64,000 nt of DNA from Roseateles depolymerans (GCF_003387155.1 NZ_QUMT01000007.1:88912-152911), one strand, 5' to 3'. Positions 1-64,000 are shown, counted from the first letter of the stretch. Numbers and translations: made by a program. The notes: generated by a model from the letters alone, not told the origin.

Positions 1-831
1 AGCAGCGCCAGGGACAGTCCCAGCACCAGCGCCGTGGCCAGATTGGGGATCAGCTTGGGCTTGCCGGTGCCGCTGTCCACTCGCAGTTGCAGGCTCACGC
101 CCTGCAGGTCCAGCAGGCGCTCGGCCAGGTAGATGCCGCTGCCGCGGATCAGGCCGGTGCGGGCCAGACGCGTGCCGTCGCCTTCCACGAAGGACATCTC
201 GAACTGGCGGGCCTGCTCCGGCGAGATCGACTCTTCCAGCAGGGCCCGCAGGCCGACGGTGGCCACGACGTAGGACGGCGGCTCGCCCGCCCGCACACGG
301 GGCAGGCACAGGTCGGTGACCTCCAGGCCTTCGCCGTCCGGCAGTGGCACGAAGTAGGAGCGCGAGAACAGCGGCGTGCCCTGGCGCATCGCACCCGCGC
401 AGGCCAGCTCGGTCTCCAGTTGCAGTTGCTCGCGGCCCAGGCGGGCGAAGAGCGGCGGCAGGAAGGGCGATTCCACCACCCGTTCGATGCGGCGCTGCTG
501 GTCTCGTGATTCGATGCGCAGGATGATGCGGCTTTGACGCACCAGACCGGCGGCATTGCCGCGCCACTCGGCCTCATTCGCCCACATCAGGCCTTGCAGG
601 CCCTGCAGGTCGCGGCTCATCAGCTGCTTGGCATGAGCCGCCACTTCCGTGGCCGCCTGGTCCGCCGCCTCCTGCGCCCGCGACGCCTCGTGGCTCAGCG
701 TCAACGCCAGCAGCAAGGACTGTGCGATCAGCAGCAAGGCGACCAGGGCGCCCCACAGCGCGGCGCGACGCCGGCGGCGGGGTCGCGGCACCGGCGGCAA
801 CAGGGTGGACGGGGACAGGGTGGACGGCATG
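1..831 (-). CDS. Partial CDS (N-terminal part, runs off the window start): membrane sensor protein, probably a sensor histidine kinase. TM helix, ~220-aa periplasmic domain, second TM helix.
   Basis: Reverse-strand translation from ATG (complement of 829-831) gives MPSTLSPSTLLPPVPRPRRRRRAALWGALVALLLIAQSLLLALTL...IPNLATALVLGLSLALL, protein-like with two hydrophobic helices. Not in the ORF track because there is no stop inside the window. The + strand ORF 87..509 is its antisense. Confidence 0.45.
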
Positions 832-1138
832 AGCGCTGAAAAATGCCCAGGAGGCGGCAGAAGGTGGCACGATCCGACCGGATCGGCGCAGAAGCATCTT
901 GCGGCCCGATCGCCGGCCTCGAGGAGGCAGGCAGTATGCGCCCGCCAGCGCGCGCCGGAATGCGCGGTATCGCGTATCCAATGGGGGTTCGCTGGCATGC
1001 AGCATACGCATAGTACGTAGTGATCGTTGGCGGACGGGCTCCTACAATCGCTCACCCAACCCATTGCTGAATCAGCTGCGGCCGGGCTTTTCGAGACATC
1101 GAGACCGGCGTCAAGGCCCCAACCCGACTGAGTCCTTC

Positions 1139-3436
<2,298 letters not shown>

Positions 3437-3445
3437 TGGAGCCCC

Positions 3446-3476
3446 CGGTTTTGCGCGCCTAGCGCGCGCAAAACCG
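3446..3476 (+). terminator. Perfect GC-rich palindrome just after the maeB stop: ggttttgcgcgc-cta(gc)-gcgcgcaaaacc. Terminator-like hairpin or symmetric protein-binding site.
   Basis: 12-nt perfect inverted repeat seen directly; no U-tract follows. A second weak hairpin with a T6 run lies at ~3658-3686. Confidence 0.4.
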
Positions 3477-3951
3477 CCCCCCAAGGGGGCTGCGGGCCGG
3501 CTTGGGGCGGCCCGGCGCCGGCCCTCTCGCTAACCTACACCCCCGCTTGGACGGCGCTACGCGCGTCTGGCGCGACTACGTGCCTAGAGGTGGCTTCGGT
3601 GGAGGGGTGGGCTTCAGATTCGGGCGTCGGGCGGGACTAGGTGCCAAGAGGGGCTTCGATCGGGGCCTCTTTTTTATGCGTGGGAAAGCGCCTGGATCGG
3701 CGCCGTGCGGAGCATCGCGCGCGGGAGCGCGGGGATGCGTTCTGTCAAAAGTTCCTGCGTTGCAGGGGTATTGGTGTTGTCGGAAATCGCCCCGACAGAA
3801 AAAGTTTGTAGAAGCTCACCACACGAAGAACGACACGTGACATTGTGAGTTGATCAACTCCTCTTTGAGTGTGAGCGCGTGCCAACAATGCCGCTTTTTA
3901 GGGCATTGCGGCAGACCCTGGCTTGAGCATTGATGGCCCTTTCTGTACCAT

Positions 3952-4437
3952 TTGCGCTTCAGGATTCAGGGTAAACCCGTGTTTTCGCACAATCAAGGGC
4001 GCACCGGAGCGGTTCCGCTTCGCCGAGGATGGCACTCTTTCTGGACAGCACTGGCCACCACCGCCACGCTGACCAGCGCCCTTCTGGGCGCCAGTGCCGC
4101 CCTCGCCCGAGAGAGCCGCGACAACAGCACCACCCGCGAACGGTGGGGTGACACGGTCGCCTTGCAGGCACTTCCCGCCGAAGCCCAAACCACCTACCAG
4201 CTCGTGCTGTCAGGCGGCCCCTTCCCCTTCGAGAAGGACGGCACCGTGTTCGGGAACCGCGAACGGCAATTGCCCGCCAAGGCTCGTGGCTACTACCGCG
4301 AATACACCGTCAAGACCCCCAAGGCCCGCAATCGCGGCGCCCGGCGTCTGGTGTGCGGCGGAACCCCACCCACGAAACCTGATGCTTGTTATTACACCGA
4401 CGACCACTACGTGAGCTTCTCAAAGATCACGCCGTGA
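3952..4437 (+). CDS. Secreted guanyl-specific ribonuclease, barnase/RNase Sa (microbial RNase N1/T1) family, with N-terminal signal peptide
   Basis: C-terminal catalytic region YYREYTVKTPKARNRGARRLVCGG...YYTDDHYVSFSKI matches RNase Sa/barnase motifs (YxEYTV.TP, RG.RR.v, YyT.DHY.tF). Hydrophobic signal-like segment WHSFWTALATTATLTSALLGASAALA. Start is TTG 3952 or GTG 3979. Confidence 0.75.
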   Translation: MRFRIQGKPVFSHNQGRTGAVPLRRGWHSFWTALATTATLTSALLGASAALARESRDNSTTRERWGDTVALQALPAEAQTTYQLVLSGGPFPFEKDGTVFGNRERQLPAKARGYYREYTVKTPKARNRGARRLVCGGTPPTKPDACYYTDDHYVSFSKITP

Positions 4438-4481
4438 CCCGGCGGAACCGCAATCTGTGACCATCTAGGAGGAACGCGACC

Positions 4482-4877
4482 ATGCAATTGCAGACAGTCC
4501 GTCCCAACATCGTGCAGGCGATCAGAGCCTACCGGGTAGAGGACTTGATGCAGGCTGCCCAAGATGCCGGCCAGCATTTCCTGTACGCCAACCTGGCGGC
4601 AGCGGACACCAAGCAGGACGTGCTGGAAATGATCGCCAGCGCCTTCCTGTTCCCGGCGCATTTCGGCAAAAACCTCGATGCGCTCTACGACTGCATGACC
4701 GACCTGGTCCACAAGTCCGGCAGCCAGCCCGGCTTCGTCGTGGTCCTGGACCAACTGCCCGACCACGCCCGCTTCGACCGCGAAGCACGCGAACAACTGC
4801 TCGATGTCTTCCGCGAAGCGGCCGACTTCTGGGGAGAAAGAAAAATACCCTTCAGGTGTTTTTATTCTTTTCAGTAG
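4482..4877 (+). CDS. Barstar-like ribonuclease inhibitor (immunity protein for the upstream RNase)
   Basis: GKNLDALYDCMTD...LLDVFREAA aligns with barstar GENLDALWDCLTG...VLQVFREA. AGGAGGA Shine-Dalgarno at 4467-4473. Starts 45 nt after the RNase stop. Confidence 0.75.
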   Translation: MQLQTVRPNIVQAIRAYRVEDLMQAAQDAGQHFLYANLAAADTKQDVLEMIASAFLFPAHFGKNLDALYDCMTDLVHKSGSQPGFVVVLDQLPDHARFDREAREQLLDVFREAADFWGERKIPFRCFYSFQ

Positions 4878-4910
4878 CCCGCTCCCAAGAAATCGGGTCA
4901 TGGGAGCGGG
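4878..4910 (+). terminator. Stem-loop cccgctccca-(13 nt)-tgggagcggg immediately after the barstar stop
   Basis: 10-bp perfect inverted repeat seen directly; no U-tract. Confidence 0.35.
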
Positions 4911-5092
4911 CGACTGAGGTGGCCCCCGCAGAGAAGCCGGTGCTCAAGAGCACCAAGACCAATCCAAACCCCAACTTCGGCATGAACATGCCGATGATGT
5001 GCAGCGCTTTCGACACGTCCATGTGGCTCAACGCCGCGTGAAGCTCGTCGCCGTCTGAGCCGTCTTTCCGCAAGATCGACGCACCAGGGAAC

Positions 5093-5125
5093 AAAAAGGC
5101 CTTCCGGCAACGGAAGGCCTTTTTT
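5093..5125. terminator. Bidirectional rho-independent terminator: aaaaa-ggccttccg-gcaa-cggaaggcc-tttttt
   Basis: 9-bp GC-rich stem flanked by A5 and T6. Sits between the 3' end of rsmA (-) and the barstar region (+). Confidence 0.7.
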
Positions 5126-5171
5126 GCATCTGAGCCCCCGGACCTTGGAACGTTCAGAACGTTCCGAGGGT

Positions 5172-5939
5172 TCAGAGCGATTGCGCCAGCGCCACGAATT
5201 CCGCCACCGGCACCTCTTCCGCACGCCGATGCAGATCGAAGTCGCCGCCATACCCCCGCGCTTCCAGCCACCGGCCCAGGCTGTGACGCAGCAGCTTGCG
5301 CCGCTGGGAAAACGCCGAGGCCACCATCTCGCTGAACAGCGCCTCGTCCAGCACCGCCGGCGTGGCCCAGGGGGTCATGCGCACGATGGCCGAATCCACC
5401 CGCGGCGGCGGGTCAAAGGCTTCCGGCGGCACATCGAACAGGGCCTCGACGTCATACCGCCACTGCAGCATGACGCTCAAACGCCCATATTCCTTGCCGC
5501 CCGGTCCCGCCGCCATGCGGTCCACGACTTCCTTCTGCAACATGAAGGTCTGGTCCACCACCTGCTCGACGTACTGCAGCAGATGAAAGAGGATGGGCGA
5601 GGAAATGTTGTAGGGCAGATTGCCCACCACCCGGATCTTGCGACCCCGCTCCTGCGCCAGCGCCCCGAAGTCCACCTTGAGCACGTCGGATTCGATGACG
5701 GTCAGGTCGCCCCGCTTGCGCAGCCGTGCCGCCAGATCGCGGTCCAGCTCCACCACCGTCAGCGGCTGGCTGCTGGCCGGCAGGCGCTGCAGCAGCGGCA
5801 AGGTCATGGCGCCCAGCCCGGGGCCGATCTCCACCATCGACTGGTCGTCCCCAGGCGCGATGGCGTCGATGATGGCGTCAATGACGGCCTTGTCGGTCAG
5901 GAAGTGCTGGCCGAAGCGCTTGCGCGCGATATGTGCCAT
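5172..5939 (-). CDS. rsmA: 16S rRNA (adenine1518-N6/adenine1519-N6)-dimethyltransferase
   Basis: [46 protein letters not shown]... carries the KsgA/RsmA SAM-binding motif. 255 aa. Confidence 0.9.
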
Positions 5940-5953
5940 GAGGTGTCAGCCGA

Positions 5954-7423
5954 TCAGTCCAGCCACTCACGCGTCTCGATGAAGGCGCGGGCGCGCAGTT
6001 CCTTCATCCAGTCCGAATAGGCCTCTTCATACTTGCGCTCACGCAGGGCCATGCGGGCTTGGTCGCGCAACTGCTTGTTGTCCAGCACCACGTCGCGGCG
6101 CTCCAGCACCTGGATCAGGTGGATACCGAAGCGCGAAGCCACCGGATTGGAGATGCCGTTCAGCGGCAGCTGGTCCATCGCTTCTTCAAATTCCGGCACG
6201 AAGCTGCCCGGGCCGACCCAGCCCAGATCGCCGCCCTCCTGGGCACTGCCGTCTTCCGAGTTGGCACGCGCCAGCTGTTCGAAGGTGGCCCGGCCCGATT
6301 CGATCGCCCGCTTGAATTCGGCCAGGCGACGCGTCGCCTGTTCCGGACTCAGTTGCTCGGACGGACGCAGCAGGATGTGACGGGCATGCGTCTGCACGAT
6401 GGTGTTGATGGACGCCTTGCTCGCCTGGCGCTCGACCAGCTTCAGCACATGGAAGCCGGCCGCCGAACGCAGCAGCGTGGGGCGCAATTCGCCGGACTTC
6501 AGGTCCCGCACCGCATCGACGAACACGTCGGGCAGCTTGTCCGCAGAGCGCAGGCCGATCTCGCCCCCCTTGCTCTTGTTGGCGTCCTCGGACATCTCCT
6601 GGGCGACCTTGGCAAAGGATTCCCCATTCTTGATGCGCTGCAGGGCAGCCTCGGCCTTGGCGCGGCGCTCCTCCACCACCGCGGCGGGCGCGCCTTCGGG
6701 CACCGGCACCAGCACCTGGGCGATGTTGAGCTGGGCGCGGTCCTGCAGGGCGGCCTGGCGTTCATCGAGATACTTGTCGATCTCGCCGTCGGTCACCCGG
6801 ATGCGCCCCTGCACTTCACGCTCGCGCACCCGCTCGCTCAGCATCTGGTCGCGCAGGTTCTCGCGGAAGCGCTTGAAGTCGATGCCTTCGGCGGCCAGCC
6901 GCTTGCGCAGCTCGTCCATCGTCAGCTTGTTCTGCGTGGCCACGTTGGCCACCACCCGGTCCAGTTCGGGCTCATCCACCCGCGGGCCGTTCTCGCGCGC
7001 ATAGGTGGTGACCACCCGCTCGTCGATCAGGCTGTCCAGCGCCTGCTTGTGGATCAGCTCGTTGGTGGGATTTTCATTGCGGCGGCGCGCTTCTTCCTTC
7101 ATGCGCTCCTGGCGCTGGACGACTTCCGAGGCCGCCACGATGTCGGAGTTCACCACGGCGGCGATGTAGTCGCCGGGCTTGAGCGTGCGCTGCTCCACCG
7201 GCGCACGCGCTGCAGCGGCACGACCGGCTTCAGCGCCTGCGGCGTCCGACGCAGGGGTCGCTGCGGGTGCCGCAGCCGCCGGGGCCGATGCGCCGCGCGA
7301 GGCCGCCTTGGCCGCGGCGGATTCGCCCCCTTGCGCCCAGGCGGATCCGGCGGTGGCCGCCAGGGTAAGGAGAGTGGCAGCGGCCAAAGGCTGGAGTTTT
7401 CGCATCGAACGCAGTTCAGTCAT
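5954..7423 (-). CDS. surA: Periplasmic chaperone / peptidyl-prolyl cis-trans isomerase SurA
   Basis: Signal peptide MRKLQPLAAATLLTLAATAGSAWA, SurA N-domain and two parvulin PPIase domains. The ORF-track start 7432 is a TTG; ATG 7423 or 7405 is more likely. Confidence 0.85.
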   Translation of the reverse strand: MTELRSMRKLQPLAAATLLTLAATAGSAWAQGGESAAAKAASRGASAPAAAAPAATPASDAAGAEAGRAAAARAPVEQRTLKPGDYIAAVVNSDIVAASEVVQRQERMKEEARRRNENPTNELIHKQALDSLIDERVVTTYARENGPRVDEPELDRVVANVATQNKLTMDELRKRLAAEGIDFKRFRENLRDQMLSERVREREVQGRIRVTDGEIDKYLDERQAALQDRAQLNIAQVLVPVPEGAPAAVVEERRAKAEAALQRIKNGESFAKVAQEMSEDANKSKGGEIGLRSADKLPDVFVDAVRDLKSGELRPTLLRSAAGFHVLKLVERQASKASINTIVQTHARHILLRPSEQLSPEQATRRLAEFKRAIESGRATFEQLARANSEDGSAQEGGDLGWVGPGSFVPEFEEAMDQLPLNGISNPVASRFGIHLIQVLERRDVVLDNKQLRDQARMALRERKYEEAYSDWMKELRARAFIETREWLD

Positions 7424-9788
7424 AAGTGCCAAAGGCCGAGCGTTCCGAGCTCAGCGAACGGTAACCGGGGATATTGTCTCTCAACACCTTCAGCGCATTG
7501 GAGCCCAGCGGGGACAGGCCCACCAGCTCCAGCTGCAGGATCAGGCGGGTATTGGTTTCGGCACGGCCGGTGGCCTCGCGCTCCACCCCCATGCGCAGGA
7601 TCCAGCAGCCGGAATCGTATTCGGCGCCCACCACCGAGTCGGTGAAGCGCTTGTCCCGCATCGAATACTGCAGACGACCGGCGCCATACCAGGCGCCCTT
7701 GCAACCCGGTCCGCCCTGGACGGCCTTGCGGTCCGGGCCAAACAGCGGCCACTGCCAGGCCAGCTCCAGCTGCTCGCTCTGTCCGCGCGCCAGGCGGTAG
7801 GACGCGCTGAGCGTGCGGAAGGGGCCGGGGGAATAGCGCAGGCGCAGCACGGTCCGCTCCACCTTGCCATCGGACGAGTTGAGCTGCAGCGTGCTGTCCG
7901 TCCACCAGGCCTGGTTCAGGTGGGCGGAGCCCAGCAGCACCACGTCGGAGAGGCGGTGGGTCTGCGGCGTGCCGTCGGGGGTGATCTTCTGGTCGCGCAG
8001 CAGGTAGCGCTGCACCATGCCCAGACGCAGCTGTTCCTCGCCGCGCTCGTCCTCGATCCAGCGCGTGGTTGCGCCGAAGGCCACCATGTGGGCATCGCTG
8101 ACGCGGTCTACGCCGGAGAACTGGTTCTCGGCGAAGACGGAGTCGAAGTTGTAGTCGCGCGGCGCCGAATCGAAATTCGGCACGTCGGTCTGGTCCCGGT
8201 AAGGGGTGTTGACGTAGAGCAGCCGGGGCTCCAGCGTCTGGCGGGCGTTCTGTCCGAACAGCGTGGTGTCGCGCTCCAGGATCCAGCCGTGGTCCACGCT
8301 GAAGGTCGGGATGGTGCGGCTGATCGAGCGCTGGCCGTTGAGCAGCGGCTGGTCGGTGTGATAGCTGGCGGAATTGAGCGACACCTTCGGGATCAGCCAC
8401 CAGGCGGCTCCGCTGAAGGGCAGGCTCACATGGCCCAGCATGTGCATCCGCTCGCCCGTCTGGGTCTGGCTGCTGAGCGAGCCGGTGGGCAGGTCGAAGC
8501 GGTTGTATTCCACCTCCACGCCGCCTTCCAGGCGCGCACGCCGACCGGTGGGCAGGTAGCCCGCCAGCACGGAATCGTCCGCGCCGGTCTGCAGCCGCAT
8601 GCCGATCTGGGGCGAGCGCTGGTAGGGCGTGGTGAACTGGTCCGCGACTTCCGGCACCTGCAGGGCCTGCCAGTGCTGCACACGGGCGTAGGTCTGCAGA
8701 TCCCCCCAGTTGAAGTTGTAGTCCTTCTGGGTGCGGAAGTCCTGTTGCAGCAGACGGGGGGTCTGCGTGCTCATGCGGCGGCGGAAGTCTTTCCAGTAGT
8801 CGTCGTCGGACACCCGCTCGGCATTGATGTCGTAGCGCCAGGTGTCGGTGAAGTCGCCCTGGTTGAGCAGGCGCAGGTCCCAGCGCGAGCGTCCGGCCAC
8901 CCGGTCATTGGGCAGCCACGCGAAATTCACGGCGCCGCGGTGTTGCGGCTCCAGGTAGCGGAATTCGCTGTCCACGCCCGCGCCGCGCTTGGTCATCACG
9001 TAGGGCGTGAAGGTGGCGTCGCGGTTGGGCGCGATGCTCCAGTAGTAGGGCTGGCCGAATTCGAAACCGCTGCGGTTGTCGATGTTGACGTTGGGCGGCA
9101 GCAGACCGGACTTGGGCTGATCGCCCAGCGGGAAACTCAGCGACGGTGCTGCCAGGATGGGCACGCCCAGGAACTGCACCGTCGCGCCTTTGGCCACGCC
9201 CTCGCCGGCTTCGAAGTCCAGCTCCAGGCTCTTGGTGATCAGCACCCAGTCCCGCTTTTTCTCGCCGTCCTCGGACACCGGGCAGGTGCTGTAGGTGGCC
9301 TCCTCGGCCCGCATGCGCTGTTCGCCAAGGAAACGCAGCACCTTGGCGTTGCCGCTGCCGCCGGTGGTGGAGAAGAAATAGTTGGGACTGTCCAGCTGGC
9401 CTTCGAAGCGGTCCACGAACAGGCTCAGCGACGGACCGCGCAGCACGGCGCCGTTCTGGCTCAGCTCGACATTGCCTTCGGCCGTGGCCAGGTCCTGCTC
9501 GTGGTCGTAGCGCAGGGTGCGGCTCTTGAGCAGCAGGCCCCCGTAGCGCAACTGCACATCGCCTTCAGCGGTGGAGAGCTGGTCCAGTTCAGACGTGATC
9601 CGGTCGGCCTGCAAGGCCATGGCGGGGCGCACATCCTTGCGGCGTGTCTGGTTCAGCTGCTTGGCGGGCTTGAGCGCCAGCGGTTCGCCGGCGGATTCCT
9701 GCGCGAACGCACTGGGCGCTGCGGGCAGGGCCACAGCCAACAGGGCAGCCAGGGGCAAGGGGCGGAGTCGAAAAACCGATGAGCGCAT
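7416..9788 (-). CDS. lptD: LPS-assembly outer membrane protein LptD (OstA/Imp)
   Basis: From ATG 9788: MRSSVFRLRPLPLAALLAVALPAAPSAFAQ, then an OstA N-terminal domain and a large beta-barrel. Stop overlaps the surA start as in the conserved lptD-surA arrangement. Confidence 0.85.
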   Translation of the reverse strand: MRSSVFRLRPLPLAALLAVALPAAPSAFAQESAGEPLALKPAKQLNQTRRKDVRPAMALQADRITSELDQLSTAEGDVQLRYGGLLLKSRTLRYDHEQDLATAEGNVELSQNGAVLRGPSLSLFVDRFEGQLDSPNYFFSTTGGSGNAKVLRFLGEQRMRAEEATYSTCPVSEDGEKKRDWVLITKSLELDFEAGEGVAKGATVQFLGVPILAAPSLSFPLGDQPKSGLLPPNVNIDNRSGFEFGQPYYWSIAPNRDATFTPYVMTKRGAGVDSEFRYLEPQHRGAVNFAWLPNDRVAGRSRWDLRLLNQGDFTDTWRYDINAERVSDDDYWKDFRRRMSTQTPRLLQQDFRTQKDYNFNWGDLQTYARVQHWQALQVPEVADQFTTPYQRSPQIGMRLQTGADDSVLAGYLPTGRRARLEGGVEVEYNRFDLPTGSLSSQTQTGERMHMLGHVSLPFSGAAWWLIPKVSLNSASYHTDQPLLNGQRSISRTIPTFSVDHGWILERDTTLFGQNARQTLEPRLLYVNTPYRDQTDVPNFDSAPRDYNFDSVFAENQFSGVDRVSDAHMVAFGATTRWIEDERGEEQLRLGMVQRYLLRDQKITPDGTPQTHRLSDVVLLGSAHLNQAWWTDSTLQLNSSDGKVERTVLRLRYSPGPFRTLSASYRLARGQSEQLELAWQWPLFGPDRKAVQGGPGCKGAWYGAGRLQYSMRDKRFTDSVVGAEYDSGCWILRMGVEREATGRAETNTRLILQLELVGLSPLGSNALKVLRDNIPGYRSLSSERSAFGTYD

Positions 9789-9953
9789 CAAGCAGGGCGG
9801 CGTCTTGCGGAGGTCAAGGCAGCCGCGCGAGAACGCGAGGCGCTGCCCAGGGTTTGTAGAATCATTATCCACGAGGCGGGCCGCCGCGACGGGACGACGC
9901 CCGAATGCGTGGCTTGCCCATCCCTTCACGCCCCACACGGGCGCGTCCCTTCA

Positions 9954-10024
9954 GTGCTCACTCTGGCTTGTCCGCTCAGCGCTCACTCTGGCCCGTCCTC
10001 TCCGTCTTCACTCTGGCCCGCCCT
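9954..10024. repeat. Three ~20-nt direct repeats (core ctcactctggc) spaced 25-26 bp apart in the lptD / phosphotransferase divergent promoter region
   Basis: gtgctcactctggcttgtcc (9954), gcgctcactctggcccgtcc (9979), tcttcactctggcccgccct (10005) seen directly. Confidence 0.4.
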
Positions 10025-10044
10025 CTTAGTCCTCTGCCCATTCC

Positions 10045-11319
10045 ATGACCCTCTCCGCCACGCCGGTGACCTGGCCCGACCCGCAACGCGCCCTGCTGTT
10101 CCAGTCCTGGCTGGCGCCCCTGGTCGGCCCGCACGGACTGCTGCCGGACACGCTGGCCGCCGCCAGCAGCGATGCCAGCAGCCGGCGCTACCTGCGCCTC
10201 CAGACCCGGGACAGGGGCAGTCTCATCGTCATGGACGCTCCGGCCACGCCCAACCAGGTGGCAGCCTTCGTGTCGGTCGGCCGCATGATGGCCGCTTGCG
10301 GCCTGCATGTGCCGGCCCTGCACGCCCACGATGAAGTCAACGGCTTCGCCCTGCTCGAAGACCTGGGCAGCACCAGCTATCTGCAAGCGCTGCAGGCGGC
10401 CCAGCAGTCGGGGGACCTGGGCAGTGCCCAGGCGCTTATGCGGGACGCCACCGCCGCCCTGCTGCGCTGGCAGGCCAGCGGCCACGGCGACGCCCTGCCC
10501 CGCTTCGATGACGCCTTCGTGCGACGCGAGCTGCAGATCTTCGTGGATTGGTGCGTGCAAGCCCACCACGGCAAGCAGTGGACGGCTCAGCAGCAAAACT
10601 ACTGGGACCGCACGGTTACCGCGCTGGCCGCCAACATCGCGTCGCAGCCGATGGTGCCGATGCACCGGGACTACATGGCCCGCAATCTCATGGTGTGCAC
10701 AAACGCTGGCGGCGCCGGGACCGGGTCTACCGCACAGGCAACAAAGGCCACGCCACCCGCACCGGTCACACCGGCTGCATCGACCACATCAGCTGCATCG
10801 ACCACATCGGCTGCATCAGCCACATCAGCCGCATCGGCTGCATCGGCCTCACCGGGCGCAGAGGCCCTTCCGCTTGCGACCAATCCCGGCGTGCTGGACT
10901 TCCAGGACGCGGTACTGGGCCCGATCACCTACGACATCGGCTCGCTATTGCGCGACGCCTTCCTCTCCTGGGACGAAGCCGAGGAGATCGACTGGGCCGT
11001 ACGTTACTGGGAAGGCGCCCGCCGGGCCGGTCTTTTCGGGCTGGACGCCAGCGGCGAGGACCCGCATGAGATGGCGCAGGACTTCGGCGTGTTCTGGCGT
11101 GCGCTGGAATGGACGGTGCTGCAGCGGCACCTGAAGATCCTGGGCATCTTCTGCCGCCTCAAGCATCGGGACGGGAAACCGCACTATGCGGAGGACCTGC
11201 CCCGGTTTTATGCCTACGTCGTCAAGACGGCGACGCGGTATGTCGAGCTGTCCCCGCTGCTGCGCCTGATGGAAGACCTTCAGCCGCAACTGCTGCAGAC
11301 CGGTTTCAGCCTTCGCTGA
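10045..11319 (+). CDS. Aminoglycoside phosphotransferase (APH) family kinase. Its position divergent from lptD suggests an anomeric MurNAc/GlcNAc kinase (AmgK-like). Carries an in-frame low-complexity insertion.
   Basis: APH-fold motifs (HRDYMARNLMV, DFQDAVLGP.TYDI). Insertion TPPAPVTPAASTTSAASTTSAASATSAASAASA is encoded by 15-bp tandem repeats at ~10774-10850. The AmgK assignment rests on synteny only. Confidence 0.6.
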   Translation: MTLSATPVTWPDPQRALLFQSWLAPLVGPHGLLPDTLAAASSDASSRRYLRLQTRDRGSLIVMDAPATPNQVAAFVSVGRMMAACGLHVPALHAHDEVNGFALLEDLGSTSYLQALQAAQQSGDLGSAQALMRDATAALLRWQASGHGDALPRFDDAFVRRELQIFVDWCVQAHHGKQWTAQQQNYWDRTVTALAANIASQPMVPMHRDYMARNLMVCTNAGGAGTGSTAQATKATPPAPVTPAASTTSAASTTSAASATSAASAASASPGAEALPLATNPGVLDFQDAVLGPITYDIGSLLRDAFLSWDEAEEIDWAVRYWEGARRAGLFGLDASGEDPHEMAQDFGVFWRALEWTVLQRHLKILGIFCRLKHRDGKPHYAEDLPRFYAYVVKTATRYVELSPLLRLMEDLQPQLLQTGFSLR

Positions 11320-11366
11320 GGCGTCTTCGCTGCGGCATCTTCGCTGAGCGCGCCGCTGCGCGGCCA

Positions 11367-12401
11367 TCACTTCGCGCCGGGCACCGTTTCGACGGCGGCA
11401 TCGGCATCGGTCACAGCGCCAGCCGCCTCGGCTGCGCCGGTCGCCGCCGGCCGCCAGGTCGGGCACCCCGCGGCTGCGAGCCACGGGTCTTCGTCCTTGC
11501 CCCCGAACACCTCCAGCAGGAAGTCCAGGAACACCCGCGTGCGGGCCGGCATGAACTTGCGGCTGGGCATGGCGGCCCAGAGGGTGAAACTGTAGAGCCG
11601 CCACTGCGGCAGCACCCGCTCCAGCGCGTGCTCCATCAGCGCATCACCCGCCACGAACGAGGGAAGCCCCGCCACGCCCAGGCCATGCAGGGCGCAGGCA
11701 TATTTGGTGTCGGTGGAGGCGGTGGCCATGACCGGCCGGGAGGGGATGGTGAAGTAACTTTCCTGAGGCTCCCCGTCCGCGCCGCAGCGCTCGAAGGTCA
11801 CCCCGCGGGACATTTCATGCACCGGCGGCAGCATCAGCGCATGCTGCTTCAGCTCCGACGGATGCTGCGGACGCCCATGCCGGTTCAGGTATTCCGGGGA
11901 CGCGCACAAAATGACTTCAGTCCGGGCCAGCCGCCGGGCAATGAAATCGCCCTGCAGCTCTGCCCGGGTGCTGATCACCGTCAGGTCGAAACTCTCGTCC
12001 AGCGCGCTCACCGGCCCGGGCACCGCCAGCTCCAGCGTCACATGCGGATACCGCGCATGAAACCCCGCCATGTGCCGCGCCAGCTGATGCACCGCGATGG
12101 CCGGCGGCATCAGCACCCGCAGGTTGCCGCGCGGCTCGGTCACCGCGGCCGAGGCCAGGGCCTCGGCTTCTTCGATGTCCATCAGGATGCGCCGGCAGCG
12201 CTCCAGATAGGACTCGCCCACATCGGTGAGCGACAGGCGGCGGGTGGTGCGGTTGAGCAGCCGGGCGCCCAGATGCTCTTCCAGGTCGGCGATCAGCCGC
12301 GTGACCACGGCGGGGGCCAGGTCCAGGGCGCGGGCCGCGCCGGCGAGACTGCCTTCGTCGATGACGCGGGTGAACACCCGCATGGCTCTGACCTGGTCCA
12401 T
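11367..12401 (-). CDS. LysR family transcriptional regulator
   Basis: N-terminal HTH MDQVRAMRVFTRVIDEGSLAGAARALDLAPAVVTRLIADLEEHLGARLLNRTTRRLSLTDVGE, followed by a LysR substrate-binding domain. Confidence 0.85.
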   Translation of the reverse strand: MDQVRAMRVFTRVIDEGSLAGAARALDLAPAVVTRLIADLEEHLGARLLNRTTRRLSLTDVGESYLERCRRILMDIEEAEALASAAVTEPRGNLRVLMPPAIAVHQLARHMAGFHARYPHVTLELAVPGPVSALDESFDLTVISTRAELQGDFIARRLARTEVILCASPEYLNRHGRPQHPSELKQHALMLPPVHEMSRGVTFERCGADGEPQESYFTIPSRPVMATASTDTKYACALHGLGVAGLPSFVAGDALMEHALERVLPQWRLYSFTLWAAMPSRKFMPARTRVFLDFLLEVFGGKDEDPWLAAAGCPTWRPAATGAAEAAGAVTDADAAVETVPGAK

Positions 12402-12479
12402 GCCGCTCCTCTCACCGTTGCACCGCGCCGTCCCGCAGCAGGGACGGCCACGGGCTGACCCCGCCGCTGACCCTGCGGC

Positions 12480-13955
12480 TTACGGATGCGCGGCGATGAC
12501 CTGGGCGACGGCGGCGGTCAGGCGCTTGCCGTAAGGCACATGCAGGAACTCGTTGGGGCCGTGGGCATTGCTCTTGGGACCCAGCACACCGCAGACCATC
12601 ATCTGCGCAGCGGGGAAGCTCTTTTGCAGCATGCCCATCAGCGGAATCGTGCCGCCCTGCCCAATGTAGCCCACCGGCGCCTCGAAATGCGCCTGGCTGG
12701 CTTCTTCCAGCACCTGGCTGAGCCAGGGGGCCAGGTCGGGCGTGTTCCAGCCGTTGGCGCCAAAGGCACCCGCGCGGCCGTCCGGCACGAAGCTGACCTT
12801 GGCGTTGTAGGGCGCGTTGTCCTCCAGCAGGGCCTTCAGGCGCAGCGCCGCCTCGTTGCCGTCCACCAGCGGCGGCAGGCGCAGCGACAGCTTGAAGGCG
12901 GTGTAGGGACGCATCACATTGCCGGCGTTCTTCAGCTCGGGGAAGCCTTCGGCTCCCACGACCGACAGGGTCGGACGCCAGGTGCGGTTCAGCAGCACCT
13001 CCACCGGATCGGTGGTGACCGGCAGCACCGGGCCGCCGTCCGCGCCACAGGCCCAGGGCATGCGCTTGTAGACCTCGTCCTTGAGGATGGCGGCGGTGGC
13101 ACGGGCCTGCTCCAGGCGCGCACCGGGGATCTCGCAGTGGAAGCTCTCGGGCAGCAGGCGGCCGGTGGCAGAATCCTCCAGCCGGTCCAGCAGATGCCGC
13201 AGGATGCGGAAGGAGGACGGCACGGCGCCGGACGAGTCGCCGGAGTGGATGCCTTCGGTCAGCACTTCCACCTTCAGCACGCCGGAGACCATGCCCCGCA
13301 GCGAGGTGGTCATCCAGAGACGGTCGTAGTCGCCAGCGCCGGAGTCCAGGCAGACCACCAGCGAGACGGTGCCCAGGCGGTCCTTGAGCACGTCCACATA
13401 GGCGGGCAGGTCGAAGGAACCGGATTCCTCACAGGTCTCGATCAGGCCGACGCAGCGGGGGCGGGGCACGCCCTGGCGGTCCAGCGCCATCAGCGCCGTC
13501 AGCGAGGCGTAGATGGCATAACCATCGTCCGCGCCGCCACGGCCGTAGAGCTTGCCGTCCTCGTACTTGGGCGTCCAGGGGCCCAGGTCATTGCGCCAGC
13601 CGTTGAACTCGGGCTGCTTGTCCAGGTGGCCGTAGAGCAGCACGGTGTCGGTGCTGCCCGACTTGGTGGCCGGCAGCTCGAAGAAGATGACCGGCGTGCG
13701 GCCTTCCAGGCGGATGACTTCCAGCTTCAGGCCCGGCACCTTCTTGCTCTCCACCCAGCTGGCGGCGTCCCGCACCACGCGGTCGATGTAGCCATGCTGA
13801 GCCCAGTCGGCGTCGAACATCGGGCTCTTGGCCGGGATGGCGATGTAGTCCTTCAGGGCGGGGATGATTTCCTCATCCCAGACCTGTTCGGCAAATGCGC
13901 CCAGGGCGCTCACTTCATCGGCTTGCAGCGGCAACGACGGATCACGTGCGTTCAT
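12480..13955 (-). CDS. M20/M25/M40 family metallopeptidase (dipeptidase-like)
   Basis: Motifs LYGHLDKQP...GRGGADDG typical of M20. AGGAGCC Shine-Dalgarno before ATG 13955. 491 aa. Confidence 0.8.
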   Translation of the reverse strand: MNARDPSLPLQADEVSALGAFAEQVWDEEIIPALKDYIAIPAKSPMFDADWAQHGYIDRVVRDAASWVESKKVPGLKLEVIRLEGRTPVIFFELPATKSGSTDTVLLYGHLDKQPEFNGWRNDLGPWTPKYEDGKLYGRGGADDGYAIYASLTALMALDRQGVPRPRCVGLIETCEESGSFDLPAYVDVLKDRLGTVSLVVCLDSGAGDYDRLWMTTSLRGMVSGVLKVEVLTEGIHSGDSSGAVPSSFRILRHLLDRLEDSATGRLLPESFHCEIPGARLEQARATAAILKDEVYKRMPWACGADGGPVLPVTTDPVEVLLNRTWRPTLSVVGAEGFPELKNAGNVMRPYTAFKLSLRLPPLVDGNEAALRLKALLEDNAPYNAKVSFVPDGRAGAFGANGWNTPDLAPWLSQVLEEASQAHFEAPVGYIGQGGTIPLMGMLQKSFPAAQMMVCGVLGPKSNAHGPNEFLHVPYGKRLTAAVAQVIAAHP

Positions 13956-14003
13956 GAGAGGCTCCTGCGCGGCCGGTGCGGCCGCCTTGGTCAGAGGGGG
14001 ATT

Positions 14004-14888
14004 CTAGAAGCGGGCGGCCAGCCAGGATTTCAGGCGGTCAAAGACCTGGTCCTGCTCCGGCTCGTTGAAGATCTCGTGGAACAGCGGCTCGAACCATTCG
14101 GCCTCGACGCCGGACCCGTCCCCGCTCTTGCGGGCGGCGGCCGCGAAGCTGGCGCTGCCGGCCGGGGCGACGCAGCGGTCCGCCCCCGCCCACATCAGCA
14201 GCGTGGGGACCGGCCAGCGCGCTGCATACCCCATCAAGGACGGACCGGTATCGGCCAGCATCTTGGCCAGCATGGGGGTGATGCGGTTGTGCACCAGCGG
14301 GTCGTCCTTGTAGGCCTCGACCACGGCCGGATCCCGGGACAGCCAGGCCGGATTCAGCCCATTGCCCACCGCCACGTGCGGCACCAGCGGCAGCGTGGTG
14401 GCCAGCAGGCCGCGCTGGACCAGGGACATGCCCACGTCCAGCGCCGGTGAGCTGAGCACCAGCCCGTCCACCAGGCGCGACCATTCAGTCGGCACCAGCG
14501 CCCCGGCCACGAAGCTGGCGGCCACCGCGCCGCCCATGCTGTGGCCCAGCAGCACCAGCGGGCCCTGGTTCATGCGGGCGTCGCTGCGCACCGCGTCGAT
14601 GGCGCAGGACAGGTCCCGCTGCAGGCTGTCCGCTTCCGGAATATCCCCGCGGGCGCCACCGGACGCGCCGTGGCCGCGCTGGTCATACCCCACCACATGC
14701 CAGCCCCAGGCATTCAGGCGCCGGGCCACGTGGGCATAACGGCCAATGTGCTCGCCAAGGCCGTGAACGATCAAAAGGGTGCCCTGCGGACGCTGGGCGG
14801 GGTCAGCGCCCCACTCCCGCCAATGCAGGGGCAGGCCGTCATGGCCGGTCAGTGTTCTCATAAGCGGAAGTGTAGGATCCCTGACCAT
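14004..14888 (-). CDS. Alpha/beta hydrolase (lysophospholipase-like)
   Basis: HGLGEH...GHSMGG nucleophile-elbow motifs. The ORF-track N-terminus (to 15119) is non-protein-like. Start taken as ATG 14888 (MVRDPTLPL...) or 14861 (MRTLTGHDG...). Confidence 0.7.
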   Translation of the reverse strand: MVRDPTLPLMRTLTGHDGLPLHWREWGADPAQRPQGTLLIVHGLGEHIGRYAHVARRLNAWGWHVVGYDQRGHGASGGARGDIPEADSLQRDLSCAIDAVRSDARMNQGPLVLLGHSMGGAVAASFVAGALVPTEWSRLVDGLVLSSPALDVGMSLVQRGLLATTLPLVPHVAVGNGLNPAWLSRDPAVVEAYKDDPLVHNRITPMLAKMLADTGPSLMGYAARWPVPTLLMWAGADRCVAPAGSASFAAAARKSGDGSGVEAEWFEPLFHEIFNEPEQDQVFDRLKSWLAARF

Positions 14889-15000
14889 GGGTCCGTCACC
14901 TTCCAATCGCTCCAAGACTACAGTTTCGCCCAGTGATGGTCCGGATGGGCAGGCGGCGGCCCTCCCGTCCGAGGGGGCCGACGAAGCGCCGGAGGTCCAG

Positions 15001-15957
15001 TTGCATCCGCCCGACCTGAGTCCCTGGCGGGACGGCGGCACCGGCGTGGACCATGTCCACCTGCGCGACTCCGGCCGCCCGGGCCCGACAGTGATGCTCG
15101 TGGCCCTGACCCACGGCAACGAGCTGTGCGGCGCCCTGGCGCTGGACTGGCTGCTGCGGCAGGACGTGCGTCCGCGCCAGGGCCGCCTGGTGCTGGCCTT
15201 TGCGAATGTGCAGGCCTTTGAACGCTTCGATCCGGCTCAGCCGTTTGCATCCCGCTATGTGGACGAAGACCTGAACCGGGTATGGGGCGACGCCGTGCTG
15301 CGCGGTCCGCGGACCTCGGCCGAGCTGCATCGCGCCCGGGCGCTGCGCCCCTTCGTGGACGGCGCCGACCTGCTGCTGGACCTGCATTCGATGCAGGAAC
15401 CCGGCGCGCCGGCCCTGACCATCTGCGGCATGACCGACAAGAGCGTCCCACTGGCCCGCGCGCTGGGCCAGCCGTCCACCCTGCTGGTGGACACCGGACA
15501 TGCCGCCGGGCTGCGTCTGATCGACCGCGGCGGCTTTGCCGACCCGGCCAGCCCCCGCCAGGCGGTGCTGGTGGAATGCGGCGCGCATTGGGAAGCCGCC
15601 TCGGCCGACATGGCGCTGGATGTCAGCCTGCGCTTCCTGCGCCACACCGGCATGGTGCCGGCCGATTGGGCCGACGCCCACCTGCGCTGCCCCGCACCGC
15701 CGCGCCAGCGCCTGGTGCGGGTGGGCCAGGGGGTCACGGCCCGCAGCCATGCGTTCCGCTTCACCCGGCCGGTCCATCATCTGATGGAGATTCCGCACGC
15801 CGGCACGCTGCTGGCGGAGGACGACGGCGAGCGCTGGATCACCCCGCACGACCACTGCGTGCTGATCATGCCGATGCTGCGCGCAGGCCGGGCCGGCCAG
15901 ACGATGGTGCGGCTGGGTCGCTACGAGGACCTGCCGGTCACTGCCGGTCGAACTTGA
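15001..15957 (+). CDS. Succinylglutamate desuccinylase / aspartoacylase (AstE/AspA) family zinc hydrolase
   Basis: TVMLVALTHGNELCG zinc-binding motif and conserved downstream histidines. Start uncertain: TTG 15001 has a GGAGG Shine-Dalgarno 5 nt upstream. ATG 14887 would overlap the divergent hydrolase start and has low GC3 for its first ~20 codons. Confidence 0.6.
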   Translation: MHPPDLSPWRDGGTGVDHVHLRDSGRPGPTVMLVALTHGNELCGALALDWLLRQDVRPRQGRLVLAFANVQAFERFDPAQPFASRYVDEDLNRVWGDAVLRGPRTSAELHRARALRPFVDGADLLLDLHSMQEPGAPALTICGMTDKSVPLARALGQPSTLLVDTGHAAGLRLIDRGGFADPASPRQAVLVECGAHWEAASADMALDVSLRFLRHTGMVPADWADAHLRCPAPPRQRLVRVGQGVTARSHAFRFTRPVHHLMEIPHAGTLLAEDDGERWITPHDHCVLIMPMLRAGRAGQTMVRLGRYEDLPVTAGRT

Positions 15958-16522
15958 ACACCGCCATGCTGGCGCGCAGGTTGGGCAGCGTGCGTACCGC
16001 CCGGCCGGCCTGTACGCCGAAGCTGTCCAGCACCCGCAGGCCACATTTGCGGGCCAGCACCTCGAAGTCGGCATAGGTGCCGACGCGGATGTTGGGCGTG
16101 TCATACCACTGGTAGGGCAGCACCCGGGTCACCGGCATGCGTCCGGTGAGCACCTGCAGGCGGTTGGGCCAGTGCGCGAAGTTGGGGAAGCTGACGATGC
16201 CGATGCGCCCCACCCGCGCGGTCTCACGCAGCATGGCTTCGGTGTTGCGCAGGTTCTGCAGCGTCTCCAGCTGCAGCACCACGTCGAAGCTCTGGTCCTC
16301 GAAGATGGCCAGGCCTTCTTCCAGGTTGAGCTGGATCACATTCACCCCGCGCTGGGCACAGGCCAGCACGTTGCTGTCGTTGAGCTCCACCCCGTATCCG
16401 GTGCAGCCCTTGGTGGCCTGCAGATGGGCCAGCAACTCCCCCGTGCCGCAGCCCAGGTCCAGCACGCGGGACCCGGCGGGCACCAGGTCCGCGATCATCT
16501 GCATCACGGCGCGGTCACTCAT
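15938..16522 (-). CDS. metW: Methionine biosynthesis protein MetW
   Basis: From ATG 16522: [31 protein letters not shown]. Overlaps the metX stop (ATGA). The ORF-track N-extension was rejected. Confidence 0.85.
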
Positions 16523-17661
16523 GCCCGGCCTCCCTGGAACTCGTTGGCAATGCGGTCGAAATAGGCTTTCAGGACGCCGTGATAGCGCGGATCGTCCAGC
16601 AGGAAGGCATCGTGGCCATGGGGCGCGTCGATCTCCGCATAGGACACGTCGCGGCGGTTGTCCAGCAGCGCCTTGACGATCTCGCGGGAGCGGGCCGGCG
16701 AGAAGCGCCAGTCCGTGGTGAAGCTCACCACCAGAAACTTGCACAGCGCGCTGGCGAAAGTGCGGCTGAGGTCATTGCCATGGGCGCGGGCGGGGTCGAA
16801 GTAGTCCAGCGCCCGGGTGATCAGCAGATAGGTGTTGGCATCGAAGTATTCGCTGAACTTGTCGCCCTGATAGCGCAGGTAGCTCTCGATCTGGAATTCG
16901 ATGTCGTGGGTGGAATAGCCCAGCTCGGCGGCGCGCATCTGGCGGCCGAATTTCTGCTCCATCACATCGTCGCTGAGGTAGGTGATGTGGCCGATCATGC
17001 GGGCCACCCGCAGCCCACGCCGCGGCACCACGCCGTGTTCGTAGAAGAAGCCGTCGTGGAATTCCGGGTCGGTGATGATGGCGCGGCGGGCCACTTCGTT
17101 GAAGGCGATGTTCTGCGCCGACAGGCTCGGGGCCGTGGCCACCGCGATGCAGTGGCGCATGCGCTCCGGATACCGCAGCGACCAGTCCAGCGCCTGCATG
17201 CCGCCCAGCGACCCGCCCAGCACGGCCGCCAGCTGCTGGATGCCGAAGCGGTCCAGCACGCGAGCCTGGGCATCGACCCAGTCATGCACCGTGACCACCG
17301 GGAAGTCGGCCCCGTACACCCGGCCGGTGGCGGGATTCAGGTGCATCGGCCCGGTCGAGCCGAAGCAGGACCCCAGGTTGTTGATGCCGATGACAAAGAA
17401 CTTGTCGGTATCCAGCGGCTTGCCGGGGCCGACCAGGTTGTCCCACCAGCCTTCGCTCTTGTCCACGCCCGCATAGGTGCCGGCAATGTGGTGGCTGGCA
17501 TTGAGCGCATGACAGACCAGCACCGCATTGGAGCGGTCCGCATTGAGCTCGCCATAGGTTTCGACCATCAGCTCGTAATCGGCGATGCTGGCCCCGCTGC
17601 GCAGCGGCAGGGGCTGGTCGAACAGGAGTCGCTGCGGTGTGACGTCACCGACGGAACCCAT
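16519..17661 (-). CDS. metX: Homoserine O-acyltransferase MetX (O-succinyl/acetyl-transferase)
   Basis: From ATG 17661: [40 protein letters not shown]..., alpha/beta-hydrolase fold with [10 protein letters not shown]. The upstream 20 codons of the ORF-track entry are leader sequence. Confidence 0.9.
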
Positions 17662-17678
17662 AAAACACCTCATCCAAC

Positions 17679-17717
17679 AAAAAACCCGGCGCCGCTGCTT
17701 GAAGCGGAACACCGGGT
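17679..17717 (-). terminator. Compound hairpin followed by U6, ~18 nt upstream of the metX start (leader attenuator / expression platform)
   Basis: Minus-strand RNA: acccggtgttCCGCTtcaagcAGCGGcgccgggt-tttttt, then gttggatgaggtgtttt-ATG. Confidence 0.55.
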
Positions 17718-17744
17718 GCATCGCGCGGGGCGCTTGTCGGTTGT

Positions 17745-17797
17745 CCCCCTTTAGCTGAACTTTTTAGGCGCCCGCAAGCCGGACAAATCGGCGCCGG
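17745..17797 (-). ncRNA. Candidate SAM-II riboswitch in the metX leader
   Basis: Minus-strand RNA GCCGAUUUGUCCGGCUUGCGGGCGCCUAAAAAGUUCAGCUAAAGG contains the SAM-II hallmark blocks CGAUUU, GGCUUG and AAAAAG..GCUAAAG as recalled from memory of the family. Not verified with a covariance model. Confidence 0.4.
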
Positions 17798-17838
17798 TAA
17801 AAAGTATACCCGGGCGCTGCGGTGCTGCGGGAGGGGCC

Positions 17839-18513
17839 TCAGCGGTGGGGAGCCGAATGGTGCATCACCTGACCCAGGGAATGAGCGCCGGGCGCGTAGG
17901 CGGACATGGCCGCGCCCACGATCATCAGGAACACGGCCGTGCCGATGAAGGGCCAGAGGGTGCGGCGGAAGGCGCTGGCGATCCAGTGCCGGCGGTCCTG
18001 CTTGCGCAGGCGGCGCAGCAGCACATAGGACAGGGCCCCGTCGAGCAGGACTTCGGCAAACAGCACCGGGGCGATGTAGACGATGTAGAGCGACGCCACC
18101 GCGATGCCAACCGCCAGGGCGATGACCACCAGGGGAATGGTGAACTCATCGGCATCGGTGACGGCTTCGGCCGCGTCCTTGACGGCTCCCAGCGAGGAGC
18201 CGCCCGGAACCTCCGTTGGCGCCGACGGCCCGTCGAAACTGCCGGAGGCCCCGCCTCCCCCGAAGTCCCCGCCACCGCCGCTGAAGTCGGCAAAGCCGGA
18301 GCTGCGGCCGGGCAGCAGGTCGGTGAGGTCGGGGGCGTCGAGGTAGTCCTGCGCATTGCTCCTCAGCCAGAGCCAGATGAGGAACAGGAAAAAGACATAG
18401 GCACAGGCCAGGGCCAGCGGATACCGCAGCGCCATCGCGTCCACGCCCAGATGCAGCAGCACAAAGGACGACAGCAGGCCGAAACCGCCGGTGAGCGAGA
18501 CCAGCAGGATCAT
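17839..18513 (-). CDS. Hypothetical integral membrane protein (4 predicted TM helices, internal Gly-rich linker)
   Basis: From ATG 18513: MILLVSLTGGFGLLSSFVLLHLGVDAMALRYPLALACAYVFFLFLIWLWL...GGGGDFGGGGASGSFDG...IPLVVIALAVGIAVASLYIVYIAPVLF. The ORF-track upstream extension overlaps the + gene at 18728 and is not protein-like. Confidence 0.55.
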   Translation of the reverse strand: MILLVSLTGGFGLLSSFVLLHLGVDAMALRYPLALACAYVFFLFLIWLWLRSNAQDYLDAPDLTDLLPGRSSGFADFSGGGGDFGGGGASGSFDGPSAPTEVPGGSSLGAVKDAAEAVTDADEFTIPLVVIALAVGIAVASLYIVYIAPVLFAEVLLDGALSYVLLRRLRKQDRRHWIASAFRRTLWPFIGTAVFLMIVGAAMSAYAPGAHSLGQVMHHSAPHR

Positions 18514-18727
18514 CTGCAGGCGGGGGAAGGAATCCCGGACGAGGCGCTCTTTCAGGAGTTCAACGGCGTGGGCGCGGCGGGAGGCGGGAGTGGGTCGCAA
18601 GATCAACGGCGAGTGGCAGGTGGAAGGGCGGGCCGGCAGATGACTTTGGTGATGGGACGCCGTCCCCGTTTTTCCGACACCATGGCATAAATTTCTCCCC
18701 AACCGGCATTGAAGTGAAGAGGCTTTC

Positions 18728-19399
18728 GTGAAGAAGTGGTGTCTGCTGTCCCTACTGCCTCTGTTGTGCCTCACCCCCACGGCCCAGGCGGCGCAGCACG
18801 CCGAATTGGGATGCCAGCGCCTGCGCATTGACCTGGACCCAGCGCTCACCGAGGAAGCGGTGGAGCGCGAGTGGCAAAGCGGCGAGCCTCGCAAGGAGCG
18901 TCCGGCCTCGTTGCAGTGGGTCGGGTGCGACGGCCAGGTGCTGTCGCAACTGCCGCTGGCCGCGCCATTGGCCCGGCTGGATCCTCGCCCGCTGCGGGGC
19001 GCCTCCCATCCGACCTTCCTGGTGTCGGCCGACCTCACGCAGGAAGCCGGCAGCTACAACGGGCCCTTGACCACCGCGATGGAGGTGGTGTCGAACCGCT
19101 TGCAAGTGGTCATGGTGCGACCGGCCGGCGGCAAGGGGCGGACCGTCCCCCTCCAGCTGACCCAGACCTTGAAGTCCTCGTGGAAGCGGGTGGATGACGG
19201 CCAGGGGGAAGCGCTGCTGGCCGTGCGCAGCCAGCCGTCGGAGGGACGCTTCACCACGACGTTCTCTCGCTATGACCTGAGCCGTGGCCACTGGCGCGTC
19301 ACCTCGCGGACCCAGCAGGGCCTGTGGGAGTCGGACGCCGACTTCCCGGCGGACACGGCCTTTCCAGCGTCTCCCCGACCCGCTGCCGCCGACCGGTAA
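18728..19399 (+). CDS. Hypothetical secreted protein (signal peptide MKKWCLLSLLPLLCLTPTAQAA)
   Basis: GTG start preceded by GAAGAGG Shine-Dalgarno. High GC3 throughout. 223 aa. No recognisable domain. Confidence 0.6.
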   Translation: MKKWCLLSLLPLLCLTPTAQAAQHAELGCQRLRIDLDPALTEEAVEREWQSGEPRKERPASLQWVGCDGQVLSQLPLAAPLARLDPRPLRGASHPTFLVSADLTQEAGSYNGPLTTAMEVVSNRLQVVMVRPAGGKGRTVPLQLTQTLKSSWKRVDDGQGEALLAVRSQPSEGRFTTTFSRYDLSRGHWRVTSRTQQGLWESDADFPADTAFPASPRPAAADR

Positions 19400-19487
19400 G
19401 CACCGCCCCCGACATCATCAAGGTGATCGATGGTCACGAGGACCTGACGGGCGTAGGCTCGAGATCTTCCGTGGACAGGAGACGGAC

Positions 19488-20615
19488 ATGCCACTGAATG
19501 CCGCTTCGCGCGAAAAAGGCATCGGCCTGGCGCTCTCCGGCGGCGGCTTCCGTGCCGTGCTGTTCCATGTCGGCGTGCTGTGGCGGCTCAATGAGCTCGG
19601 CATCCTGGGCCGGCTGGATCGGGTCTCCAGCATCTCCGGCGGCTCCATCACCCTGGGTGTGGTCGCCACCCGCTGGAGCCAACTCGCGTTCGACGGCGAG
19701 CAGCGCGCGCAGAGGTTCGACGCCGAAGTGGTGCAGCCCTTGCGCGACTTCTGCAGCCGCAACATCGACGTGAGTTCGGTCATCACCGGTGCGCTGAACC
19801 CGTTCCGCTCCGCTGGCGACGTCGTCGCCCAGGCCTACCGCAAGCATCTCGGGCTGGGTGTCTCCCTGCAGACCCTGCCCGACCACCCGCGCTTCGTCTT
19901 CAACGCCACCAACTACGCCACCGGCGTCAGCTTCCGCTTCTCCAAACCCTTTGCCGGCGACTACCGCATCGGCCTCATCCCCAACCCGGGCTTTGACGTC
20001 GCCACCGCGGTCTGCTGCTCCAGCGCCTTCCCGCCGGTCCTCGGCCCGATCGAACTGGAAGTGAAACCGGAAGACTTCACCCGGGTTGAAGGGGCCGACC
20101 TGTATGACGAGATCGACTTCCGTCGCCGCCTTCCGCTGGGGGATGGCGGGGTCTACGACAACCTGGGCCTGGAAACCGTCTGGGGACGGTACGAGGACAT
20201 CCTGGTCAGCGATGCCGGCAAGCCCTTCGACATCGATGCAGGCGTGGGCACCGTGGCTCCGCGGCAGTTGCTGCGGACCATGGACATCGGACTGAACCAG
20301 GCCCTGGCCCTGCGCAAGCGGATGCTTATCGCCGCCTATGAGCGCGGAGACGCCCGCGGTGCATTCTGGGCCATCAACGGCAATCCCGCCGACTATCCGG
20401 CCATGGAGCTGCCCGGCCTGCCGGTGGCTGCGGAGCGCATCAAGGACCTTGCCGCCATCCGCACCCGGCTGGACCGGTTCAAGGAGCAGGAGCAGTGCGA
20501 ACTCATCAACTGGGGCTACGCCATCAGCGATGTCGCGATCCGCTCCCGCGCATCGCACCTGGCGTTCCGGACGCAGGCGCCGGCATGGCCGTATCCAGGC
20601 CACGCGCTCGGCTGA
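19488..20615 (+). CDS. Patatin-like phospholipase (PNPLA family)
   Basis: From ATG 19488 (AGGAGA Shine-Dalgarno): MPLNAASREKGIGLALSGGGFRAVLFHVGVLWRL...SSISGGSITLG. Oxyanion GGGFR motif and catalytic GxSxG (SGGS), with a DGG motif later. Confidence 0.85.
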   Translation: MPLNAASREKGIGLALSGGGFRAVLFHVGVLWRLNELGILGRLDRVSSISGGSITLGVVATRWSQLAFDGEQRAQRFDAEVVQPLRDFCSRNIDVSSVITGALNPFRSAGDVVAQAYRKHLGLGVSLQTLPDHPRFVFNATNYATGVSFRFSKPFAGDYRIGLIPNPGFDVATAVCCSSAFPPVLGPIELEVKPEDFTRVEGADLYDEIDFRRRLPLGDGGVYDNLGLETVWGRYEDILVSDAGKPFDIDAGVGTVAPRQLLRTMDIGLNQALALRKRMLIAAYERGDARGAFWAINGNPADYPAMELPGLPVAAERIKDLAAIRTRLDRFKEQEQCELINWGYAISDVAIRSRASHLAFRTQAPAWPYPGHALG

Positions 20616-20618
20616 GGC

Positions 20619-20716
20619 TGCACGACGCGCCACGGCACTGCACTGCACTGCACGGCACGGCACGGCACGGCGCAGTACAGCACGGCACGGCGCGGCACGA
20701 CACGACACGACACGAC
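20619..20716. repeat. Pentanucleotide microsatellite, ~20 degenerate units of GCACG/GCACT/ACACG, between patatin and MBL genes
   Basis: ...gcact gcact gcact gcacg gcacg gcacg gcacg ... acacg acacg acacg... seen directly. Confidence 0.7.
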
Positions 20717-20760
20717 CATGAGCCAAGGCACAAGCATGGCCCCGCGTACGAAGCACCGCC

Positions 20761-22035
20761 ATGGCTGACATCTTCCGCCTCGAACTGCTGCCGGCCCTGC
20801 ACGGCGACTGCCTGCTGCTGGAGTACGGCGACCCCGACCACCCCCACCGCGTCCTGATCGACGGCGGCCCGATCGGCGCCTACCCGGCCCTGTCCAGTCG
20901 CCTCGACGCCCTCCCCAGCGGCCAGCGGGACTTCGAGCTGCTGGTCATCACCCATGTGGACGCCGACCACATCGAGGGATGCCTCAAGCTGCTGAATCAT
21001 CCCGAACTGGCCACCTTCAAGGACATCTGGTTCAACGGCTGGCCGCATGTGGGCCAGCAGCTGTCCGAGCCGGTGGGCACGGACTATGCGCTCGGCGCGC
21101 CCCTGCCGCCGGGCCAGCGCAGTGCCATGCAGGGCATGGAAATCAGCGTGCGCATCGACAATCGCTCATGGAATGCTGCCTTCCGGGGCGCCCCGGTGTT
21201 TGTGCCTGCCGCAGGGCCGTTGCCGGTGCGAGAGCTGCCGGGTGGCCTGCGGCTGACGCTGCTGTCGCCCCGCAAAGTGGAACTCGAGAAGCTGCGCACC
21301 GCCTATCTGAAGGCCCTGGAGGCCGCCGAGATTGCGCCCGAGGACGTGCATGCACTCGCCAGGCGGCTGGACATGAAGGCCGCATTCCGTGGCGTGGGAG
21401 CGCGGCTGCGACCGCGGTTCGAGCAGATCCTGGACAGCGCCGCGCTGGCCGCCGGGCCGATGGACAAGGCCGTTGCCAATGGGTCGAGCATTGCGCTGGT
21501 GGCCGAGTACCAGGGGCGACGCGTCGCGCTGCTCGGAGACGCGCATGCGCCGACGCTGACCGCGTCGCTGGCTCGGTTTGCCACGGGCTCGAGGGGTGGG
21601 GGGGTCGGCGTTGCTGATGACGATGCGGCTTTCGGTCTGGGTAACGGTACGGGTCGCGCCACGGGTAGCGCCACGGGTAGCGCCACGAGCCGACGGTCAC
21701 GCGTGCGCTTCGACGCCATCAAGCTCGCACACCACGGCTCCGCCGGCAACCTGGACGAGTCCTTCCTCGACAGCGTGGACTGCGACACCTGGCTGGTCTC
21801 CACCAATGGCCAGCTGTTCAGCCATCCCGATGCGGCCGCGCTCCATGCCATCGTGCGTCGCAAGCCAGGCGCGACGCTGGTCTTCAACTACCGCTCCGAA
21901 TTCACCGCCCCATGGGACGACCCCCAACTGCGCGACGCCCATGGCCACACCACGGTCTACCCGGAAGATGCCGACGGCGGCGTGGTGATGGATCTTCTCT
22001 CCGGCACCCCGGTCAGGCGCGAAACTCAGGAGTGA
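20761..22035 (+). CDS. MBL-fold metallo-hydrolase, ComEC-C-terminal-domain-like
   Basis: LLLEYGD.DHPHRVLIDGGP...LVITHVDADHIEG (HxHxDH-type motif) and IKLAHHGSAGN...LVSTNG resemble the ComEC-type MBL domain. Internal 12-bp tandem repeat (GSATGSAT) at ~21652-21690. Confidence 0.8.
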   Translation: MADIFRLELLPALHGDCLLLEYGDPDHPHRVLIDGGPIGAYPALSSRLDALPSGQRDFELLVITHVDADHIEGCLKLLNHPELATFKDIWFNGWPHVGQQLSEPVGTDYALGAPLPPGQRSAMQGMEISVRIDNRSWNAAFRGAPVFVPAAGPLPVRELPGGLRLTLLSPRKVELEKLRTAYLKALEAAEIAPEDVHALARRLDMKAAFRGVGARLRPRFEQILDSAALAAGPMDKAVANGSSIALVAEYQGRRVALLGDAHAPTLTASLARFATGSRGGGVGVADDDAAFGLGNGTGRATGSATGSATSRRSRVRFDAIKLAHHGSAGNLDESFLDSVDCDTWLVSTNGQLFSHPDAAALHAIVRRKPGATLVFNYRSEFTAPWDDPQLRDAHGHTTVYPEDADGGVVMDLLSGTPVRRETQE

Positions 22036-23533
22036 CCAGCATCGCGGAGGCCCAGGCGTTGTCCCGGTCCCGGAAGCGCCGGTAGATGCGGCGGCGCGCC
22101 AGCCCGAAGGCTGCCCCCAGCGACTGGCTGCGCAGCAGCATCTGGTAGAACTGCCGCGCCTGGATGGCCGCGGTGCGGTCGTTGACCCGGCAGCGGTAGC
22201 CCAGCACCGCATGAATGCCGGCCGCTGCCGCCAGCGACGCAAAGCCGGAGTTGCCGCTCTCGCAGCTGCTCAGGTAGACGAAGCGCGCCGACCGCATGTA
22301 GCTCACCACGTCGCCGAAGTCGATGCACTCCGGCGCGTCCGGAGGGCCGACGAAGAGGAAGCCGGTGCCGCCGTTCTGTTCCGCTCCCAAGGGCTGGTAG
22401 TAGGTGTGGCCGGCAAAGTGGATCAGGTCCCAGTTGCCGGACCGCAGGGCCGCTTCCAGGGCGCCGCGTGTCACCGGTTCATTCAGGCCCAGCATCTGGA
22501 CGTTGCGGGCCAGGAACAGCGGCTGTCCGGTACGGGGCGAGACGGTCGTGAGCCAGCGCCGCACCCGGTTGCATTCGATCCGCACGAGCTGCAGCGGATC
22601 GAGCTTGGTCATGCCGCCGGCCAGCTTGTCGCTGAAGACGGTGCCGTGGGTGTCGGCGCAGATCACCAGCGCGCGCCGGGCCATGGGGGAGCCCGCGAAC
22701 AGGTCGGCCGACGGATCGGCATCCGCGCCCTGCAAGCGGCGCGCCACCGAGGACGCCCGTGCCAGCCAGGGTTCGGGCAGCGGCGACGGATCGAAGACGG
22801 ATTCGAGCATCAGCGGATAGCAGTCGCTGGACACCTCGAAGATGAGCTGCTCCGGCAGCGCCGCAGCCGCCGGGCCCAACTGCTCGACCGCCTTTGCGTG
22901 GGCAAACTTGCGCTGCAGTTCAAAGGTCGGGTTGTCCTCGCACAGGGCTGTTCGAATGCTCTTGCCGATGCCGGAGAACGCCGTGTACCAGTCCGGACGC
23001 AGCAGATCCGTCACCCACAGGCAGGAGGCTGCCGCGCTGATGGCCAGGGGCCCGTCGCCTCGGAAATTGAAGCCGACGCCCTTCATGACGAAGCTCCAGT
23101 CCCTGGGCCGGGCGGTGATCCGGATCTGCAACGCGGGCTCCACCGCGCGACCGGGTCGGAGCAGGTCCAGCGCGAAGGCCCCGGCAGTGGTCGGGTCGCT
23201 GAACAGCGTCAGGTCCTGCACCTGCCTGGCCTCGCGCACCAGATCCGACGTCAGGGCCGGTGCCAGCAGCATCATGGGGGCGGTGGTCAGGAGACGCGCC
23301 TGATGGCAGAACGCCAGTCCGCCGTCCTCCGTCACGACGGCGCCCGCATCGGCGGCGAGCTGGCTGCCCACGATGAGGAAGTCCACGGCCTGCATCTGCA
23401 GCAACTCCAGCGCCGTCTCGGCATTGCTTTCATGCTGCACCGTGCGAGCGCCCATCTGCCGAAGCTGCTTCTTGATCAGCTCACCGTCCACCTCGGCCTG
23501 CAGCCGATTCAACACCAACAGGAAGTCAGCCAT
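22013..23533 (-). CDS. CHAT-domain (caspase-like) peptidase with an N-terminal receiver (REC)-like domain
   Basis: From ATG 23533: MADFLLVLNRLQAEVDGELIKKQLRQMGARTVQHESNAETALELLQMQAVDFLIVGS (CheY-like fold). C-terminal LIHFAGHTYY...FVYLSSCESG is the CHAT catalytic His/Cys dyad. 3' end overlaps the MBL gene 3' end by 23 nt. Confidence 0.8.
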   Translation of the reverse strand: MADFLLVLNRLQAEVDGELIKKQLRQMGARTVQHESNAETALELLQMQAVDFLIVGSQLAADAGAVVTEDGGLAFCHQARLLTTAPMMLLAPALTSDLVREARQVQDLTLFSDPTTAGAFALDLLRPGRAVEPALQIRITARPRDWSFVMKGVGFNFRGDGPLAISAAASCLWVTDLLRPDWYTAFSGIGKSIRTALCEDNPTFELQRKFAHAKAVEQLGPAAAALPEQLIFEVSSDCYPLMLESVFDPSPLPEPWLARASSVARRLQGADADPSADLFAGSPMARRALVICADTHGTVFSDKLAGGMTKLDPLQLVRIECNRVRRWLTTVSPRTGQPLFLARNVQMLGLNEPVTRGALEAALRSGNWDLIHFAGHTYYQPLGAEQNGGTGFLFVGPPDAPECIDFGDVVSYMRSARFVYLSSCESGNSGFASLAAAAGIHAVLGYRCRVNDRTAAIQARQFYQMLLRSQSLGAAFGLARRRIYRRFRDRDNAWASAMLVTPEFRA

Positions 23534-26111
23534 GGGTCCCCCCGCGCGGAAATCCGAGCACGAACTCGGTGACGTCGTCCGGCAGCGCATTCACCTTGAA
23601 GCTGCCGTTCTGGCCCTTCATGAGCCGGGAGATCAAGGGATGGGCCAGGCGGATGTCGGCCTGTGCGGCTTCCAGGCTGCCAAACCGGTTGCCGCGGCGG
23701 CGGCCCGGCGGCATCTTGCCCTGCAGCCGCAGGAACACGGTCTGGTCATCCGGCACCAGCGTCAGCAGAACCTTCCCCGTCTCCGGCGCGGCGCGCAGCA
23801 GGCCCGACAACAGGCTCTCCACCACGATATGCAGCTGGGTGTGGTCCGCCTCGATTTCCACCACCTGGTCGAAGGTCTGCGGCTGGACCTTGGCGCGCTC
23901 CGTCACGGTCAGGCCTGCAAGCAATGCATGCAGTTCGCTGTCCAGCCGGATGGTGCAGAGCTGGCGGGAGCGGTTCCTGGCCTCACGGTTGTACATGGCC
24001 AGCCGTGTGAAGGCATGCTTGACGCGGCCCAGTTGCCGCAGCACCGAGACGAGATCCGTCGTCAAGGCGGCAGCGTCAGCGGCATCAGCGGCGTCGGCGG
24101 ACCCGGCACGATGGGCCGTGGGGCTCATGGACGCCTCGATCTGTCGCTCGAACCACGCCATCGCCAGGCTCAGCGGCGCCTGGGTCTCCACCGCCAGCTC
24201 ATACGCGGTTTGCTCCAGGAACTCCAGCTGCACCGATCGCCGGATCGGCGCCAGATCCCTCGCGACGAAGACATGGCCGCCCAGGCGCTCCGGAAAGTCA
24301 CGACGGGTGACAAAGACCGATCTCGAGGACGCCGGCGCGTGCATGCCATCGACCCCTGCGAGCGAGGACTCTGAACCATGCGCTTGAAGGGCGACGGGGT
24401 CGGCAAACGCGGGGGAGGCTTGGGAACTTGCGGCAGCTGCAGAACTGGCCGAAGTGGCGGAAGCGCCCGGCGCGATGCGGACGGTGAGTTCTCCGATGCG
24501 CTCCCCCGCCTCGGTGCCGTCGAGCAAGGCCTCCAGCGGGCGCGGATCCTCGAAGTACTCCAGCAGGCTCTTGCCGATCAGGGCCGACCGGTTGCAGTCG
24601 AACAGCATCTCGGCCGCCCGGTTGACGCGGCGGATCCGCAGCCGGGCATCGGTGGCGATGATCGGGTCGGAGGCGTTGTCCACGCATTCAGCGAGCAGCG
24701 TGAGGTCGCTGATGCGCTCCATCGCGCCCGCAAGCTCCTGCGCGATGTCGGTGAGCTGGCGCACATGCTCGCGGGAGAACGCACTGATCCGCGGGTCGTC
24801 GACGTTGATGATGAAGCGCACCCGTTCCCCGTCGGAAAACACAATGGGCACCGCCAGCTCCGAGCGAATGGACTCGCCGTCCGGCGTTTCGATGTAGTCG
24901 GGGTCCTGCCGGACGTCCGGGACCTTTTGCGGCTGCAAGGTCCGCACCACCCGGCCCAGCACGCCTTCGTCAACATGCTGCTGGTAGTCGCCCCAGGACG
25001 CACCCGTGTCGATGGCCAGGCCGTCGTCCCCGCGCCGCGCCGAAGCCACCCGCACGACCTTCTCCCGAGCACTGTCGATCCGGAACAGGGACACCCGGCT
25101 CCAGTCGAAAATCTCCACCAGCGCATCGGCCAGGCAGCGGCAGGCCCCCTGGATATCGACGCAGCGGTTCAGGTCCCGGAACATGCGCAGTTGCCGCTGA
25201 CTGCGTGCCCGCTCGGAAAAGTCCAGGCTGCACAGCACCGCCTCGACCAGCGGCAGCTGATTGAACTGCGCCAGGTGCGTCTCGTCGTAGGCATCGCGGG
25301 TGCGGCTGAGCAGGGTCATGATGGCGACGGTCCGCTTTCGGTCCCCTTCGCCCCGCGTGATGCGCCGCCACATGCTCGTCTTCAGGTTCATGGCGGCCAT
25401 CTGGCGGCAGATCGGCTCCTCGGCCATGCTGGACCACGGCGGATTGCTCATCACCTGCTCGAAGTCATGCACGCCCCCCTCGGTCGCTTCCATGAAGGCG
25501 CGCTGATCGCCGTCCAGCGCGTACCAGGCCGTGGGCACCTGCTGCTCGAAGGGCGGGTAGTTGAAGACGATCTCGAACTCCCAGGCATCGCGGTCCTCCA
25601 CGACGCGGGAGACGAACATCAGGTCAAAGGGCAGCTCCCGATGCAAGGCCTGCGCCACCAGCGGCAGCAAGGACTCATGTCCGGCGTGCCGCAGCGTGAT
25701 GGCGCGCAGGTCGTCGCCGAGCGCCTGGTACTGGAGGCTGCGAAAGAACCCGAGCGAGCCGACCACCGCGTCGTGCTCGTCCATCACAGGCAGGCCGGTG
25801 ACTTCCACCGCCACCTGCCGGCCCGGGTCATCCTGCCGCGTCAGCGTGACGCGGTAGGCGCCGAGCTCCCCCTGCCGACGGTGGCGTGTTTCTTCCGCCA
25901 GCACCCGGCCCGCTTCGCCGGCGAACACCTGGTCCAGGCGCAGGTCTTGAACCTCCTTCACCCCGCACATCGCCAGCGCCGCCGCATTGGCATAGATGAC
26001 GTGGTTGGACAGGTCGCGCTGGATGACGGCGATGCGGGACCGGTCGAAGACCTCCCGTCTCATCGGTCCCCAGGCGGTTGAACCGGCAGGTTCGCGGGCG
26101 GGGTGGTCCAT
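23526..26111 (-). CDS. Multi-domain PAS/GAF sensor protein with a C-terminal HisKA_2/HWE-like kinase and HATPase-like region
   Basis: GGGAGG Shine-Dalgarno before ATG 26111. Several PAS and GAF-like blocks. C-terminal LGRVKHAFTRLAMYN (HWE/HisKA_2-like box) and GNRFGSLEAAQ...GSFKVNALPDDVTEFVLGFP (ATPase lid). Stop overlaps the CHAT gene start (co-operonic). Confidence 0.75.
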   Translation of the reverse strand: MDHPAREPAGSTAWGPMRREVFDRSRIAVIQRDLSNHVIYANAAALAMCGVKEVQDLRLDQVFAGEAGRVLAEETRHRRQGELGAYRVTLTRQDDPGRQVAVEVTGLPVMDEHDAVVGSLGFFRSLQYQALGDDLRAITLRHAGHESLLPLVAQALHRELPFDLMFVSRVVEDRDAWEFEIVFNYPPFEQQVPTAWYALDGDQRAFMEATEGGVHDFEQVMSNPPWSSMAEEPICRQMAAMNLKTSMWRRITRGEGDRKRTVAIMTLLSRTRDAYDETHLAQFNQLPLVEAVLCSLDFSERARSQRQLRMFRDLNRCVDIQGACRCLADALVEIFDWSRVSLFRIDSAREKVVRVASARRGDDGLAIDTGASWGDYQQHVDEGVLGRVVRTLQPQKVPDVRQDPDYIETPDGESIRSELAVPIVFSDGERVRFIINVDDPRISAFSREHVRQLTDIAQELAGAMERISDLTLLAECVDNASDPIIATDARLRIRRVNRAAEMLFDCNRSALIGKSLLEYFEDPRPLEALLDGTEAGERIGELTVRIAPGASATSASSAAAASSQASPAFADPVALQAHGSESSLAGVDGMHAPASSRSVFVTRRDFPERLGGHVFVARDLAPIRRSVQLEFLEQTAYELAVETQAPLSLAMAWFERQIEASMSPTAHRAGSADAADAADAAALTTDLVSVLRQLGRVKHAFTRLAMYNREARNRSRQLCTIRLDSELHALLAGLTVTERAKVQPQTFDQVVEIEADHTQLHIVVESLLSGLLRAAPETGKVLLTLVPDDQTVFLRLQGKMPPGRRRGNRFGSLEAAQADIRLAHPLISRLMKGQNGSFKVNALPDDVTEFVLGFPRGGTHG

Positions 26112-26228
26112 GGCGTCCTCCCAGGCGACGAGCGCCAGCGTTCGGTGTACGGGCGATCGAGAGGCTACGCCTTTCGCCGACACCCCGCCTCCAAAAAGCT
26201 AGGGATACGGAGCCGGCGGGCAGACGTG

Positions 26229-26264
26229 AAAAAGCCCGCAGGGTCATCAAGACCGCTGCGGGCT
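26229..26264 (-). terminator. Rho-independent terminator downstream of sppA (minus strand)
   Basis: agcccgcag-(14 nt)-ctgcgggct hairpin with a U5 tract on the minus strand. Confidence 0.6.
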
Positions 26265-26312
26265 TGCAAAAGGAGGACTGGCCGGGGTGCTGGCCCCGCC
26301 AGCCCCATCAGC

Positions 26313-28190
26313 TCAAGGAGCCAGGCACAGGCAATGCACGATCGACTTCACCGGCGCGCGAGACGCCCCGGCCTTGGTGTCCGGCTGCGCCTGCTCGGCC
26401 AGCCAGGTGATGTCGGTCTGGGCTTCCTTCAGCGGTGCCGGCAGTTGCGGCACGCCGCCCAGCGCCCGCAGCACTTCCGCCCGCACCGTCGGTGCGGCGG
26501 TCTCGGTCAGACCCGACACCAGGCGCTCCAGCGTGCTGCGCTCGGCCTCGACATACTTCACCGACGGGTCTTCCCCCAGGTTGGCGCGCTTGGCCGCGCT
26601 GGCCACCGCATCCTGGAGCAGGCCCATCTTGTCCACCAGGCCCCGTTCCAGCGCCTGGGAACCGGTCCAGACCCGGCCCTGCCCCACCGCATCGATCTGC
26701 GCCGCGCTCTTCTTGCGAGCGGATGCGGCACGACCGGTGAACTCGGCATAGGTGTGCTCGATGGAGGACTGCACCACCGCGGCCAGGCGCGGATCCAGCG
26801 CACGGCGTGGGTCATAGGCGCCCGCCAGCCAGGTGGTGGTGTAGCCGCCGGTGTGGATGGACAGCTTGTCCATCAGCTTCTCGCCGGTGGGCAGCATGCC
26901 CACCACGCCGATGGAGCCGGTGATGGTGGACGGGTCCGCGATCACTTCGTCGGACGACATGGAGATCCAGTAGCCGCCCGAGGCCGCCACACCGCCCATG
27001 GACACCACCACGGGCTTGCCCACTGCGCGCGTCAGTTCCAGTTCGCGCCGCACCAGCTCGGACGCAAAGGCGCTGCCGCCCGGGGAGTTCACGCGCAGGA
27101 CCACCGCCTTGATCTTGTCGTCCTGGCGGGCCTGGCGGATCAGCGCGGAGGTGGAATCACCGCCGATGCGACCGGGCGCGGCCTGGCCGTCCACGATCTC
27201 GCCTTCCGCCACGATGATGCCCACCTGGCCGTCAGCCTTGGGCAGCTTGGGCGGCAACTGCGCCGCATAGGCGCCCATGGGGATGGCCCGCAGCTGCTTG
27301 TCGTCCTTGGTGCCGCGCTGTTCCAGCAGTTGGTCCACCTGGTCACGGGTCTTGAGGCCGTCGACCAGCTTTTCCTGCAGCACCAGCTTGGCGGCGTCAC
27401 CGTTCACCGCCGCCAGGCGCTGCGGCAGTTCCTCGATGGCCTTGGCGATCGCGCCCTTGTCCAGCTTGCGGGCCTGTTCCACATCCAGCTGGTAGCGGGC
27501 CCACAGCTCGTCGTAGAGGTAGCTCTCGGCTTCCATCGACGCCTGCGACGGGGCGTTGGCGAAATACGGCTCGGCGAAATTCTTGTAGGTGCCCACCCGC
27601 ATGACGTTGGCGGAGATGCCCACGCGGTCCAGTGCGTCCTTGTAGTAGTTGCGATAACGACCGTAGCCTTCGATCATCACCGTGCCCATCGGGTGCACAT
27701 ACACCTCGTTGGCTTGCGCGGCCAGGTAGTAGCTGCGCTGGTCGTAGCTGTTGGCAAAGGCCACCACCGGCTTCTTGCTCTCCTTGAAGCGGGTCAGCGC
27801 TGCCCGCAGCTCATGCAGCGTGGCGGGCGAGGCATTGCCCATGTGGTTCAGGTCCATGTAGACCTGCACGATCTTGTCGTCCTTGGCGGCGGCGTCCAGC
27901 ACGGCCAGCAGGTCCCGAAGACGGGTCTGGGCCCGGCTCTCGCCCTGCAGCTGCGCCATGGCCTGGTCCCGCGCGGAGCCGGAGAACTGCTCCACCACGT
28001 CACCCTGGATGTCCAGCACCAGCGTGGTCTGGGGCTGCAGCGTCTTGCCCTTGGAGAAGATCGCCCACAGCAGCGCAATCAGCACAATCAGGAACAGCAG
28101 ATTCAGCACCACACGGCGCGTGCCGTCCAGCAGCCACCAGGCCCCGCGGAAGACGCGGCCGATCGGCGAAAACACGGCTTTTAATCCCAT
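26313..28190 (-). CDS. sppA: Signal peptide peptidase SppA (protease IV, 67K type)
   Basis: N-terminal TM segment, then two ClpP/crotonase-like halves with SppA motifs. 625 aa. Confidence 0.9.
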   Translation of the reverse strand: MGLKAVFSPIGRVFRGAWWLLDGTRRVVLNLLFLIVLIALLWAIFSKGKTLQPQTTLVLDIQGDVVEQFSGSARDQAMAQLQGESRAQTRLRDLLAVLDAAAKDDKIVQVYMDLNHMGNASPATLHELRAALTRFKESKKPVVAFANSYDQRSYYLAAQANEVYVHPMGTVMIEGYGRYRNYYKDALDRVGISANVMRVGTYKNFAEPYFANAPSQASMEAESYLYDELWARYQLDVEQARKLDKGAIAKAIEELPQRLAAVNGDAAKLVLQEKLVDGLKTRDQVDQLLEQRGTKDDKQLRAIPMGAYAAQLPPKLPKADGQVGIIVAEGEIVDGQAAPGRIGGDSTSALIRQARQDDKIKAVVLRVNSPGGSAFASELVRRELELTRAVGKPVVVSMGGVAASGGYWISMSSDEVIADPSTITGSIGVVGMLPTGEKLMDKLSIHTGGYTTTWLAGAYDPRRALDPRLAAVVQSSIEHTYAEFTGRAASARKKSAAQIDAVGQGRVWTGSQALERGLVDKMGLLQDAVASAAKRANLGEDPSVKYVEAERSTLERLVSGLTETAAPTVRAEVLRALGGVPQLPAPLKEAQTDITWLAEQAQPDTKAGASRAPVKSIVHCLCLAP

Positions 28191-28450
28191 TCAATCCTCC
28201 CTCTCGATGACGCGCCTGCACGAAGGCGCAACCGGTTGATTGTGGACCCAGAATGCCTCAGGGGAACAGCCCGTGCCACAGGTCATGCCTGGTCACAGCA
28301 GGGTCAGGGGAAAGGCAGGCCGGGCATGGCGCGGGGAGGCCGGGCTGCAAGGCGCGGCCGTGCACTCAGCGCCGATGATGGGCGCGGAGCAGAGAAGCGT
28401 TCGCCCAGCGCAGCGCCGAATGAAAAACCTGGGCCGGAGCCCGGATCGGC

Positions 28451-29083
28451 TCAGCTTGCCGCCGGCGGAACCGTGTCCTGGAAGCTGCTGCGGGTCATCA
28501 GCTTCTCGAAGTGGCGGGCCAGGTTGGGATGGTTCGCGCGCCAGTCGATGGCGGCAAAGCGGAAATCGAGATACCCCAGCGCACAGCCCAGCGAAATATC
28601 CGCCAGGGTGAAGTGGTTGCCGGAGCACCAGGTCTTGTCGCCCAGGCCGTGGCCCATGGCCTGCAGCGAGGCATGCACCTTGCTCATCTGGCGCTGCACC
28701 CAGGCGGGGCTGCGCTCGGCGTCGGTGCGGCCGCTCCAGGTCTCTTCCAGGCGGGCCGCCACGCAAGCGTCCAGCAGGCCATCGGCCAGGGCTTCCCAGG
28801 TGCGCACCTCGCAGCGCTCGCGGCCCCGCTCGGGGATGAGCTTGCCGACCGGCGACAGGGTGTCCACATATTCGACGATCACCCGCGAATCGAACACCGC
28901 GCCGGTGATCGAGTCCTGGCCTTCCATGACCAGGCAAGGCACCTTGCCCAGCGGATTGATCTTGAGGATGTTGTCGCTGCCCCAGACGTCCTCCAGCTCG
29001 AACTGATAGTCGAGCTTCTTTTCCGCCATGACGATGCGGACCTTGCGGACATAGGGACTGGTGAGTGAACCGATGAGTTTCAT
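28451..29083 (-). CDS. Glutathione S-transferase
   Basis: From ATG 29083: MKLIGSLTSPYVRKVRIVMAEKKLDYQFELEDVW..., GST N- and C-terminal domains. ORF-track upstream extension rejected. Confidence 0.8.
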   Translation of the reverse strand: MKLIGSLTSPYVRKVRIVMAEKKLDYQFELEDVWGSDNILKINPLGKVPCLVMEGQDSITGAVFDSRVIVEYVDTLSPVGKLIPERGRERCEVRTWEALADGLLDACVAARLEETWSGRTDAERSPAWVQRQMSKVHASLQAMGHGLGDKTWCSGNHFTLADISLGCALGYLDFRFAAIDWRANHPNLARHFEKLMTRSSFQDTVPPAAS

Positions 29084-29253
29084 TCTTATCCGGACCAACA
29101 ACCTCGGGATGCTGCGGTTGATTCTAGCGATTCGCTTCCCCGGACTGAGGCCACGAAACAACGTCCGGCATGCACCCATTCAGGTGGCTTGTCCCTGGCA
29201 CCGGGGAGACGCACACTGCTGCGCCGCCGCTGCGGCCCGCCTACACTCGGCCG

Positions 29254-29982
29254 ATGAACGCCCCCCAGCGCCGTGGTGCCACAGCCAGTGCCGGTCCCGC
29301 CTCCGGCCCGGGTGCCGTGCAGCAGGCCGCAACGGACGATGCGCCCAGCGCCCCGATGTATGTGCTCTACGGCACGAAGCGCTCCGGCTCGGCCATCGCC
29401 GAGATTGGGCTGGACTGGTGCGGCGCGCCCTATCGCGTCGTGCAGGCCTCGTCCTGGGAGGACGATTCCGCGCAGGACGCGCTGCGCCAGCTCAACCCGC
29501 TGATGCAGATCCCCACGCTGCAGACGCCCTCCGGCGACGTCCTCACCGAAAGCGCGGCCATCCTGATGCATCTGGGGCTGCGCTTTCCGCAGGCCGGACT
29601 GCTGGGGCACAGCGAGGCCATGCGCGACCAGATCTTGCGCGGCCTCGTGTTCATCGCGGCGAACTGCTACAGCCAGATCACCATCATCGACTTCCCGGAG
29701 CGCTTCACCACCAGCGCCTCACCGGCCGACCGCGAGGCGGTCAAGGCGGGCGCCACGCAGCGGCTGCATCTGCACTGGGAGATGTTCGCGGATCAGTTCC
29801 CGGGGCGTCCCTGGCTCAGCGGGGACCAGCCCGGTGCGCTGGATGCCATGGCGGTGATCGTCTCGCGCTGGTCGGGCTCGCGCGCGCATCTGCAGCAGCA
29901 TCGGCCCGAATTCTTCGCAGTGCTTCAGCGCATCGAGGCACTGCCGATCGTGGCGGCGGTGTTCAAGCGCCACTGGGGCTGA
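29254..29982 (+). CDS. Glutathione S-transferase family protein
   Basis: MYVLYGTKRSGSAIAEIGLDW...ESAAILMHLG thioredoxin-like GST N-domain. Start uncertain (ATG 29254 or 29356). Confidence 0.65.
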   Translation: MNAPQRRGATASAGPASGPGAVQQAATDDAPSAPMYVLYGTKRSGSAIAEIGLDWCGAPYRVVQASSWEDDSAQDALRQLNPLMQIPTLQTPSGDVLTESAAILMHLGLRFPQAGLLGHSEAMRDQILRGLVFIAANCYSQITIIDFPERFTTSASPADREAVKAGATQRLHLHWEMFADQFPGRPWLSGDQPGALDAMAVIVSRWSGSRAHLQQHRPEFFAVLQRIEALPIVAAVFKRHWG

Positions 29983-29989
29983 CTGCGGT

Positions 29990-30511
29990 TCACGCCCACT
30001 GCGGCTGGGGCTGCATCTGCGGCAGCAACCGCACGTGGGTGTAGAGCGCCGGACGGGTCATGGACGCGGCATCCGCGCCGACCGCGGTGAAGCCACAACG
30101 CAACCAGAATTCAGCGGACTGGCTGCTTTCGCAATTCACGTGCAGGCGCGAGAAATGGCCCTGCGCACTGGCCAGCACCGCGGCCACCAGCCGCCGCGCC
30201 AGACCATGGCCCCGCCAGCCGGGATGCACATAAAAGCGCCGCATCCGACCGGTACCCGGACGCCCCGGAGCAGGCTCCACATTCAGGCCCCCCACGGCGA
30301 TGACGAAGCCGCGGGCATCCAGCCAGGCCCAGAGCGATTCGCCGGGCTGGTCGTAGCGATTCGCACCGCTGCGCCATTCATCCATCAAGCGGCTCAGCAT
30401 GCGCCAGCCTTCCGCCTCGGCGGCGGCGAGCAGGGGCGCCCACGCAAGGGGCTCGATCTGATGCACTCGTGTCAGGCGCGGTGCGACGCCATCAGAAGCC
30501 AGGGAGGCCAT
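29990..30511 (-). CDS. GNAT family N-acetyltransferase
   Basis: From ATG 30511: MASLASDG..., acetyl-CoA-binding motif RRFYVHPGWRGHGLARRLVAAVL. Confidence 0.75.
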   Translation of the reverse strand: MASLASDGVAPRLTRVHQIEPLAWAPLLAAAEAEGWRMLSRLMDEWRSGANRYDQPGESLWAWLDARGFVIAVGGLNVEPAPGRPGTGRMRRFYVHPGWRGHGLARRLVAAVLASAQGHFSRLHVNCESSQSAEFWLRCGFTAVGADAASMTRPALYTHVRLLPQMQPQPQWA

Positions 30512-30604
30512 GGAACGGACGCAATAACCAGCGGTTGAAACAGGAAAGAGCGGATTAAGCAGCAAGCCCACGTCCCTCACATCCGGGACAACCCTGGCGG
30601 CCCG

Positions 30605-30637
30605 CCCGCTGCCGTGTGTTCTGCACACGGCAGCGGG
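30605..30637 (-). terminator. Perfect 13-bp inverted repeat hairpin downstream of the deacetylase-caspase gene
   Basis: ccgctgccgtgtg-ttctg-cacacggcagcgg seen directly. Adjacent 9-bp tandem repeat (cagtggcgt x3.5) at 30647-30680. Confidence 0.4.
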
Positions 30638-30690
30638 ATCAGGGCTCAGTGGCGTCAGTGGCGTCAGTGGCGTCAGTGGCCTGACCAGCC

Positions 30691-35310
<4,620 letters not shown>

Positions 35311-35557
35311 TCGCTCCGCCCGCCTTGCCGGCGGGCCGTCTCGCCCCATCGCTGCGCGCTCCAGGCGCCACGCATTCCATCGACAGCTTGCTCCTTCCCT
35401 TGGAAGGAGTAGTGCGATGTTGCGCCCTGCACATTCGTGCCATGGGCGCAGACATGCCGACCAGATAACGTCTCCGCTTCGTCCTCACCCGCGTGCCGCG
35501 GCCTTCTGCCCAAGCGCTCGCGCGGTGGGCAAGTCAGTAATCGGATGGGAGTCCGTT

Positions 35558-35749
35558 ATGTCCGACAAGTTGATCCGAGGCACCATCGAAGCCTGGGAGT
35601 CTGGTCAGCTGGGAGCCACCCAGGCTCACGCCAAACGCGCGCCAGCCGAGCTCGAAGCACAGGTGGACGAAGCGATGGGGCTTAAGCCCATCTCAATCTG
35701 CCTGCCGCGCAGCACCATCGCCTCCTGCAAGCACATCGCAGACCCTTAA
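35558..35749 (+). CDS. Small hypothetical protein (63 aa), possibly antitoxin-like
   Basis: GGGAG Shine-Dalgarno before ATG. GC3 ~75%. MSDKLIRGTIEAWESGQLGATQAHAKRAPAELEAQVDEAMGLKPISICLPRSTIASCKHIADP. Followed by a strong terminator. Confidence 0.35.
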   Translation: MSDKLIRGTIEAWESGQLGATQAHAKRAPAELEAQVDEAMGLKPISICLPRSTIASCKHIADP

Positions 35750-35773
35750 TCTTCATGCTCCGCTGAGGACCGC

Positions 35774-35800
35774 AAGCCCGCTTCAAGCGGGCTTTTTCTT
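35774..35800 (+). terminator. Rho-independent terminator: aagcccgc-ttcaa-gcgggctt-tttctt
   Basis: 8-bp stem plus U-tract seen directly. Confidence 0.7.
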
Positions 35801-35864
35801 GACCGAGCAGGCTACCTCCAGCCACCGATGAGCAGACGTCGCGCATCGGGCCTCGCCGGAACGT

Positions 35865-35898
35865 AAAAAAGGGCGGTACCTCGGGAGAGGTACCGCCC
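35865..35898 (-). terminator. Rho-independent terminator on the minus strand downstream of the OmpW-like gene
   Basis: gggcggtacctc-ggga-gaggtaccgccc perfect 12-bp stem preceded on + by aaaaaa (U6 on minus). Confidence 0.7.
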
Positions 35899-36013
35899 AT
35901 CACCGTCCGGCATTGGGGGAGGGAGAGGAACGTCGCTCAGGAGCGTGTCCGGACGGGCTGATGCCTGGTCAGGGCATCAGAACTCAGTACTCAGTACTCA
36001 GATCAGATGGGGA

Positions 36014-36583
36014 TCAGAACTGGTAGGCCAGACCCACGCCCAGGCGGTCCACCTTCTTGTTGAAGCCATTGGCGTCCGGCATGTTGTTGTAGCGGGTGGC
36101 TTCGGCGCGCAGCGACACGTTCTTCGTCAGCGCATAGTCCACACCCACGCCCAGCTTCAGGCCGGTCTTGTCTTCGTCACCCAGGCCCGCGGAGTAGTCA
36201 CGCTGGGCGTAGGCCACACCCACCTTGCCGTAGATGCCAAAGTTGTTGCCCAGCGGCGCGCGGGCAATACCGTCCAGCGAATACACCTTGTTCTTGGCGG
36301 TCACGCCGCCGAAGTCGACCTTGCCCAGGTCGGTGTACGCGGCTTCCACGGCGAAGTTTTCGTTCAGCTTGTAGCCACCGAAGATGCTGTAGCTGTCGCT
36401 GGAACGCTTCTGGGAGTTGCCGTCGACACGCTGGCTCGCCTTACCGACGTCGCCACCGATGTAGTAGGGGGTGTCAGCAGCCATGGCCAGGCCCGAACCC
36501 AGGGTCAGCGCCACAGCGGCAGCAGCCAGCAGGCCGGCCTTCTTGCCATGGGACACGACGGTGTTCTTGTTGTTGCGGTTCAT
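36014..36583 (-). CDS. Small outer-membrane beta-barrel protein (OmpW / OmpA-like transmembrane domain family)
   Basis: Signal peptide MNRNNKNTVVSHGKKAGLLAAAAVALTLGSGLAMA, alternating amphipathic beta-strands, C-terminal ...GVGLAYQF (terminal aromatic). Confidence 0.75.
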   Translation of the reverse strand: MNRNNKNTVVSHGKKAGLLAAAAVALTLGSGLAMAADTPYYIGGDVGKASQRVDGNSQKRSSDSYSIFGGYKLNENFAVEAAYTDLGKVDFGGVTAKNKVYSLDGIARAPLGNNFGIYGKVGVAYAQRDYSAGLGDEDKTGLKLGVGVDYALTKNVSLRAEATRYNNMPDANGFNKKVDRLGVGLAYQF

Positions 36584-36861
36584 GAGGACTCTCCTTCAGA
36601 GCTGGGCGCTTGACGCGAGATGCGTCGCGGCGCCGGGGTTTCCTGTCGTTCTGCGCCTCCGGGAGATCCGGTGGGGTTCGCGTTCGACATGGACCTCATT
36701 CTGGGAACCGGGGCCCCTCCTGTCTGTGGCGCCTGTTGAGGGGGTTTGTGACGGTTGTTGACGGTGTGCGGTAGGGCGCTTTGCGAATGTTCACGCAAGC
36801 CCTGGCACCACTGCCGCCCAGCTCGGCTGACCTCAGCCTACCGGGCACGCACAGGGCCGCT

Positions 36862-36900
36862 CAGCGCCGGGCAGCGCCGGGCAGCGCCGGGCAGCGCCAG
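36862..36900. repeat. 10-bp tandem repeat cagcgccggg x3.5 upstream of the OmpW-like gene
   Basis: Seen directly. Confidence 0.6.
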
Positions 36901-36920
36901 TGAGCGCCTGTTAGCGCCAA

Positions 36921-38243
36921 TCAGGGCCCATTCACCGGCCAGTGCAGCAACAGCCGCGCCCCACCCAAGCGCGGCGCCTCGCCCAGCCGCGCCTGACCGC
37001 CATGGGCCTGCGCCACATGCCGCACGATGGACAGGCCAAGACCAAAACCGCGTGTGCCGGTGCGCGGGTTCTTGTCCAGCCGCTTGAAGGGCTCGAACGC
37101 CGCCTCCCGCAGGGCCGGTGGCACGCCGTCCCCATCGTCATCGATGGCCATCCACAACTGCTCGGCCTCGACCCATGCGGACAGATGCACCCGCGAACGC
37201 GCATGGCGCGCCGCATTGCGCAGTCCGTTGCGCAGCGCGTAGGGCACCAGCTTCGGATCGAAGGACACGAGGTCGGGCAGCCGCACCTCCATCTCCAGCA
37301 GCTTGCCGTCCATCAACGGCTCCAGGGACCGCGCCTCCTGGGTCAGCAACGCGCCCAGGTCGCCGCGGATGAAGGTCGGCTGCATGGCCCCCATGTCCAT
37401 GCGGGCTGCGGTGAGGCTCGCATCGATCAGGGTGTCCAGTTCATCGATGTCACGCTCGCAGGCCTGCACCGCTTGCTCGCGAGCCTCGCGGTCCTCTTCG
37501 TCCACCAGCGCATCGATGGCAAATCGCAGCCGCGCCAGTGGCGTGCGCAGCTCGTGCGAGATGGCGCCGGTCACCTCGCGCTGCGTGGCCATGGCCGCCG
37601 CCAGCCGCTCCAGCATGGCGCGACTGGCCACCACCACGGGTGCAAAGAGGCGGCTTTGCAGCACCGGCAATTCGGTATCGAGCCGGCCGGCACTCAGCCG
37701 CTCGGCCGCGCGCTGCAGGCCGCGCAGGTCCCGCCACAAGGGACGCAACTGCCACCACGCCAGCACCGCCACGGCCAGCGCCAGCACCACCGCCACCGCC
37801 AGTTGCGATGCGAGTTCCTTGGGCAGCTCACCGCCACGACGCGAGTCCAGCGGGCCCAGCAGCAGCAACTGGTCCGGCTCGCCCGGCATGGCGGCATAGA
37901 TCCGCCGGTTGAAGCCGGTGACGATCACCTCGCCCCGGCCCAGCTTGCGTCGCTGCTCGGCGGACAGGCGGCTCTCTTCCACGGGAATCAGGCGTACCGG
38001 ATAGTCGAACTGGGCATCCAGCTCCTTCACCCGTTCGCGACGAGCGGGCGGGTCCAGCGGCGCCAGGTCCCGCACCAGCAGGTCCACCGTGCCGCGCATG
38101 AAGCTGCGCACGTAGTTGTCGGTCACCTCCGAGGCGCCCACCAGCACCAGGCCTTCCACCAGCAGCGCCAGGGCCAGCACCGCCAGCCCCAGGCCCAGCG
38201 CAATCCGCAGCAGCGAGGCGCGCAGCGTCAGCGCAGCCATCAA
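36921..38243 (-). CDS. Two-component sensor histidine kinase (EnvZ/RstB-like)
   Basis: Two TM segments, HAMP, H-box HELRTPLARLRFAIDAL, HATPase G-boxes GFGLGLSIV. Start overlaps the response-regulator stop. Confidence 0.85.
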   Translation of the reverse strand: MMAALTLRASLLRIALGLGLAVLALALLVEGLVLVGASEVTDNYVRSFMRGTVDLLVRDLAPLDPPARRERVKELDAQFDYPVRLIPVEESRLSAEQRRKLGRGEVIVTGFNRRIYAAMPGEPDQLLLLGPLDSRRGGELPKELASQLAVAVVLALAVAVLAWWQLRPLWRDLRGLQRAAERLSAGRLDTELPVLQSRLFAPVVVASRAMLERLAAAMATQREVTGAISHELRTPLARLRFAIDALVDEEDREAREQAVQACERDIDELDTLIDASLTAARMDMGAMQPTFIRGDLGALLTQEARSLEPLMDGKLLEMEVRLPDLVSFDPKLVPYALRNGLRNAARHARSRVHLSAWVEAEQLWMAIDDDGDGVPPALREAAFEPFKRLDKNPRTGTRGFGLGLSIVRHVAQAHGGQARLGEAPRLGGARLLLHWPVNGP

Positions 38244-38935
38244 TCGATGGCGAACAGATAACCCTGCCCGCGAACCGTCTTGATGCGTGTGGGGGAATGG
38301 GCGTCGTCGCCGATCTTCTTGCGCAGGCGGGAGATGCGGGCGTCGATGGCCCGATCCAGGCCGTCGAATTCCAGGCCGCGCAGGCTTTGCATGATGTCGT
38401 CGCGGCTGACCACCTGGCCGGCGCGCTGGGCCAGGAAGGTCAGCAGTTCGTATTCGGCGGTGGTCAGGGGCACGGGCTCGCCGTTGAGCCGCAGCTCGCG
38501 GGACTGCGGCAGCAGCGTCAGGGGCCCGAAGTGCAGCGCCTCGCCGACCGGATGCGCCGCCGGTGCGGCATCGCGGCGCAGCAGCGCCTTGATGCGGGCC
38601 AGCAGCACCCGAGGGGCGACCGGCTTGGTGATGTAGTCGTCCGCGCCGCCTTCCAGGCCCAGCACCTGGTCGATGTCGTCGTCGCGAGCGGTCAGCATGA
38701 CGATGCGGCCGGTGTAGTCCCGGCGCAGGTCGCGCAGCACGTCGAAGCCGTCCTTGCCCGGCAGGTGGCCGTCCAGCAGGATCAGGTCGAAGCTCTCCTG
38801 CCGCGCCAGCGCCTCACCGGCCAGGCCATCACCGCTGATGGTCACCGCATAGGCGGATTTGCGCAGGGCATCGGCCACCAGTTGGGCCAGTCGTTCATCA
38901 TCTTCAATCAGCAATATACGGGCTACGGCATCCAT
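38240..38935 (-). CDS. OmpR-family response regulator
   Basis: From ATG 38935: MDAVARILLIEDDERLAQLV..., REC domain and winged-helix (RIKTVRGQGY). ORF-track upstream extension rejected. Confidence 0.85.
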   Translation of the reverse strand: MDAVARILLIEDDERLAQLVADALRKSAYAVTISGDGLAGEALARQESFDLILLDGHLPGKDGFDVLRDLRRDYTGRIVMLTARDDDIDQVLGLEGGADDYITKPVAPRVLLARIKALLRRDAAPAAHPVGEALHFGPLTLLPQSRELRLNGEPVPLTTAEYELLTFLAQRAGQVVSRDDIMQSLRGLEFDGLDRAIDARISRLRKKIGDDAHSPTRIKTVRGQGYLFAID

Positions 38936-39042
38936 GGCCGCAAGCATAGGCGAGCTGGCGAAACCGTGCCTGCGACGGGCGATGCGGAACGATGTGGGGG
39001 CGAGGCGGGCGACGCTGGGGGGACGTATCGGGCGCAAGCCGA

Positions 39043-39804
39043 TCAGGGCAGATGCAGCCGCCATCCCAGGGGGGTTGGCACCGCCCGCAGCCCCACATCG
39101 TCCGCCAGCGCTGCATGCTGTTGCACCAGCGCCCGGTAGGCCGCCGCGGAGAAGTCCTCCCTGCCGGTCACCCACCGGGCGGACACCTCGGGCGTGACAC
39201 AGGCGCTGAAGGTGCACAGGCGGTCTGCCCGGGTCAGCGCATCACGCCAGCGGGCCCGCAGGGCGGCAATGTCGGCCGCCGCATCCACCGGATGGTCGTC
39301 GGTCCATTCGAACACGCGGGACAGCCCTTCATGGGCCTGCGTCTGCTGCACCCCCCGGTCGTCCAGGCCGATGGCCAGCAGCACCCGGCCCGAGGCCAGG
39401 TTCTCCGGGCCGGTCGTGCCCATTACCCGGTGCATGCCCAGCACCTCGCGGCAGTAGGCGAAGGTGGCCGCCGCGGCTTCCCGGGCGTAGCCCTGCCCCC
39501 AGTGGCGGGAGAGAAACCCATAGCCGATGTCGGGGTGGTCCAGTCCATCGCGCTTGATCACGCCGCACAGTCCGAGGAACTCGCCGTCTTCCAGCCGCTC
39601 CACGGCCCAGAACCCATAGCCGAGATGCCAGTAGCGGGTCAGCAGGCGCTGCTTCAGCCAGTCCACCGCCTGCGCTTCAGTGCGGACTTCGGCGTCGTAG
39701 ATGTTGGCGATCCAGCCCGGATCGTTCAGCAGCGCCAGCACCTGCGGTGCATCCGCTTCGGCAAACCAGCGCAGGCGCAGCCGCGCCGTCCTCAAGACCT
39801 CCAT
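39043..39804 (-). CDS. GNAT family N-acetyltransferase (RimJ/RimL-like) with C-terminal extension
   Basis: [29 protein letters not shown]...[13 protein letters not shown] acetyltransferase motifs. Confidence 0.7.
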
Positions 39805-39900
39805 GCCCTCTCCCCAGGTCGATCAGCGCCCATCATCCCCGAATTCCCCGGCCGGCGCCCCGGTGGCGATCCCGACGACGGTGCAGGCACAATAGTGCCC

Positions 39901-40764
39901 ATGAACTTCCTGGACCAACTGCGCGCGGCTGAGCGCCTGAACGATTCGCTGCTGTGCGTCGGCCTGGACCCCGATCCGGCCAAGTTTCCGACCCACTGGA
40001 AGGGCGACGCGGGCCGCATCTACGACTTCTGCGCTGCCATCGTGGACGCCACCAAGGATCTGGTGAGCGCCTTCAAGCCGCAGATCGCCTACTTCGCCGC
40101 CCACCGCGCCGAAGACCAGCTGGAACAGCTGATGGCCCACATGAAGCGCACCGCGCCCCATGTGCCGGTCATCCTGGACGCCAAGCGCGGCGACATCGGC
40201 GCCACCGCCGAGCAATACGCCCGCGAAGCCTTCGAGCGTTACCAGGCCGATGCCGTCACCCTCTCGCCCTTCATGGGCCGCGACAGCATCGAACCCTACC
40301 TGCGCTACCCGGACAAGGGCGCCTTCCTGCTGTGCCGCACCTCCAACCCCGGCGGCGACGACTGGCAGATGCAGCGGCTGGCCGACCAGCCCGGCCAGCC
40401 GCGCCTCTTTGAACATCTGGCCCGCCTGGCCCAGGGCGACTGGAACCTCAACGGCCAGCTTGGCCTGGTCGTGGGCGCCACCTATCCGCAGGAAATCGAA
40501 CGGGTCCGGGCCCTGGCGCCCAGCCTGCCGCTGCTGGTGCCGGGTGTTGGCGCTCAGGGCGGCGATGCGCAGGCCACGGTGGCCGCCGGCTGGCGGGTCG
40601 CCCAGGGCGGTGGCACGGTCATCGTGAATTCGTCACGGGCGGTGCTGTATGCCTCCTCGGGCGAGGACTTCGCGGCCGCGGCCCGCCGCGTCGCGCAGGC
40701 GACGCGGGAATCGCTGCGCCCGGCCTCCCCGGTCGGCACCGCCAGCAAGGCGAGCGCCAACTAA
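39901..40764 (+). CDS. pyrF: Orotidine 5'-phosphate decarboxylase (long, type 2 form)
   Basis: [26 protein letters not shown]...[19 protein letters not shown] decarboxylase motifs. The ORF-track 5' extension from 38992 was rejected. Confidence 0.85.
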
Positions 40765-40896
40765 TTCGCGGAAACACGCAGCGCGCACACCTGAGCGTGG
40801 TTTTCGGGGTTCGGCCCCGATCCAGTTTCCTCGCGCGTCGTCGAGACTTCGTAACCGGACGTCACACGTCCGGAACAACAAAGTTGGACGACAAGG

Positions 40897-43800
40897 GTGA
40901 GCAAGGATTCCCAGGATGATCTGAGCAGTCTGGTCGGACAGGAGCTGTCGCAGGGCGACCGCCTGCCGACCGCACTGCAATGGCGCGCGGCGCGGCTGTT
41001 CATTGCCGCGTGCGTGGTGCTGTCAGCCCTGGCCGGACTGCTGCTGGCCTTCAGCATCCAGCCGGTGGAACCCTGGTCCGGCCTGCTGCCGCCCCTGGTG
41101 GCCCTGACGACCACCGGCGTGGGCCTGCTGCTGCTGTGGCGCCTGCCCCCGCAGCGGGTGCCGGCGGCCATGCTGCTGATGCTGTCGCTGACGCTGGCTG
41201 TGGCGCTGTCGGTGGCGGTGTCGCGTCACCAGGGCCTGGGGTCGCAGGCGCTGGGCGTGATGGGGCTGATGGTGGCCCTGGCCACCGCCACCATCGGCCT
41301 GGAAGCCGGCCTGACCATCTTCGGCCTGGGCGTGGCCATCCTGGGCGGGCTGGCCTCGGCCGAGCTGGGCGGCTGGCTGCTGGCCACCACGCCGGTCACC
41401 AGCCTCGAAAGCCGGCTGCTGACCCAGGGCATCCTGCTGCTCACCGGCCTGGTGGTGGGTCTGGGCACCTCGCGGCTCATCCGCCGCACCCTGCAGGAAG
41501 TCAACGACCGGCACGCGCGTTTCCGGCATCTGCTGACCATGGCGGCCGACTGGTACTGGGAGATGGATCGCCAGTACCACTTCACCCATCTGGCCGAGCG
41601 CCAGCCGGGCGCATCGGGACTCTCGCTGGGCAGCCGCCTGGGTCGCGCGCCCTGGGACATCGACAACCTGGGCCTGTCCGACGAGGACCTGGACGCCCAC
41701 CGGGCCGACCTCGAATCCCATCGCCCCTTCCGCTCCCTGATGGCCCGGCGCACCGGCGAGGACGGCAGCCCGCGCTATGTCTCCGTCAGCGGCGAACCGC
41801 GGTTCGACGCCAAGGGCAACTTCCGCGGCTACTGGGGCGTGGGCCGCGACGTGACCGACGAGGTGCAGACCGAGCAGGCCATGCTCGCCACCGAGACCCG
41901 CTACCGCGAGCTGTTCCGCCGCTCGCCATCGCCGCTGGTGCTGCACCGCTGGGGACGGGTACTGGATGCCAACCCCGCCGCCATGGCGATGTTCGGCTAC
42001 ACCCAGCGCTCCAGCATGATCGGGCAGGACCTGTTCTCCCATTACGAGCCGGGCGACGAGGAACTAGGCCGGCAGCGCGCCACCAAGATCGAATCCATGC
42101 CGGTCGGCGCCATGCTGCCGATGATGGAATTCCGGCTGCGGACGCTGTCGCGTCGGCGCCGGCTGGTGCAGGCCACCAGCGTGCGGGTGGACGCCGCCAG
42201 CGGCCCCGCCACGCTGTCCTTCTTCATCGACCAGACCGAAGCGTCGCGCGCGCAGGAAGCGCTGCGCCGCTCCGAGGCGCTGCTGTCCCACCTCTTCGCC
42301 ACCAGCCCGGACGTGGTCACGCTGACCGAGGCGGCCACCGGCCGCTATGTGATGGTCAACAAGACCTTCGAGCGGCTGACCGGCTACACCAGTGACGAGG
42401 TGCTGGGCCGCAGCACCGAGGAGATCGGCATCTGGCAGGACCCGCAGGACCGGGCCCGGCTGGTGGAGATGCTGCAGCTGCACGGCCGGCTGAACGACGT
42501 GCCGGCCAACTTCGTCACCCGCACCGGCCATGTGGTGCCGATGCTGATGTCGGCCGCGCCCTTCGTGATGGACGGCGTGACCTACTTCGTGGTGAGCTCG
42601 CGGGACGTGACCGAGTCGGAACGCACCCGGCTGGTCCATGCGGCGATTCTGGAGAACGCATCCATCGGTATTGCCCTGACACGCGACCAGCGCTTTGTGC
42701 AGGCCAACCGTCTGGCCGACGAGATGTTCGGCTGGACCTCCCTCACCCTGGTCGGCCAGCCCGACAGCGTGGTGTGGCCCAGCACCGAGGACGGCGGCAG
42801 CTTCGTGCGGGAATTCGGTCCGCGCCTGGCCGCCGGCGAGCAGGTGGAGGTGGAGCGGCTCATGCGTCGCCGTGATGGCAGCCGCTTCCTGTGCCGCATC
42901 CTGGCCCGCGCCGTCGATCCCACGCACCCCAGCCGCGGCGGCACCATCTGGATCATGGAAGACGTGACCGAGCGGCGCCGGGTCGAGGCGGCGCTGGCGC
43001 AGGCCAAGGACGAAGCCCAGGCCGCCAACCGAGCCAAGAGCGCCTTCCTGGCCAACATCAGCCACGAGATCCGCACGCCGCTCAACGGCCTGGTCGGGCT
43101 GGCCCGGCTGCTGCAGCAGTCGGACCTGGACCCGGACACCCGCAGCCACTACCTCAACCAGATGCTGGACAGCGCGGAGAGCCTGTCCGGCCTGATGTCC
43201 GACATCCTGGACCTGTCCAAGATCGAGGCGGGACGGCTGACGCTGGAGACCGTCCCCTTCGCCCTGCGCGAGATGCTCTCGACGCTGCGCATGGGCTACC
43301 TCACGCTGGCGCAGGCACGGGGCCTGACCTTCAGCGTGGCGGTGGACGAAGCGGTGCCGGCCTGGGTCTTCGGGGACCCGGTCCGCACTCGGCAGATCCT
43401 GGGCAACTACCTGAGCAATGCGCTGAAGTTCACCGACCAGGGCAGCGTCAGCGTGCGGGTGAAAAGCCTGGATGCGGGACGGCTCCGCATCGAGGTGAGC
43501 GATTCCGGCCCGGGCATCGACCTGGCCATGCAGGAGCGACTGTTCCAGCCCTTCACCCAGGCCGATGAATCCACCACCCGCCGCTACGGCGGCACGGGCC
43601 TGGGCCTGTCGATCTGCCGCGAACTGGCCGAGCTGATGGGCGGCCGCGTGGGCGTGATCAGCCGCCCCGGCGAGGGCGCCACCTTCTGGGCCGAGCTGCC
43701 GCTGCCGGCCGCACCGGCGCCGATGAGCCCGCCCCGGGAGTCGGTCCAGATGCCTGCACTGAAGGGATGCCGCGTGCTGATGGTGGAGGACAACCCGGTG

Positions 43801-44145
43801 AACATGCTGATCGCGGTGGCGATGCTGGAGCAGTGGGGGGCGGAGGTGTCCCAGGCCAGCGATGGCCGACAGGCGGTGGAGGCGGTCCATGCCGCTGCCA
43901 GCATGGGCCGGCCGTTTGATGCGGTGCTGATGGATGTGCAGATGCCGGTGATGGGCGGCCATGAAGCGACCCGCGAGCTGCGGCGGCGCTTCAATGCCCG
44001 CGAGTTGCCCATCATCGCGCTCACCGCCGCGGCCCTGACGCAGGAACGGGACGAGGCGCTGGCCGCGGGCATGAATGAGTTCCTCACCAAGCCGATCGAT
44101 GCGCAGCGCCTGCGGGAAGTGCTGGTGGGGTTGACCTGCTCCTGA
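40897..44145 (+). CDS. Hybrid sensor histidine kinase / response regulator with multiple TM helices and PAS/PAC domains
   Basis: HisKA HEIRTPLNGL, HATPase GGTGLGLSICRELAELMGG, C-terminal REC (VLMVEDNPVN...DVQMPVMGG). GTG start at 40897 is uncertain. Confidence 0.8.
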   Translation: MSKDSQDDLSSLVGQELSQGDRLPTALQWRAARLFIAACVVLSALAGLLLAFSIQPVEPWSGLLPPLVALTTTGVGLLLLWRLPPQRVPAAMLLMLSLTLAVALSVAVSRHQGLGSQALGVMGLMVALATATIGLEAGLTIFGLGVAILGGLASAELGGWLLATTPVTSLESRLLTQGILLLTGLVVGLGTSRLIRRTLQEVNDRHARFRHLLTMAADWYWEMDRQYHFTHLAERQPGASGLSLGSRLGRAPWDIDNLGLSDEDLDAHRADLESHRPFRSLMARRTGEDGSPRYVSVSGEPRFDAKGNFRGYWGVGRDVTDEVQTEQAMLATETRYRELFRRSPSPLVLHRWGRVLDANPAAMAMFGYTQRSSMIGQDLFSHYEPGDEELGRQRATKIESMPVGAMLPMMEFRLRTLSRRRRLVQATSVRVDAASGPATLSFFIDQTEASRAQEALRRSEALLSHLFATSPDVVTLTEAATGRYVMVNKTFERLTGYTSDEVLGRSTEEIGIWQDPQDRARLVEMLQLHGRLNDVPANFVTRTGHVVPMLMSAAPFVMDGVTYFVVSSRDVTESERTRLVHAAILENASIGIALTRDQRFVQANRLADEMFGWTSLTLVGQPDSVVWPSTEDGGSFVREFGPRLAAGEQVEVERLMRRRDGSRFLCRILARAVDPTHPSRGGTIWIMEDVTERRRVEAALAQAKDEAQAANRAKSAFLANISHEIRTPLNGLVGLARLLQQSDLDPDTRSHYLNQMLDSAESLSGLMSDILDLSKIEAGRLTLETVPFALREMLSTLRMGYLTLAQARGLTFSVAVDEAVPAWVFGDPVRTRQILGNYLSNALKFTDQGSVSVRVKSLDAGRLRIEVSDSGPGIDLAMQERLFQPFTQADESTTRRYGGTGLGLSICRELAELMGGRVGVISRPGEGATFWAELPLPAAPAPMSPPRESVQMPALKGCRVLMVEDNPVNMLIAVAMLEQWGAEVSQASDGRQAVEAVHAAASMGRPFDAVLMDVQMPVMGGHEATRELRRRFNARELPIIALTAAALTQERDEALAAGMNEFLTKPIDAQRLREVLVGLTCS

Positions 44146-44218
44146 GGGCGGCCGACGGGGCCCGACGCTGGCGCGGCTCCCACCGGCTCCGCACGGCCCC
44201 ACCCGGATTCGGAACCGC

Positions 44219-45850
44219 TCAGCGCAGGCTGAGACTGGCGGCCTTCCAGTCCGGTGCCTGCCAGCGCTGGAAGGCGCCGAGCAGCGAGGGGTCCGGCGCC
44301 TGGCGACGCGTCTCCAGCGAGTCCAGGTCCACCACCTCATAGCTGCGGCGGTAGCGGCCTTCGGCACGGGCTTCCCGGGCCACCAGCATCTCCTTGCCAC
44401 CCGGGGCGAATCCGGCCAGTTCTGCATAGCCGATGCCCGGCTGGGCGGCGACCGGCGGCAGCACCGTCAGACGCCAGCCCTGTGCGGTCTTGCGCAGCAG
44501 CCAGAGTTCCCGCCAGCCGTCGGTCGGCACCGACGCCAGCGCCACCGCCGTGCCTTCGCGATTGACCCGCGCCGACGAGGCGGCGACCAGACCCCATCCA
44601 CAGTGGCGCAGCAGCGTGTCTCGGCCGCCGACCGCGCTGAGGGTCAGGCAGGTCTCACCCGGTTGACCCGGCTGCACCGTCAGGCGCAGTCCCGCCAGGG
44701 TCTGTTCACCAGCCGCTGGTGGCAGCGCCAGCCAACGAGCCGCATTGCCGCGCATCACGGCCTCGTTGAAGGCGGCCTGGTCGTCATCGGCCAGGTCGGA
44801 AGGCTGGATGAGGGCAAAGGCGGACAAGGCCCGCGCTGCCGCTTCCTGAGGCACCGGGCCGGGCTGGGGCACCATCTGTGCGCTGGTCTGCGTGCTGGTC
44901 TGCGTGCTGGTCTGTGCGCTGGTCTGTGCGCTGGCCTGCTGGGCGCTCGGGGTCGGGGGCTGCGCGATGTTGGTGGCAGTCATCTGGGCCCGACGCGCGC
45001 GGACATCCGCCAGACTGCTCCACACCGCCACCTGACGCATCAGCACGCGATTCTTCCAGTAGGGCGCCAGCGCGCGCAGCTCGACCTTATCCAGCACGTC
45101 GGCACGCCACTGCTCCATGGGCTCGCGCTGGGCGGGCGTGGTGGCCGGTGCCATGCAGTCCGCCCGTGTCAGGGCGAGTGCCGCGCGGGCCTGCTGCTCG
45201 GCCGTGGCCGCCGGCATGGCCAGCACCCGGCGAAAGGCTTCGCCGTCATAACAAAGCTGCACCACGCCGGATTCCCGCTCCAGCGTGCGAAACCGGATGC
45301 CATAACGCGCCGCCACATCCAGCTGCGCGGCCACCTGCACATCGGCTGGCGACGGCGAGCCGTCCGGCCGCGGGGTGTTGCGGGACGCACGGTCGGCCAG
45401 GCGCTCCGAGAGCGTGGCCATCGCATCCAGCACCTCCACGCCAGTGGCGCCATTCATCTGCTGCGCGGTGGCGGCCTGCACATAGGCGGCCGCCAGGCCC
45501 AGGCCCAGCGATTCGGCGCCGGGCTGCTGACGCACCAGGCGCAGCGCAGCCAGCAGGGACGCCGGTTCCCCGGCGGGGCCGTCCAGCGGCAGCAGCTGGC
45601 TCTTGCGGACAAAGCCGCCGCGCTCGCGGCGGTAGTCGTAGACCTGGAAGTGGTCCATGCGTTCACCGCGGATTTCCAGCGCTTCGCCGCGCGCCAGTTG
45701 CGCCTGCACCGGCGCCGAGTCCTTGGCCGCCGCCCGCAGCGCCACGTTGTCCTGCACCACCAGGGCCGTTGCGGCCTGCGCTTGCGACGACAGCGTCAGC
45801 ACCAAAGCCCCCACCACGGCCACGCCGGCCGTCCACAGCATCGGACGCAT
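44219..45850 (-). CDS. Hypothetical secreted protein with internal (S/T)AQT repeat tract
   Basis: Signal peptide MRPMLWTAGVAVVGALVLTLSSQAQA. SAQTSAQTSTQTSTQTSAQ encoded by 12-bp tandem repeats at ~44877-44940. No known domain recognised. Confidence 0.55.
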   Translation of the reverse strand: MRPMLWTAGVAVVGALVLTLSSQAQAATALVVQDNVALRAAAKDSAPVQAQLARGEALEIRGERMDHFQVYDYRRERGGFVRKSQLLPLDGPAGEPASLLAALRLVRQQPGAESLGLGLAAAYVQAATAQQMNGATGVEVLDAMATLSERLADRASRNTPRPDGSPSPADVQVAAQLDVAARYGIRFRTLERESGVVQLCYDGEAFRRVLAMPAATAEQQARAALALTRADCMAPATTPAQREPMEQWRADVLDKVELRALAPYWKNRVLMRQVAVWSSLADVRARRAQMTATNIAQPPTPSAQQASAQTSAQTSTQTSTQTSAQMVPQPGPVPQEAAARALSAFALIQPSDLADDDQAAFNEAVMRGNAARWLALPPAAGEQTLAGLRLTVQPGQPGETCLTLSAVGGRDTLLRHCGWGLVAASSARVNREGTAVALASVPTDGWRELWLLRKTAQGWRLTVLPPVAAQPGIGYAELAGFAPGGKEMLVAREARAEGRYRRSYEVVDLDSLETRRQAPDPSLLGAFQRWQAPDWKAASLSLR

Positions 45851-45853
45851 GGC

Positions 45854-47380
45854 TTACTCCTGCTCCTGTTGCGTGCGCGCGGCGGCGGTCTGGGCACCAT
45901 CGGCGGATGCGCCCGCTGCTGCGTTTTGACCGGTCTCCCGGCTGCCCAGCAGCGTCTTGCCGATGAAGCCGCCATCGGACGGCGGCGGCGCAATGATCAC
46001 CTGCACCTTGTCGGAGAGCTTGTCCGCCATCGCCTTCTGGATCAGCAGCGGATGGCGGCTCAGCAGCGCCCCTTCCGCCGCCATCTGCTCCACCGCCACC
46101 TTGCCGATGCGGGTCTGCCGATAGGCTTCGGCATCGGCCAGCTTTTCGCGGGCCTTGGCTTCGCCGTCCGCCTCGATGCTGCGAGCCTGCGCCGCACCTT
46201 CGGCCATGCGGATGCGGGACACCCGGTCGGCCTCGGCCTCCAGCTGGCGCTGCTCCACCTGACGCTGCTTGAACGGCAGCACGTGTTTCATCGCCTCTTC
46301 CTGGCCGCGGGCCGCAATGACCTGCTCACGGGCGGCCGCCTCCGCGGCAGTCTCGCGGCGCACCTTGTCGGCAGCGGCTTCCAGCTCGGTCTGGCGCACC
46401 TTCTTTTCCTGCAGCTCCAGCGTGTAGCGCATCTTCTCGCTGGCCAGGCCTTCGGACAGCAGCGTCTCCAGGCCGGTGCGGTAGTCCTGCGGCAGGTCCA
46501 CATTGCCGATCTGCACGCTGCGCAGCACGATGCCGTCCGCCGCCAGCTTGCTGCGCAGTTCCGCTTCCAACGCCTGCTGGATGGGGCCGCGCTGGGTGGA
46601 GAAGATCTCCCGCACCGTGTGGGTGGCGATCTGCCGGTAGACGATGCCCTGCAGCGCCGGGGCGATGACCTCGCCTTCGATGTCATCCGGCAGGCTGCTC
46701 GCCAGGGCGGCCATGCGGCTGCTGTCCAGCGCCCAGCGCACCGTCAGGTCCAGGCCCAGGGAGAGGCCTTCCAGCGACTGCAGCGGCGCTTCCCCGTCGG
46801 CACGGGCAAAACGGGTGGGCTGGTAGCTGCGGTCGCGCAGCGGCAGGTCCCGCACCGTGTGCAGGCCCGGCACCACCAGCAGCGTGCCGCTGCGGGCTTC
46901 CACGACGCTGCCGGTGAGCAGGTTCTGACGCACGCTCACTTCGCCGCGCGGCACCTCGTGGGCCGGCGGATGGGCCACCAGCAGGCCGATGGCAGCGGCC
47001 ACGGCGGTGACACCCAGCATCCACGGCGCACAGCGCAGCAGGCCGCGGCCGACGCGGCGCAAGCCTTCCCCAGACGACTGTCCGCCGGCAGAGCCAGCAA
47101 AGCCTGCGGCGCGTCCACCAGCGCCCTGACGGGCAGTCCTCTTGAACACGGCGTTCGACACCTTACCGAATGCGCCGGACAGCGATTCGCCCAGCCGCTT
47201 CACCCCCTGGGCCAACGCGGCACGTTGGGCCGAGGGCCCCGCCTGGCCGCCTTGATCGCTGCGGCCCTGCTCGGTGCCGCCGGTCGAGTCGGATGAACGG
47301 GAAGCCGCCGTATCGCTGGACGCAACCCCGCTTGGGGCGGCGGTCGGGTGCTTCGAGTCGGGCAGGTCAGGCTGGGTCAT
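45854..47380 (-). CDS. SPFH / band-7 (prohibitin/HflC-like) family membrane protein with a long disordered N-terminal region
   Basis: GGAGG Shine-Dalgarno before ATG 47380. TM WMLGVTAVAAAIGLLVA, SPFH domain, then an Ala/Glu/Arg-rich coiled-coil. Confidence 0.7.
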   Translation of the reverse strand: MTQPDLPDSKHPTAAPSGVASSDTAASRSSDSTGGTEQGRSDQGGQAGPSAQRAALAQGVKRLGESLSGAFGKVSNAVFKRTARQGAGGRAAGFAGSAGGQSSGEGLRRVGRGLLRCAPWMLGVTAVAAAIGLLVAHPPAHEVPRGEVSVRQNLLTGSVVEARSGTLLVVPGLHTVRDLPLRDRSYQPTRFARADGEAPLQSLEGLSLGLDLTVRWALDSSRMAALASSLPDDIEGEVIAPALQGIVYRQIATHTVREIFSTQRGPIQQALEAELRSKLAADGIVLRSVQIGNVDLPQDYRTGLETLLSEGLASEKMRYTLELQEKKVRQTELEAAADKVRRETAAEAAAREQVIAARGQEEAMKHVLPFKQRQVEQRQLEAEADRVSRIRMAEGAAQARSIEADGEAKAREKLADAEAYRQTRIGKVAVEQMAAEGALLSRHPLLIQKAMADKLSDKVQVIIAPPPSDGGFIGKTLLGSRETGQNAAAGASADGAQTAAARTQQEQE

Positions 47381-47541
47381 GAGGTCCTCCGGGATCGCCC
47401 CGGTCATTCGGGGCTGTGGTTGATGTCCGTCATGGTCCGCAGACACCGCGGAAGGCTCAATGCAGCCGCCGGCACATGTGTTCACACCCCGGAAGAAACC
47501 TTCACGCCGGGCCCTGCCGGGCCTGCTGATAATCCGACCCC

Positions 47542-48252
47542 ATGGCACATCCCAAGAACCGGGTGGCGGTGATCGAGGACGACCGCCCCACCAGCGAGCA
47601 ACTGGCCGGCTGGATCCGGGCCGCCCGCCCTGAACTGCAGGTCGACCAGTGGTTCGACCGCGACTCGGCCGAGGCCGCCCTCGCCCGCGAGGCCTACGAC
47701 ATGGTGGTGCTGGACATCGAGCTCGGCCGCGAGCGCCATGCCGGCGTGGCGCTGATCAATGCGCTCAACAAGCTCAATGCAGGCACGCCGGTGCTGGTGG
47801 TGTCGGCCATGCCGGCGGCCATCTACCGGGGCATCATGAAGGCCCTGGACGCCTGGGATTACCTGCAAAAGACCAGCTTCGACGAAGCCGAGTTCACCGA
47901 CACCTTCCTGGACATCCTGCGCGCCGCCCGCGCCCGGCCGGATGCCGCGCCGGTGGACAGCGCCCCGGAAGCGCTGCAGCTCGATCCGCTGTGGCAGCGC
48001 AGTCCGCTGTGGCGGGGCCAGCGCATCAACCTGCCGCTGACCGCGCAGCGCATCCTGGCCACGCTGCATCAGCGCGCGCCGCAGGTGGTGTCCTACGAAG
48101 AGCTGTATGACGTGGTCAAGAGTGGCCGCACCCGCGACAACGTGCGCAAGCATGTCTCGACGCTGCGGGAAGCGCTGCGCGAAGTGGACCCCGGCTTCGA
48201 CGCCATCGAGAACGTGCCGATGCGCGGCTTCCGCTGGTCCGGTCCGCGATGA
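47542..48252 (+). CDS. Two-component response regulator (REC plus winged-helix DNA-binding domain)
   Basis: VAVIEDDRPTSEQ...DMVVLDIELG...; C-terminal trans_reg_C-like region. Confidence 0.75.
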   Translation: MAHPKNRVAVIEDDRPTSEQLAGWIRAARPELQVDQWFDRDSAEAALAREAYDMVVLDIELGRERHAGVALINALNKLNAGTPVLVVSAMPAAIYRGIMKALDAWDYLQKTSFDEAEFTDTFLDILRAARARPDAAPVDSAPEALQLDPLWQRSPLWRGQRINLPLTAQRILATLHQRAPQVVSYEELYDVVKSGRTRDNVRKHVSTLREALREVDPGFDAIENVPMRGFRWSGPR

Positions 48253-50414
48253 GACTCGGCCCCGTCGAGCTGCCGGCCCTGGCTGTGCCGCGCCTGGGCC
48301 TGGCGGCCTTCCGCCGACGGCTGGTGGTGCATCTGGCCTTCCTGCTGCTGGCAGTGGCCACGGTGCTGCTGGTGCTCACCGTGCTCAAGGACCAGAAGCA
48401 ACGCAGCTACCAGCGGTATGCGCAGGGCTTCCGCCAGTCGCTGTCGGAGATCGTGCTGCAACTGCGGCATCCCAGCGGCCAGCTGGCACTGCTGAATCCG
48501 GAAATGGGCACGGGCGACGCCGCCGGCCAGACGCCGGTGATGCTGCCCTATTCCGCCATCGACTTCGACGACCAGAACAAAGCCCAGCGGGCGGTGGAGA
48601 TGGCCGGCTGCGGCCTGCGCTGGCCTGACGGCGCGAGTTTGTGCGTGGCGATTGGCTCCAATGCCTTTGCCGGTAGCTTTGTGTATGTGGTGGGGGGTCT
48701 GGACCTGCCGCTGCTGTCGGGCCGGGAGCGAGGTGCGCTGGACATCCGTCAGGTGCACCGCGCCCGGGTCACCTTGTCAGTGCCCGGCGGCGGGGAGACC
48801 TGGATCGCCCCCTTCGAGGCGATGGCCACCAACGGAGCGGGCAGCGCGGGCAGCCAGCGCGGTCGCCTGGCCGGGTTCGTCGAGACCGGGCCCGTGCTCG
48901 AGCGGCAGTCACGCCCGGTCCGGGAATTCCGGGGCTGGCTGTGGCGCGAAGGGCCCTGTGTGGAGGGCGAGCCCGCGGCCTCCGGCGGCGACTGTGCACG
49001 CCGCGCGTTTTATGCAATCCGCTTGCCGGTCGAAGCCTGGCGGGAATCGCTGTTCGAGCGCAGCCCTCCGGTGTGGCCGCCGGCGGACCTGGCCCGGACA
49101 CGGGTGCGGGTGGAGCTGCTCGGCCCCTCCAGCGACGACACCCGCCCTCCCCCGGTGCTGTTTGACAGCGCCCGCCCAGGCGCATCCCTGGCCCTGTCCC
49201 TGGACCGGCTGGGCGCGGGGCTGCAGCCGGGCGAGACCCTGCGCATCGACCGCCTGCCCAACAACCGTCTCAAGGCACCCCAGACGATCGCCGAGCGCCG
49301 CGGCCCGGATCTGCCCGAGCAGGCCGTGCCCTGGCTCATCCACCTGATCCGCCAGTTGCCGGTGGAGGGCATGGACGCCGAGGCGGGCCGCTGGCTGCAG
49401 GCCCGCGACGTGGTCACCGCGCCGAGCGGCCGCTACCAGTTGACGCTGCGGGGGGACCTGCGCAGCCTGGACCGGCAACTGGCCCTGGAAGCCCGCCCGC
49501 TGGCCTGGCTGGCCGCGGCCATGCTGGCGGCCATCGCGATGGCGTGGCTGCTGGTGGAGCTGGGGCTGATCCGGCGCATTGCGGTGCTCACGCGCCGCGC
49601 CGCCGCGGTCAGCTACAACATGCAGGATGCACGGGCCGACGCCCGCATCGGCGAGCTGGACGTGACCGACCTGCGCGGCAGCGACGAGCTGGGCATTCTG
49701 GCCGGCAGCCTGTCCGACCTGCTGCAGCGGGTGAAGGACGGCCTTCGCCGTGAGCAGTTGCGCGCCGAGCGGGAGCGCGACATGTGGCATGCGGTGGGGC
49801 ACGAGATCATGTCGCCGCTGCAGTCGCTGATGCTGCTGCATGGCGCGCCGGACGATCCGAGCCACCGGTATGTCCAGCGGATGCAGCAGGCGGTGAAGGT
49901 GCTGTATGGCAGTGCATCGCCCAGCGAGGCCCTGGCGGGCGCCGACCTGCATCCCGAGGCCCTGGACCTGGTGGCCTTTTGCGAGGACGTGGCCGCCAAT
50001 GCCCACTATGCGGGCATCGAGGCCGTGCAGTTCGAATCGCAGTTGCCCGGTCCGCAATGGGTACGTGCGGAGGCCTATGCGCTGGAAGATGCGGTCACCC
50101 ACATCCTGCGCAATGCGCAGCGTTATCGCGTGCACGGCACCGCCATTGCCCTGAGCCTTCATGCCGGTGAGGACGCCACCGTGGTGCTGGCCATCCGCAA
50201 CCAGGGGCCGCAGATCGACGCCGCGCTGCTGGACAAGGTGTTTGAATACGGCGTGTCCGATGCCGAGCCGCAGCCGGGTGGGGAGCGCCGCGGTCAGGGT
50301 CTCTTCGTGGCCAAGACCTACCTGTCCAAGATGGACGGCACCTTGCAGGCGCGCAACCTGCCGGACGGGGTGGTGTTCGAGCTGGGATTGCGCACCGTGA
50401 GCGCGCCCGTCTGA
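48249..50414 (+). CDS. Sensor histidine kinase with a large periplasmic sensor domain
   Basis: ATGA overlap with the upstream response regulator. H-box HAVGHEIMSPLQSL, HAMP-like linker, ATPase domain. Confidence 0.8.
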   Translation: MRLGPVELPALAVPRLGLAAFRRRLVVHLAFLLLAVATVLLVLTVLKDQKQRSYQRYAQGFRQSLSEIVLQLRHPSGQLALLNPEMGTGDAAGQTPVMLPYSAIDFDDQNKAQRAVEMAGCGLRWPDGASLCVAIGSNAFAGSFVYVVGGLDLPLLSGRERGALDIRQVHRARVTLSVPGGGETWIAPFEAMATNGAGSAGSQRGRLAGFVETGPVLERQSRPVREFRGWLWREGPCVEGEPAASGGDCARRAFYAIRLPVEAWRESLFERSPPVWPPADLARTRVRVELLGPSSDDTRPPPVLFDSARPGASLALSLDRLGAGLQPGETLRIDRLPNNRLKAPQTIAERRGPDLPEQAVPWLIHLIRQLPVEGMDAEAGRWLQARDVVTAPSGRYQLTLRGDLRSLDRQLALEARPLAWLAAAMLAAIAMAWLLVELGLIRRIAVLTRRAAAVSYNMQDARADARIGELDVTDLRGSDELGILAGSLSDLLQRVKDGLRREQLRAERERDMWHAVGHEIMSPLQSLMLLHGAPDDPSHRYVQRMQQAVKVLYGSASPSEALAGADLHPEALDLVAFCEDVAANAHYAGIEAVQFESQLPGPQWVRAEAYALEDAVTHILRNAQRYRVHGTAIALSLHAGEDATVVLAIRNQGPQIDAALLDKVFEYGVSDAEPQPGGERRGQGLFVAKTYLSKMDGTLQARNLPDGVVFELGLRTVSAPV

Positions 50415-50429
50415 TGCCAAGGAGAAGCC

Positions 50430-50804
50430 ATGCCGATGAATCCTCATTACGCCCTGACCGAGCCGCTGCGCGATGCGGTGGACACCCTGTCGCAGGAAGG
50501 CCCCGTGCTGGTGGAGTTTGGCGCGCCCTGGTGCCCGCACTGCCTGAGCGCCCAGGCGCTGCTGGAGTCCGCCTTCGAGGGCGGCCATCCGGACGTTCGC
50601 CACATCAAGGTGGAAGATGGCAAGGGTCAGGCGCTGGGACGCTCGTTCAAGGTCAAGCTCTGGCCGACGCTGATCTTCATGAAGGGCGGCCAGGAAGTGC
50701 AGCGCCTGGTGCGCCCCACCAGCGCGGATGAGATCCGGCGCGCCCTGCTGGCGATTGACGGACACGAGCAAGGGCCAGGCGATCGCGCGACAATCCGCCC
50801 ATGA
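50430..50804 (+). CDS. Thioredoxin-family protein
   Basis: WCPHC active-site motif. AGGAGA Shine-Dalgarno. Confidence 0.8.
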   Translation: MPMNPHYALTEPLRDAVDTLSQEGPVLVEFGAPWCPHCLSAQALLESAFEGGHPDVRHIKVEDGKGQALGRSFKVKLWPTLIFMKGGQEVQRLVRPTSADEIRRALLAIDGHEQGPGDRATIRP

Positions 50805-51505
50805 CTCAGACTGCCCATGTCCTGGTCCCCCAGGACGGCCCCCCGGAACTGCTGTTTGTGCTGCTGCATGGCGCCGGCGCGGACGGTGAACAGATGCGCC
50901 CGCTGGCCGAGGCGCTGCATCGCCAGTATCCGCGCGCGGCCCTGGTGATGCCCAACGGTTTCCAGCCTTTTGAGGGCATTCCGGGCGGCGGCGCCGGATT
51001 CCAGTGGTTCTCCGAACGCGGAGATGAAACGCTGCGGGCTTTGCAACTCTCCGCGGCCGTGCCGTCGCTGGTGGCCTTGGTGCGCCAGTGGGCGGAGAAG
51101 CTGTCGCTGACCTGGGACCGGGTGGCGCTGGGCGGGTTTTCGCAGGGTGCGATGCTGGCGCTGGAAGCGCTGCAGCAGGAAGAGGCGCTGGCCGGCCGGG
51201 TGCTGGCCTTTGCCGGCGGTTATGCCTACTGGCCGCAGCATGCGCCGCAGGACGTCTGCATCCACCTGCTGCATGGCAAGGACGACACCGAGCTGCCTTA
51301 TCCGCCGCTGCTGAGCGCCGCGCAGGAGCTGGTGTCGCTGGGCGCGGACATCACTGCGGACGTGTTGCCCCATGTGGGCCATGAGCTGCATCCGCAGTTG
51401 ATCGATCGGGCGATGGAGCAGCTGCGCACCTTCATCCCGGCACGCCTGTGGCGCGAGGCAGTCCTGACCGCCGCGGAGCAGGACAAGACCGAACCGAGAC
51501 ACTGA
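50801..51505 (+). CDS. Phospholipase/carboxylesterase family alpha/beta hydrolase
   Basis: LLHGAGADG...GGFSQGAML (GxSxG)...HVGHEL. Confidence 0.75.
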   Translation: MTQTAHVLVPQDGPPELLFVLLHGAGADGEQMRPLAEALHRQYPRAALVMPNGFQPFEGIPGGGAGFQWFSERGDETLRALQLSAAVPSLVALVRQWAEKLSLTWDRVALGGFSQGAMLALEALQQEEALAGRVLAFAGGYAYWPQHAPQDVCIHLLHGKDDTELPYPPLLSAAQELVSLGADITADVLPHVGHELHPQLIDRAMEQLRTFIPARLWREAVLTAAEQDKTEPRH

Positions 51506-51601
51506 ACGCGGCGGCCCCAGCGCTCGGTGTCACCGCTCGGCATGACCGCTCGGTGTCACCGCTCGGCATGACCGCTGCGCATGACCGTCCGGACGACTGC
51601 C

Positions 51602-53308
51602 TCAGTCCAGCGTCACTTCAGTCCGCACCGTTCCCGCACGTTCGGCGCTGGCCACCAGTTGCAGCCGCGTGCCTTGCGGTGCGCGCACCACCCACTCCGC
51701 CACCGCGCGGTCGCCAGTGATGTCCAGCTCCGGCAGGAAGGACAGTTGCGACTGCTGCGGCGCATGGCCCTCCAGCTGCGGGCCTTCCATGCGCGGCTTG
51801 CCACTGACCAGACTCACCGCCGGGTCCTCGGGCAGGAAGATCTCGAACATCACCCCCCGCACCTGCTTTCGGTTCAGCGCCTGCTTGGTCACATAGGCCG
51901 GCAGCCAGCCGCTGTTGGCCACCGCCAGCCGCACCCGCCAGGTGTCCGGCCCCAGCGCCCGTACTTCCGTGCGCAGCAGCTCCAGCTTGGGCAGGCTGAG
52001 CGCGATCTGCATCATCCACGCCGGGAACCGGGCCGCTTCCCGCTCGCGCAGGTGCGGCGGCGGATTGCGCCAGTAGTTCATCTTGTCCCAGCCACCGATC
52101 TCCACTTCGCCCAGTTGCGGATGGAGGAAGGGCTTCCAGTCGACATGGGCCTGCCCGTTGCAGGCCTCGTCGCTCCACTTCAGGAGCTTGAGATCGTCCT
52201 CCACCGGATGGTCGCGGAACCAGTCGATCCACTTGTAGCCGGACACGCCCGCTTCCTTGTTGGGCGACCACAGCTCCACCACCCAGAACAGCGCGCCCAG
52301 GTGCTCGTAGACCCAGTCCTGCGTGCCGGTCACCACTTCCTTGGGGTGGTACTTGAACTCGTGCCAGATGCTCACGACCGGATAGCCGGTGTGCTTTTCG
52401 CCGAGGGCCGAGAAGCGCTGGTAGGCCCAGAGGTCCTCGGGCGGCATGTCATCGTCCGAGCGGGTGCTGCAAGGACGCAGGATCACGCCGCTGTAGGTGT
52501 GAAAGCTGATGGCCGCGCCGATGTTGGGATGGCTCACCATGAAGTCCATCATGGCCCGCACTTCCGGCTCGCTGGCCGGATACGGACCAGCGCCCGGCTG
52601 CTCGAATTCCTGCCGCCAGCCGGCCGGAAAGTTCCGGTTCAGGTCCAGGCCCTCGACATCCTTGTTGACCTTGATCGTCAGCCCGTCGTGGTTGAGCACC
52701 AGCCCTTCCGGCATCAGCCGGTAGTACTCTCCGCCGAATTCACCGGGCTCGCGCGGCACCATCAGCCGCGGCTCCTGCGGATGCTTCTTGAAGCCGCCAT
52801 GCGGATCCCGCACCCGCATGGTGAGGATGCGGCCGTCGCCGTCGATGTCCTCCAGGGTCAGGCCCTCCACCGGTGGCTCGTCATAGGGATAGGGCCGTGT
52901 GGACGACCGGATGTGCCGGGGGCGATCCGCCAGGGCCAGCTCGGCGCCGTCGGGGTTCAGCCGCGGCACGAGGTAGATGGTGCGGGTGTCCAGCAACCGG
53001 GTCACCTGCGCATCCTGGCCGTAGTGGCTGACCAGATGATGCAGGTAGTAGAGGCAGGCGGTGCAGGCGGTCAGCTCGGCGGCGTGGATGTTGCCGTCCA
53101 GCCAGAAGGCCGGTTTGTCCACATCGGCGCCGGTGGCCGTGTTGGTGATGATGACGGCCCAGATGTCCCGCCCCTCATGGCTGCGACCGATGGAGCGCAC
53201 CGACACCAGGTTGGGCCGCGCCTGCACATAGGCCATCAACAGCTCCGTCAATGCTTCGTGCCGGGGGAATTCGTCGAAGCGGGGCGTGGGCAATGCGGTC
53301 ATGGACAT
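51602..53308 (-). CDS. M14 family zinc carboxypeptidase
   Basis: HAAELT / HTYSG zinc-ligand context typical of M14. 568 aa. Confidence 0.7.
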   Translation of the reverse strand: MSMTALPTPRFDEFPRHEALTELLMAYVQARPNLVSVRSIGRSHEGRDIWAVIITNTATGADVDKPAFWLDGNIHAAELTACTACLYYLHHLVSHYGQDAQVTRLLDTRTIYLVPRLNPDGAELALADRPRHIRSSTRPYPYDEPPVEGLTLEDIDGDGRILTMRVRDPHGGFKKHPQEPRLMVPREPGEFGGEYYRLMPEGLVLNHDGLTIKVNKDVEGLDLNRNFPAGWRQEFEQPGAGPYPASEPEVRAMMDFMVSHPNIGAAISFHTYSGVILRPCSTRSDDDMPPEDLWAYQRFSALGEKHTGYPVVSIWHEFKYHPKEVVTGTQDWVYEHLGALFWVVELWSPNKEAGVSGYKWIDWFRDHPVEDDLKLLKWSDEACNGQAHVDWKPFLHPQLGEVEIGGWDKMNYWRNPPPHLREREAARFPAWMMQIALSLPKLELLRTEVRALGPDTWRVRLAVANSGWLPAYVTKQALNRKQVRGVMFEIFLPEDPAVSLVSGKPRMEGPQLEGHAPQQSQLSFLPELDITGDRAVAEWVVRAPQGTRLQLVASAERAGTVRTEVTLD

Positions 53309-53427
53309 CCCTGGTCAGTCAAAGCGACCCAGGCATTGTGCCGACCGGCCCCAAGCCCTGGCCTCGGTCTAAACGCTAGGGCGCCGCAGCGCCAACGACC
53401 CGGCGTGCGGAAGCCGCCCGGCATGGC

Positions 53428-54288
53428 TCACTGCCCCTTGAACAGCCCCTGGAACTGGCGGGACACCGGCAGCTTTTCCGCACTGCCCTTGAGACTGAGC
53501 TGCATGGTGTTCTCGTCCAGACGGGTGGCACTGGCCACAAAGCGGCTGTTGACCACCACCGAGCGGTGCACCTGCCAAAAGAGGTGGGGGTCCAGGTCGG
53601 CCAGCAGTTCCTTCAGGGCGGTGCGAATCCAGGCTTCGCCATCGCGGTGGACGACGCGGGTGTAGCGGCTGTCACTCTGGAAGAACAGGACATCCTCCGG
53701 CGCGATCAGTTGCACCTCCCGGCCCTGGCTCGCCTGGATGGGACGCATCGGCGGGCGATGGGCGGGCAGCAGCTGGCGCAGCAGCTCCAGGGTCTGCGCG
53801 GTCATGCCGGTGCTGGCATGCTGGCCGGGATGCGGGTCGGGGTGTTGACCCGCATGGCGGTCAGCGCGAGGGTCGAGATCCGCCTGCGCCGACGCCCCAC
53901 CGCCTGTCGCAGTGGCCACCGGCAGACGCGCACGCAGGCGCTGCAGGCATTGCTCCAGCCGGTGGTCCTCCAAGGGCTTGAGCAGATAGTCCACCGCACC
54001 CGCCTCGAAGGCGGACAGGGCATGGTCCCCGTAAGCGGTGACAAAGACCACCTGGGGCGGCTCCGCCAGTTGGGCCAGGCGCTGGGCGACTTCCAGGCCC
54101 GACAGACCCGGCATGCGGATGTCCAGGAAACACAACTGAGGCTCCAGGGCGAGGCAGTCGTCCCAGGCGTCCACGCCGTTGGCGCTCTGGGCCACCAGGG
54201 TCAGGTCCGGGGCCAGACGAGCCAGGGCCGCGCGCAGTTGCTCGCGTGGGCCTTCTTCGTCATCCGCGATCAGGGTGGTGATGCTCAT
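53428..54288 (-). CDS. LytTR-family response regulator (REC plus LytTR DNA-binding domain)
   Basis: MSITTLIADDE...FLDIRMPGLSG...; C-terminal LytTR (VHRSVVVN). Confidence 0.8.
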   Translation of the reverse strand: MSITTLIADDEEGPREQLRAALARLAPDLTLVAQSANGVDAWDDCLALEPQLCFLDIRMPGLSGLEVAQRLAQLAEPPQVVFVTAYGDHALSAFEAGAVDYLLKPLEDHRLEQCLQRLRARLPVATATGGGASAQADLDPRADRHAGQHPDPHPGQHASTGMTAQTLELLRQLLPAHRPPMRPIQASQGREVQLIAPEDVLFFQSDSRYTRVVHRDGEAWIRTALKELLADLDPHLFWQVHRSVVVNSRFVASATRLDENTMQLSLKGSAEKLPVSRQFQGLFKGQ

Positions 54289-55490
54289 GGCCGGAGGTCC
54301 TCCTGGCGGGTCTTGAGGTCGTGGACGGGCGGGGGCTCGGGGGCCGCGCTGCGCGGCGTCTCAGGCACGGCGGCCTGACCGACAACCGGCTCCGCAAGCG
54401 GCCATTCGATCCAGGCCAGGCACCCTGGCGTGGCCGCCTCCAGCCCCATCTGCGCCGCGCCGCCGGACTGCGCGGCCAGCCGCTCGCGGGTGTTGTGCAG
54501 CCCCACCCCGTCGCAGGCCCCCGACACCAGCCCGGCGCCGCTGTCCTGCACTTCCAGCCGCAGCCAGCGGCTGTCCTGGGTGAGGCTCAGCGTCACGGCG
54601 ATGTGGCCCCCGCGCAGGCTGGGCTCGATGCCGTGGGTGATGGCGTTTTCCGCCAGCGTCAGCAGCGTGCCGGGCGGCAGCGTGGCCTGGATGAGCACAG
54701 GGTCCGGCACGGTCGTGCTATCGACCGTCCAGGTCAGCCGCGCGCCCAGCCGCGCCTGCATGATGTCCAGGTAGCTGCGCACGATCTGCAGTTCCTGCGC
54801 CACCGGAAGCCGGTCGTGCTCGAACATCGGCAGCGTGGCCCGCAGGTAGCGGGTGAGTGACCGCAGCAGCGGACCGCCGCGCGCATCCTGCGTGTCCACC
54901 CAGTGCTGCAGGGAAGCCAGGGTGTTGAAGAGGAAATGCGGCTGGATCTGCGCGGCCGCCAGGCGCTGCGCCATGGCCACGCGCTGCTGCTGCTCGTCCA
55001 GTTCACGAAGCCGGTTCTCCAGCTGCTGGGACCGGTAAATGGTCAGGAACCACCAGGACGACAGCATCACCGCCAGGCCCCCGGCCAGCAGCGGCATGGT
55101 GTCCCGCATCAGGCTCTTGTGGCCGGCGTTCACCATCAGGATGGGCACCATGGCGGCCAGCAGGCCCGCTCCCAGCGACGCCAGGTTGAAGCGCGCCCGG
55201 GTCGGTCGCCGCCACAGCCAGCGGCCCACGCCCAGGCCGGCAGCGGCGGCCGCCAGCGCCACCACCAGCACCGCGGTGGCCACCATGGCGGGCAGGAACT
55301 TGTAGAACAGCACCACCAGCACCACGACGTTGCTGTAGACGTAACAGTCGATGCCCAGCGACCAGCGCTGCGGGCCGACCCGCGCCAGTTCCGCCTCGGT
55401 GAAGGTGCGGCGCGGGCCGGGGAACAGCCATTGGGTCCAGTCGAAGCGGCGGGCGACAGGCATGGTGGGCAGGGTGGGCGTGGGATGCAT
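54285..55490 (-). CDS. LytS/YehU-type sensor histidine kinase
   Basis: Multiple TM helices; His_kinase motif IQPHFLFNTLASLQHWV; ATPase domain. ATGA overlap with the response-regulator start. Confidence 0.8.
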   Translation of the reverse strand: MHPTPTLPTMPVARRFDWTQWLFPGPRRTFTEAELARVGPQRWSLGIDCYVYSNVVVLVVLFYKFLPAMVATAVLVVALAAAAAGLGVGRWLWRRPTRARFNLASLGAGLLAAMVPILMVNAGHKSLMRDTMPLLAGGLAVMLSSWWFLTIYRSQQLENRLRELDEQQQRVAMAQRLAAAQIQPHFLFNTLASLQHWVDTQDARGGPLLRSLTRYLRATLPMFEHDRLPVAQELQIVRSYLDIMQARLGARLTWTVDSTTVPDPVLIQATLPPGTLLTLAENAITHGIEPSLRGGHIAVTLSLTQDSRWLRLEVQDSGAGLVSGACDGVGLHNTRERLAAQSGGAAQMGLEAATPGCLAWIEWPLAEPVVGQAAVPETPRSAAPEPPPVHDLKTRQEDLRP

Positions 55491-55632
55491 GATCGGGACA
55501 GGTGCAAGCCAGACTGCAGTCTAGGCAGGCCCCGGCCGGACAGCGCCTGCACTGCGGCGAACGGCGGGCTGGCGGGACGAGCAGCCGGAGCCGGACCTTG
55601 GACGGACCGGCGACCTGTTCATCCCGACCGGC

Positions 55633-56388
55633 TCAGCAGAGGGCTTCGCCGCCCTGGAAGACCTTGAGCTGGCCCGGCTCGATGGCGCACCAGGGCTCGT
55701 CGCGGGTCAGGGGTTCGGTGGCGACGATGGCAATGCGGTCGGCATCGGTCGTCTTGGCGGCCAGGTCGATGCTCAGGTCCTCATCCTGCAGGGTCACCGG
55801 GCCAAAGGGCGGGCGGCGCAGCAGGTAGTGCAGCCGGGTGGACCCATGCGCCCACAGCGCCTGGCCGTTGGACAGCAGCATGTTGAAGGTGCCATGGCGG
55901 TTGAGCTGAGGCAGCAGCTCCCGCAGGGTGTGGTTGAGCTCTTCGATGGCCGGCATGTCGGCATGGGCCTTGGCCAGCTCCTGCATCAGCCAGCAGAAGG
56001 CCCGCTCGCTGTCAGTCTGGCCCACCGGCCGGAAAGCCGCATGCAGACGCGGCTGGAAGGCCTTGAGGTCGCCGTTATGCGCAAACACCCAGTACCGGCC
56101 CCAGAGCTCCCGCACGAAAGGATGGGTGTTCTCCAGCGACACCACGCCCTGCGTGGCCTTGCGGATGTGGGCAATGACCACGTCGCTCTGGATGGGATAG
56201 TGCTTGACCAGCTCGGCCAGTGGCGACACGCGCGCGCTGTGGTGGTCCACGAAATGCCGCAAGCCGCGGCCTTCGAAGAATGCGATGCCGAAACCGTCCT
56301 TGTGTTCGTCGGCCCGTGTGGCAAGGCCCGCGAAGCTGAACATCACATCGGTGGGGCGGCGGGCATTCATGCCCATCAGCTGGCACAT
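55633..56388 (-). CDS. Class II glutamine amidotransferase (YafJ-like)
   Basis: From ATG 56388: MCQLMGMNARRP... (Cys2 nucleophile). GGAGTG Shine-Dalgarno. Confidence 0.7.
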   Translation of the reverse strand: MCQLMGMNARRPTDVMFSFAGLATRADEHKDGFGIAFFEGRGLRHFVDHHSARVSPLAELVKHYPIQSDVVIAHIRKATQGVVSLENTHPFVRELWGRYWVFAHNGDLKAFQPRLHAAFRPVGQTDSERAFCWLMQELAKAHADMPAIEELNHTLRELLPQLNRHGTFNMLLSNGQALWAHGSTRLHYLLRRPPFGPVTLQDEDLSIDLAAKTTDADRIAIVATEPLTRDEPWCAIEPGQLKVFQGGEALC

Positions 56389-56443
56389 CACGACACTCCG
56401 AAAGTCAGGCACCCGGTCTCATCCGGGGGTTCCTGATGATCGC

Positions 56444-57670
56444 TCATTCGAGAAACAGGCGGGCCAGTCCCTTGACGCTCACAAGGTTGCCGGGATTACT
56501 CGTCTCATTGAGCACCCCGCTCATGCGGTTGAGCAGGCGCGGGCTCTTGCGGGCGCGCCAGATCAGCAGGTCGGCCAGCCAGGGGAAGGCATTGACCCGG
56601 TTGCCGCGCTCATAGAGGTCGTACTTGGGCTGCAGCGAACGCAGGCCTTCCTCGTAGGCGGCGCGGACCGCGGCATCTTCCTGGCGATGGGCGAGGATGG
56701 CCTCCGCGGCCAGCAGGCCGGTTTCCATGGCCTTGCCGATGCCTTCGCCGGTGAAGGAATAGGTGGACCCGGCAGCCTCCCCCACCACCAGCAGGCCGGG
56801 GCGGGTCCAGCGGGCGCCCTTGAGGGTGCAGCGCAGCGGCGCGCCCTTGAGGTCGCCCACCAGCTGGCCTTCGGCCATCAGCCGCTTGGCCAGGGGGTGG
56901 TAGCCGATGAAGGCATCGAAGATGGCGCGCAGGTTGACGTCCTTCTTCTGGCCCTTGCCGGCGAGGTCGCGATGGCTGTCGGTGACGCCAACGCCGATGT
57001 TGAAGTGGCCGTCCGGCGCCGGGAAGATCCAGCCGTAACCGGGCTGCACCGGCTTGCACCACACCACTTCCAGGGCCTTGATCTCATCGACCAGGGACGG
57101 CGCATGCACATAGCCGCGCAGGGCCACGCCGCTGGGCGTGTGGCGCTCGCACATGCCAGCGGCGGTCAGGGCCTTGGGCACGGCGCCGGTGGCCAGCAGC
57201 ACCCAGTCGGCCTCGATCTCATGGGCCTGGCCGTCGATCAGGAAACGCGCGCCACGCACGCGGCCCTGGGCGTCTTCCAGCGGCGCCTCGAAGCGGGCGG
57301 GCGACAGGAAGCGCGCGCCGGCTTCCTGGGCGCCGAGGTTCAGGATTTCATCGAGCTGCTTGCGCGGCAGCACGGCCAGGTGACCCGGCACGTCGATGCT
57401 GCCCCCACGCGGGCCGACGCAGCGCACATGGCCGGAGCGCTGGGCCCGGGCCATGACCCGCTCCAGCAGGCCCAGGCGTTCCAGCGCCTTGTGGGCGTCC
57501 GGGATCAGGCCGTCGCCGCAGATCTTGTCGCGGCCCAGCGGGTGCTGGTCGGCCATGACCACATCCAGGCCGGCGCGGGCCAGCCAGCGGGCCGCGGCGG
57601 AGCCGGCCGGGCCGGCGCCGATGATGAGAACCTGGGTACGGGTGGGGAGTGCGGGGCGGGCGTCGATCAT
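56444..57670 (-). CDS. FAD-dependent oxidoreductase (geranylgeranyl reductase family)
   Basis: VLIIGAGPAGSAAARWLARAG dinucleotide-binding motif; GD(G/A) later. Confidence 0.75.
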   Translation of the reverse strand: MIDARPALPTRTQVLIIGAGPAGSAAARWLARAGLDVVMADQHPLGRDKICGDGLIPDAHKALERLGLLERVMARAQRSGHVRCVGPRGGSIDVPGHLAVLPRKQLDEILNLGAQEAGARFLSPARFEAPLEDAQGRVRGARFLIDGQAHEIEADWVLLATGAVPKALTAAGMCERHTPSGVALRGYVHAPSLVDEIKALEVVWCKPVQPGYGWIFPAPDGHFNIGVGVTDSHRDLAGKGQKKDVNLRAIFDAFIGYHPLAKRLMAEGQLVGDLKGAPLRCTLKGARWTRPGLLVVGEAAGSTYSFTGEGIGKAMETGLLAAEAILAHRQEDAAVRAAYEEGLRSLQPKYDLYERGNRVNAFPWLADLLIWRARKSPRLLNRMSGVLNETSNPGNLVSVKGLARLFLE

Positions 57671-57745
57671 GGGGTGATTCTCGCCGAGCCGGACACAAAA
57701 AAAGGGCCCCCGAAGGGGCCCCTTGTTCCATCTGCCGGTGAGGGC

Positions 57746-60358
57746 TTAGAACTCGTAGGAACCGCGGACGTAGAAGGTCCGGCCGGTCGGGTCGGTGAAG
57801 CGCGGGTCGTAACCAGCCTGGAACACGGCCTGCTGGAAGGACAGCGGCGGGTCGCGGTCGAACAGGTTGCGCACGCCAGCGGTCAGCGACAGGGTCTTGA
57901 CCGGCTTGTAGGTGCCGTACAGGTCCCAGGTGGTGTAGGACGCCACGATGTTGCTGTCGTCACCGTTGGGGTCATCGCGGTAGGACGACTTGTAGTGACC
58001 GGTCAGGCCGACCGAGTACTTGCTGGCGTAGCTCCACACGGCATTGACGTTGTGCTGCCAGCGGAACACCGGGCCGGCGCCGCTGTACTTGCCGACGTTC
58101 TGGATCCACGGACCGTTCTGGTACTCCTGGTACTCATACTTGGTCACGTAGGTGCTGTTCAGGCCGAACGTGAGCGTGCCAAAGCCAGTGCGAACGCGGT
58201 AGTTGCCGGTCAGGTCGAAACCGTTGGTGTTGTTGCCACCGAGGTTGCGCTGACGCACGTCCACATAGCCGCAGGTCGGGCCGGGGCAGACATTGGTGGC
58301 CTGCGACAGCTGGCCGTCGGCGTTGCGGTGGAAGTACTCGCTGAACTGCTGGTAGTTGGCCGGGTCGTACAGGGACGCCTCGCCGATCGTGCCGATCAGG
58401 TTCTTCACACGGATCCACCAGAAGTCCACGCCGAAGGACAGGTCCGTCGTCGGGGCGAACTGGAAGCCCAGGGTGCCGCTCTTGCTCTTTTCAGGCTTGA
58501 GCTCGGCATTGCCGCCGTTCATGGCGGTGAACTGGGTGTCGCAGTTGATGCCAGCACCCACGCCGCCCGGGCACAGCACCGGATCGCTCACCGTGCCGGT
58601 GTTGGTGAAGGTGTTGGCAGCGTGCAGCTCATACAGCGACGGCGCGCGGAAGCCGGTCGACAGCGAACCGCGGACCAGGATTTCCTTGTTCGGCTGGAAG
58701 CGGAAGCTGACCTTGGGGTTGGTCGTGTTGCCGAAGTCGTTGTACTTGTCGTAGCGGACGGCGGCAGTCACATCCAGCGTCTTGTGCAGGGGCACATTCA
58801 GCTCGGTGTAGACGGCATAGACCTTGCGGGTGCCCACCGAGTAGGTTTGGGGATCGACACCGGTGGAGTCGAACACCAGGGTGGCGTAGTCCTTGTTGGC
58901 TTTCTGGCTGAACTTTTCCTTGCGGAATTCCGTGCCCACCGCGATGCCGGCGGCACGACCAGCACCGAACCAGTCGCCCAGCTCACGGCTGGCGTGGGCG
59001 TCGAAGTTGTAGGTCTCGCCCTTGCCGTTCATCAGCGTGCCCAGCGCCGCAGCATTGCGGATGTACTGGATGGCGTCGTCCGACTGATTGCCGAACGGGT
59101 TGATGATGCCGTTGGTGACGCCCGCGGCGATCTTGCTGCCGTCGGCATAACCGCCGGTCAGCTTCTCGGAGACGCGGTTCTGGTTGTAGCTCAGGCCCGA
59201 CGAGTAGTCCCAGCCAGCGATCACGCCGTCCAGCGTCAGCAGGTAGCGTTGCTGCAGGTTGGTGTTCTTGTCCTCACGCGGACCGCTGACGGTGTCGCGC
59301 CACTTGACGGTCAGCGGCAGGGTGGGGTCCAGCGCGGGATTGGTCGGGAAGAACACGTTGCCCGGCTGCATCGACAGCGCGCCGTAGGGCGTCGGTGCCA
59401 GACGGGTCTCCACCACGCTGCGGGTGATGAAGTATTCGGCGCCGAGTTGATGGTCGGCGTTCAGCTTCAGCGTGCCCTTGAGCATGCCGGAGGAACGCTC
59501 GCTCTTGGGCACGTAGTCCACATACGACGAGGTCGTCATGCGGCAGAAGGTACCGGCCTTGATCAGGTTGGTGCCGTTGGTGCAGTCCGGAGCCGCCGGG
59601 TTGTAGACGGTCAGGCCGCTGCCTTGGTAGTAGTTGGCCGGGTCGGTGTTGGTCGACAGGCCGCCGGCATAACGCTGGTTGTAATTGCGCTGGTCGCCGG
59701 CGATGTTGTCCTGCTGCTGGTAGTCCACGAAACCGAAGACGTTGAAGCCTTGCTGGTCCAGGTCACCGTAGCCGTAGCCGATGTTGAAGTTGCCCGACTT
59801 GCCGCCCGCATGCTGGGGCGACTCGTAGCCGATGTTCACCGAGCCGCCGGTGTAGTCCTTCTTCGTGATGAAGTTGATCACGCCGCCGATGGCGTCGGTG
59901 CCGTACAGCGAGGAGGCGCCGTCACGCAGCACTTCGATGCGCTCGATGGCCGCCAGCGGGATCATGTTCAGGTCAGGGGCCGAACCGTCGAAGGCATTGT
60001 TGGCAATGCGGCGGCCGTTCAGCAGCACCAGGGTCTTGTTGGCGCCCACGCCGCGCATGTCCGCGAAGGACGCGCCGCCGGTGGACGAGCCCACCGACTG
60101 GCTGGTGCCCAGCGAAGCCTGGCTGGCCGTGAGCGTGCTCAGGATCTGTTCCACCGTCGTGAGGCCGGCCTCACGGATTTCGTTCATCTTGAACGTGGTC
60201 ACCGGGACGGAGCTCTCAGCGTCCAGACGCTTGATGGCGGTCCCCGTCACCACCACGCGCTCCAGCGTGGTCTGTTCTGCGTCCTGGGCCAGCGCCGGGA
60301 AGGCCGCAGCCGCAACAATGGTGGCCACTGCCAGGCTCACCGCACTCAGCTTGTGCAT
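57746..60358 (-). CDS. TonB-dependent outer-membrane receptor
   Basis: Signal peptide MHKLSAVSLAVATIVAAAAFPALAQ, TonB box/plug (TLERVVVTG), C-terminal ...RGSYEF. Confidence 0.85.
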   Translation of the reverse strand: MHKLSAVSLAVATIVAAAAFPALAQDAEQTTLERVVVTGTAIKRLDAESSVPVTTFKMNEIREAGLTTVEQILSTLTASQASLGTSQSVGSSTGGASFADMRGVGANKTLVLLNGRRIANNAFDGSAPDLNMIPLAAIERIEVLRDGASSLYGTDAIGGVINFITKKDYTGGSVNIGYESPQHAGGKSGNFNIGYGYGDLDQQGFNVFGFVDYQQQDNIAGDQRNYNQRYAGGLSTNTDPANYYQGSGLTVYNPAAPDCTNGTNLIKAGTFCRMTTSSYVDYVPKSERSSGMLKGTLKLNADHQLGAEYFITRSVVETRLAPTPYGALSMQPGNVFFPTNPALDPTLPLTVKWRDTVSGPREDKNTNLQQRYLLTLDGVIAGWDYSSGLSYNQNRVSEKLTGGYADGSKIAAGVTNGIINPFGNQSDDAIQYIRNAAALGTLMNGKGETYNFDAHASRELGDWFGAGRAAGIAVGTEFRKEKFSQKANKDYATLVFDSTGVDPQTYSVGTRKVYAVYTELNVPLHKTLDVTAAVRYDKYNDFGNTTNPKVSFRFQPNKEILVRGSLSTGFRAPSLYELHAANTFTNTGTVSDPVLCPGGVGAGINCDTQFTAMNGGNAELKPEKSKSGTLGFQFAPTTDLSFGVDFWWIRVKNLIGTIGEASLYDPANYQQFSEYFHRNADGQLSQATNVCPGPTCGYVDVRQRNLGGNNTNGFDLTGNYRVRTGFGTLTFGLNSTYVTKYEYQEYQNGPWIQNVGKYSGAGPVFRWQHNVNAVWSYASKYSVGLTGHYKSSYRDDPNGDDSNIVASYTTWDLYGTYKPVKTLSLTAGVRNLFDRDPPLSFQQAVFQAGYDPRFTDPTGRTFYVRGSYEF

Positions 60359-60414
60359 CTACAAACTCCAAAAATTTCAATGCCGTCACTGCAACTGCTC
60401 GTGAGCGACGGACG

Positions 60415-60446
60415 AAAAAAGCACACCCCGGGGGCGCCGGGGTGTG
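60415..60446 (-). promoter_or_regulatory. Leader hairpin plus U6 (terminator-like) 57 nt upstream of the first TonB-dependent receptor start
   Basis: Minus-strand RNA: cacaccccgg-cgccc-ccggggtgtg-cuuuuuu. Confidence 0.45.
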
Positions 60447-60682
60447 TGTCTGAGTTTGCAAGGTTTCACAAAGGGTTTGGCAGCGGGGTGCGGATGCCGC
60501 GCATCGCCGCTCATTTCGACCTCAAATTGACATGAAAGTCCGGGTAAACACTGAGATATCCGTGAATACCCGGTCGCAGCAACGCCACAGACACGCTGCT
60601 TTACATCGGCTTTACCGTGACAAGTTGGTCGGACATTCAAATGCCTTGCGCCCATAACTTCGTAAAAGACGAACCTCTTTGA

Positions 60683-60710
60683 AATAAAAACGGGAAGGTT
60701 TCCCTTCCCG
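60683..60710 (-). terminator. Rho-independent terminator of the upstream TonB-dependent receptor
   Basis: cgggaagg-tttc-ccttcccg followed on the minus strand by uuuuuauuu. Confidence 0.7.
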
Positions 60711-60775
60711 TTTCCCTTTCCGTAGAGGCTCGGAGCTCCGGCGGCCCGCCCAAGGGCGGGTGACGCCCGGCGCCG

Positions 60776-63454
60776 TTAGAACGAGTAGGTGGCGCGGGCG
60801 TAGAACGCGCGACCCGTCGGGTCGGTGTAGCGCGAATCCCAGCCACCGCCCTGGAACAGGTCTTCCTGGTTGGTGTAAGGCGGATCGCGGTCGAACAGGT
60901 TGCGCACGCCCAGGGTCAGGGACAGGTCCTTGCGGGCCTGCCAGGAGCCGAAGACATCCATGGTGGTGTAGTTGGCCACCTTGGCATTGGTGCTCGGATC
61001 GAAGTCCTTGTAGTGCGACTTGAAGTGCACCACGCCGCCCGCGCCGAAGTCCCCGTAGCGCCAGTTGGCGCTCAGGTTGTGCTGCCAGCGGAACACCGGG
61101 CCGGACTCCCCATAGGTGCCCACGGCCTGAACCCAGTAGCCGTCCTTGAAGTCCTGGAACTCATACTTGGCCACGTAGGTGCTGTTGAGCGCCAGGTCGA
61201 TGGTCGAGCCAGCGGCCTGGATGCGGTACTGGGCGCTCAGGTCCACGCCGTTGGTGCGCACCTTGCCCAGGTTCTGCAGGGTCTGGTCCACATAGCCGCA
61301 GTTCGGGCCCGGGCAGTTGCTGGACAGGGACAGCACATTGCCAGGGGCAAAGTGGAAGTACTGCTGGAGCTGCGGATAGGTGTCGTAGTTGCTGAACAGC
61401 GCGAACTGCGGAATCGAGCCGATCGAGTCCTTCAGGTGCACCCACCAGAAGTCCAGGCCGACGCTGGCGTTGTTGATGGGTTGGTAGACCACGCCCAGGG
61501 TGGCCGTCTTCGACTTCTCCGGGCTCAGCGCCTTGTTGCCGGAGTTCAGCACCTGGAACTGGGCCTTGCACTGGCTGCCGGTTTTGCCATCGGGGCACAG
61601 CAGCGGGTTGGCGTAGTTGCCGGCCGTGTTGGTGAAGGCCGGATTGCCATACAGCTCATACAGCGTCGGCGCGCGGAAGCCGGTGGAGGCCGAGCCGCGG
61701 AACAGCAGTTCCTTCATCGGCTGGAAGCGGAAGGACACCTTGGGATTGGTGCTGCTGCCAAAGTCGCTGTACTTGTCATAACGGACCGAGCCGGTGACAT
61801 CCAGGCTCTTGAGCACCGGCACGTTCAGTTCGCCATACACGGCGCTCACATTGCGCGAGCCTTCCGACAGCGAGTTCGGGTCCACACCGGTACTGGCCGA
61901 GACCTTGGCGGCGAAGTCGGTGTTGGCGGCCGAGTGGAATTTCTCGTGGCGGAATTCAACGCCCAGGGCCAGCGCGCTGTTGCGGCCGGTGTTGAGCCAG
62001 TCGCCCAGTTCACGGCTGGCGTGGGCATTGACGTTGTGCACGGTGCCGGTGGCGGACTCCAGCAGGCCGTTCAGGGCAGCCGCCTTGAGCAGCGCGGTAC
62101 CGGCGTTGTCCTGCGGGCCGAACGGGTTGATCACCCCTTCGAGCAGGCCTTCACCAATCATGTCGCCGTCGGCATAACCGCTCACCAGCGACTGGTCCAC
62201 CTTGTTGCGGTTATAGGAGTAGGCCACCGAGTAGTCCCAGCCCAGTCCATTGCCGTCCGCGGTCAGCAGCAGGCGGTTCTGGGTGTTCTTGTTTTCCTGG
62301 CCGCGCGAGCCGTTTTCGAAATCACGCCAGTAGACGTAGGTGTAGCCCGGCAGCACGTTCACCGGATTGGCGAACTGCGAAGTCGGATTGAACGCGGGAG
62401 CGCCCGCGGTGTTGGGGTCCGAGAAGTTGGGGTCCAGCGCCGGGTTGTTCGGGTAGTACTTGGTGCCGGGGTTGATCAGATAACCGCCGTAAGGCACGGG
62501 CGCGACGAAGGTCGTCACCTTGTTCTGGGTGACGAACAGCTCGGCGCCCAGGGTCAGGCTGTCGTTGACCAGCAGGCTGCCCTTGATCATGCCCGAGGCC
62601 GTCTCCGACTTCGGCGTGAAGTCCACGAAGGAGCTGGTGTTGAGCTTGCAGGCATCGCCCGACAGCAGCATCTGCGTGCCGGTGCAGGCCGTGCCGGTCG
62701 GGTTGTAGAAGGTCGCGTTGTCCTGCGTGTAGTTGGCCGGCGCCGTGCTGTAGGACAGGCCGCCCGGAATGCGTTGGTTGAACGGACGCTGGGTGCCGGT
62801 GATGGCATCCTGCTTGCGGTAGCTGGCAAAACCGAAGACGTTCCAGCCTTGCTTTTGCAGGTCGCCATAACCGAAACCGGCATTCACCGAACGCTGCTTG
62901 CCGCCCGGGTGCTGGGGGTCGTCGTAACCCAGCGTGATCGAGCCGCCCTGGTAGCTGTTCTTGGTGATGAAGTTGATCACGCCGCCGATGGCGTCAGTGC
63001 CGTACAGCGCCGAGGCGCCGTCCCGCAGCACTTCGATGCGCTCGATGGCGGCGAACGGGATCATGTTCAGGTCAGGGGCCGAGCCGTCCACCGCGTTGTT
63101 GGCGATGCGCTGGCCATTGAGCAGCACCAGCGTCTTGTCGGCGCCGATGCCGCGCATGTCGGCGAACGAAGCGCCGCCGCTGCTGCTGCCCACCGATTGG
63201 GTGGTGTTGGTGGACGACTGGACGGCCGTCAGGTTGGCCATCACCTGCTCGACGGAGGTGATGCCCGACTTTTTCAGGTCGTCCATCTTCACGACGGTCA
63301 CCGGGACAGCGGTTTCAGCGTCGATCCGCTTGATCGCCGAACCGGTCACGACGACCCGCTCCAGGGTCTGGTCCGCTTCCTGCGCAAAGGCCGGCAGGGT
63401 GGCGGCGGCAACGATGGTGGCCACAGCCAGGCTCACCGCATTCAGTTTGTGCAT
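60776..63454 (-). CDS. TonB-dependent outer-membrane receptor (paralog of the downstream one)
   Basis: Signal peptide MHKLNAVSLAVATIVAAATLPAFAQ, TLERVVVTG plug, C-terminal ...RATYSF. Confidence 0.85.
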   Translation of the reverse strand: MHKLNAVSLAVATIVAAATLPAFAQEADQTLERVVVTGSAIKRIDAETAVPVTVVKMDDLKKSGITSVEQVMANLTAVQSSTNTTQSVGSSSGGASFADMRGIGADKTLVLLNGQRIANNAVDGSAPDLNMIPFAAIERIEVLRDGASALYGTDAIGGVINFITKNSYQGGSITLGYDDPQHPGGKQRSVNAGFGYGDLQKQGWNVFGFASYRKQDAITGTQRPFNQRIPGGLSYSTAPANYTQDNATFYNPTGTACTGTQMLLSGDACKLNTSSFVDFTPKSETASGMIKGSLLVNDSLTLGAELFVTQNKVTTFVAPVPYGGYLINPGTKYYPNNPALDPNFSDPNTAGAPAFNPTSQFANPVNVLPGYTYVYWRDFENGSRGQENKNTQNRLLLTADGNGLGWDYSVAYSYNRNKVDQSLVSGYADGDMIGEGLLEGVINPFGPQDNAGTALLKAAALNGLLESATGTVHNVNAHASRELGDWLNTGRNSALALGVEFRHEKFHSAANTDFAAKVSASTGVDPNSLSEGSRNVSAVYGELNVPVLKSLDVTGSVRYDKYSDFGSSTNPKVSFRFQPMKELLFRGSASTGFRAPTLYELYGNPAFTNTAGNYANPLLCPDGKTGSQCKAQFQVLNSGNKALSPEKSKTATLGVVYQPINNASVGLDFWWVHLKDSIGSIPQFALFSNYDTYPQLQQYFHFAPGNVLSLSSNCPGPNCGYVDQTLQNLGKVRTNGVDLSAQYRIQAAGSTIDLALNSTYVAKYEFQDFKDGYWVQAVGTYGESGPVFRWQHNLSANWRYGDFGAGGVVHFKSHYKDFDPSTNAKVANYTTMDVFGSWQARKDLSLTLGVRNLFDRDPPYTNQEDLFQGGGWDSRYTDPTGRAFYARATYSF

Positions 63455-64000
63455 GTCTACACGCTCCTACAGAAATCAGTCGTCGGTCGCGTTCTTGGCG
63501 CTTCCAGACCGGAAATAAAAAGGCCCCGCGGGCAGGCGAGGCGTGTAGGAAGTTTGCAGAGAAATTCGAATAACGGGAGGGGTTCGTGCGCCAATCGCGC
63601 ATATCAATTCAGTTTCGACGCAATTGCCTTCGAAAAAAGGGTTTTCCCTGACCGGAATTCGATCAAACGGTCGTGCTAGCACCACATCCGGTGGCCTTTA
63701 CGCAGGAATTACAAGAGGCGTCTGTAGGGATTATCTGAATCTCGACACATCAAACTTGTCGCGGAATGGAAGCGGAAATGTTCGCTAACGGGATGAAATC
63801 GATGTCCCGTGTGTTTCTCCACCTTGATTTGCAATTCCGCAAATATCTGGAATTCAAGGAGAAACAATATAGAGCCTTGGTTTTCAATATCGAGGATTGA
63901 GGCGGTGACCCGTCCTGAACTACGTTGACAGTCCCGGACGGTTGTAAAGGTCGGCGTCAGCCAACCAACTGCGCCCGATGCACAGCATCGGGCGTTTGCA

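Follow-up and report, generated by a model that had tools for sequence, protein, structure and literature searches.

A mobile cassette of Roseateles depolymerans encoding a predicted protease-gated pro-nuclease and an apparent pseudo-kinase sensor

Results

Gene Content and Insertion Site

A block of about 6.9 kb in Roseateles depolymerans is mobile and probably encodes a canu-like protease/pro-nuclease system, which would most likely act in abortive infection or regulated cell death. It lies within the window, i.e., the whole 64,000-nucleotide stretch that was analysed (GCF_003387155.1 NZ_QUMT01000007.1:88912-152911), and carries four open reading frames at the coordinates proposed in an earlier note on this DNA, whose ATG starts are consistent with the lengths and N-termini of homologues. 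That note saw in the effector domains (lipase, MBL, caspase-like protease) the logic of a conflict or cell-death system, a reading that we share, and recognised no named system in the four-gene set. PADLOC v2 agrees on the latter point: only the MBL-fold hydrolase matches effector models, and the sensor, the CHAT protein and the patatin have no match in PADLOC-DB v2 at E ≤ 0.1. The block and its genes are:

19351..26299, no strand: inserted block, ~6.9 kb, approximate limits; missing in R. terrae CECT 7247 and an uncultured Roseateles MAG, whose SppA is 96% identical
19488..20615, + strand: patatin-like phospholipase, 375 aa, accessory second effector (Pfam Patatin, 4.7e-15)
20761..22035, + strand: ComEC/CanC-type MBL-fold hydrolase, 424 aa, predicted protease-gated pro-DNase (PADLOC, BLASTP, metal ligands)
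22013..23533, − strand: pseudo-receiver/CHAT (clan CD, caspase-like) protease, 506 aa (Pfam CHAT)
23526..26111, − strand: cytoplasmic sensor, 861 aa, with PAS/GAF domains, a DHp-like hairpin and a CA-like domain (Pfam, AF2 model, Foldseek)

The MBL and CHAT genes overlap by 23 nt at their 3' ends (22013..22035), as already noted, and the sensor stop overlaps the CHAT start by 8 nt in the window. Among the domains first assigned, patatin (56.7 bits vs a cut-off of 27.7), CHAT (73 bits vs 24), PAS and GAF pass the Pfam thresholds, while the MBL domain falls below its cut-offs (19.6 < 22.7 and 18.3 < 27). HisKA, HWE and HATPase_c have no Pfam match in the sensor even at E ≤ 10, which leaves the label “HWE-like” without HMM support.

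The genes had been placed between metXW and sppA as a presumed insertion. The flanks are right (metW, metX and a SAM-II riboswitch on one side, sppA on the other), but the true slot runs from sppA to two small unannotated genes preceding metX. Gene maps and blastn confirm that the block is an insertion relative to close relatives: in the blastn of the window, homology to L036 and L038 ends at 26300, i.e., 13 nt beyond the sppA stop, and restarts at 19350. In Roseateles sp. So40a and UC29_93 the cassette occupies other sites, one copy adjoins rve, AlpA and DUF5906 genes, and the cassette has diverged more than its flanks in locus L037. The block is mobile, being present in some and missing from other genomes whose SppA proteins are 96% identical, and its insertion sites differ. 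No cassette copies were found in the plasmid, phage and viral-contig collections searched, and the loci examined lie mostly among housekeeping genes and not in defence islands.

A Three-Gene Core with Exchangeable Partners

The tail-to-tail order sensor>CHAT<MBL recurs in all 30 loci that hold both genes, over a range of CHAT identity from 79% to 30% and with different flanks in every locus; because of this recurrence, the arrangement is not a matter of chance. The spacing between the CHAT and MBL tails stays between −44 and +23 nt, and the overlap of sensor stop and CHAT start amounts to 4–8 nt throughout the loci examined, a translational coupling that points to a stoichiometric complex of the two proteins. 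Moreover, the MBL clade (down to ~40% identity) adjoins the sensor–CHAT pair only, in every context examined. The four genes, initially described as one cluster, are indeed conserved and inherited together, but the core is limited to three of them (sensor, CHAT and MBL). The patatin is found in about half of the loci, as a frequent yet dispensable or replaceable accessory, and the partners seen around the constant sensor/CHAT core are patatin, a second MBL, PLD and an S8 subtilase. Members of the family are common among Burkholderiales of soil and freshwater, as well as in metagenomes.

The Sensor and the CHAT Protein

The sensor, which matches an R. depolymerans protein at 100% identity, contains a PAS (16–125), a GAF-like (148–285), a GAF (339–439) and a second PAS domain (484–619), the last with a disordered insert at 548–594. 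Its AF2 model (pLDDT 80.3) features a DHp-hairpin and an alpha/beta module, and its C-terminus gives weak profile matches to the DHp+CA regions of ThkA, HprS and VicK (E 0.035–0.06), with the H-box aligned. The best Foldseek matches are phytochromes and PAS-containing histidine kinases; the phytochrome E-value of 1e-22 goes with a TM-score of only ~0.2, so that the phytochrome likeness is one of domain order and provides no evidence of light sensing. Pfam returns neither PAS_2 nor PHY in the sensor, and no bilin-binding motif was recognised in its GAF on unaided reading by eye. Three features of the sensor/CHAT pair bear on its function:

23544..24251, − strand: apparent pseudo-histidine-kinase module of the sensor, aa 621–856; H-box AVETQAPL (His replaced by Val641), without N-box Asn, G1 Asp or G2 glycines
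23159..23533, − strand: apparent N-terminal pseudo-receiver of the CHAT protein, aa 1–125, (beta/alpha)5 fold; acceptor Asp replaced by Gly56 and Lys by Asp113, without the acidic pair
22262..22408, − strand: CHAT catalytic dyad, His376 (IHFAGH) and Cys424 (LSSCES), from conservation

Histidine-kinase (DHp+CA) and receiver folds are both present in the pair, neither partner of which retains any of the residues for phosphotransfer. The position of the H-box His is V, I, M or A in 18/18 sensors, in which the N-box Asn is likewise replaced by V/A/G/E/T and the G1 Asp by L/F/M, the G2 glycines being missing. On the receiver side, the acceptor position is G, S, A or T in all 20 proteins compared and the conserved Lys position is D, V or I, while Response_reg remains below threshold (14.8 bits vs a cut-off of 30.2); the DD pair was looked for in the close clade of CHAT pseudo-receivers, where none was found. 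A working phospho-relay, as initially suggested, has to be abandoned on these counts, the sensors having neither the His that would accept phosphate nor any ATP-binding box, and the receivers neither the acceptor Asp nor the Lys. Judging from these residues, the sensor module appears to keep the DHp/CA fold but not ATP binding or phosphate acceptance, and the sensor and CHAT proteins amount to a pseudo-kinase and pseudo-receiver pair. In the protease domain, H376 and C424 are invariant (20/20) and occur in 150–152 of the 160 wider relatives, the remainder being gaps. The CHAT fold is nearest to SAVED-CHAT and metacaspase structures. Arg or Lys is the residue after which metacaspases cleave.

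The MBL-Fold Hydrolase and the Patatin

Among PADLOC models, the MBL-fold hydrolase matches LmuA(MBL) (2e-57), Avs1a (3e-32) and RTasMBL (9e-31), and its orthologues match the LmuA model over the full length. In BLASTP searches with the reference sequences of KaeCanC, HamM and Avs1a (Table S1 of PMC12799240), the best match among characterised pro-nucleases is KaeCanC of the canu system (29.6% identity, E = 1.9e-52), followed by PflHamM (1.4e-23) and EpiAvs1a (1.8e-16), and the matches to ComEC in the PDB are weak. The fold is that of a ComEC-like MBL and the metal-binding site is intact, the residues H14, D16, H65, D67, D69, H70, N240, D260, H262, H324, H325, H355 and D357 being kept in 116–120 of the 120 homologues. 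Its main features are:

20953..20970, + strand: motif H65-V-D67-A-D69-H70 (HxDxDH, ComEC-type metal site), from the translation; 120/120 homologues
21118..21123, + strand: predicted cleavage site 1, between R120 and S121, at the end of a hypervariable loop (aa ~96–120), from the alignment
21388..21393, + strand: predicted cleavage site 2, between R210 and G211, at the start of a hypervariable loop (aa ~211–230), from the alignment
21583..21696, + strand: 38-aa Gly/Ser/Thr-rich insertion, aa 275–312, lineage-specific (R. depolymerans clade only; a gap in every other homologue)

In the alignment of 120 homologues, the two most variable, gap-rich segments (aa ~101–120 and ~211–230) each hold an Arg that hardly varies, with a small residue after it. 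R120 occurs in all homologues, with S, G or A after it, and falls in the same column as I118 of HamM and I134 of Avs1a, i.e., the mapped cleavage (P1) residues of these nucleases (PMC12799240), while R120-S121 corresponds to L103-G104 of CanC. R210, kept in 118/120 homologues with F or Y before it and G, A or S after it, lies 3–7 alignment columns from G189 of CanC and I218 of HamM. By these alignments, the MBL-fold hydrolase is homologous to the gated pro-nucleases activated by proteases and is most likely locked until clipped by the CHAT protease; its two loops would occlude the active site.

The patatin displays the oxyanion motif SGGGFR (aa 17–22), the nucleophile Ser50 in S-I-S-G-G and Asp219 in GDGGVYDN. 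SGGGFR, S50 and D219 are kept in 11 orthologues, the first Gly of GxSxG being Ser, and no gating loops were seen in this set. The protein weakly matches PlpD (5fqu). As for the PADLOC phospholipase models, the patatin of the window has no match, and only the distant L026 orthologue has one, weakly (2e-5).

Discussion

Protease-activated gated pro-nucleases that protect bacteria from viruses were described in November 2025 (Tuck et al., Science 2025, PMC12799240), and the legend of supplementary Fig. S2 of that study associates nuclease clades with caspase-/CHAT- and subtilase-family proteases. The pairing of an MBL with a protease is an already known class, of which the dead-kinase sensor wiring is a new variation. 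The cassette resembles canu (KaeCanABC) in an MBL that is homologous to CanC and shares its metal motifs, in two insertion loops that align with those of CanC and each carry a conserved residue at a predicted cleavage site, and in a clan-CD Cys-His protease as partner. In contrast to canu, this protease is a CHAT with a pseudo-receiver, whereas CanA is a MALT1-like caspase ending in an Ig-like fold, and the two show no sequence similarity (BLASTP E = 4 for CHAT vs KaeCanA); KaeCanB, the accessory protein that complexes with CanA, finds nothing better than E = 0.9 among the four proteins. Furthermore, the nuclease gene is convergent with the CHAT gene (30/30 loci) instead of downstream and co-directional, an order that differs from all characterised nuclease/protease pairs, the loop residues are Arg plus a small residue instead of hydrophobic-Gly, and an 861-aa PAS/GAF pseudo-kinase sensor and a patatin co-effector are present.

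Hachiman (HamMAB), AVAST type 1 (Avs1a/b), Lamassu and DRT share the homologous MBL pro-nuclease family, but their proteases are trypsin-like rather than of the CHAT clan, their gene order is different, and no helicase, STAND, SMC or RT sensor is encoded here; in the Hachiman and AVAST pairs, moreover, P1 is Ile, whereas the predicted P1 is here Arg. In the SAVED-CHAT to PCaspase cascade of type III-B CRISPR (Steens et al. 2024; PDB 8tl0), a CHAT is activated through oligomerisation by a ligand-sensing N-terminal domain, while the present cassette has no SAVED, CRISPR-Cas or cyclic-oligoadenylate source, and its sensor is a separate protein that would act via the pseudo-receiver. Patatin effectors of defence systems, such as CapV of CBASS, resemble our patatin in their fold, intact Ser-Asp dyad and conflict-type cassette, but no cyclase or nucleotide signal is found here. 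Pseudo-kinases and pseudo-receivers have precedents in the plant phytochrome HKRD, the FrzS receiver and bacterial pseudo-receivers (PMC12632262); plant phytochromes end in a degenerate histidine-kinase-related domain, and phytochromes are the best whole-chain structural matches of the sensor.

Under the canu-like reading, the cytoplasmic PAS-GAF-GAF-PAS protein would sense a small-molecule or protein cue. Its C-terminal module, predicted to be a dimeric DHp/CA fold that neither binds ATP nor accepts phosphate, would dock the dead receiver fused to CHAT, and a signal-induced rearrangement or oligomerisation might then turn on the Cys-His protease, by analogy with SAVED-CHAT and HamA. CHAT would cut the convergently encoded pro-nuclease in its two gating loops, after R120 and R210, as homology to the mapped sites suggests, and the unlocked MBL would degrade DNA indiscriminately, as expected from the biochemistry of HamM, Avs1a and CanC. 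The patatin may serve as an optional second executioner attacking membranes.

A genuine two-component phosphorelay, in which the PAS/GAF kinase would phosphorylate the receiver to render CHAT active, accounts for the DHp+CA-like and receiver-like folds and for the translational coupling of the two genes; besides, the canonical DLxxxDxxLP acceptor motif is retained in a minority (17/~137) of distant REC-CHAT relatives. Domain folds and order (sensor kinase, then receiver-effector protein) are those of two-component systems, and a sensor controlling a receiver-fused effector is also known from Detocs (DtcA, DtcC), of which no PADLOC model has a match here. Yet the degenerate H-box, ATP-binding boxes, acceptor and Lys positions, together with the Pfam results for HisKA, HATPase_c and Response_reg, make this mechanism exceedingly improbable. 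Alternatively, the convergent operons might be independent, with a PAS/GAF–CHAT signalling pair facing a degradative patatin–MBL pair, whose MBL would be constitutive or act on a non-DNA substrate. The transcription units are indeed separate, the patatin–MBL operon has its own orientation and the MBL scores are sub-threshold in Pfam, but the exclusive association of the MBL clade with sensor–CHAT, the constrained tail-to-tail spacing and the invariant Arg at known cleavage positions within hypervariable loops leave little room for such independence.

A non-immune stress or developmental switch deserves more attention, even though we find it rather unlikely. An environmental, redox or metabolite cue would trigger the proteolysis that frees DNase and lipase, leading, independently of phages, to autolysis, eDNA release, nutrient scavenging or population control. 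The sensor architecture, similar to that of phytochrome-type environmental sensors, fits such a role, as do the housekeeping neighbourhoods, the abundance in soil and freshwater Burkholderiales and metagenomes, and the absence from phage and plasmid collections. Nonetheless, the MBL has only anti-phage effectors as its nearest characterised relatives (PMC12799240), patchy presence, varied insertion sites and effector swapping are hallmarks of conflict systems, and the cassette of L037 is more diverged than its flanks.

The canu-like reading itself has features against it. PAS/GAF sensors are typical of metabolic or environmental signalling and are not known for phage sensing; the CHAT without CanA similarity, the missing CanB, the convergent nuclease, the housekeeping neighbourhoods, the lack of plasmid or phage copies and the patatin without gating loops also depart from it. 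A more specific proposal, which is conceivable though doubtful, is an apoptosis-like cascade, where a phytochrome-style pseudo-kinase sensor would use a fossil kinase-receiver docking to switch CHAT allosterically, followed by Arg-specific unlocking of the DNase and possibly of the lipase or a second protease, the trigger being a small molecule or cellular state and not a protein or nucleic acid of a phage. If true, this would be a class of infection or stress sensing new to protease-nuclease immunity, and the pair would offer a natural case of two-component proteins turned into a switch that works through protein–protein contact alone. Regarding the second protease, the L006 variant, with its downstream S8 protease, suggests a protease-to-protease cascade.

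Gene Content and Insertion Site of the Cassette

Four open reading frames (ORFs) lie between sppA and the metX side, and ORF calls and translations place all of them where the earlier note had put them:

19488-20615, + strand, patatin (375 aa)
20761-22035, + strand, MBL, a ComEC/CanC-type metallo-beta-lactamase-fold protein (424 aa)
22013-23533, - strand, CHAT protease (506 aa)
23526-26111, - strand, sensor (861 aa)

The neighbours of this cassette are metW, metX and sppA, and the GC content of the window is ~68%. The claimed 23-nt overlap between the 3' ends of the MBL and CHAT genes is genuine, and the sensor stop overlaps the CHAT start by 8 nt. At Pfam thresholds, the proposed Patatin, CHAT, PAS and GAF domains are recovered, but not the MBL, the "REC" or any kinase domain.

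The block had been suspected to be an insertion, and a scan of our genome collection with SppA supports this view: none of the four genes is present in R. terrae CECT 7247 or in an uncultured Roseateles MAG, even though the SppA of both is 96% identical and the surrounding genes are the same as in the window. DNA homology to these empty sites stops at window position 26300 and restarts at 19350; neither terminal repeats nor clean junctions could be defined at the insertion ends, the alignments being too diverged. In a third genome, a MAG that bears the name Rubrivivax sp., the cassette occupies the same site (L037 12628-19006, matching window 19488-26111). Its flanks are 88-91% identical to the window at the DNA level vs. 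80-84% for the cassette, while protein identity is 96-97% for the neighbouring SppA and MetX vs. 80-87% for the cassette, which implies either faster evolution of the cassette or its exchange by recombination. In more distant Roseateles (sp. YR242, So40a) and in Mitsuaria, sppA adjoins metX directly, and Roseateles sp. So40a, with its empty site, carries a copy of the cassette elsewhere in the genome, so that the cassette is mobile.

In the interval from metX to the cassette are two genes without Pfam match (17839-18600, - strand; 18728-19399, + strand): one product crosses the membrane several times and has a Gly-rich loop, the other has a signal peptide. R. terrae and close MAGs share both genes, but Roseateles sp. 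YR242, So40a and Mitsuaria lack them; owing to this variable presence, the sppA-metX gap looks like a recurrent insertion hotspot. Searches of plasmid, phage and viral-contig collections returned no copy of the cassette. A metagenomic copy (L007) adjoins rve integrase, AlpA and DUF5906 primase-like genes; this cassette (7058-9447 and 1-6708) is decayed, its sensor being broken into two ORFs.

Conservation of the Cassette across Loci

Further loci were gathered by tracing CHAT homologues to their contigs, to which a metagenome scan added 27 loci and the MBL homologues still more. The idea that the genes form a conserved arrangement is upheld by the tblastn map, in which the sensor-then-CHAT operon is tail-to-tail with the MBL gene in all 30 loci having both. 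This layout is kept at CHAT identities ranging from 79% to 30%, with different flanking genes at every locus, and the ends of the convergent CHAT and MBL genes are never more than 44 nt apart in the 30 loci, which amounts to a tight genetic linkage. In most of them, the 3' ends overlap by 4-23 nt, and the two mRNAs would thus be complementary at their 3' ends. The overlaps of "56 nt" derived from tblastn are too large, because the match was read past the stop codon (e.g., 17 nt in L020 according to the ORF list).

In contrast to this invariant layout, about half of the loci have a patatin beside the MBL. The gene is missing from L014, L027 and L064, while in L020, L021, L024 and L028 its place is taken by a second, different MBL and an unknown protein, which also occur alongside a patatin in L063. 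Moreover, in L018 (4035-7751), the patatin-MBL pair is joined by a PLDc_2 (PLD-like) protein of 593 aa and by a protein of 616 aa that weakly resembles papain-like peptidases (Peptidase_C1), both of which are further candidate effectors. In L006 (7560-12738), an S8 subtilase (PADLOC subtilase, 2.6e-15) follows sensor-CHAT on the same strand and replaces both effectors, neither MBL nor patatin being found within 10 kb; this variant may be a protease-to-protease cascade. Altogether, since the patatin is variably present, replaced or joined by other genes, the core of the cassette consists of sensor, CHAT and MBL, to which swappable accessories are added.

The second MBL (535-678 aa) has a Lys-rich N-terminus and a weak PADLOC LmuA match (1e-16), and its companion measures 389-677 aa (L020 6806-8374, L024 4085-6858, L028 1899-3935, L063 13265-16917). 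These loci belong to a distant clade (30-35% CHAT identity); the GC content of the distant clade as a whole (30-45% identity) is 59-66%. A convergent "unknown 246-aa" gene in L008 was rejected as a new effector, as it is the C-terminal part of a decayed MBL (9423-10344) from which ~77 codons, the HxDxDH motif among them, have been lost.

Sensor and Pseudo-Receiver

In the AF2 model of the CHAT protein (pLDDT 73.9), aa 1-125 fold into a textbook (beta/alpha)5 domain, for which Response_reg remains below threshold in a Pfam search at E ≤ 10. Profile alignment to ArlR puts Gly56 at the position of the phospho-acceptor Asp. Among 20 diverse members of the CHAT family, this position is S/G/A/T, never Asp, and the conserved Lys of receivers is D/V/I; members of the close clade also lack the acidic pair.

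The sensor is 100% identical to an NCBI protein of R. depolymerans. Its model (pLDDT 80.3) features PAS (16-125), GAF-like (148-285), GAF (339-439) and PAS (484-619) domains, followed by a DHp-like hairpin of two helices (621-706) and by a CA-like domain of alpha/beta type (719-856). No kinase domain was found in this C-terminal part with Pfam at E ≤ 10, and its profile weakly matches the DHp+CA module of ThkA, HprS and VicK (E 0.035-0.06), pairing the H-box "AHEIRNP" with "AVETQAP" of the sensor. Across 18 sensors, the H-box His position is V/I/M/A, and none retains the N-box Asn, the G1 Asp or the G2 glycines. The phospho-relay that had been proposed for these two genes is therefore not borne out: with the phosphotransfer residues missing on both sides, the pair consists of a pseudo-kinase and a pseudo-receiver. 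A relationship of the sensor to phytochromes was set aside, the likeness being an analogy of domain order only.

An exhaustive profile search recovered at least 250 REC-like+CHAT clusters at 50% identity (253 at E ≤ 1e-30), nearly all of them ~500-aa full-length matches. The cognate MBL comprises at least 120 clusters. At the acceptor position, the wider-family REC-like+CHAT clusters include 42 with His, 18 with Gly, 17 with Asp and 15 with Ser. The canonical DLxxxDxxLP motif is kept in some distant members (17/~137), which suggests that the architecture stems from true REC-CHAT response regulators.

The MBL as a Predicted Pro-Nuclease

In PADLOC, the window MBL matches the models of MBL-type LmuA, Avs1a and DRT-associated MBL (best E 2e-57), with values down to 1e-65 for orthologues that cover the full model. 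ComEC-like MBL proteins of this kind act as "gated" pro-nucleases according to Tuck et al. (Science 2025, PMC12799240): their active site is blocked by two disordered insertions, and a co-encoded protease cleaves both loops and thereby frees an indiscriminate DNase. The published cleavage sites lie after I118 and I218 in HamM (Hachiman), at I134 and I234 in Avs1a (AVAST), and at G104 and G189 in the caspase-nuclease (canu) locus KaeCanABC. In a BLASTP comparison with the sequences of Table S1 of that study, KaeCanC comes closest to the window MBL (29.6% identity over 406 columns, E = 1.9e-52), ahead of PflHamM (E = 1.4e-23) and EpiAvs1a (E = 1.8e-16).

Across 120 MBL homologues, the metal ligands are all conserved. 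In the MAFFT alignment, R120 shares its column with HamM I118 and Avs1a I134, and R120-S121 stands opposite CanC L103-G104. R120 is itself invariant (120/120), followed by S/G/A, and ends the most variable, gap-rich segment. R210, conserved in 118/120 homologues with F/Y before and G/A/S after, begins the second most variable segment, a few alignment columns from CanC G189 and HamM I218. Judging from the alignment, conserved Arg sites so placed in variable loops are the signature expected of a predicted pro-nuclease gated for an Arg-specific protease. A 38-aa low-complexity insertion rich in Gly/Ser/Thr/Ala (aa 275-312; 21583-21696, + strand), specific to the R. depolymerans clade, directly precedes the conserved HHGS motif and could be a third, lineage-specific loop.

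The protease, nuclease and lipase active sites are all predicted to be intact, and the His376-Cys424 dyad of the CHAT protein is invariant. Metacaspases cut after Arg or Lys, a preference that, by analogy, fits the predicted MBL sites. No gating loops were evident on inspection of the patatin.

Proposed Mechanism and Relation to Known Systems

As the earlier note had surmised, the four-gene set is not a named system: none such exists in PADLOC v2 (2023) or NCBIfam, where only the MBL matches effector models. Our literature search found no paper on REC-CHAT proteins or on this four-gene combination, and no canu follow-up beyond Tuck et al. Given that the CHAT protein shows no detectable sequence similarity to KaeCanA and that the cassette has no CanB, it is not a canonical canu system, even if both look like they share a working principle. 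A publication of 2025 (PMC12799240) had already described both the nuclease-protease principle and nuclease clades associated with CHAT. What appears to be new is the sensor module made of a PAS/GAF pseudo-kinase and a pseudo-receiver, the convergent gene layout and the predicted Arg-type cleavage sites, to which are added the accessories (patatin, second MBL, PLD and subtilase) and the size of the family. The upstream sensor differs wholly from those of Hachiman, AVAST, Lamassu, DRT and canu.

Under the mechanism that we propose, the PAS and GAF domains of the sensor would bind a cue, and the sensor would govern the protease by way of the ancestral interface between kinase and receiver, possibly via oligomerisation as in SAVED-CHAT and HamA. 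CHAT would then cut the MBL at R120 and R210, and the freed DNase, together with the lipase, would arrest or kill the cell. A role in defence is what the relatives of the cassette and its population-genetic behaviour point to. A non-immune role, in stress or autolysis, is a serious rival, in keeping with the location of the loci outside obvious defence islands.

If the defence reading holds, the protease-activated pro-nuclease principle known from these five systems would reach a large uncharacterised family, with two precise predictions for cleavage, between R120 and S and between R210 and G. Phosphate-free signalling by pseudo-kinase/pseudo-receiver pairs is an open question according to a recent review (PMC12632262), for which the cassette would provide a defined model. 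It would also suggest that Arg-specific CHAT proteases can drive multi-effector cell death (DNase with lipase, second MBL, PLD or subtilase).

Other Features of the Window

In a promoter/terminator scan, counts did not exceed those of shuffled controls. A 1406-aa ORF (30691-34911, - strand) lies downstream of a GNAT gene. The metX leader contains a SAM-II riboswitch (17735-17804, - strand; Rfam RF00521 SAM_alpha, 36.2 bits vs. a gathering score of 36), a family named for alphaproteobacteria, yet found here in a betaproteobacterium.
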